Positions 1 to 64,000 of a stretch of DNA of 64,000 nucleotides are shown in pieces. The translations under genes and the position numbers were made by a program. Every line of letters starts with the position of its first letter. Position 1 is the first letter of the stretch. The DNA lies in NCBI GenBank assembly GCA_041739995.1, contig JBGSMV010000040.1, forward strand, positions 64,001-128,000, written 5' to 3'. The notes beneath the pieces were generated by a model, which was not told where the DNA came from, did no database searches, and saw only the letters and a list, made by a program, of their open reading frames with translations. The DNA is from Bdellovibrionota bacterium. Its GTDB lineage: Bacteria; Bdellovibrionota_C; UBA2361; JBGSMV01.

Positions 1-914
1 AGAGTCACCGGGATGCCTCTCGATTCTGCAAGCGCAGCAACTCGCAACACCTCATCAGGACCCCCGACCCGCTGAGGCTTGAGCACCAACACATCCGCCG
101 CTGAAAGCCGTAGAATTTCTTGGGCCGCCGCTCGATCTCTACATGGCGCGTCCAGTGCGATGCGGATAGGACTCTTAGGTCTAAGCGTCGCATAGTCCTC
201 AAGCGAAGCTGCAAGAGGAAGCGGATCTTCTACATACTCAATATTCAACTCGCTGTACCTGTTAAGTAACTCGCTGCATTGATGAGCACCCCAACAACCG
301 TTCGGATCCAATCGGATTTTCATTGTAGGATATTCACGACGAATCGCCAGGACTCGTTCGAAGTCAGCAACTTCTTCCCCTAATAGCTTCACTTTCACTG
401 TTTCGATACCGCACGCTTGAGCCGTTCTCGATTTCTCAAGAGCCGCGGCCAGATCCTGTTCTGCCACCAGCGCGTTAATGGGAATGTTCTTAGAATAATC
501 CGCACGCCCTAACGAGGACAGTACTTGCGCAAGATCTACTCCTTGAGACCGCGCCTGGGCGCTCGCAAAGGCTGAGATCATTCCACAGCGCACTCGTAGT
601 CCGACGGGACTGAGTGGCTGAATGTTTACGTGTAGATCCACTAGCTCCGCGCTGAGCTTTGCTTCAGGGTCACCGCCGCTTGACCAAGTCTCCGCGAGCA
701 GGCCCATTTGTCGTTCGACCTCCACTCGATCCAGCTTCTGTCCTGGAGGGAATGCAATCTCACCCAATCCGAGTGTTCCTGACGACAGCGTGGCGCGAAC
801 AATCGCAAGCTCTCTGACAAAAACTTTTCCCGGCGCCCAATGATAAGGATTTCTGAGTGGCAAAGAAGCCCAATGCAGAGAGTAAGGTCCGATCTGAAAG
901 TCGCCGCTATTCAC
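1..914 (-). CDS. menC: o-succinylbenzoate synthase (enolase superfamily), truncated by the window edge; absent from the ORF track
   Basis: Manual minus-strand translation from GTG at 914 is open to the edge: VNSGDFQIGPYSLHWASLPLRNPY...NIPINALV...TVKVKL (KxK)...IRLDPNG...IEYVEDP...IALDAP...VLVLKPQRVGG. These are the enolase-superfamily D/E/D metal ligands and catalytic Lys residues. The men operon in this window lacks menC. Confidence 0.8.
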   Translation of the reverse strand, partial: MNSGDFQIGPYSLHWASLPLRNPYHWAPGKVFVRELAIVRATLSSGTLGLGEIAFPPGQKLDRVEVERQMGLLAETWSSGGDPEAKLSAELVDLHVNIQPLSPVGLRVRCGMISAFASAQARSQGVDLAQVLSSLGRADYSKNIPINALVAEQDLAAALEKSRTAQACGIETVKVKLLGEEVADFERVLAIRREYPTMKIRLDPNGCWGAHQCSELLNRYSELNIEYVEDPLPLAASLEDYATLRPKSPIRIALDAPCRDRAAAQEILRLSAADVLVLKPQRVGGPDEVLRVAALAESRGIPVT

Positions 915-918
915 CGTC

Positions 919-2706
919 TTAAGAGAACCACTCATTCGATGGGGCGCGTTCCCCAAACGGAGGCTGGCCGTCCTGGGCCATACCGTCTCTGGTAATACGT
1001 CGAAGGGCGATACTCCTGATATGGTGCGGCATCTTAGGGCTGTAGGCTATTTGGCGAATACCTTCCTCACGACCTGCCTGGTGCAAGGCCGAGATTGCAA
1101 ACTCCGCCAAGCGCGGAGAAACCGACCCAAATCCTCCATGCAGCACGCGCAAACAGGTAGGAATACCTTCAGAAAAATGGGGAGACGCTGCGGCATACAC
1201 TTCGGCAGCCGCCTCCTGCACCGCAGGCCATTCAGAACGCATTAACTCACAGACTGCTTCGACATGGACAGGATAAAAATGACGAAGATTTTTTTTCAAT
1301 CCAGAGACACACGCGGCGAGACGCCCGGAGTCATGCGGTTCTGTAGTAGCCTCGAGCTCCCCCAGCAACACAGGCACTACGATAGCATCATCGAGTTGCT
1401 GCAGGATTCGTACCCCTACCAAGGGAGCTCGCACTCCGCCTGAGAGCCCCTGCACTCCATTCGAGATGGCGTGTCCGCCAGAAGAGACCTTCGCGGCATC
1501 CATCCAGCGAAGCAAAGGAACGGTAATCTCCGTACCACGCCGATTGGCCTCCACTAAACTTTGAGCGACTCTTTCTCGAAAACTAACATTCTGATGGCCT
1601 AGCGCATCAACCACAAAACCAACACGCCTGGCGCTATACTGAGAGAGCAATGCCCGAACCGCCTCACCACCAAGCGCAAATGCCTCAGGGTAGCGCTGCG
1701 GATCTTGCATACTGTTTCGTGCAGGCACGCTCGCAATTACTTTCTTTAGATACTCACAGGCCAGGGGCTCACCATCACCTGAGGAAACAACCCCAAGGAC
1801 AGCCACGGCTATAGTTCGCACTGCAGAAGTATTTTCTCTTTCCGAAATGGCAATTTTTCCAAAATAATGGACCGCCTCTATCCCTTGTCGAGCTTCGAGC
1901 GCCTGAAACGCTATCGCACAGCGGTCAAGACTAGGCGGGCCGTCGCTCTTCTCGGGGTGAAGGGCTACTTGAGCCAGTAGTCGCCGAATGCGCTTGCCGT
2001 CGACTCCAAGCGCATCAGCCAGACGTATAGAAGCGGACACTCCATCAGGATTCGCACTCCCCGCTATCCCTCCGCGATGGGAAAGAAAGTCCTCAATCAG
2101 CCGCTCGGGACGAACCCCCTGGGCACGAACCGCAGCATGAACGTTCGCTTTCTCTGAAGGTTGCAGCGCATATTCTGCCAGGGCATCAACAGCCAGCGCG
2201 CGAACTGAAGCCGACTTATCCCGAATTGCTGCAGAGGCCAAAGCTCCAATGAGCTCTGCAGCCACGGAAGACGCAGGCACCACTCCCTGCATCGCTGCAT
2301 CTCGGGTGGCTCGGACCATGGCACTTCGAGCCACGTCGTTCGAATTCCCGCGAATGATATTTGCTGAGAATGATGAGGGTCCCAGGCTGGGCAGAACTAC
2401 CTCAGTAAGTTCTTCACTGAGACTACTCGGCACCCCAGGAGGCGCGACAAGTTCCTCTAAGGGGCCATAGAATCCCGCGCCACCTCGCAGCAGCTCCTGC
2501 GTCAACACTCCCCCGCCCTCCTTGCCCAGCGGCCTGGACTCACTTCGGCCGGCAAGATAGGCAAGCGTGCTCGGTTTGAGATCTGCTGCATTTCCACTCT
2601 CGAGCCTAGCTTCATTAAGAAACCTAGTGTTGGCAGACAGCTCACCTTTCGACGGATGAGAGTCACCTTCACGAGAATTCCTGAACTGGAAGAAGTTGGC
2701 GATCAT
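919..2706 (-). CDS. Hypothetical protein with HEAT/armadillo-like helical repeats
   Basis: 595-aa ORF with repeated VRxxAxxAL-type segments (SVRALAVDALAE, AVRTIAVAVLG, SFRERVAQSL, AVQEAAAEV) and a low-complexity N-terminus. Confidence 0.6.
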   Translation of the reverse strand: MIANFFQFRNSREGDSHPSKGELSANTRFLNEARLESGNAADLKPSTLAYLAGRSESRPLGKEGGGVLTQELLRGGAGFYGPLEELVAPPGVPSSLSEELTEVVLPSLGPSSFSANIIRGNSNDVARSAMVRATRDAAMQGVVPASSVAAELIGALASAAIRDKSASVRALAVDALAEYALQPSEKANVHAAVRAQGVRPERLIEDFLSHRGGIAGSANPDGVSASIRLADALGVDGKRIRRLLAQVALHPEKSDGPPSLDRCAIAFQALEARQGIEAVHYFGKIAISERENTSAVRTIAVAVLGVVSSGDGEPLACEYLKKVIASVPARNSMQDPQRYPEAFALGGEAVRALLSQYSARRVGFVVDALGHQNVSFRERVAQSLVEANRRGTEITVPLLRWMDAAKVSSGGHAISNGVQGLSGGVRAPLVGVRILQQLDDAIVVPVLLGELEATTEPHDSGRLAACVSGLKKNLRHFYPVHVEAVCELMRSEWPAVQEAAAEVYAAASPHFSEGIPTCLRVLHGGFGSVSPRLAEFAISALHQAGREEGIRQIAYSPKMPHHIRSIALRRITRDGMAQDGQPPFGERAPSNEWFS

Positions 2707-2998
2707 AGCTCGCTCAAGTACCGTCTAAGCATTAGAAGTTCTAATGCGTTGAAATAGAGAGGGAATTAATGATACTTCCGCACGGCGGCGTTTCTCAAGG
2801 GTAGAATCAGGCCACTCCCCAGACCGATCTCCAGAGCACTATTTCACAGTATCTACAGTGGGTTGGGGCTGGGAAAAAGGGCACCAGTGCAACGGCAACT
2901 TACGGCACAAGGCGGTCTGACCCTCTCGTTTGAGCCCTTCGCAAGTTCCCCTTCGCAAGTTCTCTGAGTAATGGGGCTGGGTCTAAAGACAGAGGACA

Positions 2999-4654
2999 CT
3001 ACTCCCGATATTCGTCATCTAGAAAGATCCAGCGGGCCACTTCCAGCCGATGACTATGCAGGGCCAGCGCATACTCCTGCTTACGCACCAGGCTATCCGG
3101 TCCATTCATCACCATTTGAATTTTTCGATCGGGGACATGCTGCACTACCAGAGACATCGCCGCATCGTAGTCGCGGGAATCATAGGGCAGCCCAAGTCGT
3201 CGGTACGTCTCATCAGATGAATCTGCAACCGCCCTCTCCCTAAACATGCGGTCAGTAGCATGCGCGCCGAACCCGGCTCCACGTCCGTCATTATACAAAA
3301 GTACAATGACCCCATAGCCGTGGCGCATAATCATTTTAGCCGAAGCTTTTAACTTATCTCGGTTCTCTACGTCGTTGAGAGGAAAGCGATCGAAAATGGA
3401 CTCACTATGGATGCGTACAATTGGAATTCGAGGCGTCTTAAAAGATTCTCGATACCCGTGCGTGAGCACCACAAAATCTTGTCCCGTTGCAATGTCGTAG
3501 TACGCATGCACTTTGAACCAATAAGGCGAGGTCACAAAACGAACGATTTCGGCATGCTCTGGATTGTCTCTATACTCAGCAAAATTTCGCCGATCCATGC
3601 GAACAAGCATGCGCTGATCGTCAAGCTCCGCAATGTCCTTTATCAACGGTTTCGCGCCGCGCTGAAAGCTCGGAAGATCCACGAGCGCTCTGACCCGATC
3701 ATATTCAGCGCGCGAGACAATCACCTCCCCGTCCACTGGCTTCATGGGTAAGAAGTAACTTGCGCAGTAAATGAATCGATACGCACCTGGCAGAGCATAG
3801 GGATGAAAGACCGTCACCGGCTCTGGTGGGATCGCACTTCGAATCACGGACTCTGAACTTCTCTCAAGCGCATGCCCGCTCTGAGCTTTGGACTTTAGAT
3901 AAGCTAAGTTATAGGGACCCGGATCAAACTCAATCGTCTCAGTCCCATCAATCGACACCCCAAGCGCACGAAGCGCGCTCACCTTATCTGGGTTGTTGGT
4001 CAAAACGCGAAAAGAAGCCTTCACTCCGAGCAAATGGATAATCGAAGCTATGCCCTCATAGTTTCGATAATCCTTCTTGAGACCCATCGCTGCATAGGCT
4101 TCAAAGGTAGAGATTTCATCACGCCCCGCCTGCACCAACATGCGGTCCCGCGCCTTGGCCACGTACCCTACGCCACGACCTTCTTGAATCAGATAGAAAA
4201 GTACCCCGGCTCCCTTCTCGGCAATGCGACGCAAGGCCCCTTCGAGCTGCTTAGAGCAGTCACAATCACAACCACGGAGCGTCTCGCTGGTGACGCACGA
4301 CGAGTGTAGCCGTGTGTAGAGCACTTTCGCGCTATGAATATCTCCGTGAGTCAGGGCAAGAATGTAGCCCTTATGAATGAGGTCCTGAAAAACATAGGCG
4401 TGGAATTTCCCCATGCGCATTTCCAACGAGCAACTCGCGATGAAGAGCGTCGTTCCGTAATGCGGCCGTTGGTTCAAGTCGGGTTCAGTCTGCACTGAGC
4501 CACCACTCGTCATCGAAGCAAGCGCCTCCCGAATAGCAGCTTGAACTTCCAAACCTGAAGATCCCCCTGCCTCAACTCCATTAGCCTTAGATTGCTCGGA
4601 CTCCGTGGCGTTCTCTCTAGAGTCAGCGCTCGCTTTCTTCACCTTCTTTTCCAC
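2999..4654 (-). CDS. GTP cyclohydrolase II-like protein with two tandem RibA domains, the second degenerate
   Basis: Domain 1 has RLHSSC...GCDCDC, QEGRGVG, DYRNY, LTNNPDK, YLKSK. Domain 2 has RIHSES, DGRGAG, DSRDY but no Zn-binding cysteines. Confidence 0.85.
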   Translation of the reverse strand: MEKKVKKASADSRENATESEQSKANGVEAGGSSGLEVQAAIREALASMTSGGSVQTEPDLNQRPHYGTTLFIASCSLEMRMGKFHAYVFQDLIHKGYILALTHGDIHSAKVLYTRLHSSCVTSETLRGCDCDCSKQLEGALRRIAEKGAGVLFYLIQEGRGVGYVAKARDRMLVQAGRDEISTFEAYAAMGLKKDYRNYEGIASIIHLLGVKASFRVLTNNPDKVSALRALGVSIDGTETIEFDPGPYNLAYLKSKAQSGHALERSSESVIRSAIPPEPVTVFHPYALPGAYRFIYCASYFLPMKPVDGEVIVSRAEYDRVRALVDLPSFQRGAKPLIKDIAELDDQRMLVRMDRRNFAEYRDNPEHAEIVRFVTSPYWFKVHAYYDIATGQDFVVLTHGYRESFKTPRIPIVRIHSESIFDRFPLNDVENRDKLKASAKMIMRHGYGVIVLLYNDGRGAGFGAHATDRMFRERAVADSSDETYRRLGLPYDSRDYDAAMSLVVQHVPDRKIQMVMNGPDSLVRKQEYALALHSHRLEVARWIFLDDEYRE

Positions 4655-4908
4655 CTTCTCGCTCTACTATTCGGTCCAAACGTTTTATCTGAGTCCACCC
4701 TACTCCGAGTGTCGCGACTCCGCAGGAGTGCCCCTGGCCCAACATGCAGAGAACACTCTACCTCCAAATCATTGAAGAACCCAGCCATGCGGTCGCGAGA
4801 ACTCTTGGTGAATCGCATGCGCCGATTGCCGAGACAGCCCCAGCTCCTTCCCGTTGCTCTTAACTAATGGGACTAGAATAGCTCGGCTTGGGGGGAGAGG
4901 TTTGAGGC

Positions 4909-5733
4909 CTAAGAATCGATTAGCGCCTGTCGGCTAACCACCTGCCTGATTCCATCGAACCCCGGTATCGGCATCTTAATTTTAGCAATTCGGCTTCCGA
5001 CCTGGGCAAGCGCGTTCGCATTGGAGAAACTAAAGAGCTGGAATTTTTCTTTTGGCCAGCGGCGTTTAAAGAATCGCAGCGAATCAGCATACGCCAAGTC
5101 AAAGGCTCTAAATCCGTATTGCTCCACAAGCATAGGTATCGCAGCGAGGCGATAAGGAGTCTTATCCATGCGACTGGGCATCGCGACTGCCTGATGCGCA
5201 TCGACCACACGCAAAATTTCTTGTAACGACACAGTCACGCAGAAGGAGCGGCTACCAAAAGCACTCTCAGGTACTTTAATTTCCTTCAAGAAGTCTTCAA
5301 TGCGCGCACCGCTGTAACATTCAGGGAACAGACAGGTCAGGATTATATCATTACAGCTGGGAATCGCTGCGCGAATCACCACTCCGGGGACTACTGTAAG
5401 CGCAGTGCCTCTGGCTGCATCAACTACTCGATCAATGAACTTGCCACTATAGAAATCAGTAACTCCAATGACGTCCAGGCCCTTCACTTTCGCGAGGCGC
5501 ACCAGCGCAGGCGCCGTATCCAGGCCCTCCACGCCTAGGTATCCCAGAGAAGCGGGACTGTGGATCCTGAGATCCATTACATAGCTCTTTTGGCGAGTTT
5601 TGGTCTTCAGCGCTTGCGCGCTGTCACCTACGTCGGCGCCCACTTCAGCAGCCGCATTTTCTTGCCCGATCTCACCCGGCTCAAGCACCGAAGTTTCAAC
5701 TTGATCGCTAAGACCGGAACGCTTTGCTGTCAT
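4909..5733 (-). CDS. PHP-fold protein with degenerate metal ligands
   Basis: DLRIHSPAS...KGLDVIGVTDF...VVPGVVI...FSNAN follows the PHP motif layout. Start moved to ATG 5733 because the longer ORF-track start overlaps the upstream gene. Confidence 0.75.
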   Translation of the reverse strand: MTAKRSGLSDQVETSVLEPGEIGQENAAAEVGADVGDSAQALKTKTRQKSYVMDLRIHSPASLGYLGVEGLDTAPALVRLAKVKGLDVIGVTDFYSGKFIDRVVDAARGTALTVVPGVVIRAAIPSCNDIILTCLFPECYSGARIEDFLKEIKVPESAFGSRSFCVTVSLQEILRVVDAHQAVAMPSRMDKTPYRLAAIPMLVEQYGFRAFDLAYADSLRFFKRRWPKEKFQLFSFSNANALAQVGSRIAKIKMPIPGFDGIRQVVSRQALIDS

Positions 5734-5785
5734 AATTTGCCTTAAAAAGTGTCGGATAGCGGCCCAGTGACCGTCTTCCTTAGAG

Positions 5786-6259
5786 CTATTCTGCCGCTGG
5801 CGGTTCAGGATGTGCTGCCGGTTCGGGGGTCGGCGCTGGAGCTGGCTCAGGAGCTGCTTTGGGTGCCGCCTCCTTTGCTGGCGCTGGGGCTTTACTAGGC
5901 ACACCAGAAAGCGCCTCACGAATAGAAGTGCGAAGCGCTCCGATTTGGACATCAATACGTTCCAAATCTGCTCCACTTGCCAAACTTCCCACCGCAGTAA
6001 GCGTTTTCTCTACTCGGACCTGCATGAGATTTAGTTTGTTGATAAGTAAATCAACCTTGCCTTCGACTAACGTCAAATCTGTCTGCGTCGCCACGCCAAG
6101 TAAGCGTGCAACCGCGGAGACCGGCATATCTGTTCTGTTGCCTTCAGCTGATTTGCCACTTCGCTGATCACTGGTCACCACCTCGGTTTCCTTCTTGGCC
6201 ACTGTGGCCTCGGATTCCGCTGTTTGACCTTTTTCGTCTGATGCGTTTGTTGCCGTCAT
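5786..6259 (-). CDS. Hypothetical protein with a coiled-coil core and a Pro/Ala-rich C-terminal tail
   Basis: 157-aa ORF, heptad-like LVEGKVDLLINKLNLMQVRVEK, PAPA-rich tail, same strand as its neighbours. Confidence 0.7.
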   Translation of the reverse strand: MTATNASDEKGQTAESEATVAKKETEVVTSDQRSGKSAEGNRTDMPVSAVARLLGVATQTDLTLVEGKVDLLINKLNLMQVRVEKTLTAVGSLASGADLERIDVQIGALRTSIREALSGVPSKAPAPAKEAAPKAAPEPAPAPTPEPAAHPEPPAAE

Positions 6260-6612
6260 ACAAAAATCACAGTGATGCTGTGCCCTTTCACCTAAAGTCC
6301 CCTAAGAACCAACGCCACTACAGTTTCAAATTAGAGTCAGCGCCGGTGAGGTCTCAACTTCGGCCATATCAACCACGCGATATAACCGCTCGACTGGTCT
6401 ATTGTTTGGCACACGAGCGAACAAACTCGCCTACCAACGACTGCCTCGAGCAGAGATTGGGCCTCATGAAGTAGATGAAGTTATGGTCATTCTGGATTCA
6501 GAATGAGAACCAAAGAGAGGCCCGCAGACTAGTCGCAACGGACTTAAGCTGCGGTTAAAATTTAATTAAATCAAGGCGTTAGGAAAAGCGTGTCGACTTA
6601 GTGCGCCACTGA

Positions 6613-8052
6613 CTAGGAGTTAGCACCATCTTTAGGAGAGGCGCTGACTGGGTCGCCCGTGTGAACCACGCCTTCGACAGCACCTGGTCCCACCGGGACT
6701 CGATCTGGCAGCGAAGTCGATCTGCCTACCAGGCTAATTCGAATACTGGTGATTCGATTCTGTCGGACTTCCTCGACCTTTATCTGGTATCCATCCCATC
6801 GCATCGTTTCTCCGATCTTTGGAATGCGCCCGAGCGTACTGATGACAAACCCAGCTATCGTATCGTAGTGCCCTTTGGGGATGCCGATTCCATGTTGAGA
6901 ATTCAGATCATCAATCATGGTACTCCCGTCAACGAGCAACTCCCCGGATTTGGTTCTCTGAATATCCACATCATCGATGGGACTATCGAACTCATCAAAG
7001 ATCTCACCCACGATCTCCTCGACAAGGTCTTCAATAGTGATCACCCCATCGACTCCTCCGTGCTCATCGAGCACCACGGCGAAGTGTACGGCCTCCCGTC
7101 GAAGCTCGGCGAGCAGATCGTCAACCTTCTTGGTGTTGGGAACAAATAAAGCCGGCCGAACAAATTGCTTCAAGTCAAAATTTGGATCTTCTCGCCCCAC
7201 TAAGAACATTAAATCCTTGGCCAAAAGCACGCCCTTTACGTCATCAAGGTCGCTGCCTGTAACAAGCACTCGCGAAATTCTCTCTTTCACGAAAGTCTGG
7301 ACTACTGATGCAAGTGATGTGGCCTCAGAAACCGCGATAATATCCTTGCGGGGCGTCATCACTTCTCGAGTAATCGTATCCGAGAAAGTAAAGACGTGCT
7401 GAATCATCTCGCGCTCGTCTTCGTCAATCTGACCAGCCTTACTACTCATCTCAACAATTTCGTTAATCTCTTCAGAAGAGACTGCCATCTCGCGCTCAAT
7501 AGGGATGCTCAAGCCCAAAGTCTTCAGCACTCGCCCGATTGTCGATTTAAGCAACCACACTACGGGCCACAATGCCCGCGTACTGCCCACCAAGGGAAGT
7601 GCCACGAGACACAGAGTGCGGTTGGGACGCGCGAAAGCGACTGCCTTGGCTACCTGAACAAACGAAAGCCCGACAATCGCCACGGCCGCCACGACTCCGA
7701 GAGAGATAACGAATTCCTGAAACTCTCCTTGAAGCGACAGCTTCGCACCTACCAGCGAGATGAATGACGCATCAAGCAACGCATCCGTCAGCAAGCCAGC
7801 GAAAAGCGCCGAGAGAAATGCACCGGTTTGCGACGCGAGCAAGTGCGCCTCTGCTTGAGAGAGCACAAGACGAGCATAGGTGGTTCCGGGATAGCCGTTG
7901 CGAGCTAGTTCCCTAACGCGCGTCGAGCGACTGCGAGTGATGGCGGTAAACGCCAGGATAAAAAAAGCATAGACCACCAGCGCCAGCAGCAGCGCGAGGA
8001 TAAATCCAATAATTGAAGAGGCTCTGAGGTCAGGCACTAGGATATGCCCCAC
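6613..8052 (-). CDS. Hemolysin-family CNNM/CBS/CorC membrane protein (Mg/Co transport related)
   Basis: N-terminal TM helices, REVMTPR, a CBS pair, VLDEHGGVDGVITIEDLVEEIVGEI, and a CorC_HlyC end (YDTIAGFV...LGRIP). Confidence 0.92.
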   Translation of the reverse strand: MGHILVPDLRASSIIGFILALLLALVVYAFFILAFTAITRSRSTRVRELARNGYPGTTYARLVLSQAEAHLLASQTGAFLSALFAGLLTDALLDASFISLVGAKLSLQGEFQEFVISLGVVAAVAIVGLSFVQVAKAVAFARPNRTLCLVALPLVGSTRALWPVVWLLKSTIGRVLKTLGLSIPIEREMAVSSEEINEIVEMSSKAGQIDEDEREMIQHVFTFSDTITREVMTPRKDIIAVSEATSLASVVQTFVKERISRVLVTGSDLDDVKGVLLAKDLMFLVGREDPNFDLKQFVRPALFVPNTKKVDDLLAELRREAVHFAVVLDEHGGVDGVITIEDLVEEIVGEIFDEFDSPIDDVDIQRTKSGELLVDGSTMIDDLNSQHGIGIPKGHYDTIAGFVISTLGRIPKIGETMRWDGYQIKVEEVRQNRITSIRISLVGRSTSLPDRVPVGPGAVEGVVHTGDPVSASPKDGANS

Positions 8053-8508
8053 AAATTACCGAGCGCCCTCGGCGCCGTATGGAAATGTACGAGTAACATC
8101 ATTGTTCGAATAGGATTGATATCTGACTACCTAAAAGTCGCTCCCCGCTCACCGCGGACGACAATCCTCAGGCTGCAACGCTTGAATGCCGTTGGCAAGC
8201 ACCGAAGAGCCCATCCTAGCGCGACAAGGGGCCGGCGTCACCGCCAAGCGGCAATCAAGCTGGTGGGAGAGCCTCAAACCGGCTCCAAGCCCAGTCCAGG
8301 GCACGCTTAAAGCCAGAAAGGCTCTCGCACTAACTAGCCGGAAGCGCCCGCGCCAACCAATAACCACTACAAAACTTTTCGCCAAACTGCACCCTACCCA
8401 TCGAGCGATTAATCTACTGGGCGCAGTCGACCCCGGTGAGTTAAGCTAAAGTACCCTTGAAAGGCGCGCCGCAAGCGGCGTCAAATTCGATCGGAGCTCG
8501 ACTGCGTT

Positions 8509-10788
8509 ATGCCGGCAAATGCCCCCCTCAACACTCTGCCACCCATGAATTGGCCCTCTGAAACACTTACTAGCTTGAGCTCTTCGATCCCTCCAGGCAC
8601 CGCCACGAGAGAGATTCTTTGGAATCTTCCCCCAGGCATTACGATGCTGCTCGTGTACGGTCTATTTTCTCTATCACTTCTCATATGTGCCGTTGGAATT
8701 TTTCGACATGTAGAGCTTTGGATTTCTGGTAAGCCGCTGCAGTACTCCTCCCTGCCCTGGCATACGCGCATATGGAATCTAATCGTATGGTCATTCCTTC
8801 AAAAGCGCGTGGCGCGCACGCGCCCTGCCGGTTTCGCCCACACACTCGTGTACCTCGGGTTTCTTGCACTGCTCGCTGCCACTACCATGGTGGCTCTGCA
8901 GTATGATTTCGGACTGCCAGTGTTCCAAGGTAAGCCTTACCTTATCGTTACCGTCCTAAGCGACGTTCTAGGTTTTGGCCTAATCCTTGGCTGTCTCATC
9001 TTCGCGCATCGTCGCTATCTGTCGAACAGCGATCTTCCTCACAACCGATTGGCTGACAGTTCCTTCTTGCTTGTCCTTATTTTGCTTTGCCTTCAAGGTT
9101 TTATTCTAGAAGGACTTCGCATTCATGTAACCAATGATGTGTGGGCAAACTATTCACCCGTCGGGCTAGGCTTTGCAAAACTATTTTGGGCCCTTTCAGA
9201 TCAAGCCGCCGGTCGTGTTCATTTTGCGATGTGGTGGTTTCACACCATTACCGTGCTGGGAGTGATCGCGATTGTTCCGTACACCAAGGCCTTCCACATC
9301 TTCGCCAGCTCAGTGAACTTATTCTTTAGAAACTCGCATCGACCGAAGGGCTCACTTGAGCCAGTCGGAGATTTAGCTGAAAAAATGGAGTCCGGTGAAG
9401 AATTCACGATTGGGCTCGGCGACATCAAAGACTACAACTGGAAACAACTGCTTGATTTAGATGCCTGCACTAGTTGCGGGCGCTGTCAGGATGCCTGTCC
9501 AGCGTATAATTCCGGCAAACCACTCTCGCCTAAGTGGGTAGTACTCGACACCAGAAACCATGCGTTGCTGCTTCAACATAAAGGACAGCTTGCCACTTCA
9601 AGGCTCCCTACTCCGCTGGTGAAACTAGACCAAGCGCTTCAGTCCTCAATTTTCTTTCCTATGCAGGGCGTCTCCGACGATGCTCCGCATTATGACGATG
9701 GCGGTCACTTCAGAGCTCATAACCCCGCTGTCCAAAATGCGGCTCGCGCTATCGGCCAAGATGTTACGCACCGCATCGCTGAAGAAGTAATGGACCCTGC
9801 GGTATTTTGGAGTTGTACCACTTGCTATGCCTGCGTGGAGGCCTGCCCTGTTGGCATCAACCATGTAGACCAGATTATCGGGAATCGCAGAAATCTGGCA
9901 CTCATGCATGGAGAAATTCCTCAGGAAGCTCAAGCGACATTGCGGGCCCTTGAGAACCGCAGCAATCCTTATGGCGACCCCGCTGACCGAGTCAATTGGC
10001 TCGATGGGCTGGACGTTAAGATCCTTAGCCCCGGAGACAAGGTCGACTATCTATACTGGGTCGGCTGCGTATCGGCCTATGATCCACGCAAGCAAAAAAT
10101 TGCTCGCTCTCTAGCTAAGATAATGAAACACGCCAATCTCTCGTTTGGCATTCTTGGCACTGCCGAAGGTTGTACAGGAGATCCAGCCCGCAGACTGGGC
10201 GAAGAGAATCTCTTTCAGACCATGGCGAAGCAGAACATCGCAACTCTGCAAAGCGTGCAGTTCAAAGTGCTCGTGGCAAACTGCCCACACTGCTTCAATA
10301 CCATCAAGAATGAGTACCCCGAGTTTGGAAACCTCGGCGCAGGACGTAGCCCTGAAATCATTCACCACTCTCAGCTTCTACGTAGACTGCTCGCCGATGG
10401 TACCTTAGATCTTGGTCAAGGTTCGGAGGGCAATGAATCTTTCACCTTCCATGATCCTTGTTACCTCGGACGCTATAACGATGAGTACGAGGCACCGCGC
10501 GAGAGCCTACGCAAGGTTAAGGGACTCAACATCCTCGAGATGGATAAGAATAAAGAAAAAGGCATGTGTTGCGGGGCCGGCGGCGGGCACTTCTGGATGG
10601 ATTTAAAAGTAGGCGAGCGCATCAACACCCTTCGCGTGGATCAAGCCGCGGCGACAGGCGCTTCGAATATTGCCACTGCCTGCCCCTTTTGCATGCAGAT
10701 GCTGGAAGACGGAGTAAAGCTTACCGATCGCGATACGAGCTTAAAGGTCAAAGACATTGCGGAAGTGATTGCGGAAAAACTTCCTTGA
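8509..10788 (+). CDS. Membrane-anchored Fe-S oxidoreductase (FadF/HdrD-like: NarI-type membrane domain, two 4Fe-4S motifs, CCG domains)
   Basis: TM N-terminus with heme-type His residues, CTSCGRCQDACP, CTTCYACVEACP, YWVGC, CPHC, HDPCYLGR, CCGAGGG, ACPFC. Exact start uncertain. Confidence 0.9.
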   Translation: MPANAPLNTLPPMNWPSETLTSLSSSIPPGTATREILWNLPPGITMLLVYGLFSLSLLICAVGIFRHVELWISGKPLQYSSLPWHTRIWNLIVWSFLQKRVARTRPAGFAHTLVYLGFLALLAATTMVALQYDFGLPVFQGKPYLIVTVLSDVLGFGLILGCLIFAHRRYLSNSDLPHNRLADSSFLLVLILLCLQGFILEGLRIHVTNDVWANYSPVGLGFAKLFWALSDQAAGRVHFAMWWFHTITVLGVIAIVPYTKAFHIFASSVNLFFRNSHRPKGSLEPVGDLAEKMESGEEFTIGLGDIKDYNWKQLLDLDACTSCGRCQDACPAYNSGKPLSPKWVVLDTRNHALLLQHKGQLATSRLPTPLVKLDQALQSSIFFPMQGVSDDAPHYDDGGHFRAHNPAVQNAARAIGQDVTHRIAEEVMDPAVFWSCTTCYACVEACPVGINHVDQIIGNRRNLALMHGEIPQEAQATLRALENRSNPYGDPADRVNWLDGLDVKILSPGDKVDYLYWVGCVSAYDPRKQKIARSLAKIMKHANLSFGILGTAEGCTGDPARRLGEENLFQTMAKQNIATLQSVQFKVLVANCPHCFNTIKNEYPEFGNLGAGRSPEIIHHSQLLRRLLADGTLDLGQGSEGNESFTFHDPCYLGRYNDEYEAPRESLRKVKGLNILEMDKNKEKGMCCGAGGGHFWMDLKVGERINTLRVDQAAATGASNIATACPFCMQMLEDGVKLTDRDTSLKVKDIAEVIAEKLP

Positions 10789-10824
10789 TTTGATCACGAG
10801 GGGGCCGAGCTTGATCTTTTACTC

Positions 10825-10903
10825 ACGCGGGGGACGCGGAGGTCTCGGAGGAGAAGCGGGATAGATTTTCTCTCCGTGTCCACCGCGACCCCGCGTTAAA
10901 AAT
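10825..10903. repeat. Intergenic palindromic REP-like element, family A copy 1
   Basis: Long imperfect hairpin acgcgggggacgcggaggtctcggaggagaa...ttctctccgtgtccaccgcgaccccgcgttaaaaat with a similar copy at 34857..34925. Lies between convergent genes. Confidence 0.75.
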
Positions 10904-10976
10904 GCGCCACAATGAGAAGTCGTAGTCTCGACCATCCGATGACGGCATAGGTGAAGTGCCATACCCTCCAGCAAAC

Positions 10977-11020
10977 AAAAAAAAGGGACCCGAGATGCCA
11001 AAACATCTCGAGCCCCTTTC
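10977..11020 (-). terminator. Rho-independent terminator of the HU gene
   Basis: Minus strand reads gaaaggggctcgagatg-ttttgg-catctcgggtccc followed by a T8 tract, just downstream of the HU stop. Confidence 0.85.
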
Positions 11021-11086
11021 TACTTCGAACCAGGACGCTTTCCGCTTCAATTGCTCGAAACAACTAACGCCCGGTTCTCGGCAGCC

Positions 11087-11530
11087 TTACAGCACTCTCT
11101 CTTTAAGAGACTTCGACGCTGAGAAACGAACACGTCGACGAGCTGGAATCTGCACTGGCTCTCCAGTTTGCGGATTACGACCAACACGAGCCTTTGACTG
11201 ACGTACGTATAGTTTTCCAAGGCCCATAAGTGGCAGCTTGAAGCCCTTACGTAGTGACTCAGTGATAAACGCTGCAATATCTTCCACTACTTCCTTCGCT
11301 TGTGAGCGCTTTGGAAGTCCGCAGAAAGCACGAATGTTCTCGAGGAACTCTGACTGGGTGTAGCTCAAAGTGCCAGTATTGCGAGGTTTGGAAACCTGGC
11401 GAACCTTTGACTGCAGTACGATTCCGGATGGCTTCGCAACCATCGTCTTCTTAGCTGCTGCTGGCTTCTTAGCTGAACGAGCTGGTTTGCTTGATTTTTT
11501 GGCGGCTTTTTTCATTGGCTTTTTAGCCAT
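11087..11530 (-). CDS. hup: HU-family DNA-binding protein with an N-terminal Lys/Ala-rich extension
   Basis: GLGKLYVRQSKARVGRNPQTGEPVQIPARRRVRF is the HU/IHF signature. ATG 11530 follows a GGAG Shine-Dalgarno and begins MAKKPMKKAAKK. Confidence 0.9.
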   Translation of the reverse strand: MAKKPMKKAAKKSSKPARSAKKPAAAKKTMVAKPSGIVLQSKVRQVSKPRNTGTLSYTQSEFLENIRAFCGLPKRSQAKEVVEDIAAFITESLRKGFKLPLMGLGKLYVRQSKARVGRNPQTGEPVQIPARRRVRFSASKSLKERVL

Positions 11531-11997
11531 AAGAACAATCTCCAATAGACAAATAAATACTATCAAAATTTCAAAAAAGCCCCAAAATTCGTGGCTTTCT
11601 GGAGAGTTCGAGTCCTCTCATTGGCGAATATAGGAACAACTCGCGACTTCGATCAACAAGAAAAACAAGGCTAAACGCAACATTTCATAGCTCTCGAGCG
11701 TGTGCCCGCAGCGGGCGGTCGAGGCCCTTTGGGTGGGAAACTAAGCTAAAAATGCGGGATTCTTGGTCATTTCGCTCCTTTTGGCATGCCATCTATCCCC
11801 ACTCCCTCATCTGGCGCTGCTCATTGCTGAGACGCAAAGTAGCTAAAACAAGCCAATTTGAAGGCGCTAAGCCTGCAAGTAAGACCAAAGTGGCGCACTG
11901 CAGAGCGGAATGACTAGAATATGCAATGCAGCCCCTTGCTCGATGACGTAACGAATCGATACAGAAGTCCCAGATTGGCCGAAACGAAAAACCCAAT

Positions 11998-12735
11998 ATG
12001 CTTAAACAAGTTCTTGGTCTTCTAGTTGGTTCTCAGCTTCTATTCGCTCCTCTACTGAGAGCTGACTCAGGTAGTGTTCCGGTATTCCTTCAGGAACTAT
12101 CACTGCAAATCCCGCGCGACCTTGTGTTGGTATCGAGCGGCAAGCAGCCAGGAGAAGAACAGCTCGGTGTAGGCTCCCAAAGCGCACCTCATTCGCCTGC
12201 CCCATCATCGTTCGCTCCGGGCCCGATCCTAGTGGCCCGTAGCTCCGCTCGCGATTCAGGCTTCCCCACCTTCAATATAGTGAAAGCTCCCGGTGCGTTT
12301 CCTGCACCCCCCAAAGACCTTGCGAAACTCTCACAAGTGTTAGCCGCCAGCTACCAATCAGTTGGCATGTTCGAGGCGAAAAGCACCGCCGCCATTTTTG
12401 TGCCGTCCACCGTCGAGGACCTTCCACTCATTTCGCTCACATATCGAAACGGTCCGCATGAGATGCGGGCAGCCGTAAGCGTACTCTCGTTTTCGGACAG
12501 GCATTATGTATTCACTTGGACTGACCAAGTCGCTGAGGCTAAAGATCCGTCCGCACTGAGTCTGCAGGCGACCGGAGTGCTTGCGACTCTTTCGTGGAAA
12601 CCAGAATCTGCCGTCGCTCGCATGAAAGAACCCGTTGCGTCACTCAGCCCGGCTTCAATGGCACTTCTGGTTCTCTGCTTCATTTGCTTCGCTGGGGTTG
12701 CGTATTTACTCAGAAGGACGCGCTTTTCAAAGTAG
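11998..12735 (+). CDS. Hypothetical exported protein with a C-terminal membrane anchor
   Basis: Signal-peptide-like N-terminus; C-terminal hydrophobic helix followed by RRTRFSK. Confidence 0.7.
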   Translation: MLKQVLGLLVGSQLLFAPLLRADSGSVPVFLQELSLQIPRDLVLVSSGKQPGEEQLGVGSQSAPHSPAPSSFAPGPILVARSSARDSGFPTFNIVKAPGAFPAPPKDLAKLSQVLAASYQSVGMFEAKSTAAIFVPSTVEDLPLISLTYRNGPHEMRAAVSVLSFSDRHYVFTWTDQVAEAKDPSALSLQATGVLATLSWKPESAVARMKEPVASLSPASMALLVLCFICFAGVAYLLRRTRFSK

Positions 12736-12942
12736 CCAGACCCACATCCTTCCTGAAGATCGCCGTCACGCATCTCTTCGCATAACAACCAAGCAACTTC
12801 GCTGGCAAGTTCTCATTCGCCGAACACCCGATACTCTAGCTTCGCTCTCTCGGTGGCTATTTCGAAAAATCATACGACGATGGAAGGGAAGGTTCTTCTC
12901 GTGGTTTTGGTACGGGTCTTTCGACCCAGAAAGGCGGTAGTT

Positions 12943-13662
12943 ATGAGTGTTGAGTTTCCGAAACCTGATTTCGAGGCGGCCAAGAGGGCGTGGCTCTCGG
13001 GCACGGATCAGGGCCACTGGGCATGGGCCCTGGGGGATCTGATCTCCATGGGCGCGCCCATCCTGGAAACCTTCCGGGTCTGCGCAGAGGCCTTCCCGCA
13101 TCCGCGTCTGAAGCTCCTCAACTTTGAGGTGCACAACACGGTGCGAGAGGGTGGCTCGATGGTCGATGGGCTGAACGTGGCCGGTCTGCTCGGTGCGCTC
13201 GACCCGCATCTGATCGATCTGGTGAACATCGGCGAGGAGACTGGAGAGCTCGACACGATGCTGCACCGCTACGCGCGGTGGGCAATCGGCGGCTCTCCCA
13301 AGACTCTGGCCCAGGCGCTTGGCCGCGACCAGCGCTTGATCAGTTTCACCGAGCAGCTCAGCATGCTGCAAGACGCAGGGCTTCCGTTGCTGCGTTCCCT
13401 GCAGATGCTGGCGGATCACCCGACGTTGGCGGGTGCCAAAGTCGCTCTGGGCAAGCTGCAGGAGCAGATCGAGGGCGGCTCAAGCCTCTCTGAGGCGATC
13501 GCTTCTCTCGGTTCGCCGTCCCTTGGTTCGCCGTCCCTTGGTTCGCCTGGCCTCCCTGTCGACCCGGTCCTGCTCGCAATCCTGCGCGCAGGTGAAGTCG
13601 GCGGAGTCCTCGATCTCGCGCTCGTGCGTCTGGCACAGCAGAACAAGGCCCTGCTTCCCTAG
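12943..13662 (+). CDS. Type II secretion F / PilC-like protein made of two cytoplasmic domains with no TM segments
   Basis: GAPILETF...VREGGSM...IGEETGELDTML, then FTEQLSMLQDAGLPLLRSL...IEGGSSLSEA...RAGEVGGVLD. ATG 12943 follows aaggcgg. Confidence 0.85.
   Translation: MSVEFPKPDFEAAKRAWLSGTDQGHWAWALGDLISMGAPILETFRVCAEAFPHPRLKLLNFEVHNTVREGGSMVDGLNVAGLLGALDPHLIDLVNIGEETGELDTMLHRYARWAIGGSPKTLAQALGRDQRLISFTEQLSMLQDAGLPLLRSLQMLADHPTLAGAKVALGKLQEQIEGGSSLSEAIASLGSPSLGSPSLGSPGLPVDPVLLAILRAGEVGGVLDLALVRLAQQNKALLP
13507..13551 (+). repeat. 15-bp tandem repeat x3 encoding LGSPS-LGSPS-LGSPG
   Basis: ctcggttcgccgtcc cttggttcgccgtcc cttggttcgcctggc. Confidence 0.95.
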
Positions 13663-13699
13663 CGAACGAGAGACAACACACTAAAAGGTTCTACCCAAT

Positions 13700-13726
13700 T
13701 GGGAGCCCCTCGGCTCCCATTTCTTT
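13700..13726 (+). terminator. Rho-independent terminator after the PilC-like gene
   Basis: tgggagcc-cctc-ggctccca followed by tttcttt. Confidence 0.8.
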
Positions 13727-13988
13727 GTCCGAGGTTTAAGTCAGGAAAAAAGGAGGCACTCGAGAGCAGCGCCGAATCCATCGCACCAGATACCCAGCGG
13801 ACCAGTGGTCGCAAGCACTCCGACCTTATTAATCAGCAAAATCAAAGTCTCTTCGAGATGCCATAAGCGAGCGCGCTCATTTTACTCAAAAATGCAGTTT
13901 TTCTGCGACGACCAGTTTGGCCGAATTCAAAAACAAAGATTTTGAATTCGGCCGAGGGACAACACATAGCCTAAAGAACTCGCGTCCC

Positions 13989-15011
13989 CTATCTCAGCAA
14001 CACGCCACCCCTCTTCGCAATGAAACTATCAACTTTGCCCGGCTCTTTGCCGCCACCGTCAGCGAATGCCACCGATATCATTTCGGTATTGAAACTATAG
14101 GCTGGCGAACCAAATGGTGGCACCACTACCATGCCACCGCCTCGTTTGCCTGATTTTCGAGAGAGCTCACTAAATTCACTCTGAAGAATTGCATCCAGCT
14201 TTTCGGGATGCTCGCGAAAAACTGTCGGATGTTCTCGAACAGAGGTGCTCATTCGAGACAGCACGAACCCTGAGACAAGCCCCGAGAGCAATGATTCCCC
14301 ATGACCAGTGGTAGAGAGCGCGCCAATCTCATTGTCAGCGAACACTCCTGAGCCGATGATGGGAGTATCTCCAATTCTACCATTGTCCTTAGAATTCACT
14401 CCTCCGGTTGAAGTCCCCGCGCAAAGATTGCCTTCCATATCTCGCACCACACACCCCACTGTTCCCCCGGAAGTCTCTCCTGAAACAGTAAATTCAACGC
14501 CTTCGTCTTTAAGCCATTCCACAACCACAGGGGAAAGTAACTCTTCGTGAGTTTTGACCCAACCGTATCTATCTTTGATAAAGCGCGGCGCACCGTCGAC
14601 CTCATTCATTAATTCATGGGTCCAAACCGTCATCAATGTGCGATTAGGTTTAAGCATGTCGAGCGCGATTGCCGAGGGCATTTTTACGCGTCGAACATTC
14701 AGCAAAGAAACAAAGTCTCTGTTGCCACGCATCAACCCCACGTCAAGAAGTACGATGCCATGCACGTTGGGATATCCCCCAAAGCCGGCATTAAAATAGC
14801 TGGAAGCCTCCATCTCGCGCAGTGCTGCGGCGACTCCAAATTCAGCTGGCTTTCCTTTTTGAAGCTCATCCCACGCAGCGCGCACCGCTTGGCGCATCAC
14901 GGGAACTTTCAATAATGCCCGTTCGTCGGGTAATTTTCCCGCGCCGCCATGCACTATCACGCACGGCTTACCCTTCTCGACCGCCATCAAACGCTTATCA
15001 TTATCGCTCAT
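13989..15011 (-). CDS. iaaA: Isoaspartyl peptidase / L-asparaginase (Ntn hydrolase)
   Basis: IVHGGAG, FNAG, GTVGCV (nucleophile Thr), TSTGG, GRIGDTPIIGSG, STTGHGE. Start taken at ATG 15011. Confidence 0.9.
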   Translation of the reverse strand: MSDNDKRLMAVEKGKPCVIVHGGAGKLPDERALLKVPVMRQAVRAAWDELQKGKPAEFGVAAALREMEASSYFNAGFGGYPNVHGIVLLDVGLMRGNRDFVSLLNVRRVKMPSAIALDMLKPNRTLMTVWTHELMNEVDGAPRFIKDRYGWVKTHEELLSPVVVEWLKDEGVEFTVSGETSGGTVGCVVRDMEGNLCAGTSTGGVNSKDNGRIGDTPIIGSGVFADNEIGALSTTGHGESLLSGLVSGFVLSRMSTSVREHPTVFREHPEKLDAILQSEFSELSRKSGKRGGGMVVVPPFGSPAYSFNTEMISVAFADGGGKEPGKVDSFIAKRGGVLLR

Positions 15012-15372
15012 AGATCTTGTTCTAGTTGCTGCAGCTGGTAGTCCAAAACGATCGCTCCCAAACGAGACACACGTCACTCTGCACAGGCAGTTCATCGATT
15101 TTCAATATTTACTTTGGTGCGTTAGGCTCTCTATTGCAAGAGCGTTACTCTCTCTTCCGATAAGGAACTGATTGAACTGTTACCCTGGCCGGACGGACGC
15201 CTTTCTCGTTAAAAGATACACCGGTGGCACTTGAACTCTGTCCCCGAGCCCCTGTCCCCTAGCCCCTTTCCTCCAGTCCGACTTGCCAAGCGCCCATAAT
15301 TAGCAAAGAGTTAGCCTCAGATAAGCGTTTTGTTACTACAGAATAGGAATCTTGCTTTTCGAGGCTTCGGCT

Positions 15373-16656
15373 ATGAAGATGGAATTATCGACCCTACGAC
15401 ACTGCGTTATTTCAGACGAGAAGCAGCGCATTCTCTTCGCCACCGACGTACTCTCTCAGCCAGCCAGCGAGGTCATGCTCAAAAATGACAAGCTGCTACA
15501 CCACCAGTGCAGCCGCGCGCTTCCGATCGCCACCGAACGAGATATCGTCGTGCTCCAGGGAACGTTGGACGAGGCCTATCATCGCTGGCTCCGCAGCTTC
15601 GGCCTCAGCACGGACAATATTGTCGAATACGGTGAGAAGCAGGCCAGTGGCCCGCTTTCCAATGTAATTCGAAACAATCCAGGTCCGGTGCTTTCTGCCG
15701 TTGGCAAGGATGCCCACACGGTCTATCTCGCCTTTTATCTCGCCAAGAACGACATCGCCTGCGCAAAAGAACTTGGGGTGCACCCCTTTGGCTGTGACGA
15801 AGAAATTACCAGTAAGTACTTCGACAAGTTAAGTTTCAAACAAGAATGCCAAAAACTTGGCATTCCTACCATCGAGGGACATCACCACAAAATCGACGTT
15901 ACCAGTCCGCTGAACCGCGACGAGATGGCCGAGCTCATCCATCGCCTGCTTTCAAATTATGGCAAGGTGATTGTACGTGGGACTGACGGGTCCGCCGGTC
16001 GCTCGCTTTACACCATCGATCAACCAGACGTTCGAGAGCTTTATGAAGCAATTGTTTCAAATCGTGACAAGACAGTCTTGATCGAGCCGTTTCTGAATGT
16101 GGTCTCCTCTCCAAACGACCAATGGATGATCGGGCAGTCAGGCGAAATTCGTCACTTCGGACTATCCGCCCAGTTGTTTCAAGGACTCAAGCACGCCGGC
16201 AATTTCTTTGGGCAGTACTACTCACCACGCGTCGCTCAGTACATAGAGGAAACCTCATCGAAAATTGTGCAAGCGATGGCCGAGGGCGGATATCGTGGAG
16301 TGCTTGGCGTAGACTATATCGTCTGCGAAGAAGGGATTTTCCCGATTGAGAATAATGCACGTCTCAACGGTTCGTCTTTTGCGCTTGAACTGTTTCATAT
16401 TATCTCAAAACAAATCAAAGACGTTCGCTGCTGGAAATTCTTCAAAGCCAAGTGCGACAAGATGTCATTCACTGAATTCAAAGAGAAAGTCGGGAGACTC
16501 CTATTTGACGGGAAGCGAGTAAACTCAGTGTTCCCGTTTGTGACGGGACTGATTCCTGAAAAGGGTGAGTTTATTGCGCTGCTTCTGGCTGAAGACACCT
16601 ACCACATAGACTATTTGCAAGATGCGCTGACTTACGCCGGAATTCATCGGGCATGA
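15373..16656 (+). CDS. ATP-grasp ligase (pre-ATP-grasp / PGM1-like peptide ligase)
   Basis: FDKLSFK, GSAGRSL loop, VLIEPFL, YRGVLGVDYI, IENNARLNGS. Confidence 0.8.
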   Translation: MKMELSTLRHCVISDEKQRILFATDVLSQPASEVMLKNDKLLHHQCSRALPIATERDIVVLQGTLDEAYHRWLRSFGLSTDNIVEYGEKQASGPLSNVIRNNPGPVLSAVGKDAHTVYLAFYLAKNDIACAKELGVHPFGCDEEITSKYFDKLSFKQECQKLGIPTIEGHHHKIDVTSPLNRDEMAELIHRLLSNYGKVIVRGTDGSAGRSLYTIDQPDVRELYEAIVSNRDKTVLIEPFLNVVSSPNDQWMIGQSGEIRHFGLSAQLFQGLKHAGNFFGQYYSPRVAQYIEETSSKIVQAMAEGGYRGVLGVDYIVCEEGIFPIENNARLNGSSFALELFHIISKQIKDVRCWKFFKAKCDKMSFTEFKEKVGRLLFDGKRVNSVFPFVTGLIPEKGEFIALLLAEDTYHIDYLQDALTYAGIHRA

Positions 16657-16814
16657 GACGAACGAGCTGCCGTTCCCTCGATTAGAATTCTGATGGTCGC
16701 TCTGCTGCCACCTTTCCACCCCCCTTTCCGGTGGAACACTTTCAGCCGTAATAAAATACACTATAATCAGCTAGTTATAGAGGCGCCAGTACACCCTCTA
16801 CTACCCATAACAGA

Positions 16815-17855
16815 ATGGTGAGCACGGGCTATAACACGGCTCCAGAGGAATTTAATTTTCGAGCTCCCACCAAGAGAGTTTCACTAACCGATTCATGCTG
16901 CCCAGTCGCCATGCAAACACCTCACCAACAATCTCACGCGAATGCTTTTCCAATTCCGGCTCAATCGGGTGTCAGCCCTGATCGATCAAAACTGACGCTG
17001 CTGCTCGCACAGAGCGGAGCTTCCAATCTTCAGCTTTCTGGCCCAGCTGAAGCGGCCATCTTATCCCTGCTTGGCCCTCTTGTACGCGGCACCGCGGTGC
17101 GGTTCCAGCTTGAACGACCCTCGATGCCTGCCCCTCAGCAATTAGACTTAGAAGTCACTTCCCATAGGGGCGCGCCGTCGTTCCGTGTGCTTACGGGCTC
17201 CCATGAAGACGCACAGGAGTCCCGCATTCTCTCTATCGCAAGGGACGGACTCCCTGCGATTCAACGTCGAGACTGCGCCGCATGGTTCAATCCAATGATT
17301 GAGATTTGGAAAAGACCTCTCTCAATTAGCTCCGGCTGGGATGCGTTTAGATCTAGTATCGGAGGATTAGTAACAATTACCTCTCGCTTCGAAGGAACCG
17401 AAAGCACCGTCGTGGGTACCCTTTCGAGTAGCGAACCTGGAAACGATCGTTTCGCTGTGCAGCGCGACGATGGCAAGGTTAGCACTTACTCTCCAAAGTC
17501 CGGCGTTGAACTCCTAAGTGTAAGTACCTGCATACGAGGACTGCTGTGGCAGCGACCTAAAGGCGTCTCAGACTCGATTGGCGATGTGCATGAGTTGCGT
17601 CAACTCCTCCCCGATGGAGCGACAGTGGAGGCCACACTTCATGATGGATACCGTATTTCAGGTACCTGGCGTGGGGTCGACGATCGATACCTACCACTAA
17701 TCGCCGTTGAAAGTGGCGCAGCGAAGCATCGCGGGGATGGAATTTTTGCTGCACGCTTGCAGGACATAGCGAGCCTTCGCACGGTGGGGATCGAGTCAGG
17801 GGGCGTTCAGCCCTACAAAGTTCTGTGGAAGGCCGACTCTTCACCTACTAAATAA
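16815..17855 (+). CDS. Hypothetical protein
   Basis: 346-aa ORF filling the space up to the nuoN stop; no motif recognised. The start may be at 16911. Confidence 0.6.
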   Translation: MVSTGYNTAPEEFNFRAPTKRVSLTDSCCPVAMQTPHQQSHANAFPIPAQSGVSPDRSKLTLLLAQSGASNLQLSGPAEAAILSLLGPLVRGTAVRFQLERPSMPAPQQLDLEVTSHRGAPSFRVLTGSHEDAQESRILSIARDGLPAIQRRDCAAWFNPMIEIWKRPLSISSGWDAFRSSIGGLVTITSRFEGTESTVVGTLSSSEPGNDRFAVQRDDGKVSTYSPKSGVELLSVSTCIRGLLWQRPKGVSDSIGDVHELRQLLPDGATVEATLHDGYRISGTWRGVDDRYLPLIAVESGAAKHRGDGIFAARLQDIASLRTVGIESGGVQPYKVLWKADSSPTK

Positions 17856-17863
17856 GATGCCTT

Positions 17864-19393
17864 CTATGGTCCCGCAAAACCTAGCATAACCGCCGCCGCA
17901 CTATCATGCAGCAGTCCTGGGAAAAGCCCGAACAGCACCACGCCGAGAGAACATACGCCAAGCACGCTCAGCAAGGCCGGGGTCAAGGCCGGCAATGCCT
18001 CGACAGGCTCTGCCTTATCCCCTGCTTCTGACTTCATAAAATACATGGCTACAATCACGCGCAAGTAATAGTAGCAAGACACCGCCGAGTTAAGCACCGC
18101 GATGATAACAAGGCCTACATAGTCGGCTCTAATTGCAGCTCCAAAAATGTAGAACTTACCAAGTAGGCCTGCCAGTCCTGGAGGAATTCCTGCAAGAGAA
18201 AGCATAAAGAGCGCCATGAGAGCAGCCAGTAGCGGAGCTCGCTCGGACAATCCATAGAATTTAGAAATGTGGTCGTGATCTCGCTCGCTCTCGCCCTCTG
18301 AGGTCACCCCAAGAATGACCGCAAAGGCACCCATCGTCATGAGTGTGTAACCAATCAGATAGTAAAGAATTGCGGCTCCGCCACCATTGGTGTCACCAGG
18401 CGCCAGAAAGGCAATCATCATGTACCCCGCATGCGCGATGCTCGAATACGCCAGCATTCTCTTCACACTGCGCTGACGCAGCGCTATCAGATTCCCACCA
18501 CACATGGTCAAGACTGCTAAAGTCCATACCGCACCGATCCAGAACTGCTGCACGTCTTCGAAAGCCACCCACAACACACGCAGCGTTACCGCAACCGCTG
18601 CGGCCTTAATCACACAGGCCATGTAGGCAGTGACTGAAGTCGGAGCGCCCTGATAAACGTCGGGAGCCCAAAAGTGAAAAGGCACCGCACCAATTTTAAA
18701 TACCAAACCGACCAACATGAGACCGAGCGATAACATCAAGATTGGCGATGCGTTCCCCGCAATTTCCCTCGAAACCGCAGAGATAAAAGTCGTGCCCGTT
18801 ACTCCGTAGAGCAGCGCAATTCCGTACAGTAAAAATGCACTACTAAACGAGCCCAGTAGAAAGTATTTCAGCGCCGACTCGGCTGAGCGACGCAGTCTAA
18901 GTGCGGAGCCGCACAGCGCGTAAAGTGCCAGAGACATTATTTCTAGACTCACGAACAAGGTCACCAGCTCTGCGGCGGCAACAAACATGAGCGCCCCTGC
19001 GGTGGCAAACAGCACCAAGGCATAGAACTCGCTCTTCGCCTCTATTCCTTGGGCGCTCAGCTTGCCCATACCGAGCAGTACGGCCAGCATTGAACCAAAT
19101 AGCAGCACTACACCCATAAAAGTCGAAAATGGGTCGACGTATACAAAGCCGCTAAAGGCAGTCTGCCCTGGGCCCGCAAGTCCACCGGTGGCTGCCCCGA
19201 AAAATGCAGCAACTACTAAGATGCCGACGGTCATCCATCCGGCACAGTCTTGGCCAACACACTCACCTGTCTGAGAAACGGTCGCTTTTGCTCGCGAGGA
19301 AAAGGCCTCCCAAAGAAGCAGCAAGAGCGCGCCTAAGACCACTACTATGAGCGGAGAAACCAGAAACATCTGAAGTCCAAGACTAGTATTCAT
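17864..19393 (-). CDS. nuoN: NADH-quinone oxidoreductase subunit N
   Basis: ESALKYFLLGS, FKIGAVPFHFWAPDVYQGAPT, KRMLAYSSIAHAGY. Confidence 0.97.
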   Translation of the reverse strand: MNTSLGLQMFLVSPLIVVVLGALLLLLWEAFSSRAKATVSQTGECVGQDCAGWMTVGILVVAAFFGAATGGLAGPGQTAFSGFVYVDPFSTFMGVVLLFGSMLAVLLGMGKLSAQGIEAKSEFYALVLFATAGALMFVAAAELVTLFVSLEIMSLALYALCGSALRLRRSAESALKYFLLGSFSSAFLLYGIALLYGVTGTTFISAVSREIAGNASPILMLSLGLMLVGLVFKIGAVPFHFWAPDVYQGAPTSVTAYMACVIKAAAVAVTLRVLWVAFEDVQQFWIGAVWTLAVLTMCGGNLIALRQRSVKRMLAYSSIAHAGYMMIAFLAPGDTNGGGAAILYYLIGYTLMTMGAFAVILGVTSEGESERDHDHISKFYGLSERAPLLAALMALFMLSLAGIPPGLAGLLGKFYIFGAAIRADYVGLVIIAVLNSAVSCYYYLRVIVAMYFMKSEAGDKAEPVEALPALTPALLSVLGVCSLGVVLFGLFPGLLHDSAAAVMLGFAGP

Positions 19394-19403
19394 ATTCCCC
19401 TGC

Positions 19404-21077
19404 TCAAAATTCTCTGCCTAAGGACTGCCGATCGCTCCGTGCCGCAGGCTGATAGTCCAAGAGCTTCACACTCCCCGAGTCGAGCTGCTCCAAAGCGGCG
19501 AGTTTTACTTCGTGAGAATCGAGCTCTTTGGCAAAACGCTGAGCGCTCCCACGAGACGCGAGAAGACTATCGGCTCTCATCTGCACGGCACCCTTCCAAG
19601 CCGCAACCGAAGGCTCAATTGCGCGCAAGAACGGCTGCGGGAAAAGCCCGATGACGAAGACTAGAACCAACAGCGGCACCAGAGCGGCAAGCTCGTGGCG
19701 ATTTACATCCTTAAGATTTCCATTCCTCGCAGTATCAAGCTCTCCGAACATAGTTCGAAGATACAGCGTCAGCATGTACACCGCCCCAAGAATGACGCCT
19801 AAAGTAGAGATAGCGGTCAACACCGGGAATACCTGGAAGCTTCCGGTAAGAATTAAAAACTCTCCGATGAAACCATTGGTAAGCGGCAGTGCGATAGAGC
19901 TAAGCGTGAATACCAAGAACAGGAACGCGAACACAGGAACCTGCGCGGCCAAGCCACCATACTCAGAGATCTCCCTGGTATGTCGTCGGTCATAGAGCAC
20001 ACCCACGAGCAAGAACAATGCGCCAGTAGAGATGCCGTGATTAATCATCTGTAGCACTGCGCCGCTGGTGGCTATGACATTAAAAGCCACCACCCCCAAC
20101 ACACAAAACCCAAGATGCGCGACTGAGGAGTACGCAACCAGCTTCTTGATGTCGTGCTGTGCCCAGGCGACCAGGGATCCGTACACGATTCCAATTACCG
20201 CCAACCCCGCCAGGTAGGGCGCGAAGAGTTCAGCGGCCAATGGAAACAGCGGATAGGCGAAGCGAATAAACCCGTAGAGCCCCATTTTTAAGAGAATCCC
20301 GGCAAGCACCACTGAGCCCCCGGTAGGAGCTTCGACGTGCGCGTCTGGCAACCAGGTATGAAAAGGGAATATCGGAACTTTAATTCCAAACGCCAGGGCG
20401 AATGCAGCAAAGAGCCAAAACTCTTCGGTGAAGCTCAGATTGGTTCCAAGCAGTAACTGCTGCAACGCGAAGGTAATCTCTCCATCATGCTGCTGGGCGT
20501 GCTGCCACACTACGTACAGTATGGCGACCAACATGAGCACTGAACCAACCACGGTGTAGAGCACGAACTTCAAGGTGGCGTAGATGCTCCGCTTGCCACC
20601 CCAAATACCGATGATGAAATACATCGGGGCCAGCATCAGTTCCCAAAAGACGTAGAATAGAAACAAGTCCAGGGCCACCAAAGTACCGAGCATGGCGGTC
20701 TCAAGCACGAGCATCGCGGCCAAATACCCGCGGAGCTTGGTGGTGACCGAGCGCGACGCCACTACTATAATCGGCATGAGAAACGTGGTGAGCATCACCA
20801 ACCACAAGCTAATGCCGTCCACGCCCAGTTGATAACGCACCCCAAAACTTGGGATCCAAGCAACGTTCTCTACGAACTGATAGGCGCTGATTGAGGAGTC
20901 AAAGCCCAGCAACATCATCAAGGAGATGCCGAACGTTACCAGGGAAGCCCCCAGTGCCGCCGAGCGCACCGTTTCGACCTTGGAAGATGGGAACAGATAC
21001 AACAGCGCCGCTCCGATCAACGGGAGGAACACTATCGTACTCAAAAATGGAAAATTTGCAGCGACGGTTGTATCCAT
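19404..21077 (-). CDS. nuoM: NADH-quinone oxidoreductase subunit M
   Basis: LGVDGISL, FYVFWE, IKVPIFPFHTWLPDAHVEAPT, KKLVAYSSVAHLG. Confidence 0.97.
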   Translation of the reverse strand: MDTTVAANFPFLSTIVFLPLIGAALLYLFPSSKVETVRSAALGASLVTFGISLMMLLGFDSSISAYQFVENVAWIPSFGVRYQLGVDGISLWLVMLTTFLMPIIVVASRSVTTKLRGYLAAMLVLETAMLGTLVALDLFLFYVFWELMLAPMYFIIGIWGGKRSIYATLKFVLYTVVGSVLMLVAILYVVWQHAQQHDGEITFALQQLLLGTNLSFTEEFWLFAAFALAFGIKVPIFPFHTWLPDAHVEAPTGGSVVLAGILLKMGLYGFIRFAYPLFPLAAELFAPYLAGLAVIGIVYGSLVAWAQHDIKKLVAYSSVAHLGFCVLGVVAFNVIATSGAVLQMINHGISTGALFLLVGVLYDRRHTREISEYGGLAAQVPVFAFLFLVFTLSSIALPLTNGFIGEFLILTGSFQVFPVLTAISTLGVILGAVYMLTLYLRTMFGELDTARNGNLKDVNRHELAALVPLLVLVFVIGLFPQPFLRAIEPSVAAWKGAVQMRADSLLASRGSAQRFAKELDSHEVKLAALEQLDSGSVKLLDYQPAARSDRQSLGREF

Positions 21078-21079
21078 GA

Positions 21080-23035
21080 TCACATCACCAGGTAACATCC
21101 AATAACCAACACCGTGGCGAGAAACATTCCAAGCGCATAGTGTCGAAGGTTTCCAGTCTGTGTGTGGCGCGCGATTTCGCCTGTCATATCCACCACCGCT
21201 GCGGTTCCGTTTACCGAGCCATCAATGATGACCTGGTCAACGCCGCGCCATAAAAAGCGTGCCATACCCTCAAGCGGGCGAATAATAGCCGTGGCATACA
21301 CTTCGTCGAAGAACCACTTACCCTGAGACAATCGCGTTAACGGCTTCAAAGCGGCAGCAATCAAGACTGGGAATCGGGTCAGGTTGGTATAAAACAGAAT
21401 GCCTACCGCAACTCCCAGTACTCCCACCCAAGAATGCATCAGCGCCTGCACAAATGACTCATGATGATGCCCCATTTCGCTAGGGACCACCGCAACCAAG
21501 TAATGCTGAATAGAGAACGCGCCGTCTGCTACCGCACCACCCAGAGTGACACCACCAATCAGAGCAAGCGCTGCCAGCACCATCAACGGTATCGTCATCA
21601 AGTATGGCGACTCATGTGGTTCGTGCGCCGCATGACTGCCGTGATCATGAGCAGCATGTGCATCATGATGGTCATGCGAATGTCCTCCGCGGTAATGCCC
21701 CATAAAGGTCATGGCAAATGAGCGCGCCATATAGAATGCGGTGAGGAAAGCCGTGAAAGTCAGGAGGAGCCCCAGGTACTCAGCAATTGGCCCCACCAGA
21801 CGAGGATTGGTGGTATGTGCCAGTGCATCGACAATGGCATGCTTTGAATAGTACCCAGCGAACGGTGCGATGCCGGCTATGGCCAGAGTGGAAATCAGAT
21901 AGGTCCACGCCGTGATTGGCATCTTAGACCAAAGCCCGCCCATCTTGCGCATGTCTTGTTCATGGTGGCAGCCATGAATGACCGAACCAGCGCCTAGGAA
22001 CAAGCAGGCTTTAAAGAATGCATGGGTAACCACATGAAAAATGGCGACCCAGTATGCACCGACCGAGGCAGCTACAAACATGAAGCCAAGCTGGCTCACC
22101 GTTGAGTAAGCCAGCACCTTCTTAATATCGTTCTGGGTAAGTGCCGTGGTTGCCGCAACAAAAGCGGTAAGGCCTGCGATAACCGCCACGACTAACATCG
22201 CATCCGGTGACGCATCAAAAGCAAGATGCATTCTCGCCATCAGGTACACACCGGCGGTCACCATGGTGGCAGCATGAATCAATGCAGAGACTGGGGTAGG
22301 ACCAGCCATGGCGTCAGGCAGCCACACAAAGAGCGGAATCTGTGCAGACTTACCGGTCGCACCGACGAAGAAGCAAAGCGCAACCAATGTGGCTAAATCT
22401 GCAGAAAGCGGCTGAGCAGTAAACGCTGCATTCAAAGCTCCAAACTCAAGTGTCCCGTACTGACGAAACAACAAGAACATGCCCAACAAAAATCCTGCAT
22501 CTCCAATTCGATTCACCACGAAGGCTTTTCGACCAGCCGAGGCGTAGTCCACGTTTTTGAACCAAAATCCGATCAGCAGATAGGAACAAAGCCCTACCCC
22601 TTCCCAGCCCACAAAGAGGACTGGAAGATTCCCTGCGAGAACAAGGATGAGCATGCAAAACATGAAAAGATTGAGGTACGAGAAAAAGCGATGTCGCGCC
22701 TCTTCTTCTGCCATGTAGGCGATTGAGTAGAGATGGATCAGACTGCCCACGCCCGTAACCACTAAACACATTACTGCGGTGAGTGCGTCAAAGCGGAAAA
22801 GAAAATCGATATCGAGCCCGCCTACCGCTATCCAGGTGCCAAGCGATCCGACAAACGCTGCATCCGGCGCAAGGTTCGAGAACAGAACCACAGTCCACAC
22901 GAAAGATAACCCGGCAGACGCAGTCGCTATCCAACCAGCGAGGTCGCGAGCTTTTCGCCCAATCAGAAACGCCAACACCGCCCCAATCGCCGGGAAAGCG
23001 GGAATCAACCACAACATTGCTTGACTACTTTCCAT
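21080..23035 (-). CDS. nuoL: NADH-quinone oxidoreductase subunit L
   Basis: GWEGVGLCSYLLIGFW, KSAQIPLFVWLPDAMAGPTPVSALIHAATMV, THAFFKA. Confidence 0.97.
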   Translation of the reverse strand: MESSQAMLWLIPAFPAIGAVLAFLIGRKARDLAGWIATASAGLSFVWTVVLFSNLAPDAAFVGSLGTWIAVGGLDIDFLFRFDALTAVMCLVVTGVGSLIHLYSIAYMAEEEARHRFFSYLNLFMFCMLILVLAGNLPVLFVGWEGVGLCSYLLIGFWFKNVDYASAGRKAFVVNRIGDAGFLLGMFLLFRQYGTLEFGALNAAFTAQPLSADLATLVALCFFVGATGKSAQIPLFVWLPDAMAGPTPVSALIHAATMVTAGVYLMARMHLAFDASPDAMLVVAVIAGLTAFVAATTALTQNDIKKVLAYSTVSQLGFMFVAASVGAYWVAIFHVVTHAFFKACLFLGAGSVIHGCHHEQDMRKMGGLWSKMPITAWTYLISTLAIAGIAPFAGYYSKHAIVDALAHTTNPRLVGPIAEYLGLLLTFTAFLTAFYMARSFAMTFMGHYRGGHSHDHHDAHAAHDHGSHAAHEPHESPYLMTIPLMVLAALALIGGVTLGGAVADGAFSIQHYLVAVVPSEMGHHHESFVQALMHSWVGVLGVAVGILFYTNLTRFPVLIAAALKPLTRLSQGKWFFDEVYATAIIRPLEGMARFLWRGVDQVIIDGSVNGTAAVVDMTGEIARHTQTGNLRHYALGMFLATVLVIGCYLVM

Positions 23036-23140
23036 ATACTCCCGTCAATCTAGCTTCGGTCAGGATTTCTTGAACCCTGCTCAATCCAACCCCGAACACC
23101 TCGACTTCAAAGGCACCGGTCACTTAAAGTCTCAGGTCGC

Positions 23141-23443
23141 CTAAAGCCGCAGGTCAGAAGTGTCCGTCGTCTCAATCGAGTTCATCGATCTAAACACCGA
23201 AATAATAATCGCCAATCCAACCGCAGCCTCGGCAGCGGCCACCACCATCACAAAAAAAACTGATATCTGACCATCAAGCTCACCGTGCATCTGCGACAAT
23301 GCGACGAAACTAAGGTTCACCGCGTTCAGCATCAGCTCGATACACATGAACACCACGATGGCGTTCCGTCTGACAACGACACCGATCACTCCGATAGTGA
23401 AGATCACGGCAGAGAGTGTCAGGTAAAGACTTACTGGAACCAT
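23141..23443 (-). CDS. nuoK: NADH-quinone oxidoreductase subunit K
   Basis: [34 protein letters not shown] 23443 has an AAGGAAGG Shine-Dalgarno. Confidence 0.97.
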
Positions 23444-23456
23444 AATCTCGCCTTCC

Positions 23457-24014
23457 TTATGACTCTCCGTGCACCAGTTCACGCGGCTGAGGTTTTGATT
23501 CTCGCTTAGCCAACATCACTGCGCCCACAATGGCTGCCATCAGAAGCACTCCTGATGCTTGAAACAAAAAGACGTACTCGGTGAAAAGGCGTCGGCCGAT
23601 CGCTTCTACAGTGCCCTCTACCGCCACCATGTCAGCACCAGTCCCGCCCGCACCAGCCGAGCCCGAAACTAACAGCGAGTCCATCGCTTCTCTAACCACA
23701 GGAACCGCCACTAGAAGAAAAACTCCTCCTGCGATTATCGCCAGTACCGAAAGAACATTCTCGCCCTTAGTTCGGCTCTCAACCTTGAGATTAAGAAGCA
23801 TCAGCATAAACACCACCAACACCACGATGGCGCCGGCGTACACAATGATTTGAACCGCCGCCAGAAAGTGGGCATCCATCATGGCGAAGAATGCGGAAAT
23901 GGCGAGCAGGTGCGCCACGAGTCCAAGCGCACTGTGAATGGGGTTTTTAAGCGCCACCACTGAGACGGCAGAAACAATCGCCAACAAAGCGGTGACCGCA
24001 AACAAGCCTATCAT
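23457..24014 (-). CDS. nuoJ: NADH-quinone oxidoreductase subunit J
   Basis: [32 protein letters not shown]. Confidence 0.96.
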
Positions 24015-24058
24015 GAAGCGTAACCCCCTCTCCGTGTCTGTATTTCAATCCAAAGCAC

Positions 24059-25330
24059 TTAGAACCATCCTGCGAGACGAAGTGCTCCCAGCACCATCAA
24101 ATTAATGAACGCGATTTCCAGCAGCCACTTCCAGCCCAAATCCATCAACTGATCGTAGCGAAAGCGCGGCAAAGTCCAGCGAATCACAATCTGCAACACG
24201 CAGAAGAACACTACCTTACCCATCAGAATCATGTGGCCAATCAGGCTAGAAGCCCAGTGATTCTGAGGAAATTGAACGAAGTCGCCAAGGAACGGCAGCG
24301 GATGCCAGCCCCCAAAGAATACCAGTGCAAGCACAATGGCGAATAAGGCAATTTCGGTAAACTCCCCCATCCAGAACAACAAGAACTTCATGCCCGAGTA
24401 CTCAGTGAAATATCCGGCTACTAATTCCGATTCACTTTCAGGCAAATCAAACGGCCCTCGCTTGGTCTCCGCCATTCCCGCGACAAAGAAAATTATCATG
24501 GCGATGAACATGCAAGGATTCTGCAAGGCCCCCCAAGTGTTGCCCTGCATTTCGACCATGGCGTACAAGTCCAAGCTTCCGTACATCAGAATCGCCGTGG
24601 CAAGCGCAACTCCTAGCGCCAACTCATAGGAAATCATCTGCGCGGCCGCGCGAAGACTGCCCAACAGAGCAAACTTGTTGTTACTGCTCCAACCCGCTAA
24701 CGCAACGCCATAGACCGCCATGGAGCCCATCGCCAAGAAGAACAATATCCCTGCGTTTAATTCTGCAATCTGTGGGCGAATCTGATAACCGAACAATGCA
24801 AACTCTGGTGCCAACGGGATAATGGCGAATGCGAGGAAGATCGGAAGTGCCGCCAGCACGGGAGCTAGACTGTGAATTATCGGAGAAACCCCGTTGGGAA
24901 TAAAATCCTCTTTGGTCAATGCCTTCACCGCGTCGCACACCAGCGTGTTGATCACACCGAGAATGCCCAAGCCTCTTATCACGAAAGGCACCATCGAGAG
25001 CCCAAACAACAAGATGCCGACAATCAGCACTCCGCCGAGCACTTCCTGTGGAGGGAGAATGCCTGAAAGACTCACGACCCCAAATTGCAGGATCAACAAA
25101 CTAAGCCCTAAGAGAACAAAGAGAATTCCGAACACTCTTGCGGTCAGCAGACCTTTGGCTAGAAATGGATTCTCAATCTCAAAGAACGCACCCGCCCTGT
25201 TCGCGCCAATTCGATCCTGAATCAGCGCCGAGCCCTTGCGCTCTACCCATGTGCAAAACGCTGACATGCTCATCGCCAAATTAAAGACGACAAACACCTC
25301 AATGAACAAAATCAGATACTCTATGCCCAT
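24059..25330 (-). CDS. nuoH: NADH-quinone oxidoreductase subunit H with an N-terminal insertion
   Basis: WVERKGSALIQDRIG, GWSSNNKF, AQMISYE, PFDLPESESELVAGYFTEYSG, RWTLPRFRYDQLM. Confidence 0.96.
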   Translation of the reverse strand: MGIEYLILFIEVFVVFNLAMSMSAFCTWVERKGSALIQDRIGANRAGAFFEIENPFLAKGLLTARVFGILFVLLGLSLLILQFGVVSLSGILPPQEVLGGVLIVGILLFGLSMVPFVIRGLGILGVINTLVCDAVKALTKEDFIPNGVSPIIHSLAPVLAALPIFLAFAIIPLAPEFALFGYQIRPQIAELNAGILFFLAMGSMAVYGVALAGWSSNNKFALLGSLRAAAQMISYELALGVALATAILMYGSLDLYAMVEMQGNTWGALQNPCMFIAMIIFFVAGMAETKRGPFDLPESESELVAGYFTEYSGMKFLLFWMGEFTEIALFAIVLALVFFGGWHPLPFLGDFVQFPQNHWASSLIGHMILMGKVVFFCVLQIVIRWTLPRFRYDQLMDLGWKWLLEIAFINLMVLGALRLAGWF

Positions 25331-25350
25331 ACGCTGATATACGTCCTTAA

Positions 25351-27045
25351 CTATACCGCCGGCTGACTACCCGCAGAGTCTGCAGCTACCGTTCGTTGCC
25401 GAGGCTGATAAGACTTCAAATCAATTCCCTTCGAAGCACCCACCAAACTTAGCAGGCTGCCCTTCACGTCGGCGATCGAAAGCCCGACAAGTCGAGTGTC
25501 CTTGCCAAGAATCCGCAGGCTCAAATCTCTATCGTTAGTGGCGTCACACAACGCGGCACCGCATTCTTTGGAAATTCGGTTCAACAGGCGCCACTCTGGC
25601 TCTGCGCCAAGCGGTGCATCAATTACTCGCTCACTCCACTGCAGACGACTTTGGCGATTCACCATGAGTCCAGACTTCTCAAGAATGCTTCTGCCAGGAA
25701 GAGCGACTTTGAGCACCGACGCCAAGCCTGAAGCCGCATCAGTAAGCATGCCGACGCTCACTCCAACTGCCTGAATACCGGCAAGCAGTGCTGCGTCGCA
25801 GTCTTCGGGCAAAATCGCTCGCTGTCCCACCAACAACACATGCGAGACGCTTCCCGCGCGCAGTTGCTTCAACGCGCTCTCGTATGCGTCACCAGAAACA
25901 GACTGCACCAGCCCACTGAATTCAGCCGCTCTAAAGTTCGCCGCATAGTCCGGACTTACAAGAACCTTCTCCACTTCGGTAAGTGTTCGTTCTCTGTAGG
26001 CCAGCACCACTCGCGCCTTAGGCATGTGTCGAGTAAGGAACTCTTTTAGAATGTCATACTCTTCAAGCAAAAGATCAGGAGACACCATCACGAGCGCCTC
26101 GCTACCTACCAGCCGCTTGGACTCGCGCAGAGCCATCTCCCAGGAAGTGCCAGCTCCACCCAACAGCGGACTTGCAAGACGCTTCTGCGGAAGAAAGCGC
26201 ATGAACCCATAGCGCCCTTCGTCGCACATCCACTCCTTATTCACTGCGGAGTTAAGACGCCCTTTGACCTGCACCACTTGCTGGTCTCGAATGGCAACTT
26301 TTACGTTACAGCCAGTCGAACAACCTGGACATATCGAGTCAGTTTCTTTGGTAAACCAGATACGGGTGTTAAAGCGCCAATTGCGATGGGTAAGCGCACC
26401 GACCGGACATAGATCCACAACGGTGCCTGAAAGCGCATTGTTTAATTCTTTGCCCTCGTTGACCGCGATGACCGAGCGGTCGCCACGGTTTAGCATGCCA
26501 AGCTCTGAAGTCTTGGTGACTTCATCACAAAAACGTACACAGCGCGTGCACATGATGCAACGCTCACCATCAAGCACCACCGTGGGTCCTAGCGGAAGTG
26601 CTTTAACCTTGTGCTCTTTCTGTTCGAGAAAGCGACTGGGCCTGGCATTGTAGTCAAAGTGGTAGTCCTGCAACTTGCAGTGCCCGGCTTGATCACAAAC
26701 AGTGCAATCCAGAGGATGATTAATCAGTATAAATTCTAGAGTTGCCGCCTGAGCATCATCTACTTCAGGTGAGGTGTGATGCGTGGACACCTCCATGCCT
26801 TCACGCACCATAGTATTGCATGCGATATCAAGCTTCGGCGCGCCCTTTACTCGCACCTGACACATACGGCAGTTGCCAGCGATAGAAAGGTGGGGATGAT
26901 AACAATAAAAAGGAACGTCGACGCCAACTGACTTAGCAGCCTCGATTAGATTTGTGCCCTTGGGAACTTTGGCAGCTTTGCCGTCAATCGTGAGATTGAC
27001 CAACTCTACTGCTCCGGCTCCTTGCGCTCCCAGTTCTGTACCCAT
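25351..27045 (-). CDS. nuoG: NADH-quinone oxidoreductase subunit G, short form
   Basis: YCYHPHLSIAGNCRMC, NHPLDCTVCDQAGHC, CIMCTRCVRFC, CPVGAL, CPGCSTGC...CDEGR. Confidence 0.95.
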   Translation of the reverse strand: MGTELGAQGAGAVELVNLTIDGKAAKVPKGTNLIEAAKSVGVDVPFYCYHPHLSIAGNCRMCQVRVKGAPKLDIACNTMVREGMEVSTHHTSPEVDDAQAATLEFILINHPLDCTVCDQAGHCKLQDYHFDYNARPSRFLEQKEHKVKALPLGPTVVLDGERCIMCTRCVRFCDEVTKTSELGMLNRGDRSVIAVNEGKELNNALSGTVVDLCPVGALTHRNWRFNTRIWFTKETDSICPGCSTGCNVKVAIRDQQVVQVKGRLNSAVNKEWMCDEGRYGFMRFLPQKRLASPLLGGAGTSWEMALRESKRLVGSEALVMVSPDLLLEEYDILKEFLTRHMPKARVVLAYRERTLTEVEKVLVSPDYAANFRAAEFSGLVQSVSGDAYESALKQLRAGSVSHVLLVGQRAILPEDCDAALLAGIQAVGVSVGMLTDAASGLASVLKVALPGRSILEKSGLMVNRQSRLQWSERVIDAPLGAEPEWRLLNRISKECGAALCDATNDRDLSLRILGKDTRLVGLSIADVKGSLLSLVGASKGIDLKSYQPRQRTVAADSAGSQPAV

Positions 27046-27116
27046 TCGATCACCGACGTCTTCTTAATCTCTCCGAATCACCCAGCCTGGTTTCAGGCTC
27101 GCTACTTCCTAAGTCT

Positions 27117-28433
27117 TCAATGAGAACCACCCACATCCGCGTTCATGGACTCTCTTGAAATCACTCGCCCTTCCCTGGCCTCAGAAATTCGGCCGCGGAA
27201 CTCTTCGGGAAATTTTCGGATGAAGCTCTGTGCGGGCCACGCCAAGGCTTCACCGAAAGCACAGATAGTGTGCCCGGCGACTTGCCCGCAGATGCTTTCA
27301 ACGAGCTGCACGTCACCGGGCAATCCTCCGCCCTTCGAAATGCGCCCAAAGATTTTCTCGATCCAATGACCGCCCTCGCGACAAGGAGTGCACTGACCAC
27401 AAGACTCATGCGCATAGAAGTGTGCGACATTAAGCGCTGCTTCAACCATGTCGGTGTGATCGTCCATCACCATGAAACCGCCGGAGCCCACGTGAGAACC
27501 AGCCTTTGAGAGTGACTCATAGTCAATATTCACGCCTGCAAGCTCATCGGCGCGCAGAATCGGGAATGAAGAGCCGCCAGGCATGACGCCTTTAAGGTTT
27601 CGCCCTTTCCAAATGCCCCCGCACTCCTCTTCGATAAACTGCAGTAGCGGGTAGCCCATTTCAATTTCATAGATTCCAGGCTTATTGATATGCCCTGAAG
27701 CACTAATAAGTTTTGTTCCGGTGGATTTTTCAGTTCCAATAGCGGCATACCACTCGCCGCCGTTTTCTAGAATGGCTACGCACGCAGCCAGCGTTTCGGT
27801 GTTGTTAACCACCGTGGGGCAGTCATACAGACCAATCGCCGCAGGGTAATACGGAGGTTTTAGGCGCGGCTGTCCTTTCTTACCTTCTAGAGAATTGAGC
27901 AGGGCCGTCTCTTCTCCGCAGATATACGCACCTGCGCCACGATGCACGATCATGTGATGCGTGAATCCGCTGCCAAAAATGTTCTCGCCTAGGTAGCCCT
28001 TAGCATAGGCTTCATCAATGGCGCGTTGAATACGAATGTATGGGTACCCGTACTCACCACGAATATAGATGACGGAGAAATTGCTCTGCACCGCCCAAGC
28101 GCAGATAAGTTGTCCTTCAATAACTAAGTGCGGATCTCTCTCAAGCAAAAGCCGGTCTTTGAAAGTACCCGGCCCAGACTCATCCGCATTTTGCACAATA
28201 TAAATAGGCTTTCCGGAGTTGCGAGGAATAAAACTCCACTTCTGCCCGGTACCGAAACCAGCGCCGCCACGTCCGCGTAATCCAGACTTCTTGACCTCTT
28301 CAAGCACCGCAAGCGGGTCCAGGCCCATGGCCTTCTTGATGACCGAATATCCACCACGGCTCTCATACCCCGCCACAGTGTGCTGATCGGGATGATCGAT
28401 GTTTTTTAAAAGAATCTGTCGATGATTGCCCAT
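27117..28433 (-). CDS. nuoF: NADH-quinone oxidoreductase subunit F
   Basis: SGLRGRGGAGF, GAGAYICGEETAL, HESCGQCTPCREG. Confidence 0.97.
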   Translation of the reverse strand: MGNHRQILLKNIDHPDQHTVAGYESRGGYSVIKKAMGLDPLAVLEEVKKSGLRGRGGAGFGTGQKWSFIPRNSGKPIYIVQNADESGPGTFKDRLLLERDPHLVIEGQLICAWAVQSNFSVIYIRGEYGYPYIRIQRAIDEAYAKGYLGENIFGSGFTHHMIVHRGAGAYICGEETALLNSLEGKKGQPRLKPPYYPAAIGLYDCPTVVNNTETLAACVAILENGGEWYAAIGTEKSTGTKLISASGHINKPGIYEIEMGYPLLQFIEEECGGIWKGRNLKGVMPGGSSFPILRADELAGVNIDYESLSKAGSHVGSGGFMVMDDHTDMVEAALNVAHFYAHESCGQCTPCREGGHWIEKIFGRISKGGGLPGDVQLVESICGQVAGHTICAFGEALAWPAQSFIRKFPEEFRGRISEAREGRVISRESMNADVGGSH

Positions 28434-28501
28434 AATCCCTTAAATCTTGCTCAACGCCTTACGTTCAAAGAGCGCTCTACAAACCGCCTAACGCAAACCA
28501 A

Positions 28502-29047
28502 TCAACGAACCTCTGACTTAGGCTGTCCTTGCAAACCGTCGCCAAGCGAATCAGTGAGAGTAGAGAGCCTCAACTCAGGCTTCTCTTTCTCAATTCTCTG
28601 AATAATAGCTTCCAGTTTCTCTGGAGTAAGATTCTCAAAGTACGTGTCGTTAATCTCACACATTGGTGCAGTTCCGCAGGAGCCTAGACATTCAACCTCT
28701 TCGTAGCTCCATTTGCCGTCTGCACTCACTTCGTTTGGCTTAATGTGGAATCTCTTCTTCAGGTGCTCAGTCAAATGTTTAGAGCCTCTGAGCGCGCACG
28801 ACAGAGTGCGACATACTTGGAAGTGATAGGCACCAACCGGCTGCTTGTAATACATGGTGTAAAACGTAGCGACCTCTTGAACGTGCACGGGCGCCATTTC
28901 AAGCTGCTCTGACACCCACTGAATACCGCGCTGATCAATCACTCCAAGTTCTTCTTGCGCAAGATACAGCGCCGACATCACCGCCGAGTGCGGGTGCGGG
29001 TAGCGCTTCTTGATCTCAGTGAGTCGCTGAGCGGCCGCTGCTGACAT
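28502..29047 (-). CDS. nuoE: NADH-quinone oxidoreductase subunit E
   Basis: VATFYTMY, VCRTLSC, VECLGSCGTAP. An alternative GTG start at 29104 overlaps the nuoD stop. Confidence 0.95.
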   Translation of the reverse strand: MSAAAAQRLTEIKKRYPHPHSAVMSALYLAQEELGVIDQRGIQWVSEQLEMAPVHVQEVATFYTMYYKQPVGAYHFQVCRTLSCALRGSKHLTEHLKKRFHIKPNEVSADGKWSYEEVECLGSCGTAPMCEINDTYFENLTPEKLEAIIQRIEKEKPELRLSTLTDSLGDGLQGQPKSEVR

Positions 29048-29093
29048 CGATTTTTGATTCGCCGAAGAGTTACTAGCCGACGAATTTAAAGAA

Positions 29094-30425
29094 TTACCGA
29101 TCACACTCGCCCCCAATCATGTTGACCATGCCAAATATCGGCACCACATCAGCAAGGGAATGTCCCAGCAACATTTTCCGCATCACTCCCATGTGAATAA
29201 AAGATGGTGCCCTGACGTGCACACGATAGGGCCGACCACTGCCATCCGACACCGTGTAATACGCAAGCTCTCCGTTTCCGCCCTCAACCGGCAGATACAC
29301 TTCTCCGACTGGTGGTTGGACGCCCTTAATCACCACTTCAAAGTGGTTAATCATGCCGTCGATAGACCCATACACCTCGTCCTTCGGTGCGAGCATTATT
29401 TTTGGGTCGTCTACACAGATGGGGCCTTCGGGCAGCCGCTTCAACGCCTGCTCACAAATCCTCAAAGACTGCTCAATCTCAAGCAAACGCACTTGGAATC
29501 GGTCGTAGTTGTCACCCTTGGTGCCAAGCGGCACTTCGAACTCGAAGTCTTGGTATGACGAATAAGGGAAAGTTTTCCTGACGTCATAATTAACGCCAGA
29601 GGCACGGGCAATTGGACCCGTGAGGCTGTAATCAAGAGCTTCCTCACGGGTAATCACTCCGATATCACACATGCGATCAATGAAGATTCTATTCCTACTG
29701 AGCAGCCGGTCGCTGTTCCCCACGTGCAAGCGCACGCCCTCAAACGCCTTCTTGGCTCTTCCAGCAAATCCAGGCGTGAGGTCCGCGCGGAGTCCACCGA
29801 CTCGCGCATAAGATATAGTCAATCGCGCCCCAGTCACCTCTTCAATCAGTTCCCAGAGATACTCACGTGCCTGCATGCAATAGAGCATGACGGTGAATGC
29901 GCCGAGTTCCATGGCGGAAGCCCCGCAACAGGTCAGGTGATCAGAGATTCTAGAAATCTCTGACATGATTACCCGAATGTATTGGCAACGCTTAGGGACT
30001 TCGATTCCCAGTAGTTTTTCTACCGTGAGGCACCAGCCCACATTGTTAATGATTGGGGATACGTAGTTGAGGCGATCGGTGTACGGCATGACCTGATTGT
30101 AGTCCACCGTCTCGCACATCTTCTCGAAACCGCGGTGCAAGTAGCCCACCTCGACATCCGCATCGAGAATGCGCTCTCCGTCAAGCTCTGCGACGATTCG
30201 AGAAGTCCCGTGAGTCGCTGGATGAGCCGGTCCGAGGTTCAGAATCATGGTCTCAGTGTGCAGGTCGTCTCCGATGTCACGCGAACGAAGATGGGTAGTA
30301 ATACCGCCCTCTCCGTAGTCGACGTTCAGAAGATTCGGTGAAGGAATTGCACTACTCGAAGCGACCTTGGCGTGCGGGTGACTTCCGCCATTTTGACTAC
30401 CATTTTTATTCGCGTCCTTACTCAT
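29094..30425 (-). CDS. nuoD: NADH-quinone oxidoreductase subunit D
   Basis: NLGPAHPATHG, GYLHRGFEK, DRLNY, RAPSF, GECDR. Confidence 0.97.
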   Translation of the reverse strand: MSKDANKNGSQNGGSHPHAKVASSSAIPSPNLLNVDYGEGGITTHLRSRDIGDDLHTETMILNLGPAHPATHGTSRIVAELDGERILDADVEVGYLHRGFEKMCETVDYNQVMPYTDRLNYVSPIINNVGWCLTVEKLLGIEVPKRCQYIRVIMSEISRISDHLTCCGASAMELGAFTVMLYCMQAREYLWELIEEVTGARLTISYARVGGLRADLTPGFAGRAKKAFEGVRLHVGNSDRLLSRNRIFIDRMCDIGVITREEALDYSLTGPIARASGVNYDVRKTFPYSSYQDFEFEVPLGTKGDNYDRFQVRLLEIEQSLRICEQALKRLPEGPICVDDPKIMLAPKDEVYGSIDGMINHFEVVIKGVQPPVGEVYLPVEGGNGELAYYTVSDGSGRPYRVHVRAPSFIHMGVMRKMLLGHSLADVVPIFGMVNMIGGECDR

Positions 30426-31140
30426 GGCCGTGCCTTTCTTGAGACTGCCCAGATGTTGCAGGAGATGAGTTGCTTTTCACCGCGTCGCCTTTCACCGCGT
30501 CGCTACGCCGATTAATCGCAAAGAGAGGAGGTCGAATCATATCGCGTGCCGTGTTCTGAACCTCAGGCGATCGCATTGGAATGCGCGGCTGCTTGCCCTG
30601 GACGGGATAATCTTTACGGAGCGGGTGTCCGACGAATTCATCGTACATCAATATGCGTCGCAAATCGGGGTGACCGCGGAAAGTGATGCCGAGCAAGTCC
30701 CACGCTTCTCGCTCCATGAAATTTGCGCCTGAGTACAGAGAGCACAGACTGTCTATGGAAGGGTCTTTCTCAGGCAGTGACACGCGCACTCGGATGCGAT
30801 GTCCATGTGCAGTACTTAGGAAATGATAGACCGCTTCGAAGCGATCTGCGCGCGCATCGACCCAGTCCGTTCCCGTCACGCTTAAAAGCATATTGAACTG
30901 CAATTCGCTGTCCAGCTTTAGGATACGCACAAAATCGAGCAATCGATCTCTGCTCACCACCGCGACCACATCGCCAAGATCGAGGAGCAATTCCTGAAGA
31001 TTTGACCCGAACTTAGATTTCACCAAGGCATGAAGCTGTTCATGACGTTGGAGCTCTAACGGAGAAGTTCCCGGCGGTGGAGGCTTACCAGAGCTAATAT
31101 GAGGAGGAGTCGTATGGGGATCGGTCACAAACAAAACCAC
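30418..31140 (-). CDS. nuoC: NADH-quinone oxidoreductase subunit C
   Basis: EREAWDLLGITFRGHPDLRRILM...GHPLRKDYP. Confidence 0.95.
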   Translation of the reverse strand: MVLFVTDPHTTPPHISSGKPPPPGTSPLELQRHEQLHALVKSKFGSNLQELLLDLGDVVAVVSRDRLLDFVRILKLDSELQFNMLLSVTGTDWVDARADRFEAVYHFLSTAHGHRIRVRVSLPEKDPSIDSLCSLYSGANFMEREAWDLLGITFRGHPDLRRILMYDEFVGHPLRKDYPVQGKQPRIPMRSPEVQNTARDMIRPPLFAINRRSDAVKGDAVKSNSSPATSGQSQERHGHE

Positions 31141-31491
31141 ATTAAATAAATGTCTGAAAAACAGGTCGAAGTTTGCCGCGAGCTTGAATTACACCACGCA
31201 ACCAATGAAAGCGTGAGTAGCATATTTATCGAGCCTACTTGCCAATCGTTCTAGACAAAAATAGAGAGTGCTGCAATCGGAGGGATGCAAGCACGCGCAA
31301 AACACCCGGATCCGAAAGACCTAGGGTAGCCGGTATAGATGGTACGATATTGATAACGACCGCACGTCATACCATGCAGTCGATAGGCCCCATCAATGCA
31401 AATGCGGGGCGGAGCACACCTTTGATTTCAAACCGAACTTCAGGTACGAAACACCCTCGTTAAAATCTAATCTTGAGTATAGTGGTCAAGA

Positions 31492-33669
31492 ATGTCCTCA
31501 CCTCTATCAGCCAAAGAGAAAGAGATTATAGCAGCGGAGGAGAGCCTCCTGGCGGAAGTACTGTCGTCGCTCACTCAGCAGCTGTCTCGCGCCCTAGAAC
31601 GCCTTTCTATTGAGAGCGCCCGCGCCCGAGACCTTACCGCCGAGCTCGTATCCTATACCCGAGACGAAGACAAACAGATGATTGCATCGGACGAGGCCGT
31701 GGCTCACGGCCTCAGAGACCGCAAGGCCGCCGAAGTCGCGGTACTCGAGAAGCTAATCAAGAAACCCTACTTCGCTCGCCTCGTCCTCGAGGAGGACATG
31801 TCCGACGGTATTAAGCAGCTCGAATACAGGATGGGCTTCGCCGAGAACTCGGAATGTCGAATCATCGACTGGCGCAAGGCTCCGGTAGCAAAGCTCTACT
31901 ATGAATACAAAACAGGCGACGAATACAGCGAAGAGATACTAGGCAGAGAACGACTTGGCACAATCAGAGCGCGCGTTCAGGTAGAGATTGAAAAATCCCG
32001 GCTCTTAAGAGTTTCCTGCGCTGACGGAGTCTTTGAATTGCGCGCTGGCGCATGGGTCAAGCGTAGCGAACCGCTTAGAAGTCGCAGCGGTCTCTCAGCC
32101 GAAAACAACGGTGACCGCACTAACGGTGACAGCACTAACGGTGACAGCGGCTCAAGACATCTTCCTGAAATCGCGTCCATGCTCACTCCTGAGCAATTCC
32201 AGCTGGTGGCCGAAAGTGGTGACGCCGCTCTGATGATTCAAGGCATAGCCGGGTCAGGTAAAACCACTGTGGCCCTACACCGCCTGGCCTGGATGCTGGG
32301 CAAAGGCCCGATAGTCGACGGCGAAACTCTCAGCACAGAGCGATGCGCCGTCGTAGTCGCAAGCGTGCCGCTGAGAGAGTACGTCTCCCGCACCCTTCCG
32401 AACCTTGGAGTGTCAGGAGTATCGACCACTACCTTAAGAGAGTGGCTGGGGCTCACCGTAGCCAGAGTATACCCTGCCCTACTGCGCCCGGTCGCCGAAT
32501 TCCGCGAAGGCACTTCGCTTGCTGATCGCATTGGTCGACCAAAAGGCGGCACACCACTTGGAATCGAGCGCGTAAAACGCTCGCTCGCTATGCTGAAAGC
32601 GCTTGAGCGCAAGGTGTTAATGCTTTCCGAAGCACAGCGCGCGTCTGCGAATGCACGTAACTTGATTCTTGAGACTTTAAAAGATCCCGCTCAACTTCTG
32701 CCGGAAGATGAAACCAAGCTCATCGACAAAGAAACGCTTGCTCGCGCGCATGCCCACACCTCTCAAAATGAAGCTGCTGGCGTATTGGACTATGCAGATG
32801 ACGCGCTGATAGTCCGAGTCGAGCAGTTACTACACGGACGAGTATTCTTTAAGGAAGGCAAAGCAGGCCGTTACCAACACGTAGTAGCAGACGAAGTACA
32901 AGACTATAGCCCCATAGATCTGGCCTGCATCATCGGCTCGGTAGCCGACGCGCGCGGGCTGACCCTAATAGGTGACACCAACCAAAAGCTTGACGAGAGC
33001 TCGTCTTTTGCCGGCTGGGAAAAGCTACGCAAATTCTGGGCGTTCAAAGATTCCATGTCGACGTTCATGAGTCTGAACTTGAGTCAGCGCTCAACGCTGC
33101 AAATTCTAAAACTTGCAGACTACGTGCAGAACCGCCACGGCAGTCAGGCCAGTCAAGCAGTTGAGGGTCGCGTCGGACGTAAGCCAATTTGGTTTAAGTG
33201 CGGAAACGAAGAAGACGGAGTGATGTCTACGATCGACTGGATCACCCGCGGCGCTCAGAAATACCCTGGAGGCCTAAGTGCCGTGGTGTGCCGCAGTGTT
33301 GAATCTGCACGTTACGTATACCAATTACTGCAACCGACCTTTGGACCACAACTGCGGCTTGGCGACGATCAATCTTTCTCGTTCAACGAAGGAATCATTG
33401 TCACCAGCGTCAATCAGGTTAAAGGCTTAGAATTCACCAACGTTTTGCTGTGGAACCCTTCCAGCAAGGACTACCCGCGCGACGATACCCATCGCAACAT
33501 GCTCTACACTGTCATTACCCGCGCAGAAGAAAACCTGTGCATCGTCTCGTGGACCAAACCCTCAGACATACTCCCCTCTTTTGGATCACCTATCGTGCGC
33601 GGGCACGACTTGACCGTCACCGAGCCAGAGAACCCGCCGGAGAGAGACTCGCTACGCGCCGACGATTAG
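31492..33669 (+). CDS. HelD-like superfamily 1 helicase/ATPase (RNA polymerase recycling factor family)
   Basis: PYFARL, IIDWRKAPVAKLYY (HelD N-terminal signature), IQGIAGSGKTTVALHRLAW, DEVQD, KGLEF, LYTVITRA. Confidence 0.85.
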   Translation: MSSPLSAKEKEIIAAEESLLAEVLSSLTQQLSRALERLSIESARARDLTAELVSYTRDEDKQMIASDEAVAHGLRDRKAAEVAVLEKLIKKPYFARLVLEEDMSDGIKQLEYRMGFAENSECRIIDWRKAPVAKLYYEYKTGDEYSEEILGRERLGTIRARVQVEIEKSRLLRVSCADGVFELRAGAWVKRSEPLRSRSGLSAENNGDRTNGDSTNGDSGSRHLPEIASMLTPEQFQLVAESGDAALMIQGIAGSGKTTVALHRLAWMLGKGPIVDGETLSTERCAVVVASVPLREYVSRTLPNLGVSGVSTTTLREWLGLTVARVYPALLRPVAEFREGTSLADRIGRPKGGTPLGIERVKRSLAMLKALERKVLMLSEAQRASANARNLILETLKDPAQLLPEDETKLIDKETLARAHAHTSQNEAAGVLDYADDALIVRVEQLLHGRVFFKEGKAGRYQHVVADEVQDYSPIDLACIIGSVADARGLTLIGDTNQKLDESSSFAGWEKLRKFWAFKDSMSTFMSLNLSQRSTLQILKLADYVQNRHGSQASQAVEGRVGRKPIWFKCGNEEDGVMSTIDWITRGAQKYPGGLSAVVCRSVESARYVYQLLQPTFGPQLRLGDDQSFSFNEGIIVTSVNQVKGLEFTNVLLWNPSSKDYPRDDTHRNMLYTVITRAEENLCIVSWTKPSDILPSFGSPIVRGHDLTVTEPENPPERDSLRADD
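32107..32148 (+). repeat. 15-bp tandem repeat, about 3 copies (NGDRT-NGDST-NGDS), in the helicase linker
   Basis: aacggtgaccgcact aacggtgacagcact aacggtgacagc. Confidence 0.95.
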
Positions 33670-33774
33670 GAAGCATCTTGGCAGCCCCGCAAGGCGCTCA
33701 TATCCTACATCATAGGTGAGGACATCTTTCTTTGTGTTCTGAGTAGTCTCCGTGGTGAATCAGGCCGCTTATTC

Positions 33775-33805
33775 CACCACTAAGACCACCAAGACCACTA
33801 AGGGG
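33775..33805 (+). repeat. Dispersed short repeat, family B copy 1
   Basis: caccactaagaccaccaagaccactaagggg; a near-identical reverse-complement copy lies at 44607..44636. Confidence 0.75.
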
Positions 33806-33889
33806 TTCGGGCGAGAGGCCTAAGTTTTCAGCCCGATCTTCCGATACTCCATATAGCCGCAAGCGTCGCTTCGAGGAGCACTTGGTCTG

Positions 33890-34762
33890 ATGTCTTTCTT
33901 ACCAGATCTTAATTCCCTACTCGTCACCATAGTCGTGAACGCCCTGCGCCTGCTACCCGTCGTCCTGCTGCTGGTGGTGGTCGAGCGCATCGTCAATAGA
34001 AAGCGCCATGCACCTCCTCATCATGCACAGCGTAACTACTCACACTTAAGCGCACGCACTGATTTCGGGTACCTGGCACTTACCTTGTTCTACGCGCCAC
34101 TCGCCAGACACTTTGGCACCTTGGTTTTCGGAAGCTTACTTGTGTACTGGAACGCCCTGCCGGCTTGGACTTCAGGCTTAGCCGCACTTCCAGTACTGGC
34201 TCAAGTCCTGGTTCTTCTGTTCTTTAGAGATGTTCTAATCTACGTGCGCCACAGACTTTTTCATGGGCGGCGCCTCTGGCCCTTTCACGCCGTTCATCAT
34301 AGCTCAACTCAAGTGAACTGGCTTTCCACCGTGCGCTTTCACCCCGGAGAAGCACTGATAGAAGTTTCTATCAACCTACTGCTGTTTGCCGCGCTGATGC
34401 CCTCTCAGGATGCGATTCTAATTAGCGCCACAGTGATGGGCTTCTACGACTACTTCATTCATTCCGATATTCCGTTGTCTTACGGATTTTTGAACTATGT
34501 GCTGGTGAGCCCGACATTCCACCGCTGGCACCACTCAACCGACAGCAAAGCACGCGACAAGAACTTTGCCGCAATGTTCTCTTGTCTGGATCTATTAGGC
34601 GGCACTTATTACATGCCAAAAGATTGTGTACCTACCGAAACAGGGATTAAATCGCGTTCGGATATAGTGCCCGAATCACTTTGGGGACAGATGAAATACC
34701 CTTTCCTTCGACATTCGGCCAAGCGGACGCCCACCCCTGCTAAGGAAACTTTAAAAAACTAG
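33890..34762 (+). CDS. Sterol desaturase / fatty acid hydroxylase family protein
   Basis: His boxes HRLFH, HAVHHS, RFHP, FIHS, HRWHHS, plus TM segments. Confidence 0.92.
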   Translation: MSFLPDLNSLLVTIVVNALRLLPVVLLLVVVERIVNRKRHAPPHHAQRNYSHLSARTDFGYLALTLFYAPLARHFGTLVFGSLLVYWNALPAWTSGLAALPVLAQVLVLLFFRDVLIYVRHRLFHGRRLWPFHAVHHSSTQVNWLSTVRFHPGEALIEVSINLLLFAALMPSQDAILISATVMGFYDYFIHSDIPLSYGFLNYVLVSPTFHRWHHSTDSKARDKNFAAMFSCLDLLGGTYYMPKDCVPTETGIKSRSDIVPESLWGQMKYPFLRHSAKRTPTPAKETLKN

Positions 34763-34856
34763 CCCTTCATCGCCACCGTAGCTGCGTGTGGTGCTAGGTT
34801 TCCAGAATGCCGGCGTATTGCGGAAAGCCTTGGTTGTCGTTGCTGATCATTTAATA

Positions 34857-34925
34857 ACGCGGAGGACGCCGAGGTCTCGGAGAAGAGTCAATAGATCTTC
34901 TCTCCGTGACCCCCGTGTTAAAAAT
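34857..34925. repeat. Intergenic palindromic REP-like element, family A copy 2
   Basis: acgcggaggacgccgaggtctcggagaaga...atagatcttctctccgtgacccccgtgttaaaaat matches 10825..10903. Lies between convergent genes. Confidence 0.75.
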
Positions 34926-35067
34926 TCCAAGCCAGAGAGCACGCTCATCCAGGTAAGCATCGCGTGCCCATGACCTGAGTTCTCAGACCCTTCACGCCAT
35001 CTGGTTAATTTTCGTTTGCGGTAACCAGAAACCAGAAGGACAAAGAAGCTGGAACCATGGAGGTTCC

Positions 35068-36753
35068 CTAAGTAGCGAGCTTCTTGAATTTGATTCGTTT
35101 CGGTTCAACGGCTTCGGCCCCAAGGCGCAGCTTCTTATCCTCCTCGTAATCTTGGAAGTTGCCTTCCACCATTACCACCTTACTGTCCCCCTCAAAGGCT
35201 AGAATATGGGTACAGATTCTGTCTAAGAACCAACGATCATGGCTAATGACCAACACACAGCCCACGAAACGCATTAGCGCATCCTCAAGCGCTCGCAGAG
35301 TGTTCACATCCAAATCATTGGACGGCTCATCCAAGAGCAGCACGTTCCCTTCGGACTTAAGCAGCTTGGCAAGCTGCAAACGATTGCGCTCTCCGCCCGA
35401 CAAGACAGAAACTTTCTTCTGCTGATCCGATCCCGTAAAAGTAAAGCGCGCCAAATACGTTCTCGCGTTCACTTCACGTTTGCCGATTGCAATCATTTCG
35501 CTCTGATTACCGTCGCATACTTCCTCGACCACCGTTCGGCTGCCGTCCAGCGTCTCGCGGTTTTGGTCTACGTAGGCCAGCTTCACCGTGTCTCCAAGAC
35601 GCAGTTCTCCACTGTCTGGCTTTTCAGCACCCACAAGCATTTTAAACAACGTTGATTTACCTGCGCCGTTGGGGCCGATAAGACCCACAATCGCACCGCG
35701 TGGAATATTGAAGGAAAAATCGTCTATCAAAACGCGATCGCCAAAGCCCTTGGTGAGACCCTTTCCTGTAATAACCACCTCGCCAAGACGAGGGCCTGGA
35801 GGAATGTAGATTTCAACCTCTTCCATCTTCTCGGGCTGATCATCGGCGATTAACTGTTCATATGCATTGATACGCGCCTTTCCTTTGGCCTGTCTGGCAC
35901 GCGGACTCATGCGAATCCACTCAAGCTCTCGCTCAAGGGTTTTTTGGCGCTTCGTTTCCGAGCGCTCTTCTTGGGCAAGTCGCTTTTGTTTCTGCTCAAG
36001 CCACGAGGAGTAATTCCCTTCCCAAGGAATGCCATGTCCTCGGTCGAGTTCTAAAATCCAGCCGGCAATATTATCCAGAAAGTATCGATCATGGGTTACG
36101 GCCACGACGGTACCGGTAAACTGTTTAAGAAATTGCTCAAGCCACAGTACCGATTCAGCATCGAGATGGTTCGTAGGCTCGTCGAGCAACAGCATGTCTG
36201 GCTTTTGCAGCAGCAACTTACAGAGCGCCACACGCCTACGCTCTCCACCCGAAAGATGCTTCACTGCAGCGTCACCCGGTGGCAAGCGCAAGGATTCAGA
36301 AGCAAGCTCAATGGTGCGATCAAGATCCCACCCATTTTGTACGTCAATGTGTTCTTGCACTTCCGCTTGGCGCTCAAGCAGCTTTTCCATTTTATCTGGG
36401 TCAAGGCTTGGGTCTCCAAGTGCCGTTGAAATATCCTCAAACTCTTTGAGGTACCCGACTATCTCTCCGAGACCTTCGAGCACATTACCGCGCACATCCT
36501 TTTCCTCATTCAACACTGGCTCCTGAGGAAGATACCCGATGGTGACGCCGTCGGCGGGCCTGGCTTCTCCTGAGAAGTCAGATTCGAGGCCGGCCATAAT
36601 CTTGAGCAAGGTAGATTTTCCGGACCCGTTAAGTCCCAGTACCCCGATTTTGGCTCCATGAAAGAACGAAAGGCTGATATCACGAAGCACCTGCTTACTC
36701 GGCGGGTAGGTCTTCGATACTTTGTGCATTGAGAAAATGTACTTCTCGGTCAT
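35068..36753 (-). CDS. ettA: Energy-dependent translational throttle protein (ABC-F)
   Basis: LSFFHGAKIGVLGLNGSGKSTLL, LSGGERRRVALC, ELDRGHGIPWEGNYSSWLEQK, and a second ABC domain with LSGGERNR. Confidence 0.97.
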   Translation of the reverse strand: MTEKYIFSMHKVSKTYPPSKQVLRDISLSFFHGAKIGVLGLNGSGKSTLLKIMAGLESDFSGEARPADGVTIGYLPQEPVLNEEKDVRGNVLEGLGEIVGYLKEFEDISTALGDPSLDPDKMEKLLERQAEVQEHIDVQNGWDLDRTIELASESLRLPPGDAAVKHLSGGERRRVALCKLLLQKPDMLLLDEPTNHLDAESVLWLEQFLKQFTGTVVAVTHDRYFLDNIAGWILELDRGHGIPWEGNYSSWLEQKQKRLAQEERSETKRQKTLERELEWIRMSPRARQAKGKARINAYEQLIADDQPEKMEEVEIYIPPGPRLGEVVITGKGLTKGFGDRVLIDDFSFNIPRGAIVGLIGPNGAGKSTLFKMLVGAEKPDSGELRLGDTVKLAYVDQNRETLDGSRTVVEEVCDGNQSEMIAIGKREVNARTYLARFTFTGSDQQKKVSVLSGGERNRLQLAKLLKSEGNVLLLDEPSNDLDVNTLRALEDALMRFVGCVLVISHDRWFLDRICTHILAFEGDSKVVMVEGNFQDYEEDKKLRLGAEAVEPKRIKFKKLAT

Positions 36754-36886
36754 AAAAATCTCCCTTAGCGTGGAACGCCGAGCCTAGCAGAAGGCGAGAC
36801 GAACTGCGAGAAGGCCTGATATTTTGGCCGACTCAGCCGCACTTGACACCGGCAGCTCCGAAGAATTCGTTATTTTTTAGGGGAAG

Positions 36887-38839
36887 CTAAGACACAGGAA
36901 CCAACCTTCGAACCGTGGCGATGAGGTGCGCACGATCAAAGGGCTTAGATATATATTCCGTCATTCCCGCTTCAAGACAGCGCTCACGATCCCCTTCCAT
37001 GGCATGCGCGGTAAGCGCGATAATTGGAAGTGTGGCCACCTTCGAGTTCTCGCTGTCACGGATTCGGCGTGATGCCTCATATCCATCCAAGCACGGCATC
37101 TGACAATCCATAAGAATGATATCAACCGGAACCTGAGCAAGCAGGGACAGCGCGCGCAGGCCATTCTCGGCAAGCACCACTTCGAAGCCTTCTTTCTCAA
37201 GTACGCGCTGCACGATTTTTTGGTTGATGGGATTATCTTCCGCCACCAGCACCCGCAGCACCCTATCGGGGGCCGAGGGCCTGCGAATCAATCGAACACC
37301 AGACTCACTGCGCGGGAGCGCGCCTTGCAGCTTAGCTTTTGCGACCTCAGCTTCCGAGGCAACAGACAACGGAAGCTTCAAACAGAAAGTACTGCCCTGT
37401 CCGACCTTGCTCTCCAGGGAGATTAATCCTCCCATTAAGGCCGCCAGGTTGGCCGAAATCGTCAACCCGAGACCTGTTCCCCCGTAGGTTCGCGTAACGG
37501 AGCTATCAGCCTGCACAAAAGCGTCAAAAATTCTTAGCTGCTGATCCCCAGGAATGCCGACGCCTGAATCAACCACTTCAAAAGAAAACATAGCGATATT
37601 TTGCTGCGGCATGTCGCTGGAGATCTTCAAGCTTATCCTTCCGCCCTCAGGGGTAAACTTGAGAGCATTGCTGATGAGATTATTGAGAATCTGCCCAAGG
37701 CGATGGACATCTCCCACCACAAATCGTGGCGCCCTTTCGTCGATCTCAATCGACAACTTCACACCACGCTGTTGAGCACTGGCTCCGAACAGACGAAAGA
37801 GCTTCTCGCAGGCCTCTTGGTTATCAAAGCACCCGTATTCTAGAATAATCTTGCCGGCTTCCATTTTTGAATGGTCAAGAATGTCGTTCACTAAATGTAA
37901 CAGATGCTCGGCAGATTCTTTGACTGTAGATAATGCCTCTCGTTGCTCACTATCCATCACCTGATCAAGTGCCAGCGTAGTCATTCCAATAATTCCGTTC
38001 ACCGGAGTTCGAACCTCGTGACTCATTTTTGCCAAGAACTCGCCCTTAGCGACTGTGGCTCTTTGCGCATCAGCCAGGGCAGCATCAAGCTCGTTATTCT
38101 TCGCGGCAAGCGCCACCTGCTGCTTGGATAGCTGCGTAGTAAGCGCTTCGCGACTCAAGCGGAACCGAATCGACTCGCGAAAAAGTGCGTGGATATTGCA
38201 GCCTGCACGGCTTAAGAACATCAAATAGACTAGAACGATCACCGAAGTTTCAACCCAACCAGTTGGCTGAGCGATCAACAAGACAGACGCCACTGATAGG
38301 AGAATCGGTGCGGCTACGAGAAAGAAAGAACTTAGAACATATGCGGTAGTTCCTAGGGCGCCCGCAGGAATTCCCGCGAGCAGAAACGCTAGATATAACT
38401 GACTGCCATCTGCCGGTTCCCACATTACGACGATCGGAAATGCTCCCCATAACAAACCAGAGAGCGACGAGAACAGCACCGCACGCCGCAACAATTCCCC
38501 AAATAGCCCCCATGCTTCCTCAGAGGGAGCACCCGGGGACGACATGCTCGCAAGGGCCTGGCTCTCCGCCGCGGTACGGCTAACGGCCAGGCGAAATAGG
38601 CATGTCGCGTACATCAGGGAAGCCCAAACGATAAACGGAAATCTCTGTGGTCCGGCCAGAGCAATCGGAGCTACCAATGTGGCGAGGACGAGATTGCCAA
38701 GAATCGAGAGTGGAATATTTGCCAGCAAGCTGCGGCACAGTTCGAAATAAACTGCCGCCTCCCGTTCAGGAAGTACGCGGAAACCAAACCGCAATAATTT
38801 GAACTCCTCACGGAGCGTAGTGCGCACAGAAGCCATCAC
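36887..38839 (-). CDS. Membrane-bound hybrid sensor histidine kinase / response regulator
   Basis: Several TM helices, MSHEVRTP H-box, NALKFT, DSGVGI, GGTGLGL, and a receiver domain (VAEDN...MDCQMP...SKP). Confidence 0.95.
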   Translation of the reverse strand: MMASVRTTLREEFKLLRFGFRVLPEREAAVYFELCRSLLANIPLSILGNLVLATLVAPIALAGPQRFPFIVWASLMYATCLFRLAVSRTAAESQALASMSSPGAPSEEAWGLFGELLRRAVLFSSLSGLLWGAFPIVVMWEPADGSQLYLAFLLAGIPAGALGTTAYVLSSFFLVAAPILLSVASVLLIAQPTGWVETSVIVLVYLMFLSRAGCNIHALFRESIRFRLSREALTTQLSKQQVALAAKNNELDAALADAQRATVAKGEFLAKMSHEVRTPVNGIIGMTTLALDQVMDSEQREALSTVKESAEHLLHLVNDILDHSKMEAGKIILEYGCFDNQEACEKLFRLFGASAQQRGVKLSIEIDERAPRFVVGDVHRLGQILNNLISNALKFTPEGGRISLKISSDMPQQNIAMFSFEVVDSGVGIPGDQQLRIFDAFVQADSSVTRTYGGTGLGLTISANLAALMGGLISLESKVGQGSTFCLKLPLSVASEAEVAKAKLQGALPRSESGVRLIRRPSAPDRVLRVLVAEDNPINQKIVQRVLEKEGFEVVLAENGLRALSLLAQVPVDIILMDCQMPCLDGYEASRRIRDSENSKVATLPIIALTAHAMEGDRERCLEAGMTEYISKPFDRAHLIATVRRLVPVS

Positions 38840-38954
38840 CGATTGGTATCGGCGAAACTCGCAGAAGAATTGACCTCTGATTAATGGCGAATAACGCCTG
38901 GCGATTCAATCTGTTAGGTGCCCGAAGCAGCGAAGAGGCCGCCGAGCGGGAGTT

Positions 38955-39440
38955 CTATCGATCCTTGTCGCCTTCTTGAGACTCGAGAAGAAGTCTGCCG
39001 CGTTCGAAGTGCTGCCAAATTGCGCCCGCCAAAGCGATCACTCCAATGCCACTAATGAAAACAGAGAAAGCGATCAGCAGATAGTATAACGCTGCGGCTG
39101 AGGTGCCGTACTGAGTGGCTACAAGGCCAACAACGCCAAACCCAAGCGCACATCCTAGGACCCATGCGAGTGCCAGGGTGAAGGAGCGCCGTACCCAGAT
39201 AAAAGTCAGCGACAATAAGAACAACGCTACGCACAAGACCTGCCCAAGGAACGGAACAAACAAACCTACGCACAATGCAAAGGGCGCCACCAGTGCGGCC
39301 CCGCCTCCGAACAAAAACAAGTCACGCCAAGGGGACACTTGAGCGGCACTGGCCGCCGAGGCCTTTCGGACCTCCTTTCGCCAGCTACGTTCAATATCGT
39401 TGAGCGAAATTCCCATGGTAGTTCCCAAAGTATGCTCCAA
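38955..39440 (-). CDS. Hypothetical membrane protein (about 4 TM)
   Basis: Hydrophobic 161-aa ORF; the start may be at 39416. Confidence 0.7.
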   Translation of the reverse strand: MEHTLGTTMGISLNDIERSWRKEVRKASAASAAQVSPWRDLFLFGGGAALVAPFALCVGLFVPFLGQVLCVALFLLSLTFIWVRRSFTLALAWVLGCALGFGVVGLVATQYGTSAAALYYLLIAFSVFISGIGVIALAGAIWQHFERGRLLLESQEGDKDR

Positions 39441-39773
39441 TTAGTTTCAGTTTTAAGTCTTCCATTTCAATTTACTGAGACTGTGACGTCGCCCAGGCTG
39501 CTCTATCGTCCAATTCTAATGGGCCACAAGCAAGGGCGACCCCCTTCACCCTAGTCAGAGCATCCCACTTCGTGCGACACAATGGTGAAGGAATAGCCCT
39601 CTCTCCACAGACCTCTAGCCCACTAGCTTGCTGAGTCAGGAGCCCATTTAAGTATTTTTCTCGCTGTTCTCGCTGAACTCGTTGTGTAATTCATTAAATA
39701 TATTCACAAAGAGGGCGGCGAGCGGGGCGAGGATTATTCATCGAACTATTACCTGAGAATACTAGAACGCGAA

Positions 39774-41342
39774 ATGAAATCTTCAGGTACTAAACACATT
39801 GAAGCCTCTGAGGGCTCAGCAAGCCGCTCACTTTTCATCGCGTTCTTAGTGCCTCTACTTGTTTGCACTTTTTACCTCACACTCAACTGGTCGGCATTGC
39901 TCACTTCCTGCGAAAAAGGCGCGGACCATGAACTCATGGGTATCTCCATAGAGCTGGCCAAACGCGGTGAAGCATTGACGGGAGCATACAGCCGCTTTGG
40001 CTTCAGACACCCCGGCCCGGTCATGTCTTACTACTACGCACTGAGTGAGAGCGCCTGGAGCACATTAGCACCCGGAACCAGCACTCCGATGGGCATGCAC
40101 TTGGTTGCTCAGGTGCTATTTAATATCGCCTGCCTGCTCGTGGTCGCTTATTGGTTCACGACCAATTTTCCAATTCTCCGTAGAGCAGGACTCTCATGCG
40201 CAGTCGTTCCAATTTCTTTTCTTGCCTGGTGGGGTGCAGGACGCACGTTTCTACACGACTACTGGAATCCCACCGTCACCATAGCTCCAATGATGGTGTT
40301 TCTTCTTTCAGGAGCAAGCTTGCTCGCCGGAAAACTCCGCTGGTTACCTTTCTTTTGTCTTTCAGGCGTGGTTCTGGTGCATAGCCATCTGAGCGCAGCG
40401 CCACTCGCACTCATGGCCTGGGCAATCGTAATAGTTGGCAGCACTTTAAGAATTCGCGCCGAACACCGCAGTATACTTTCTGCACTTCGAAAATATAAGT
40501 TCTCTTGTTTGAGCGCTCTCGCTATCCTCTCACTCGGCCTAACTCCACCGTTGATTGAAGCACTTACGGTCCCTCAATTTGGGAATGTCGGAGCGATTGT
40601 CGCCTCACTCTCGAATGGAGTACCTTCGGGAAGCCTTAGTGCGGCGTTTCACTGGATCGGTGGATATTTTACTTTTCAACTTCCGATTCCGAAAGTTCTT
40701 GCCCTTCTTCTCTCATCCTTACTACTAGTACTCATCGCTGTTCGAACGCGCAACGAGTCGCGCTACGCAGCCATATTGTGCTTGTCCGTCATTATCGCCG
40801 CCCTACTCTCGGCTTCTCAGGTTCGTGGCCAGTGGGACCCCTACATTCTTCGAAGTATGCTGGGCGTCTCGGCAGTCTCATTGCTACTAGTATTTTTCTC
40901 GACCTGCACCGCTGTTTTCCGCCAAATCGAGGCATGTCCAAGTGGTCGAATCGGGATATTGACGCTCCTCTTTTCCGTCGCTTGCGGCTATGCACTTCTT
41001 CCAAAGCCATTTACTCCGCGCGCGCAAAAGTGCGGGCGCATCGCAAAGCCATTCATCGATGCGCTGCAACCAAAGGCCACCGACTACTTCCGTTTGGAAA
41101 TCAGCGACCACGCGGCCTGGCCCTTCGCTGCTCCGTTTGGCCTATCATTGCTCCGCCATGGCGCAAGCTTTTGCGTCTCCGAAGAATGGCGTTATCTGTT
41201 TGATTCAGCACTGGTGTGCCGCTCGTCATCAGATCAGCCTCGCCTACTAGTTGTTTATAGAGCGTTTCCGGATCCTCTTCCTGAGCGCCTACAGCAAATG
41301 CAATCGTTCACTGGGCCAATCAATACTTTATTTTGGGAGTAA
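39774..41342 (+). CDS. Polytopic membrane protein, possibly GT-C glycosyltransferase-like
   Basis: Many TM segments, a first loop with GAYSRFGFRHPGP, WNP, HSH, and a soluble C-terminal domain. Function is inferred from the architecture only. Confidence 0.6.
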   Translation: MKSSGTKHIEASEGSASRSLFIAFLVPLLVCTFYLTLNWSALLTSCEKGADHELMGISIELAKRGEALTGAYSRFGFRHPGPVMSYYYALSESAWSTLAPGTSTPMGMHLVAQVLFNIACLLVVAYWFTTNFPILRRAGLSCAVVPISFLAWWGAGRTFLHDYWNPTVTIAPMMVFLLSGASLLAGKLRWLPFFCLSGVVLVHSHLSAAPLALMAWAIVIVGSTLRIRAEHRSILSALRKYKFSCLSALAILSLGLTPPLIEALTVPQFGNVGAIVASLSNGVPSGSLSAAFHWIGGYFTFQLPIPKVLALLLSSLLLVLIAVRTRNESRYAAILCLSVIIAALLSASQVRGQWDPYILRSMLGVSAVSLLLVFFSTCTAVFRQIEACPSGRIGILTLLFSVACGYALLPKPFTPRAQKCGRIAKPFIDALQPKATDYFRLEISDHAAWPFAAPFGLSLLRHGASFCVSEEWRYLFDSALVCRSSSDQPRLLVVYRAFPDPLPERLQQMQSFTGPINTLFWE

Positions 41343-42515
41343 GTTATCCGCTGGATTTCTTAACGGCTTTCCCAAGGCCGTTCGTGCAATACTCGGGACC
41401 ACCTGAACGCGCCGAATTCTTCCCGCACCAGAAACTCTCTCGTTGAAAACTGCGGCAAGTTGCTCACCGGTAGTTCTATCAACTGCAAGAAGCTCCACTG
41501 CGGCCCCGAGTCTTTCGTCGTCCACTATTTGCAGGCTCGCCTCAGTCACATAGGGCACCGCGAGCTGTGCCGCCACCAACTCCGCTTCAAGTTGTTGGCG
41601 TTCGACCAGTTCTCCACCAATTTTAAAAGCTTCTCCTACCCGACCATGCACCACCAAGCTCGCCACAATAGAACCTTCCATGGTCAGAGAGGCTCGGTCG
41701 CTACTGGTGAACCAGCCGTCCTGTTTAGGATCCGAAAATTGATATTTTCCGCTCGCACCTGCTTCAAGATAACCCTCGAACATCGATGCCGCCCGCGCTT
41801 GAAGAATCTGGTCCACCCCGGTCCTCACCTCAACTTGATCAAGGGGCCGCATCACAGGAAAAACATCGTGTGTGAGAGATTCCAGTGATGCGGTGGCAAT
41901 TTGAGAACCAGTCTCTGTCATTCCGTAGCTCGTCAGTACAGGCCACCCCAGAGCTCTTGCCGCGACAAAAAGCAGCGGGGCAAGCGCTTGGCCACCGATT
42001 ACTAAAACTCTCAAATTCTTTGGCGCAGCGAACTTAGCTCGAACCAAATCAAACAACTGAGCGGGCACGAGAGAGCACAGAGTGGCCTGTGACGCATTCA
42101 AATCGTCGACAAAGATGCGCGGATCCCATGCCGCTTGATTTCCCACCGTACGCACCATGCGCAACCCCGCTTCACGCGCACGGTACTGAATTCCGAGACC
42201 CCCTACGTGGAAATCCGGCAGAGCGCTTAACCACGCGTCTTCTGGCTGAACCTGCAAATGCTTGTTCACCGCGCACGCTGAGCGCCGCATACTGCTATCC
42301 GAGTGCACGACGATTTTTGGCAAAGCACCTACCGCTCTGGTGGTGCCCGAACTGGCTATCCAAACCTTGTCGGTCCCCCCTTGCCTCTGCGTCATTTCGT
42401 GCAGCTTTGCCTGCACTTCTGAAGGGAGCCTTGGATCACACAAAAGCGCACTTCGTTGAGCGCCCGGCAAAATCGGCAAGGATCCGTGCGGCCCATCGTT
42501 AAAGACGAAAGTCAT
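41328..42515 (-). CDS. menE: o-succinylbenzoate-CoA ligase
   Basis: SSGTT, LPDFHVGGLGI, SYGMTETGSQ, GWFTSSD; located in the men operon. Confidence 0.88.
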   Translation of the reverse strand: MTFVFNDGPHGSLPILPGAQRSALLCDPRLPSEVQAKLHEMTQRQGGTDKVWIASSGTTRAVGALPKIVVHSDSSMRRSACAVNKHLQVQPEDAWLSALPDFHVGGLGIQYRAREAGLRMVRTVGNQAAWDPRIFVDDLNASQATLCSLVPAQLFDLVRAKFAAPKNLRVLVIGGQALAPLLFVAARALGWPVLTSYGMTETGSQIATASLESLTHDVFPVMRPLDQVEVRTGVDQILQARAASMFEGYLEAGASGKYQFSDPKQDGWFTSSDRASLTMEGSIVASLVVHGRVGEAFKIGGELVERQQLEAELVAAQLAVPYVTEASLQIVDDERLGAAVELLAVDRTTGEQLAAVFNERVSGAGRIRRVQVVPSIARTALGKPLRNPADNLLPK

Positions 42516-43492
42516 GTGACGCTCATTAATGAGTTAGAGGTGAGAGCACTGACTACAAGAGCGCAAGCCAGCAGGAATCCAAACATCAAATGCAGCAACG
42601 CCGCACGCATTAGGATCACATTGTACTCACGACTCGGCTCGGTGCGATAAACTTTGAGAACCACCCCGATCGCTAAGGGAAGTGCGAGCAAAGGCAGAAA
42701 GCGGACGATCGTAGCCTCCCACCACCACAATCCCAAAATGAAGGGCGACACTGCCGCCACTGCAATTTCAACCCGCGCGCCTGAACGCCCGAGCATCACG
42801 GCTAGGGTTTTCTTTCCGACTGCGCGATCGCCTTGGATGTCGCGCAAGTTGTTTATTGCTATGAGCACCACCGCCGGAAGGCCGACCTGAATTCCGGCAA
42901 TCAGGCCATTGACGGGCACCGCTCCCACGAGAAGAAACGCAGTGCCAAGCACTGCGATGACTCCAAAAAAAATCAGCACAAACAAGTCCCCAAGCCCATG
43001 ATACGCGAGCGGATAGGGTCCTCCGGTATAGCAATATCCAAACAGCAAAGAGGCTATTCCAATGACTAGAATCGGCAGCCCTCCTGCCCACACCAGCACT
43101 GCTCCCGAAACCAGCGCGATGCCAAAAGATAGATATGCGGCACGAAACACCTGGCTTGGAGAGAGTAGTCCCTGAGCGGTAACTCGCACGGGACCCAAAC
43201 GGTCCGTGGTGTCGGCCCCCTTCTTGAAGTCAATCGCATCATTGAAAAAATTAGTACCAATTTGAATCGCGAGGGCGCTCACTAGCACCACACCAACTAG
43301 CCACCAATGTAGGTCGGTAGTCTCTAAAGAATTGGCACCATGAAGCATCGCTACTGCTGCGCCAACTAGCACAGGAATCGCCGCCGCAGTTAATGTCTTT
43401 GGACGCGCCGCAAGAATATAAGCCCTCAAATCGCTCTGCCGAGACGCGAGCGCTTTCGATTCGACTATGTTCTGTATTGTCTGTGTTGCCAT
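42512..43492 (-). CDS. menA: 1,4-dihydroxy-2-naphthoate prenyltransferase
   Basis: ARPKTL, QIGTNFFNDAIDFKKGAD, YTGGPYPLAY, INNLRDIQGD. Confidence 0.96.
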   Translation of the reverse strand: MATQTIQNIVESKALASRQSDLRAYILAARPKTLTAAAIPVLVGAAVAMLHGANSLETTDLHWWLVGVVLVSALAIQIGTNFFNDAIDFKKGADTTDRLGPVRVTAQGLLSPSQVFRAAYLSFGIALVSGAVLVWAGGLPILVIGIASLLFGYCYTGGPYPLAYHGLGDLFVLIFFGVIAVLGTAFLLVGAVPVNGLIAGIQVGLPAVVLIAINNLRDIQGDRAVGKKTLAVMLGRSGARVEIAVAAVSPFILGLWWWEATIVRFLPLLALPLAIGVVLKVYRTEPSREYNVILMRAALLHLMFGFLLACALVVSALTSNSLMSVT

Positions 43493-43537
43493 CTAAATCG
43501 CATCAGATCTTAGAGCGGAAGAAATCTTAGGAAGAAA

Positions 43538-44398
43538 CTAAGGCAGTCGCTTGAACTTTCCAAAATCTGGCCGCCGCTTCTGCACGTATGCATCTCGACC
43601 CTCCTGGGCTTCCTCACTCATATAGTAGAGCAGGGTCGCATTACCAGCGAGGTCAAGTAGTCCCATCTGGCCATCACAGTCGGCGTTCAGCGCCGACTTT
43701 AAGCAGCGCAGCGCCAGCGGTGAGAGCTCTAGCATTTCACGACAAACTTTTAATGTTTCTGCTTCAAGCTGAGCGAGTGGCACCACCCAATTCACTAAAC
43801 CCATTTTAAGCGCCTCGGCGGCATCATACTGTCGACACAAGAACCAAATTTCTCTGGCTTTCTTCTGCCCTACGATGCGAGCGAGATAAGAACTTCCCAG
43901 TCCTCCGTCAAACGAGCCCACGCGCGGGCCAGTCTGCCCAAATCGCGCATTATCGGCCGCCACAGTGAGATCGCACACCACATGCAGCACGTGTCCCCCA
44001 CCTATCGCATAGCCTGCCACCATCGCGACGACGGGCTTCGGCAAAGAGCGAATTTGCTTCTGAAGGTCTAAAACATTTAGGCGTGGCACTCCGTGCGGGT
44101 CAGTGTAGCCAGCATTTCCTCGAATACGCTGATCGCCTCCGGAACAAAACGCTTCGTTGCCGGCGCCGGTTAACACCACTACCCCAATGGACTCGTCGTC
44201 ACGCGCCAAGTTGAAGGCGTCCAGCATCTCCGTCACGGTTTGTGGGCGGAACGCATTGCGCACTTCTGGGCGATTGATGGTTACTTTTGCCACACCATCT
44301 TCGGTGCACTCGAACTTGATATCTTCGTAGTCTTTAAGGGACTTCCACATAACGGCATTCCTCACGGGCAAATTACTAAGGTCGCTTGAGGCAGCCAT
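43538..44398 (-). CDS. menB: 1,4-dihydroxy-2-naphthoyl-CoA synthase
   Basis: [45 protein letters not shown]. Confidence 0.98.
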
Positions 44399-44606
44399 TG
44401 TGCTCAACTCCTGGCTTAGTTTCAAATCCGTGCGCAGGTATGCGGTACGCCTCTATTGGGGCGTCAAGTGCATGGATGTACTTGGAAATTTCTGATGCTC
44501 GGAGCGCGCCGGGCTGCACTGGCTGTAACAAACCGTCGCCCCCTAAGGCGAAAGCTGCCGGGAAAGCACCTATCAGATTACAGTTAGAGAACCTACTGAA
44601 AAACAA

Positions 44607-44636
44607 CCCTTAGTGGTTTTCGTGGTCTTAGTGGTG
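44607..44636 (-). repeat. Dispersed short repeat, family B copy 2, in the menD-menB gap
   Basis: Reverse complement reads caccactaagaccacgaaaaccactaaggg, 2 mismatches to 33775..33804. Confidence 0.75.
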
Positions 44637-44707
44637 CAAATAAACTTTGGAAATGGGCCGAAGTTTGATTAGACCACGAGGGTAAAGCGCGGTTCAGATT
44701 CCAAAGA

Positions 44708-46435
44708 TTAACGCCCGAAGCTCTCGAACTCGTTCCAAAACGCGGCTGTAGCTTCAGGGTCTGGGCGAGCCTCTACTACTAGACGCGACGTATCGCGGCT
44801 GAACTCGCCTTTCCCGCTCCAAGTCTCAAAACTCATGCCCCACATTTGCGCCCAACCGGCGAATGACGTGTCGTGCTGGTTAAGAAACGACGGAGACTTG
44901 AACATGCGAGAGAATATCTGGCCGCCACCGTTGTGGATCACCACGATACGAATCGGGGCAGCGGTCACAAGACGCAGCGCCCATGGGGCACTCAAGTCAT
45001 AAAGTGCGGTGAGGTCCCCAAGTATCGCCCAGCGCTCGCGCTCATCTCTTCTCTCTGCGGGAGAGTCTTCTCCGGCGCATAACCCAAGAAAAGTAGAGAG
45101 CTGCCCGTCGATTCCATTCGCACCTCGACTGACCGAAAACGCTCGTGGCGGGGGATCTAATTGCCGCGCCAAATCCCATTCTCGTACCGGAAGGCTATTT
45201 CCAAGATAGATCAACGCGTCGCTCGGGATACGCCGATCGAGTTGCCGCAACAACCCTGGCTCGCTCTGAGGATAACGCGACAGCAAAGCATCAATGCCCT
45301 GTGCCTGTTCTCTATCACGAGCAAGCAACAACTCAAGCGCACCTTCATCCCGCGCTGCAAGGCTTGGCGCAAAGGACCTCAGGCACTCACCCACAGACGC
45401 TACCACCATCTCCCCTCGGCCCATCCCTACGAATGGTCGATCCGCAACTACGCACACCGGAATATGCCGATACTTCTCATCCAAATCACGCCACACCCTC
45501 GGCGCAGGCACCCCACCGATTCGTAAGACCGCGTCTATTTGATCGCGCGCCATCAGTCGCGCAACCGAGCTGTTTCCGGCTCTCAACATTAGGTGCGAGA
45601 TACGCGAAGAACTCTGCAACTGAGAACCAGCTTCAGCAAAAACCGGTGCGCGCAGGCGCAATAGAAACTCTTCAACTGCGGCTCGGTCAGGCAACGACAA
45701 AGGACCAACAATTACCAAGGGAGAGCGGCTCCCTCTCAAAAAACGAGCAAGTCGCTCGTGCGCACCTTGCAGCGCCTCACCGCTAAGAGGATTAAAAAGG
45801 ACTTGGGGTTCCTGCCCGACCAACCTCTCTACCGACACAGGCAGTGCGGGATTTGACCGTAACCAATCGTCAATCGCTTTCGATTCTGAAAACGTCGCCG
45901 GAAGAACCGGTTCATCAAAACAAATATTCAGGTGACACGGAGCATTGGTAAAGGAAAACGAATCGGGAATCTCCTCCTTCTCCTCAATGTCGAATCGCGA
46001 GGCCACGTATGGACCGTACAAAAACTCTTGTTCAATCGCCTGCGGTGCCCCACTGCCGCGTAGTCGTTTCGGACGATCGCTGGTTACTAACACCAGGGCA
46101 TCGCCGCTATACCAAGCCTCTACCGCTGCCGGTAAAAGCTCAGCACAAGCGGTGCCTGATGTGGTGCACACCGCCACAGGCGCGGCTTTTCCAGAAGCAC
46201 GCAGCTCGCGGCACCTTCCAATAGCAAAAAACCCAGCAGAGCGTTCGTCGAAAAACGAATGTACGCGAAGCTGAGGAAAACGCTTCGCCGCAGCTTCTAG
46301 CAGCACCACGAAAGGCGCGTTTCGTCGTCCAGGACAAACACAGAATTCACGTACGCCCTGTGTTATCAGCGCTTCACAAACACTCGATGCAAGTGCGAGA
46401 GAGGTGTCGGCATTCCTTTCAGTATCCGTCTTCAT
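44708..46435 (-). CDS. menD: SEPHCHC synthase
   Basis: FDERSAGFFAIG, CTTSGTA, TSDRP, GNSLPVRE, SRGANGIDG, GDLTALYD...HNGGGQIF. Confidence 0.96.
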   Translation of the reverse strand: MKTDTERNADTSLALASSVCEALITQGVREFCVCPGRRNAPFVVLLEAAAKRFPQLRVHSFFDERSAGFFAIGRCRELRASGKAAPVAVCTTSGTACAELLPAAVEAWYSGDALVLVTSDRPKRLRGSGAPQAIEQEFLYGPYVASRFDIEEKEEIPDSFSFTNAPCHLNICFDEPVLPATFSESKAIDDWLRSNPALPVSVERLVGQEPQVLFNPLSGEALQGAHERLARFLRGSRSPLVIVGPLSLPDRAAVEEFLLRLRAPVFAEAGSQLQSSSRISHLMLRAGNSSVARLMARDQIDAVLRIGGVPAPRVWRDLDEKYRHIPVCVVADRPFVGMGRGEMVVASVGECLRSFAPSLAARDEGALELLLARDREQAQGIDALLSRYPQSEPGLLRQLDRRIPSDALIYLGNSLPVREWDLARQLDPPPRAFSVSRGANGIDGQLSTFLGLCAGEDSPAERRDERERWAILGDLTALYDLSAPWALRLVTAAPIRIVVIHNGGGQIFSRMFKSPSFLNQHDTSFAGWAQMWGMSFETWSGKGEFSRDTSRLVVEARPDPEATAAFWNEFESFGR

Positions 46436-46447
46436 CTCAGTAATTTT

Positions 46448-47554
46448 TTAAACGCCTAGCATGTGGTGCACCGAGTCACGCTTTGCCGCAAGTTCAGCCC
46501 ATTCGGTTTCAAGTACGCTTTCTGAAACTACGCCACAACCTGACCCTAGCAATAATTCAAGATTTCCCTGTTGGTCTGCACGCCATTGCACGCCACGAAT
46601 GGCGATGCAGCTCTCTGCTGCGCCGTCTGGAAACTGCACCCCAAAGGGAGCACCAAATGATCCGCGCGGCATTTCCTTATCCATATCACGCAGCCACTCC
46701 CATCCGAGGTGCCGCGGGCTGACGCCTAGCGCAGGAGTAGGATGAAGAAGACGCGAGAGTTCGAACACGCCAACCTCGTCCCGTGCGATTACCTTTATCG
46801 GGGTCTTTAGATGCAGTAGCCGAGGCAGCACCTGTACAGTGGTCTGTTCCACTAACGGCTCACCAATCGACGACAATCGTTCACGCAAATAATCAACCAC
46901 CAATTGATGCTCGTGAATCTGTTTTGGATCTCTGGTGAGTGCTTCGTTTCCTTCGTCACGCTCGACTGTCCCGGCAAGAGCACAGGCGCTAATGGCGCGC
47001 CGCTCGCGCACTGAAACCAGCAGCTCTGGAGAAGCGCCAATGATTCCCCATTGCCCCGTCCACAATCCGTAAGGAATCAGAGGTTCGGGTACTCGCAAAG
47101 AACCTAAGAGCATTTGAGCAAGGTGGGCGGTATGTAGTGGACCAGAAGACCGTTCGAAAGCTACAGGGACGGCCTTGTTCCATCGACCAGAGCGAATTTC
47201 TCTTTGCACCTGAAGGAATCGTCTTCGAAAGGCATGAAAATCAGGAGATTGCCATTCTAGTGGCTGAACTTCGTCGCTCATTTCCATGGCCGATTCGAGC
47301 GCATCAATAACACTGGCGCGAGTTACGTGTAGGAGTTCCGTCGGGCAAGCCCAGGAACCAGCGCCGGTCGGTCCGCCAGACGAGAGAAAGAAATCGGGGG
47401 TATAGAAGGATGCTTGTTCGGCGCTCGGCGACGAACTCCATTTGAACTCTCCGAGTCCAATTAGGACGCTCTCAGGCGTGACCCCGTACATCACTCCGTG
47501 GGAGAGAAGTGCAGATACCAGCGCAACATCAAATTCTTGAACTTTAGAAAACAT
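46448..47554 (-). CDS. menF: Isochorismate synthase
   Basis: GASPELL, ALAGT, KQIHEHQLVV, HLKTP, LHPTPALG, GCGVV. Confidence 0.9.
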   Translation of the reverse strand: MFSKVQEFDVALVSALLSHGVMYGVTPESVLIGLGEFKWSSSPSAEQASFYTPDFFLSSGGPTGAGSWACPTELLHVTRASVIDALESAMEMSDEVQPLEWQSPDFHAFRRRFLQVQREIRSGRWNKAVPVAFERSSGPLHTAHLAQMLLGSLRVPEPLIPYGLWTGQWGIIGASPELLVSVRERRAISACALAGTVERDEGNEALTRDPKQIHEHQLVVDYLRERLSSIGEPLVEQTTVQVLPRLLHLKTPIKVIARDEVGVFELSRLLHPTPALGVSPRHLGWEWLRDMDKEMPRGSFGAPFGVQFPDGAAESCIAIRGVQWRADQQGNLELLLGSGCGVVSESVLETEWAELAAKRDSVHHMLGV

Positions 47555-47696
47555 AACCTCTACAAGCCGCTCAGTACGTCACTACCAGGAGCGAAGGCAT
47601 TAATAATACGGCAGCGCTATTCTCTCCGAAGGGCCTCGCGTGCTACCTAGCAGATGATAGCGAGACTGGTACGCAAATGAAATCTCTTGGGACCGT

Positions 47697-48482
47697 ATGA
47701 CCGAGGCGCTTGGCACAAATACCCCTGACCACCATTCCCCTGGTTCCGATTCCTCATGTCCGCAAACATCGGGCGCCACGCCCGCCAGTCGAGACCCGCG
47801 CTCGATCCAGGCCATGTTCGACTCTATCGCCAAGCGCTATGACCTAGCCAACACAGTGCTTTCCTTTGGAATTCATCATTGGTGGCGTCGCTCCCTGGTA
47901 AAGGCCAGTGGCGTTACCGCAGGGGCTTCAGTGCTTGACGCGGCCACTGGCACCGGAGATCTGGCCTTCGCTTTTGCCAGGACTCTCGGTGCCACTGGAA
48001 GGGTCATTGGCGGAGATTTTTCTGAGCAAATGCTTGAGTGTGCACGGGAAAAACAACAAGGCCGATGGCCATGGCTCTCCTTCCAATCCGCCGATGTGAT
48101 GTCACTGCCCTTCGCCGACTGCTCCTTCGATGCGGTATCAATCTCATTTGGCATCAGAAATGTAGCAGATCCAGAGCGTGGTCTTTCTGAACTTGCGCGG
48201 GTTCTTAAGCCAGGAGGTCGACTTATGGTGCTCGAGTTCGGCACCGGGTCCAACAATCTTTGGGGAACGCTATTTCGTTGGTACTCGACTAAAGTTCTGC
48301 CCGTGATTGGCGGCCTCGTTACTGGCAAGCCCGATGCCTATCGTTACTTAGAGAAAAGTTCAGCAGGATTCCCCAGTCGGGACGAATTCGCCGCTCTGAT
48401 CAAACGCTCTGCGAATTGGACATCGGTCAACTGGCGCAGTCTTAGTGGCGGCATTGCCTTTCTCTATACCGCTCAAAAATAG
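47697..48482 (+). CDS. menG: Demethylmenaquinone methyltransferase (UbiE/MenG)
   Basis: MFDSIAKRYDLAN, LDAATGTGD, SFGIRNV, RVLKPGG, AYRYL; divergent from the men operon. Confidence 0.93.
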   Translation: MTEALGTNTPDHHSPGSDSSCPQTSGATPASRDPRSIQAMFDSIAKRYDLANTVLSFGIHHWWRRSLVKASGVTAGASVLDAATGTGDLAFAFARTLGATGRVIGGDFSEQMLECAREKQQGRWPWLSFQSADVMSLPFADCSFDAVSISFGIRNVADPERGLSELARVLKPGGRLMVLEFGTGSNNLWGTLFRWYSTKVLPVIGGLVTGKPDAYRYLEKSSAGFPSRDEFAALIKRSANWTSVNWRSLSGGIAFLYTAQK

Positions 48483-48578
48483 TCCGGTTCGCTGCAACCG
48501 AACCTACCCGCCTCAAGGCGATAGTTCGGCAAACTTCGCCCGCGCCTCTTCTTCCACTGCAGGAACGCCTTCTCCGTC

Positions 48579-48761
48579 CTAGGAGTCTGTGCCACAGGTA
48601 CAAACGACGTCCCGCCGACTTGTCCCCCGAAGCTTTCCTATCCTCCGTAGCCTTCGCGAGCGAGGAAGCAAAAGGGGAAGCCTGCTCGAATTAAATGGCA
48701 GCACAGGCACAAGATAGCGAAGGCGGATCCTCATATACAGGGCTGTATTACAGACTCCTAG
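48579..48761. mobile_element. Putative MITE (non-autonomous element) with terminal inverted repeats and CTAG flanks
   Basis: tcctaggagtctgt (48577-48590) and acagactcctagga (48750-48763) form a perfect 14-bp inverted repeat that includes ctag at both ends. The interior has nested palindromic arms and no credible ORF. Confidence 0.65.
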
Positions 48762-48855
48762 GAAGAGCACGGAGACTCTGGGGCAAGAACTTCAGCATTT
48801 TTGGGAATTATCAAGGCCTTTGGCAGGCGCTGCTCCAGAAGTCCTCGTTTCAGTG

Positions 48856-48861
48856 TATAAT
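48856..48861 (+). promoter_or_regulatory. Possible sigma70 -10 box for the 48885 gene
   Basis: Perfect TATAAT 23 nt before the ATG; no clear -35. Confidence 0.35.
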
Positions 48862-48884
48862 TAAGGAGTAACATCAAGGATCCG

Positions 48885-49535
48885 ATGCTCCGACACCTCG
48901 CCTTCGTTTTTAGCATTCTCTTTGGGGTCGCTTCAGTTTCTCCAGAAAACTTACGCGCTGATTCTGAGCCTTGTAGTGACTATCGCTACAGTCAGCATTT
49001 TGAAGATCGAACTGGCTCTTCGTCGATCATCTCCAACATGTTTGGCTCAGACGATTCGATCAAGGCACAGCTGAGATCTATGCTCGAAGCTGCCGGATTA
49101 GCCCTGAAGCAGATGAAGCCCCCCACAGATCTGTGTCCCGTTCACTGTCAAGCACGCCCAAGTCCACAATTAGAATTTGCTGCTACCCCGCGAAAATTTC
49201 TCTCACGCTACAGCGACCAGCCGCGCTGCGATCAACACTTCGAAAAGACTTCGATCTTGCCAATAGTATTCAAAGGCGAAGTATTTTCCAGTTTCCAAGA
49301 CCTTTCAAAATCATTCTCTAGTGTGGCGCGCGGTTCGGGTGAAATGGGCGAGAAACTTTATGAACAATGTGACGGCTCCTGCAGTCCGCGCTACCGCATC
49401 TATGTGACTCCACAACCCGGAGGGCTGTTCCTCAGTCATTTAGAAGTTGTGTGCGGCCCCGCACGCGACAAAAGCACTTCGGAGTATAGGCTCTCTACCG
49501 CGATCACTTGGGGCTGTGAAGATCCCTCAAACTGA
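48885..49535 (+). CDS. Hypothetical secreted cysteine-containing protein
   Basis: Signal-peptide-like N-terminus; 8 Cys including CPVHC and CDGSC. Confidence 0.7.
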   Translation: MLRHLAFVFSILFGVASVSPENLRADSEPCSDYRYSQHFEDRTGSSSIISNMFGSDDSIKAQLRSMLEAAGLALKQMKPPTDLCPVHCQARPSPQLEFAATPRKFLSRYSDQPRCDQHFEKTSILPIVFKGEVFSSFQDLSKSFSSVARGSGEMGEKLYEQCDGSCSPRYRIYVTPQPGGLFLSHLEVVCGPARDKSTSEYRLSTAITWGCEDPSN

Positions 49536-49776
49536 AGGGGTAATAAGGGCTGACCACAATCAAGTTTTATGGCGAGCGAGGAACTGGCGGTGATCCGCTC
49601 AGTTGAGCTACTGGAGGAGAGAAGGCCTAAGAAAAAGGTTCACTACAGTGAAGAGTGGAAACCTTTTGGTTAGCAATTTGGTATTCGCAGGCGATGGTGG
49701 TCTCGTGCAACGTCCACAAAGACGTTGCTTCGCTCACGATCCTTAACTGCTTCCCAGTCTAGTTATTCCGAATGAT

Positions 49777-50493
49777 CTAGTCCTTGGGGACAACAATCGC
49801 TACGCCAGTACTGAGGGGCTCTCCACCTCTCTTGTACTGTGCGCTAACCATCATGGCACATGCTTCGAACCCTCCGTCAACGCGCTGCCGAAGCAACGGG
49901 GCTCCAGAAAATCCCTCCCGGAGATTCTTGCCCGTGACAGTTCGAAACCAGACATGGTGGCCAGCATCGATCTCTCGATGCACTTCTGGAACGTCGATGA
50001 TTTCGATCGGCGTCCAGTAACGAACCACTTGATTGTCCTCTCGGGTGTACCCGACGATCACCAGTTGCTCTCCAACCCGTGGGGGTTGATCGCTCCATGT
50101 GATCGTCAAAGGATCGGTGAAAAAGGAACCTTGGGTCAGGGGCAGGGTGAGCCTCATTTTGGCCCAATCCTGCCCCTGCCCCAAGCGAGCGATCGTGGAA
50201 TCCCAGAGGGCCCACTCACGCTCAAGTCCGTCACCAGACGCGGTAACTGTGTAGATGACCGACGTCCATGACACTTCCGCAGGCCCACTGGATTGTCCAC
50301 GAGGGATCGCGTGCGAGACAGTGACAAGGGACAAATCCCCGTCAAGCCAGGCCGTAGAAACCCCAAGAACGGTAACCAGTGGAACCACCGGAATCGAATC
50401 AAGCACCGAAGCCTCGATTGAGAGCTTCGGTTCTTGACATGCGCATCCGGCCAGCAAAAGCAGGCCGAACACGGCGACAAGCCGTGCCCTCAT
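49777..50493 (-). CDS. Lipoprotein with a trypsin-like serine protease domain
   Basis: Lipobox LLLAGC; catalytic triad motifs TVSHAI, QDWAKM and GFSGAPL; AAGGAG Shine-Dalgarno. Confidence 0.8.
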   Translation of the reverse strand: MRARLVAVFGLLLLAGCACQEPKLSIEASVLDSIPVVPLVTVLGVSTAWLDGDLSLVTVSHAIPRGQSSGPAEVSWTSVIYTVTASGDGLEREWALWDSTIARLGQGQDWAKMRLTLPLTQGSFFTDPLTITWSDQPPRVGEQLVIVGYTREDNQVVRYWTPIEIIDVPEVHREIDAGHHVWFRTVTGKNLREGFSGAPLLRQRVDGGFEACAMMVSAQYKRGGEPLSTGVAIVVPKD

Positions 50494-50515
50494 TGAGAAC
50501 TCCTTTCCTTATCTG

Positions 50516-51292
50516 TCACTCGCCACGCCAGGGGAGCATCCCCCCCATTTCAGGCATGTACACGCCATCGACACGCACGATCACATTGGCACCCGTCGCC
50601 TCGGTATGGACGACGTCGAGCTGGATGAGGTTGCCGAAGTCGGTGACCGCCGACAAGCTGCCGGCACCAAAGTTCCAGAAGAGCAGATCGGCCATGCCGA
50701 TGTTGTCGCCCTTGATGGAGACCTCAGTACCCGCCGGGAATTGCATGCGTCCCGTCGACATCGCGACTTCCGCCTCAACACCACCGATGACCATCTTGGC
50801 GGTTGCGCCCTTCAGATTCTTCGCTTCGAGGGTGAAGTCGTCCTCCACCGTGAAGGAGATCGTCGACCCGTCGGGCGAGAGATTGCCGTTGAGGTTGCTC
50901 AGCGGCTTAGTGGCTGGCGGGTTCGAGCGCTGCCCGGGATTCGGGTTGCGCTGGCCCGGACGGTAGTTGCCGCTGCAGTCCTGTTGGACATAAACCTCAC
51001 GGTTGTTCGGATTAGTCGAGCAGAACACGCAGATCCTGACGTTGACGGTCGTCCCGTCGTCGAGCTTCACTTCCGCCACATAGTCACCGCACGGCTTGAA
51101 GCCGTCCGGCAAACTGGGCAGCCCAGGCGTGGGCGGAAACACCGGCTTGATGGCCGGCGTCGTTCCCCACGGTTGGGTCGTGGGCCCGATCTCGACCGGC
51201 GTAGCGCAGCCGGCGAGGAACGCCGTGAGACCAGCGAGCGAGAGAGTCGAACCAACGACCAAGGCGAGACAGAGCGAATTTCGCTTGAACAT
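50516..51292 (-). CDS. Hypothetical lipoprotein
   Basis: ATG 51292 after ggaagga, lipobox FLAGC, Pro-rich linker, small 4-Cys domain, then a beta-rich domain. Confidence 0.75.
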   Translation of the reverse strand: MFKRNSLCLALVVGSTLSLAGLTAFLAGCATPVEIGPTTQPWGTTPAIKPVFPPTPGLPSLPDGFKPCGDYVAEVKLDDGTTVNVRICVFCSTNPNNREVYVQQDCSGNYRPGQRNPNPGQRSNPPATKPLSNLNGNLSPDGSTISFTVEDDFTLEAKNLKGATAKMVIGGVEAEVAMSTGRMQFPAGTEVSIKGDNIGMADLLFWNFGAGSLSAVTDFGNLIQLDVVHTEATGANVIVRVDGVYMPEMGGMLPWRGE

Positions 51293-51438
51293 GAAACACC
51301 ATCCTTCCCGGAAAAAAGGACACAAGAAATGAGACCACCGTGTTTAGGTCCGTAAACCCAACCACGGTGGCCTCAAATTCATTCGGAAATAAAACAGGAA
51401 AAACGCTTTTCTTCACTGCAGCGACCTAGCAATCCCAG

Positions 51439-51485
51439 TAGGCCAGTGCCAATAGGCCAAGTGCCAATAGGCCAGTGCCGATAGG
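51439..51485. repeat. 14-15 bp tandem repeat x3 upstream of the lipoprotein pair
   Basis: taggccagtgccaa taggccaagtgccaa taggccagtgccga tagg. Confidence 0.9.
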
Positions 51486-51835
51486 ATTGAGAGGTCCGCT
51501 GAAGTTCTCAGCCTTCTACTGTACTGATGGGGGATGAAAGAGCGTGTTGGCGCCACGGTCTTACCTCCGGTCAGATTGAAAATCAAACACTGAATCGGAA
51601 ATTAAGTTTTAAAATTGTCTCTTATTTGACCAAGGGGTCTTTGAGAGTGCGGAAGACTTAACTCTTTAAGCTTATTAGATAAAAATTGCTATTTGGGGCA
51701 ACTTTTCCACCTCTCGCCAAAAATTAGCAGCTCCATCGAGCTTTAGGTGCCTATGTCGAAACATTGAAGGGGTCCACTACTCTGCAAAAAGCACCTTTCT
51801 ACGACCTAGCGCGTTTGAGGAGAGGCAAAAAAAGG

Positions 51836-53869
51836 TTAACAACCCTTCGTAGGACCCGCTCTGCGCAACCGCGCTTTCTCACGAACGAAACCACCTGAAA
51901 GAATCGGAAACCGATAGTAGCTGCGCGGATCAAGGTTGTACCCATCCATATGAAAGCTCGGAGCATAGCGCTCACGCTTCCACTGATTACGGGAAAAGAG
52001 CGTGCAGAAACGATCCACCCAGATTTGAAGATCCTCACTGGAGTATTTGTTTCCCTGCTCTTGCTTCAGATTTTCAAGAATCTCGCTTGGCGAATACCCG
52101 CGCTGAACAAGGCCCAGTTCAATTAGATTAAGCACTTCGTACGGCATGAGATCTGCCTCGTCGGTCTGCTTTGCCCCAGGCGGCCGCAGCTCGGCAGTAG
52201 GAGACTGTTCCGTCACCACTTTGAGCGCAGGAATTGGGGCGAACCCTTCAAGCCCCGAAACACAAAGCCACTCAAGCCAGCGCCGGATGAATGCCTTATC
52301 GATTCCCCCTAAAGGAGCAAGCCCCCCCGCGGTATCTCCATCCATAGTGGCATACCCCACTGCAACCTCGGAACGATTGCTGGTCGATAGCAACAGCGCT
52401 TGACGCACATTGGCGAGCAACCACACTCCAGGAGAACGCGCTCTTGCTTGAATATTCTGCAATGCAACATCGTCCTTTTCCCAAGTTAGAGCAGACCCAA
52501 GAGCTTTTTCAGCAATGGCGCGATAGGTACTCACCGAGTCCTGAACACTCCATTCAACGTGCATAGATCCAACAGCCTCTGCAACTTTAAGCGCCGCATC
52601 TCGGGTGATCTCGGAACTATTTTCGGTAGATTGATACACCGTCATCAGCAACGCCTTCATGGCAGCAGGAATATCGGCAGAGGCAGCAAGCTCCGTCCAA
52701 TTTCCTAGGCGCTGCTTCATGGCCTCAAAACCCAACGCCGACTCTGAAAGCTCCACCATCAGGCGTAGCAAACAGACGACTACTGAAGAATCAGCTCCAC
52801 CACTAAGGGACACCACCGCCCCGCGAGACGAACTCTTTCGGATATAATCGAAAAGGCCTAGCGCCTGGGCACGCGCAAACTCTTCAAAGCGAATCTCTGC
52901 GGCTGATTCCCAAGCAGGGATCGGTGCATTTGAGCTCTTAGCTTTCGCCAGTTGCCAGGGCGCAGGAACCTGCACTATCGCCGGCACCCGAGTCGTATTC
53001 GGCGACGGCACACCTTCGAGCACCGAGGCATCCGCGCTACGTTGCCGACTCACAATGCTCAAATCGAGATCTACAGTGGCAGTCGTAAAAGTATGATCAC
53101 CAAACCCAAAACGCTCTCCTTGCGCCGCAAGCTGCCCACCAGAAGCTATGAAACAGCTGCCGTCATAAATGACTCGCCCCGCTTCGTTGCCAAGCAGATT
53201 GGCATACAGGTAGGCCACTCCAAAGGCACGCGAACCTTCCAGCACGAAGCGCTTTCGAATATTAAACCTATCAAATGCAAAATGGCTCGCACTCGGATTT
53301 AAGACAATTTGTGCTCCTCGTGCAGCGAGCCTGCTTCCTGGACGACTGGCAGACCATGCATCTTCACAAATCTCGAAACCAAGAGCACAAGATTTTCCCT
53401 CGTCATTCACCAATTGGAAAACTAGATCTCCCACCGGAAATTCCTTGGCTCCTATCCGCACCGAGGCCTGCTCCCCTGCCGGCCACGCACGGAACCAGCG
53501 CGTCTCATAATACAGTCCGTCACGCGCTAAGAACTGCTTAAGAGCAAATCCGTGCAGAACTCCGTTTGCTACAAGTGCGACCGCATCATAGCAATCGTTG
53601 TTGACGTATAGGGGAAGCCCGAACCCGACCACTAACCCTTTGGTGTATGGCAACAATTCGTCAAGCACCTCAAGCGCCGTGCGCTGAACATCCGGGGAAA
53701 GGAAAAGATCTTCACAGCCGTAGCCAGAGATTACGAGCTCAGGCAGGCACAACACCTGCACACCCTCCGTGTGCGCACACTCAAGCACCGCCACAATTCG
53801 ATCGCGATTCCCCTCCCAATCAAGCGGGGTTTGGTTAAGCGCTGCGCATCCAACTTTTAGAAGTCTCAT
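51836..53869 (-). CDS. nadE: Glutamine-dependent NAD+ synthetase
   Basis: Nitrilase domain (LPEL, K, EICED) plus SLSGGADS, LQNIQARAR, NRSE, GYATMDGD, PTAEL, NQWKR. Confidence 0.96.
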   Translation of the reverse strand: MRLLKVGCAALNQTPLDWEGNRDRIVAVLECAHTEGVQVLCLPELVISGYGCEDLFLSPDVQRTALEVLDELLPYTKGLVVGFGLPLYVNNDCYDAVALVANGVLHGFALKQFLARDGLYYETRWFRAWPAGEQASVRIGAKEFPVGDLVFQLVNDEGKSCALGFEICEDAWSASRPGSRLAARGAQIVLNPSASHFAFDRFNIRKRFVLEGSRAFGVAYLYANLLGNEAGRVIYDGSCFIASGGQLAAQGERFGFGDHTFTTATVDLDLSIVSRQRSADASVLEGVPSPNTTRVPAIVQVPAPWQLAKAKSSNAPIPAWESAAEIRFEEFARAQALGLFDYIRKSSSRGAVVSLSGGADSSVVVCLLRLMVELSESALGFEAMKQRLGNWTELAASADIPAAMKALLMTVYQSTENSSEITRDAALKVAEAVGSMHVEWSVQDSVSTYRAIAEKALGSALTWEKDDVALQNIQARARSPGVWLLANVRQALLLSTSNRSEVAVGYATMDGDTAGGLAPLGGIDKAFIRRWLEWLCVSGLEGFAPIPALKVVTEQSPTAELRPPGAKQTDEADLMPYEVLNLIELGLVQRGYSPSEILENLKQEQGNKYSSEDLQIWVDRFCTLFSRNQWKRERYAPSFHMDGYNLDPRSYYRFPILSGGFVREKARLRRAGPTKGC

Positions 53870-54077
53870 TTGCACTACCGATATTTAACGGACTCGTGAA
53901 AAAGTCCATGCCATGGGATTTTCTCTCAACGTCCAAGCCTTGCATCCTTTAGTGAGAGTAGTGCCCTGAGTTAAGAGGTCGATGATTATTTCTCGTTGTG
54001 AATATATTTAAATAACCCTTCCACCCAACACACGAGGCTCTGCTCCAATCAGCCATTCGCCCGGGCGCGACCAGAGT

Positions 54078-54698
54078 CTACTGAACCATGTCATCAAGTT
54101 CCAATCCGCTCCCCGAGGGGGAGTAGGGGCGCACCAAGCCAGGGGCCCGCGAAGGGACGTTCCCTATAGCGCCGGGAGAAGGGAAAGACCCTTCAGAGGC
54201 AGAGTCTGGATTTGAAGGAATTTCACGTAAGATTTCACTCAGAACTCTCTCAGCTTCACGTGAAATACGCTCAGGACGTGGCTCCGAGACTGCTCCTGTA
54301 CCATGAGGAACACGGGAGATAGTGGAATACGCTTCAGAGTCCAGAACTCCCCTACTATCTCTCAACGCACCAGATACTGCTCGTGACGGCGGAGGATCGG
54401 CACGACGCAGCAGTCGTCCCTGCTCAAAGAGTAAGTCGGAGGAAGCATAGCGCCACAAAGTCCAACGCTTGCTTTCATACTCAACCTTCTCAGCAGCAGG
54501 ACCCATTCGCTTTGTTATATCTCGAAAACTCATTCCGGGACCAAGCTCGAGATGTGTCTCAAAAACCTGAACACCGAGTCCTCCACTGCCAGGAACTTTG
54601 TCGAAAGCGGCATCATCAGAATCCCACGCAAACGCTCCCGTAGAGAACGACGCCAGGAGTAAGAGCGACAAAGCAAGAACTCGAATCACGCTAGTCAT
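54078..54698 (-). CDS. Hypothetical secreted protein
   Basis: Signal peptide ending AFA-W, a small SmpA/BamE-like segment (GMSFRDITKRMGP...WRY), and a disordered tail. Confidence 0.65.
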   Translation of the reverse strand: MTSVIRVLALSLLLLASFSTGAFAWDSDDAAFDKVPGSGGLGVQVFETHLELGPGMSFRDITKRMGPAAEKVEYESKRWTLWRYASSDLLFEQGRLLRRADPPPSRAVSGALRDSRGVLDSEAYSTISRVPHGTGAVSEPRPERISREAERVLSEILREIPSNPDSASEGSFPSPGAIGNVPSRAPGLVRPYSPSGSGLELDDMVQ

Positions 54699-54816
54699 AG
54701 AGTCAGCAGCCACCACAAAAGCTCCAAGGCTTACTCTGCCCGCCCAAGAGACCCCCCATGTTACGAGTGTTCGCGAATGCTGTGCAAGAACGGACTTTTA
54801 TGGAATGTTGGGGTCC

Positions 54817-55074
54817 ATGGCTATAGATAATCAATTACTGAAGATTCTAGTCTGCCCAGAGACCAAATTGCCCGTTCGCCTGGCCCCCGACGCACTCGTG
54901 GATCAGCTCAATATACAGGTTGAAGCTGGCACGCTCATGAACAAGGCTGGCAAAGCGGTGGTTTCCCGACTCGACGGCGGATTACTGAGAGAGGACGGCT
55001 CCCGACTATATCCGATCATTGACGAGATACCGGTCATGTTGGTTGAAGAGAGTATTGAGCTCAGCGCGCTATAA
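54817..55074 (+). CDS. Trm112-family protein
   Basis: MAIDNQLLKILVCPETK...LYPIIDEIPVMLVEE. Start moved to ATG 54817. Confidence 0.9.
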   Translation: MAIDNQLLKILVCPETKLPVRLAPDALVDQLNIQVEAGTLMNKAGKAVVSRLDGGLLREDGSRLYPIIDEIPVMLVEESIELSAL

Positions 55075-55142
55075 ACTGTGGCTCTAACTTCGCCTCCGCA
55101 GTGTCGCCTAATCTACAGTGTCGCCTAAGCTTAATTGCGAGA

Positions 55143-55341
55143 GGCCCACTGCATACCGGCAGAAGCTCGCTCCCCCCCTTGGCTCCGTTCCGCTTTGCAT
55201 TATCATTCAGAAGCCGGAAGGCCTATTCCGTTTGCACAGCCCGCACCTGAACAAGGCCGACGCGATCGCGGAACGAGCACAACGGGTTCTCCGGAAGAGG
55301 TCAAGGCGAGGATCCCTCCTATGTCTGAAATATGGTGGGCC
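55143..55341. ncRNA. Candidate structured ncRNA of about 200 nt (rod-like, 6S-like size)
   Basis: Terminal ggcccac/gtgggcc plus cata/tatg pairing, and inner ccttggctccgttccg/cggaagaggtcaagg pairing, in an intergenic gap. Identity and strand not established. Confidence 0.4.
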
Positions 55342-55639
55342 TGGCTAAGATGTTGCTGAGATCGCACATCTCCCCGCCACCGCGGCTTGGTCGGCAAATT
55401 TCTGATATCACTTTAGCGCGAGGAAAAATTCCGAAGAATTAGCGATGGGAGCTCGGAGTCTTTCGTACTTCCTGTAATGCTCCGCTATGGAGATGCTCAG
55501 AGACGGGCGCGAGAGCGCTCTCATTCTGTAATAAAAACTGGTGCCCATTCGTTTGTTCACGCTGCCGACGCTGCTCTTCTACCATGACAGGCGATGGCAA
55601 TCGGAGCCAGGAGCAGAAGCGCTCCCTATAGTTGACAGT

Positions 55640-56128
55640 CTAGTCGCGAAAATTAGTGAACTGAAGCTCTAGATCGCTCACTGCCTCGCGCAGACCCTGT
55701 ATCACCTGCTGCAAATCATCACGTTTTTTGCCCGTTACCCGGAGCTGATCGCCTTGAATCTGGGAGGAAACTTTCAGGCCAAGTCCTTTGATCTGTTTGT
55801 TTAGGCGCTTAAGGTCCTCTTCCTTGAGTCCCTGCTTGATGATCACCTCTTGGCGCAAAGTATCACTGCCCGCTGGCTGAGGATCTTTAAATTCCACCGA
55901 TCGAATGCTTACGCCACGTTTTGCAAGTTTTTGTCTAAGCAGATCCTGAAGTGCTTGTAGCTTTAATTGATCATCCGCTACCACTACTATCAAAGCCTCT
56001 TCTTGGAATTCAATCGAGGACTTGGATCCTTTAAAGTCGTAGCGTGTCTTTATTTCTCTTTGAACCTGATCCACGGCGTTTCGCACTTCCTGGACGCTTA
56101 CCTCAGAGACAACATCGAACGACGGCAT
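55640..56128 (-). CDS. yajQ: YajQ-family nucleotide / c-di-GMP-binding protein
   Basis: MPSFDVVSEV, RYDFKGS, QIQGDQLRVTGKKRDDLQ, QFTNFRD. Confidence 0.97.
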   Translation of the reverse strand: MPSFDVVSEVSVQEVRNAVDQVQREIKTRYDFKGSKSSIEFQEEALIVVVADDQLKLQALQDLLRQKLAKRGVSIRSVEFKDPQPAGSDTLRQEVIIKQGLKEEDLKRLNKQIKGLGLKVSSQIQGDQLRVTGKKRDDLQQVIQGLREAVSDLELQFTNFRD

Positions 56129-56200
56129 AGATTCCCCTCTTTTTCACGAACACGCGCACAGTCAGCGCGTTACTGAGATATTACTACCCGACTCGCAACT

Positions 56201-57553
56201 TTAATCAACGCGAACTGAAGGATCGCGAATGACATAACTAAGGCAACTTCCACCTCGCAGCTGTACTTCGAGCTGAATCGATCCGTATGTCGAACGATAG
56301 GCTGCGCCGGTAAGCTGGTAATCCTGCCAGGCGGTACGTCCGCCATTGCCCACGCCCTTGTAGCGTAGCTCCTTAATTTCCTCTCCATTGAGGCGCTTCA
56401 CAGTTACGCGCGTAGCCACTCCGGTATATCGAGGAGCAAGCACCACCACCGCAAAAAACTGCGTATCAGAGTTCGGCTTCCAGACGAACCCTTCACTCCC
56501 ATCGAAAGGGCTGGCGTTCTCGCAAGAAGTTACTGCCGAACCATCGTTCGTTGAAGCTTGAAACCCGGAAATTTGGTACTCGTCCACAAGTTCCGAAGAA
56601 GCTCCTACAGAGAACTTAGAAACGGTGCGCGTGTCCACATTCACTACCCGGACTCTTCCGCGCTTGAGGAAAGCCAAATCCTCTCCAGGGATAGAGTCGA
56701 ATTCCCCCACCGCGAAACTTTCCAAGTCCTTAACTACAAGGCGACGCACTCGCCTACCGTCTAGCGTGGTCACGATAATTTGAGTCGCAGTTCCGGCCTT
56801 GATGGGAAATACCAATCGATCGGCACCCTCACCGGCAGGACCTTTCAATGGCACGGGCCGCGGTCGACTTCCACCCGATAAACTTCGCGGAAACCGTCGC
56901 TGCGTAACGCGCTGATTGGTGAAGACATCCCGCATGCGTACAATCGTTCTACCACTTGCGGAACGCCGGACTATGCCGATCCAGTCGGCTTGGCCATCCG
57001 GCGCAGCAAAGAATACCCGGTCACCGTTCGCCCCGAAAACCAGAGATCGCTCCGAGATTGCCTCAGCATCTCCGCCAAACGAATTCATCTGCATTCGCCA
57101 CCGCGCACTGCCATTGACCAATTTTACCACAGCGAGGTCATCGACTCCCGAGCCGTCAAAATCCGCTCCGGCAACCACGAGATCTCCTTCTCCTCCGAAG
57201 GACACCAACTCAAGGCGCCCCTCTGGTGTAAGAACCCTCCAAGAGATCTCCTCGCGGTCCTTTTCGAACACCGCGATTCCAGGGGAGGCAGCGCCAAGCT
57301 GCGGCGAAGCGTCGCTTAAATCCGAAGGAAACCATCGCGCCATCAAAGGCACATCACCGCGTCGCCCAAAGGATGCCACCTCGGCACGCTCAGATACTTC
57401 GTCATAGGACCACCATTGCCAGGTCTCCTTGCCACGCGCCTGAATGCCTGAAAGCGCGGTGGAGCCCCCTCCGATCGCCTGCGCTTCAACATTGGCCACC
57501 GATTCCAGCCAAAGAAATAGGCAAATAAGGCTAATGGCGAAAAAACTCTTCAT
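56201..57553 (-). CDS. Secreted protein with FG-GAP/VCBS-like repeats
   Basis: Signal peptide; repeated FG-xxGD...D motifs (SFGRRGDVP, SFGGEGDLVVAGADFDGSGVDDLAV, VFGANGDRV, GEFDSIPGEDLA). Confidence 0.75.
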   Translation of the reverse strand: MKSFFAISLICLFLWLESVANVEAQAIGGGSTALSGIQARGKETWQWWSYDEVSERAEVASFGRRGDVPLMARWFPSDLSDASPQLGAASPGIAVFEKDREEISWRVLTPEGRLELVSFGGEGDLVVAGADFDGSGVDDLAVVKLVNGSARWRMQMNSFGGDAEAISERSLVFGANGDRVFFAAPDGQADWIGIVRRSASGRTIVRMRDVFTNQRVTQRRFPRSLSGGSRPRPVPLKGPAGEGADRLVFPIKAGTATQIIVTTLDGRRVRRLVVKDLESFAVGEFDSIPGEDLAFLKRGRVRVVNVDTRTVSKFSVGASSELVDEYQISGFQASTNDGSAVTSCENASPFDGSEGFVWKPNSDTQFFAVVVLAPRYTGVATRVTVKRLNGEEIKELRYKGVGNGGRTAWQDYQLTGAAYRSTYGSIQLEVQLRGGSCLSYVIRDPSVRVD

Positions 57554-57631
57554 ATTTAAAGCCGTTTAGGCACAACATTTTCGTTCAAGTCTTTCCCAAA
57601 ACAGCCGACTAAATTCATTGGGGAAGCTTAC

Positions 57632-58168
57632 ATGGCCGACGTTAACGGTTTAGAAACAAAGACTTTCTACGAAGTTCTTGGGGTACCCGAGGATGCTTCA
57701 ACCGAGCAGATACGAGACGTGTATCGAGAGATCGCTCGAATCTACCACCCCGACTCAAACTTCTACAGTGAGATTGTCCCCCAAAAGGCATCAAACGACC
57801 AGGTTCAAATCTTCAAAATAATCACGGCAGCTTACAATACTCTCACCGATCCATCGAAGCGAGCCGAGTACGACAAAAGCGTTGCGCCACTGCTCAACCT
57901 CAAGCGTCGGGTCAAAGACTGGGAAACTGAAACCGAGGCATTCACCCCTTCCCGCCCACTCGAACAGGTAGTGCCAAGTTCACGACCTCGAAGAATGACC
58001 GCAACATTTGGTCGACGTGACTTTTTAGATGCAGAAGAGCCGCTGGTAGAATCACCTAGAAATTTCCCACGCAGGAATAGAAGCGGTCTGGCATGGGTTG
58101 CAATCGTGCTCGGCATAATCTGCGGGGCAGCGGTTGGCGCAGTCGCTTATGCCGTTCTGGTTGGATAG
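57632..58168 (+). CDS. J-domain protein with a C-terminal TM anchor
   Basis: FYEVLGV...ARIYHPD...AYNTLTDP..RAEYD; hydrophobic C-terminus. Confidence 0.92.
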   Translation: MADVNGLETKTFYEVLGVPEDASTEQIRDVYREIARIYHPDSNFYSEIVPQKASNDQVQIFKIITAAYNTLTDPSKRAEYDKSVAPLLNLKRRVKDWETETEAFTPSRPLEQVVPSSRPRRMTATFGRRDFLDAEEPLVESPRNFPRRNRSGLAWVAIVLGIICGAAVGAVAYAVLVG

Positions 58169-58293
58169 CGTTCTAGTAGAGCAGAACACCCGAGTCCGCT
58201 CGGACCCCCAGCTACTGGCAGCTCACAATTCCACTTACACTCTTGCGTCCACTTACACTGTTGCGCTACGGCAAAAAGACGCTCGCGACGAGG

Positions 58294-58530
58294 CTAGGGT
58301 TCCCGTACCAGCTTGAAAATGACTTCCTTACCAGACTCATCCATTGAGATTCGCCCTTCGGCAATCAACTCCTTCAGGACGTCGAGAATTTCAACCTCAT
58401 CAGCAAGCACCTGGGTGCGCTCGTCCTCTTCATGAAGATGCCAAAGATTTCTAAAATAGAGTCCTTCTGCAGCCTCAGCATGTCCCAATGCTTCCAGAAT
58501 CTGCGCCTTTGTCTCCGCCTTCATTTCCAC
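58294..58530 (-). CDS. Small acidic hypothetical protein, possibly winged-helix
   Basis: 78-aa ORF with a GAGGG Shine-Dalgarno and ILDVLKELIAEGRI. Confidence 0.65.
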   Translation of the reverse strand: MEMKAETKAQILEALGHAEAAEGLYFRNLWHLHEEDERTQVLADEVEILDVLKELIAEGRISMDESGKEVIFKLVREP

Positions 58531-58778
58531 CCCTCTTCAAACACACCTTCTCTGAGTTCTCTCTCCAGGCCCGACACAGTTTACGCAAGCAGCGCCTTCT
58601 CGCTATCCCCTAACACCAAAGCAGCCGCCTTGCGCCTGGCCATAAGCCGCCTGATAGCCCTCCTGCCTATCAGCGCCATCATTCCTGGCCCTAAGCTTGA
58701 GCTGCGCCAGTATTTTATATAGTAGCACGCTGCGGAAAGAATGCGGACGTATTTTGCTCTGAACATACAAGGGAACTC

Positions 58779-59411
58779 ATGTCATTCGTAGAAGCATTCT
58801 ACAGCTTTAATCTACACATCTCCAACAGTGACTCCGGCACAAATGTCTCCACTCGCGTGAAAACTGGCAAACACCCGTTTGAAACTTTGCAATTCTTCTA
58901 TGCGCGCATGTTGGCCTTCGCACACGCCTACGTTCCTGAACTACGCTTTTCTCAAGGACTACACGCGCCGACTGAACCAACAATTTGGCGAATAAATGAA
59001 CTGCAAACGGTCACCGATTGGATTGAAGTAGGAGAGCTCGACGCCAAGAAACTCAAGAAAGCACTTAAAACCGCGGAGCGTGAGCAATCACAGGCTCAAT
59101 CACCGGCTCGATTTGCAAGCTATATGTTTTCAAAAGAACATGTGCAGAGTTTTTGTGCTGCGCTGCGTGGAAGTAAGCAAAATTGGATTGCTTCCACTTC
59201 CTTCTCGCTCTTAGACCCCGCAGCGCTCGACGCTTTGTGCAACACTCACCGCTCAAGCGCCACTTGGTCAGTAACCGTGGTAGATTCCACGCTCTACCTC
59301 GATTGCGACGGCACCGAGATAATCACCCAGATCACCCCCTTGAACATGTGGCACGAGTTCCAGCACTCGATAGACAACCTTGGCCATCTCTCTAACGACC
59401 TAGATCTATAG
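58779..59411 (+). CDS. yaeQ: YaeQ-family protein
   Basis: KHPFET...RMLAFAH...FSQGL...EPTIW...WIEVG...WSVTVVDSTLY. Confidence 0.88.
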   Translation: MSFVEAFYSFNLHISNSDSGTNVSTRVKTGKHPFETLQFFYARMLAFAHAYVPELRFSQGLHAPTEPTIWRINELQTVTDWIEVGELDAKKLKKALKTAEREQSQAQSPARFASYMFSKEHVQSFCAALRGSKQNWIASTSFSLLDPAALDALCNTHRSSATWSVTVVDSTLYLDCDGTEIITQITPLNMWHEFQHSIDNLGHLSNDLDL

Positions 59412-59509
59412 CGTTTTTTACCTAAAGACTCCTCGCGATCGACCTTCAGGGATCTGCGTTTAATGCCGATTCACTCTAAGAAGATACCGTACGGGAGCCA
59501 CTACAACTC

Positions 59510-61714
59510 ATGACCTCGAACAGTAAAGCGACTCAGATCATGAGCAGATCTGCGCTTTTGGGCAGCGATGATCCTGCACGAAGCGTGATGAAGCTTATCG
59601 AACAAGGCGAAGAGCCGCGCCGAATATTCGCGCATATCACCGAGTGTGCGCGGCAACTTACCGACGCCCGTTCGTGCGCCATTCTTCTTCCTGTAGAGCG
59701 CGGACCCGCTCAACGAGAGGTGGTGGCGCTGTCCGGAGATTTCGAAGAACAAGCACTGGAGATGATCGAAGATTCTCCCGGCGGAGGCGTGGGAGGCAAC
59801 TATCAAGTCTACGGATCGTACCACTACTATGACGTGGTGTGCCTTGGCGCCCCAATAGGATCCTTGGCACTTATTGATCCGCAAAAAATTGGCGCTGCCG
59901 AGCTGATCATTCTTGGCGACCTGGCACATCACACTGGCGTAGCCTTCGAACGTCAACGCCTCTCCAGTCACCTACAGATATTTCTAGATCGACTTGAGAC
60001 ACTCAATGAACTCAATCAGCTGATCGCAAGCAATGCCGGCTTAAAGAGAATCGTTAAGAATTTGGCTCGAGAGAGCGCGTTTCGATTTGCCGCCGACGTG
60101 TCGATTGCCTTTATTCTGAACGAAGAGAGAAACGTATTAGAGCCTCGTGGCGGCTACGGATACCCCCCCGCAATGCTTCCGCCAGAGTTCCCACTGACAC
60201 TAGGCACTTTGGCGCAGGTAATGCGTGTGGGTGGTCACATTTCAATTCCTAACTTGCAATCACAGACTGGGCACGCATTGGATAAGCTCGAAGAAGCTGG
60301 CATCAAGTCAGTCGACGTGTGTTGTCTTGAGGTCCGAGGAGAACCGCTTGGCGCTCTCTTGATTGGCTACCGCCGAGAGACGGCCCTCTCCCACGATGAT
60401 TTCATGAGATTCGAAGAATTCTGTCAGGGAGCTGCCGTCGCGATCGCGAACGCCAGAACTCAGGAACGCATTCAGTCTTATACTGAGCGTCTCGAAGAAC
60501 TCGTAGAGCAACGCACTACAGAACTCGCGATCCAAACCTCAAAAGCTCAAGACGCCAATCAGGCCAAGTCAAGATTTCTGGCCAATATGAGTCACGAGTT
60601 GCGTACTCCGTTAACGGCGATAGTGGGCTATTCGAGCGTGCTTGCCGACGGCATTTTTGGTGAAATGACCGAAAAGCAAAAGGATGCTCTCGGCGCCATT
60701 ACTCGTTCAAGTGAGCATCTTAAAAACCTAATTGATGATGTGCTGAATCTGGCGAGAATTGAGTCAGGAAAAGAAGATCCAGAGCCAACGCGCGTCGCTA
60801 TTAAGGACCTCCTCCCCCACGCGCATAAGCTCATGATGCAGACCGCGATCGGAAAGGGCGTCACCTTACAACCAATTCAGGTACTCGAAGACATTGCTTC
60901 AAAGGCACTGTGGGTCGATCAAAAACATATTCATCAGATCATCATCAACATGATGTCGAATGCGGTAAAATATACCCCGCGCGGCGGAAAGGTTTGGATT
61001 TCTGTCGATGAACTGGGAGACAAATTGCGCATCAGCGTCCACGATAGCGGCGTTGGGATTCCCCCAAGCAAGCTCGCCAAACTGTTCGAGCGCTTTGAGC
61101 GTGGCGAAGATGCTTACAGCAAATCGCAAGAAGGCACTGGCATCGGACTCAACCTCACCCGCCATCTTGTAGATATCAATGGCGGCCGAATCGGCGTCGA
61201 AAGCACTGAAGGCAAAGGCTCTACTTTTTGGATTCTCATGCCGTTGGCCGACGAGCAGAATACGAGCGTAGTCACGAAGTCGGATGTGCAACCAGGACTT
61301 CGCGCTCGACTGGACGGCCTTACTACGTTGGTAGTAGACGACAACAAAGACACCTGCGAAGTACTACGACACGTGCTTCTCGCTGCTGGAGCTACGGTAC
61401 AAACCGCCAACAGCGTGCGCGAAGGAATAGCGGCGGTCCAAGACCAGGTGCCGGACATCATCCTCACCGACCTCGCAATGCCCGGCGAAAGCGGTCTGAT
61501 CCTGATAGAGCATATCCGCAATGCCCAAGGCACACTCGCACACTTGCCCATCATGGTCTTAAGCGCCTGCGCGTTTGAGAGTGACCGTGAAGCCGCCCTT
61601 AACGCTGGTGCGTCAGTCTTTATGCCAAAGCCTTTTAAGCCCGCAGACGTGGTGAAAAGCGTGCGAGAATTGACATTAAGCTATGCCATGCGCGGCTCAG
61701 GCCACCTTTCCTAA
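59510..61714 (+). CDS. Soluble hybrid histidine kinase with GAF domains and a receiver
   Basis: Two GAF-like regions, FLANMSHELRTPL, NAVKYT, DSGVGI, GTGIGL, and a receiver (VVDD...TDLAMP...KP). Confidence 0.95.
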   Translation: MTSNSKATQIMSRSALLGSDDPARSVMKLIEQGEEPRRIFAHITECARQLTDARSCAILLPVERGPAQREVVALSGDFEEQALEMIEDSPGGGVGGNYQVYGSYHYYDVVCLGAPIGSLALIDPQKIGAAELIILGDLAHHTGVAFERQRLSSHLQIFLDRLETLNELNQLIASNAGLKRIVKNLARESAFRFAADVSIAFILNEERNVLEPRGGYGYPPAMLPPEFPLTLGTLAQVMRVGGHISIPNLQSQTGHALDKLEEAGIKSVDVCCLEVRGEPLGALLIGYRRETALSHDDFMRFEEFCQGAAVAIANARTQERIQSYTERLEELVEQRTTELAIQTSKAQDANQAKSRFLANMSHELRTPLTAIVGYSSVLADGIFGEMTEKQKDALGAITRSSEHLKNLIDDVLNLARIESGKEDPEPTRVAIKDLLPHAHKLMMQTAIGKGVTLQPIQVLEDIASKALWVDQKHIHQIIINMMSNAVKYTPRGGKVWISVDELGDKLRISVHDSGVGIPPSKLAKLFERFERGEDAYSKSQEGTGIGLNLTRHLVDINGGRIGVESTEGKGSTFWILMPLADEQNTSVVTKSDVQPGLRARLDGLTTLVVDDNKDTCEVLRHVLLAAGATVQTANSVREGIAAVQDQVPDIILTDLAMPGESGLILIEHIRNAQGTLAHLPIMVLSACAFESDREAALNAGASVFMPKPFKPADVVKSVRELTLSYAMRGSGHLS

Positions 61715-61828
61715 ACACGCGTGAGCTATACCCCCGCATAGACAATGGCCCGTAGGGACCAGGAGGATCTCGGCTCGACAATATTGTCAGGGCGTTAGAG
61801 AATGGGAGGAGTATCTTGGTAAACGGTC

Positions 61829-63415
61829 ATGGTTGATTCAAAGACAGGCGACACCCGCTCGATCTCGCGAGACGCGCTTCAGGCGGGCGGAGCGCTCTCG
61901 CCCGAAGAACTCGTCGCTAAACTTCGCTCTGCCTTGGCGCGCGATGGCGACTTTCCGGCCAGCGCAAAAGTAGTATCCGAGCTACGACAGCTGTGCAACG
62001 ATCCTAAAACGACAGCAAACCAAATCACCGAAGTAATTCTTCGTGAGCCTTCTCTCGGTACTCGCGTATTGCATTTGGTAAACAGCAGCTTCTACCGTAG
62101 AGCGAAACCAATTATGACGGTGAGCCAAGCAGTCGTGCAGATCGGCATGCGCCCGCTCGCCGAGATGTGCTCAGGCCTTGTCCTGCTACAGAAGTTTGTG
62201 CCGACCGCTCGTCAGGGCGGAGTTTTTGCAAATTGCTTGCGCAAAACAGTGCTGACCTCGTTGCTGGCGAGTTCAGTAAGTTCAGCCACGCATTCAGCCG
62301 CGGCAGCTAGCGGAGTCCCCGGCAGAACTTCGCCACGCCTAGGCTCATCGGGAAGCAAGACAGACGAATTCGGTTACCTGGCAGGCTCATTCGCTGAGCT
62401 CGGTACGCTATTGCTCGCCTTCTACTTTCCTCAGCTCTATGAAGCTGCGGTACGTAGGGCCGACTCAAAAAAAGTTCCTGTGTCTCAAGGAATAAAGGAC
62501 CTTACCGGCCTTAGCCCCATACAGCTGAGCCTTGAAGTCATAGACGCACTAAACCTTCCTAGTTTCTACAAGGATGTCCTGACTAGCGCTGAACAGGTCA
62601 GCGACGGCGCCTTCCTTGGTGTTGACAAAGGCCCTCCCCCGTCTATTTCAAACGTCGCGTTATCGGTAAGCGCCGCCTCAGGTATTTCTCAAGCATTGGT
62701 CTCAGGCAAGACTCGCCAAGAGCTCGATGCGGTATTGGCTAAGGTCAAGGCTTCCACTGGGATTGACCCAAAAGTACTTGGGAAAGTCGTGGGAGATTTG
62801 CCGACCATTTTCAAAGATCACTGTATTTCGCTCGATCTTCAGCTACCTGCGCTTCCTGAATTTGTAGCGTCTTTTGCTAGCGATCAAAAGTCGGCGGAAG
62901 GGGGCGGCACTGGGAAGGTAGAGTCTGATGAAGAGCAAGTCTTCAACCAATTCGTGAGTGAAATTCGTCAGGCAGTAGAAGGACGAGAACCCACGTCCTC
63001 TGTCATTACCAGCGTCATGGAGACTTTCGTTTTCGGCCTGCGCTTCGATCGTGCAATTTTACTACTCATGACTCCGAACAAAACAAAGCTGATCGGCAGG
63101 CTAGCGCTGGGAAGCACCGAAGGAATTGATCCAAAGTCTCTGTCCCGCCCTTTGGGGCACGAAGCCGCATCCTCGGCACCAGACGCCCGCGCGGTTAAAG
63201 AATCGCGACCAGTGTTCTTAGGAGATCCTCTACTCGAAGGCGGATGGCCGATTTCCGTCGTCCCGATTGGCTTTGGTCCCCGTTGCGTTGGCGTTGTATA
63301 CGCCGACAGAACAGGGGCCGCAGCCGGAGATTCCAAGGAACTGAGCGCTAAGGAACAAGCTTCAATAGGCATTCTTGCCGAGCTTCTGGATCGCTCTATT
63401 TCATTACATGCCTAG
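61829..63415 (+). CDS. HDOD-domain protein with a C-terminal GAF-like region
   Basis: ILREPSLGTRVLHLVNSSFY...TVSQAVVQIG...GYLAGSFAELGTLLL; GVVYAD near the C-terminus. Confidence 0.88.
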   Translation: MVDSKTGDTRSISRDALQAGGALSPEELVAKLRSALARDGDFPASAKVVSELRQLCNDPKTTANQITEVILREPSLGTRVLHLVNSSFYRRAKPIMTVSQAVVQIGMRPLAEMCSGLVLLQKFVPTARQGGVFANCLRKTVLTSLLASSVSSATHSAAAASGVPGRTSPRLGSSGSKTDEFGYLAGSFAELGTLLLAFYFPQLYEAAVRRADSKKVPVSQGIKDLTGLSPIQLSLEVIDALNLPSFYKDVLTSAEQVSDGAFLGVDKGPPPSISNVALSVSAASGISQALVSGKTRQELDAVLAKVKASTGIDPKVLGKVVGDLPTIFKDHCISLDLQLPALPEFVASFASDQKSAEGGGTGKVESDEEQVFNQFVSEIRQAVEGREPTSSVITSVMETFVFGLRFDRAILLLMTPNKTKLIGRLALGSTEGIDPKSLSRPLGHEAASSAPDARAVKESRPVFLGDPLLEGGWPISVVPIGFGPRCVGVVYADRTGAAAGDSKELSAKEQASIGILAELLDRSISLHA

Positions 63416-63721
63416 CTTCCTCAGTTATAGGTTCATTGGAGTATCTTTCTCGCTGTGCTCACTTAATGACTCGGCACTCAATTCACTCAGTTTGATCCTG
63501 CAACCGCGACTTCGTGCCCGTTCTTTGCTGAATAATACTGCAGGAGAAGCTCTGGAGCGCCTCAACCAGAAGGGTTATGCTTGCCTCATAACCGTAAGCG
63601 CGGCATGAATAGCGCTGACCGAAGAAGGCTGGAAATCGAAACAGGGGGATCTCTCTGGCAGCCTTAGAAAGATCAGGCGCAGCATTTAGGTACTCGGCGC
63701 TGCTATTGTAGGAAGTTCATC

Positions 63722-64000
63722 ATGAGTAATCGCGTCCTAATCGTTGACGATGACCCCGCGGTACGAAATCTAGTGCGGGCAATCCTTGAAGACCTAAAAT
63801 ACGAGGTAATCGCTGCCGAGGATGGAGAGCAAGCACTTCAACTTCTGGAGGCCGAGCCAACTCCACTCAACTTTAAATTTTTCGTCCTTGATGTGGTAAT
63901 GCCCGGGATGAATGGGCTAGACCTCCTCACGCGTCTTCGCTTGCAACCGAAAACTCAATCCACCCCGGTGCTCATGCTTACTGGCGAAGACAAAGCCGAG
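63722..64000 (+). CDS. Response regulator receiver, truncated by the window edge; absent from the ORF track
   Basis: MSNRVLIVDDDPAVRNLV...VLDVVMPGMNGLDLL...PVLMLTG. Confidence 0.93.
   Translation, partial: MSNRVLIVDDDPAVRNLVRAILEDLKYEVIAAEDGEQALQLLEAEPTPLNFKFFVLDVVMPGMNGLDLLTRLRLQPKTQSTPVLMLTGEDKAE

Follow-up and report, generated by a model that had tools for sequence, protein, structure and literature searches.

A soluble two-domain T2SSF protein is encoded on the plus strand at positions 12943..13662 of the window, the whole 64-kb stretch of DNA that was analysed. The gene, which was identified from its open reading frame (ORF) and translation, Pfam matches and homologues, coincides with a GC-rich stretch. 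It begins with an ATG at 12943 and ends with a stop codon at 13660-13662, giving a product of 239 aa that is acidic (calculated pI 5.2). An alternative upstream start, a GTG at 12853, would give a longer product, but the start at 12943 is favoured because the shortest relative begins at the equivalent Met in the alignment with relatives. A possible ribosome-binding site of the AAAGG type, read from the sequence, lies on the plus strand at 12929..12934, 8 nt 5' of the ATG, and the consensus scan found 0 sigma-70-like promoter sites upstream of the ORF. A terminator-like hairpin with a T-rich tail (13700..13729, plus strand) was detected by the consensus scan and as inverted repeat I11; its 8 bp stem (6 GC) is located at 13700-13719, 38 nt past the stop, and is followed by TTTCTTTGTC. 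The terminator that had been assigned to the gene in the preliminary description, made from the sequence alone, is thus present as a consensus match only, in a region that holds 4 such sites compared with 1.7±1.1 in shuffled sequences.

A minus-strand ORF at 12766-13419 overlaps the gene and represents a GC-rich shadow. The possibility that the 12943 ORF is itself a chance ORF or an antisense shadow was ruled out by its homologues and its predicted fold. Inside the gene, three 15-nt tandem repeats (13504..13548, plus strand; repeat search, family D1) encode (GSPSL)x3, a 10-aa loop insertion. This insertion was specific to the 239-aa protein, being a gap in all 12 of the 12 other rows of family alignment A2, and residues 192-198 in the same region had a pLDDT below 50 in the AF2 model.

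The domain composition of the protein was analyzed using Pfam. The T2SSF family (PF00482) was matched twice, with 87 bits against a cut-off of 25.2, and the match covered only the first ~87 of the 125 profile positions, that is, the profile without its membrane part. Domain A (residues 25-112; 13015..13278, plus strand) is a cyto2-like six-helix bundle with the motifs GAPILE, REGG and GEETGELD, assigned by HMM, by the PilC profile and by a pLDDT of ~90. Domain B (residues 130-233; 13330..13641, plus strand) is a cyto1-like six-helix bundle with the motifs FTEQL, AGLP, SLSEA and AGEVGGVLD, assigned by HMM, by the PilC profile and by BLASTP. The cyto1 and cyto2 motifs named in the preliminary description are present, and they agree with conserved columns of the canonical alignments. 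The inter-domain linker (residues 113-129; 13279..13329, plus strand), defined by the HMM envelopes and the AF2 secondary structure, contains a short helix at 122-125 and stands where the canonical protein has its third transmembrane (TM) segment and the N-domain. It is about 14-18 residues long, shorter than the roughly 25 residues first estimated.

The order of the two domains was investigated by three independent comparisons. With cyto1 and cyto2 HMMs custom-built from 109 canonical PilC, residues 1-118 scored 51.9 bits for cyto2 and 21.7 bits for cyto1, whereas residues 119-239 scored 75.0 bits for cyto1 and 18.0 bits for cyto2; the same cyto2-then-cyto1 pattern was seen in four of the four family members first found. 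A full-length PilC profile placed the first half at profile positions 281-366 and the second half at positions 72-161. BLASTP against a Phycisphaeraceae PilC gave crossing HSPs, in which residues 130-232 matched 77-166 (46% identity) and residues 24-111 matched 291-375 (33% identity). These sequence comparisons showed that the domain order is cyto2 followed by cyto1, the reverse of the canonical order, as had been proposed at the outset.

Canonical PilC/GspF proteins contain three TM segments, which are located after cyto1, before cyto2 and after cyto2. The hydropathy scan detected no TM helix in the 239-aa protein, the highest Kyte-Doolittle 19-residue window being 1.72, whereas three canonical PilC controls each showed three segments with values of 2.9-3.8. 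The N-terminal domain T2SSF_N (PF28597) was absent, PF00482 being the sole Pfam match, and the equivalog scores were far under their cut-offs (79 vs 424 bits for TIGR02120, and 58 vs 700 for NF052606). The 239-aa protein is cytoplasmic and consists of only the two motor-facing bundles, lacking both the N-domain and all three membrane helices. A decayed pilC gene, which had been raised as an alternative, was ruled out, since the PilC profile run on 138 six-frame segments of 11500-15200 matched the ORF alone (E 8e-36), the runner-up segment having an E-value of 4.7 with a negative score, and no TM or PilC remnants were found in adjacent frames.

Next to the composition of its surroundings, the gene appeared foreign. 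Its GC content was 0.644, in comparison with 0.530±0.021 in other ORFs, and its GC3 was 0.766, in comparison with 0.545±0.043 in 42 other ORFs (z = 5.1). With this codon composition and a position alone among housekeeping genes, in a genome that is probably from a Bdellovibrionota relative, the gene probably arrived by horizontal transfer on its own. A Pfam scan of the 45 ORFs in the 64-kb window with a length of 120 aa or more revealed no neighbouring T2SSE, T2SSF, secretin or pilin family, and no class-III signal-peptide (pilin) motif was present in any frame of the window. The absence of pil or gsp genes nearby and the GC-richness of the gene, earlier judged by eye, were thereby borne out. 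No phage or mobile-element family was matched among the 45 window ORFs scanned, no tRNA was found in the 64-kb window and no known RNA element was found near the gene. A flanking 15-nt inverted repeat was considered as a mobile-element boundary and rejected as weak, its length being reached in 12 of 500 shuffles.

The structure of the 239-aa protein was predicted by AF2. The model built with 13 family rows showed two helical bundles, with a pLDDT of 89.0 and a pTM of 0.86; it superseded an earlier model built with 4 rows, in which Domain B had a pLDDT of 69. The pTM suggests that the two domains are held in a fixed mutual arrangement in the model. Each domain superposed on the solved cytoplasmic domains of EpsF, OutF, PilC-N and TcpE with TM-scores of 0.64-0.75 (rmsd about 2 Å for EpsF and OutF), and PDB entries were matched at the sequence level too; the sole matched entry for full-length PilC in the PDB copy searched was the architectural model 3jc8. 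Prediction of a three-copy complex gave a score of 0.00 in a run made without controls, a result that carries no weight on oligomerisation in either direction.

Intact relatives with the same TM-less permuted layout were found, comprising three proteins at 37-46% identity (P0002-P0004) and nine more cluster representatives that matched the profile over their full length in a single stretch (P0121-P0123, P0126, P0159, P0169, P0171, P0197 and P0218). The family layout is 200-250 aa with two T2SSF bundles, a short linker and no hydrophobic segment where the TM helices of canonical proteins lie; three of the nine profile-matched relatives had one hydrophobic window of at least 1.9, which lay inside the first cyto2-like helices and not at a TM position. 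All 13 C2-C1 proteins are intact; their identity to the 239-aa protein is 28-47%, and they share the invariant motifs G-x-P-I-L, G-E-x-x-G and E-x-G-G, in line with a family under constraint. Soluble T2SSF proteins also occur in the canonical C1-C2 order and as repeats of three or four bundles (P0125, P0149 and P0124, the last being the four-domain protein). No informative fused domain was found in the 12 longer relatives scanned. The architecture had not been recognised as a described one; its structural reading stood, but it is not a single oddity, since a wider soluble set exists in both orders. Because soluble tandems occur in both orders, the defining new feature is the loss of the membrane part and not the swap.

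The distribution of the soluble form was also investigated. Among 185,579 species-representative genomes it was found in 0 of 34 loci, all 34 of which had the canonical cyto1-TM-cyto2-TM layout, and no soluble T2SSF ORF was present in the 10-kb flanks of these canonical loci; the family is therefore rare. A search of the protein collection with the A2 profile retrieved mostly canonical PilC, with 4 family members among the 120 matches listed, and the matches in the ESM Atlas were short T2SSF-fragment clusters only. Among the matches listed, P0002-P0004, P0171 and P0218 were on contigs of 1.2-4.2 kb. Searches of 50,697 phage records, 72,556 plasmids, PHROGs, PADLOC and BFVD gave no relatives, so known mobile elements lend no support to the suggestion of a mobile factor acting against pili or phages. 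A literature search confined to papers outside subscription-only access found no description of soluble or permuted T2SSF proteins.

We analyzed the phylogeny of soluble and canonical domains. In the cyto1 tree, eight C2-C1 proteins, four C1-C2 proteins and one repeat protein formed one clade with a support of 97, and in the cyto2 tree 21 soluble domains formed a clade with a support of 86. In the concatenated tree a single branch set the 45 canonical rows, without exception, apart from the soluble ones. The support of this separating branch was weak (32) and the soluble rows were long-branched, so the clustering of soluble proteins could be partly due to long-branch attraction. In the same tree the two halves of the four-domain P0124 had the C2-C1 protein P0197 as their sister, with a support of 99. 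Placement of the 13 C2-C1 proteins together in one clade was rejected by the AU test (p 0.0013), which indicates that the domain order flipped more than once. The family is sparse and fast-evolving, with both domain orders and repeats of three to four domains.

Conservation was examined at the columns that were at least 75% conserved in 137 canonical domains, in comparison with the clade of the window protein. This clade kept the canonical residue in 66% of cells for cyto1 (26 columns) and in 51% for cyto2 (30 columns), whereas at variable columns the canonical residue was found in 17% of cells. The losses lay partly at the bundle ends that adjoin TM helices (cyto2 columns 2-15 and 101-104, cyto1 column 99); in the 239-aa protein the core motifs of both bundles were retained and the conserved residues leading into the membrane helices were lost. 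Canonical-conserved residues were also replaced at cyto1 columns 14, 15, 36, 70 and 73 and at cyto2 columns 43, 67, 80 and 83. If these columns correspond to the ATPase interface, binding may have been lost or retargeted. The net charge of the cyto1-like domain was -3.7 in soluble proteins in comparison with +1.5 in canonical proteins, and the pI was 4.1-5.5 in 16 of 18 soluble proteins, in keeping with adaptation to a soluble state.

Compared with known systems, the 239-aa protein is closest to PilC/GspF/PulF (PF00482, TIGR02120, NF052606): both bundles are homologous (46% identity for cyto1 and 33% for cyto2), the fold matches the domains of EpsF, OutF, PilC and TcpE, and the core motifs are kept. 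It differs in having neither TM1-3 nor the N-domain, in its reversed order and acidity, in being about 60% of the canonical length, and in the lack of adjacent ATPase or pilin genes. TadB/TadC (CpaG/CpaH) resemble it in that T2SSF domains have been re-partitioned among polypeptides. According to the relevant passages of the sources, that pair arose by gene fission and has nevertheless been modelled as a six-domain ring (PMC6668835, PMC12019362, PMC10790770). TadB and TadC are products of tad operons and each carry one domain together with its membrane helices, whereas the 239-aa protein has both domains in one chain, no membrane part, and lies outside any operon.

The phage proteins Tip, Aqs1 and Zip and the host protein CpiA are described, in the part of the review covered here, as soluble proteins that bind the PilB motor and switch off pilus extension, CpiA being thought to be horizontally acquired (PMC11656802). 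By analogy, the 239-aa protein may belong to the same functional class. They differ from it in being short peptides or helix-turn-helix dimers that are not platform-derived, and by their descriptions they are unrelated to it in sequence or fold; the word 'mimic' had 0 occurrences in the covered part of that review (PMC11656802).

A possible function is suggested by models of the platform trimer, in which, as described in portions of the published work, the six cytoplasmic domains are arranged in a ring, with cyto1 and cyto2 in alternation (PMC10790770), and each ring domain contacts the N2 domain of one ATPase subunit (PMC10790770, PMC12019362). In an alternating ring a cyto2-cyto1 unit is as valid as a cyto1-cyto2 unit, which would explain the survival of both orders. 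The 239-aa protein, alone or as an oligomer, might dock onto hexameric motors of the PilB/PilT/GspE type, or alternatively insert into the cytoplasmic ring of the platform; either way it would be a competitor of the membrane platform, and pilus or secretion activity would be damped or gated as a result. We favour this reading, which follows the decoy or regulator role put forward in the preliminary description, tentatively, at somewhat below an even chance. A more speculative extension, which we regard as unlikely, is that soluble T2SSF tandems are horizontally mobile 'platform decoys' that join, or fill part of, the six-domain ring by which PilC/GspF is normally coupled to the hexameric motor, and block PilB/PilT/GspE-type ATPases from the cytoplasmic side. 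In such a ring the order would not matter, hence the repeated flips, and a Bdellovibrionota-like host could use this one-gene cassette to turn type IV pili on or off or to gain protection from pilus-dependent phages.

Other explanations were also considered. The gene could be a functionless passenger, a piece of a platform gene that was transferred or rearranged not long ago, is open by chance and is idle in its host. Its orphan position among housekeeping genes, foreign composition, copy-specific slippage repeat (GSPSL)x3 and lack of a promoter-like site in the upstream scan agree with this, as do the rarity of the family and the short contigs carrying its homologues among the matches listed. 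Yet 13 proteins of the same layout are intact and keep the core motifs of both bundles across 28-47% identity, and a random fragment would not persist in this way; the confident predicted fold, the clean stop followed by a terminator-like hairpin, and the lack of frameshifts or PilC remnants around the ORF also argue against a passenger, which we consider improbable.

The bundles could instead act positively, as an adaptor or socket that couples a PilT/GspE-family or other ring ATPase to a non-membrane partner, or that keeps motors in a soluble, assembly-ready pool. The analogue would be the V-type ATPase C subunit (subunit C of Thermus, or d), which the relevant section of the PulF paper describes as a soluble pseudo-trimer of Cyto1-like six-helix bundles that serves as a rotary-ATPase socket between V1 and V0 (PMC10790770). 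The soluble proteins with three and four bundles and the core motifs kept in both bundles are in line with such a role. That subunit has three bundles in comparison with two in the 239-aa protein, no detectable sequence relationship was seen, and a V-ATPase chain was absent among the PDB matches listed for the model, at ranks up to 50. With no partner gene adjoining the ORF, and no informative fused domain in the 12 longer relatives, we give an adaptor a rather low probability. Another target would be the platform itself: the protein could bind the cytoplasmic domains of membrane PilC/GspF through the conserved cyto1-cyto2 interface and disturb trimer or ring formation, the ATPase not being involved. 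In the PulF trimer model, as set out in the portion of the paper covered, each Cyto1 packs over a large area against the Cyto2 of the next protomer, and a conserved patch is buried there (PMC10790770); the 239-aa protein has one domain of each kind, with the core motifs kept. The intramolecular packing suggested by the pTM of the model may already fill this interface, and we hold interference with platform assembly to be quite doubtful.

Of the core components of type IV pilus and type II secretion systems, the platform proteins are the ones least well understood. In the portion covered, the PulF paper describes attempts at platform structures as being of limited success and is itself based on models, cross-linking and simulation (PMC10790770). 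What is new here is a small, previously undescribed soluble T2SSF family, present in both orders and as repeats, that clusters apart from membrane PilC. Its soluble motor-facing domains would offer a tractable reagent for reconstituting and solving the ATPase-platform interface, and the family would test the ring model, because both orders and repeats of three to four domains exist. If the decoy reading is true, these proteins would be motor regulators of a new class, having evolved from a component of the very machine they act on. If the family inhibits motors, the known regulators of pili or secretion would gain a new class, which might play a part in predation, phage resistance and horizontal gene transfer.

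The T2SSF domain of PilC/GspF was found twice in the window protein (239 aa) by Pfam, which scored it at 87 bits (cut-off 25.2). Both matches spanned the first ~87 of the 125 profile positions, that is, the cytoplasmic helical bundle without the following membrane helix. The NCBIfam models GspF, HofC, PilC, XpsF and ComGB gave two-piece matches far under their full-length cut-offs, and TIGR02120 scored 79 bits against a cut-off of 424. The hydropathy maximum (Kyte-Doolittle, 19-residue window) was 1.72, in comparison with 2.9-3.8 reached in three canonical PilC controls, each of which showed three hydrophobic segments. The preliminary description, two T2SSF domains and no TM helix, was therefore borne out. 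However, the linker between the domains, described there as about 25 aa, was instead ~14-18 residues.

Domain order was analyzed using separate HMMs for the first (cyto1, C1) and second (cyto2, C2) cytoplasmic bundles. The training set was 109 canonical PilC sequences (400-420 aa) taken from the word-indexed search described below. Residues 1-118 scored 51.9 bits with cyto2 and 21.7 bits with cyto1, and residues 119-239 scored 75.0 bits with cyto1 and 18.0 bits with cyto2; cyto2-then-cyto1 scoring was obtained for the window protein and its three closest relatives (4/4). The full-length PilC profile placed the first half at positions 281-366 and the second half at positions 72-161. BLASTP HSPs against a Phycisphaeraceae PilC crossed in the same way (residues 130-232 with 77-166, 46% identity; 24-111 with 291-375, 33%). 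These sequence comparisons all agreed with the reversed order proposed earlier, and they show that the order is swapped, cyto2 then cyto1 (C2-C1). The family motifs named in the preliminary description occurred in the protein and coincided with conserved columns of the canonical alignments.

A word-indexed search of 5.8 billion clusters with the window protein as query gave 410 proteins at E ≤0.001. Among the 120 matches listed, only the database relatives P0002, P0003 and P0004, besides the query, had 96% query coverage (37-46% identity); the other 116 were platform-length or partial (333-419 aa, 39-52% query coverage). A profile of these four proteins, searched over 1.84 billion cluster representatives, gave additional full-length matches, each in a single stretch (222-250 aa). 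The architecture table contained nine more C2-C1 proteins (P0121, P0122, P0123, P0126, P0159, P0169, P0171, P0197 and P0218), which with P0002-P0004 provided intact homologues of the same TM-less permuted layout, and nine TM-less proteins in the canonical C1-C2 order (P0129, P0148, P0155, P0176, P0184, P0194, P0202, P0212 and P0241). The table and Pfam also showed soluble repeat proteins without a TM segment, namely P0124 with four domains (C2-C1-C2-C1) and P0125 and P0149 with three each. One hydrophobic window of at least 1.9 was present in each of P0123, P0159, P0169, P0176 and P0202, within the first cyto2-like helices and off the canonical TM positions. Two proteins of 298-329 aa, P0151 and P0208 (cyto1-cyto2-TM), appeared to lack the TM1-TM2 hairpin and to keep TM3, and may be membrane-to-soluble intermediates or partial ORFs.

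The 13 C2-C1 proteins aligned end to end, with 28-47% identity to the window protein, and G-x-P-I-L, G-E-x-x-G and E-x-G-G were invariant across them. Decay of a pilC gene was ruled out: the full-length PilC profile, run on 138 six-frame segments of 11500-15200, matched the T2SSF ORF frame only (E 8e-36), every other segment giving E ≥4.7 and a negative score, so no pilC remnants lay in other frames. The window protein is neither a one-off nor a decayed pilC. Searches of the phage and plasmid collections and of PHROGs, PADLOC and BFVD gave no relatives, and all 34 loci in a species-representative genome scan were canonical, with the soluble form at none.

The T2SSF gene occupies 12943-13662 on the + strand (239 codons). 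A terminator-like hairpin at 13700-13729 (8 bp, 6 GC, T-rich tail), 38 nt past the stop, fits the terminator of its own described previously. The next gene downstream, a convergent asparaginase gene, lies at 13989-15095 on the - strand. A second terminator-like site (minus strand, 13773-13755) and a perfect palindrome (13919-13953, 14-bp arms, 7-nt loop) were seen in the 327-nt spacer between the two genes. The upstream neighbour (11998-12735, +, 245 aa) ends 207 nt 5' of the T2SSF ATG and had no Pfam, PHROG or PADLOC match; by eye, its hydrophobic N-terminus is signal-peptide-like and its hydrophobic C-terminus TM-anchor-like.

The earlier impression that the gene is GC-richer than its flanks was confirmed by calculation: GC was 0.644 vs 0.530±0.021 and GC3 0.766 vs 0.545±0.043 (range 0.43-0.65) in 42 other ORFs. 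The high-GC stretch coincided with the ORF, as would be expected if little more than this one gene had recently been acquired horizontally. The GC3 of the upstream neighbour was native (0.51), so this gene was not co-transferred. A perfect 15-nt inverted repeat (12573-12587 / 13808-13822) flanks the GC-rich gene, its left arm within the upstream ORF; because 12 of 500 region shuffles also contained an inverted repeat of 15 nt or longer (in most cases a palindrome), the signal is weak.

Pfam scans of the 45 window ORFs of at least 120 aa showed housekeeping content, including menaquinone genes, HU, asparaginase, NAD synthase, two hybrid histidine kinases and a nuo operon (17864-31140). No T2SSE, other T2SSF, secretin or pilin was found among these ORFs and no pilin leader motif in any window frame, in agreement with the claim that pil/gsp genes are missing nearby. 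The window contained no tRNA, and Rfam matched nothing near the T2SSF gene. The HU-type protein (11087-11566, -) carries a Lys/Ala-rich N-terminal extension of ~65 residues. Six ORFs of 346-595 aa (922-2706, 4912-5976, 15352-16653, 16815-17852, 39774-41339 and 56204-57553) had no Pfam match at E ≤1e-5. The named relatives of the window NuoD at 76-84% identity were mostly Bdellovibrionota, Oligoflexia or 'Deltaproteobacteria' MAGs, so the gene probably resides in a relative of Bdellovibrionota. Members of Bdellovibrionota use type IV pili.

AlphaFold2 with the 13-row C2-C1 alignment predicted two six-helix bundles (pLDDT 89.0, pTM 0.86), with 192-198 as the sole disordered stretch; four rows only gave a poor model (pLDDT 69). 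The pTM value suggests that the bundles are packed in a defined way. Each model bundle could be superposed on the solved cytoplasmic domains of EpsF and OutF (target-normalised TM 0.69-0.75, rmsd about 2 Å), PilC-N (TM 0.64, rmsd 4.5 Å) and TcpE (TM 0.69, rmsd 2.9 Å), and the same PDB entries were recovered by sequence profile. A tandem repeat of 3 x 15 nt at 13504-13548 codes for (GSPSL)x3, which lengthens a loop of the cyto1-like domain by 10 aa. This insertion was disordered in the model and missing from the 12 other C2-C1 members; it looks like recent replication slippage.

At columns where canonical domains show conservation of 75% or more (26 cyto1, 30 cyto2), the window clade kept the canonical residue in 66% of cyto1 and 51% of cyto2 cells, in comparison with 17% at variable columns. 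Losses were located where the bundles run into the membrane segments (cyto2 columns 2-15 and 101-104; cyto1 column 99) and scattered internally (cyto1 columns 14, 15, 33, 36, 67, 70, 73 and 77; cyto2 columns 18, 19, 22, 67, 80, 83, 93 and 96). The soluble proteins were acidic (pI 4.1-5.5 in 16/18), and the net charge of the cyto1-like domain was -3.7 in soluble vs +1.5 in canonical proteins, which fits loss of a membrane-facing basic surface.

FastTree domain trees were built from 171 cyto1 and 166 cyto2 domains, 137 of each canonical. The cyto1 tree placed the window protein inside a clade of eight C2-C1, four C1-C2 and one repeat protein (support 97). The cyto2 tree showed one clade of 21 soluble domains of both orders (support 86) and a second of P0197 with P0124, P0125 and P0149 (support 98). 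A concatenated tree (IQ-TREE, LG+C20, 72 rows, 210 columns) used a random sample of 45 of the 137 canonical proteins and excluded P0125, P0149, P0211 and P0133, which do not have a single cyto1/cyto2 pair. Every canonical row lay on one side of one branch, but the support for that branch was low (32). The window protein belonged to an eight-member C2-C1 clade (82), which adjoined a four-member C1-C2 clade (89) in a 13-row group (81) of unresolved internal order, and P0197 was sister to both P0124 halves (99). Monophyly of the 13 C2-C1 proteins was rejected by an AU test (delta lnL 74.5, p 0.0013), so domain order has switched at least twice among the soluble T2SSF proteins. Repeat forms such as permutation by duplication would be expected to pass through do exist, and P0124, P0125 and P0149 look like these intermediates. 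Clustering of the soluble forms may be inflated by long-branch attraction, because the alignments are short and the soluble rows long-branched.

Despite its homology to PilC/GspF, the window protein departs from that family in four tested defining features, namely domain order, TM segments, N-domain with full-length score, and operon context, and was therefore not filed as a platform protein. No description of soluble or permuted T2SSF proteins was found in the literature searched, with subscription-only papers and database architecture listings outside its scope. T2SSF domains have been re-partitioned before, by the TadB/TadC fission (PMC6668835). PulF is described as a trimer whose Cyto1 and Cyto2 domains make a ring of six alternating domains, with a large interface between each Cyto1 and the neighbouring protomer's Cyto2, and all six are described as touching PulE alike, one N2 domain per Cyto domain, each from a single PulE subunit (PMC10790770). 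The same ring argument was made for CpaG/CpaH, in which a T2SSF-domain ring of ~80 Å enters the ATPase pore (PMC12019362). In such a ring a cyto2(i)-cyto1(i+1) pair would be as natural as cyto1(i)-cyto2(i), so that, with the membrane helices gone, both orders and repeats could be tolerated.

Several functions can be considered for the window protein. It might act positively, as an adaptor or a socket in the manner of V-ATPase subunit C, although we consider this rather unlikely; that it poisons the platform ring itself seems improbable, and it is similarly doubtful that the gene is a functionless passenger. Soluble PilB inhibitors form a known class (Tip, Aqs1, Zip and CpiA; PMC11656802), to which the window protein is unrelated in sequence; at most it would work like them. 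The most economical function, which we propose tentatively, is that the window protein, which keeps only the motor-facing bundles, would bind the N2 domains of the motor or the platform ring and would thereby compete with the membrane platform.
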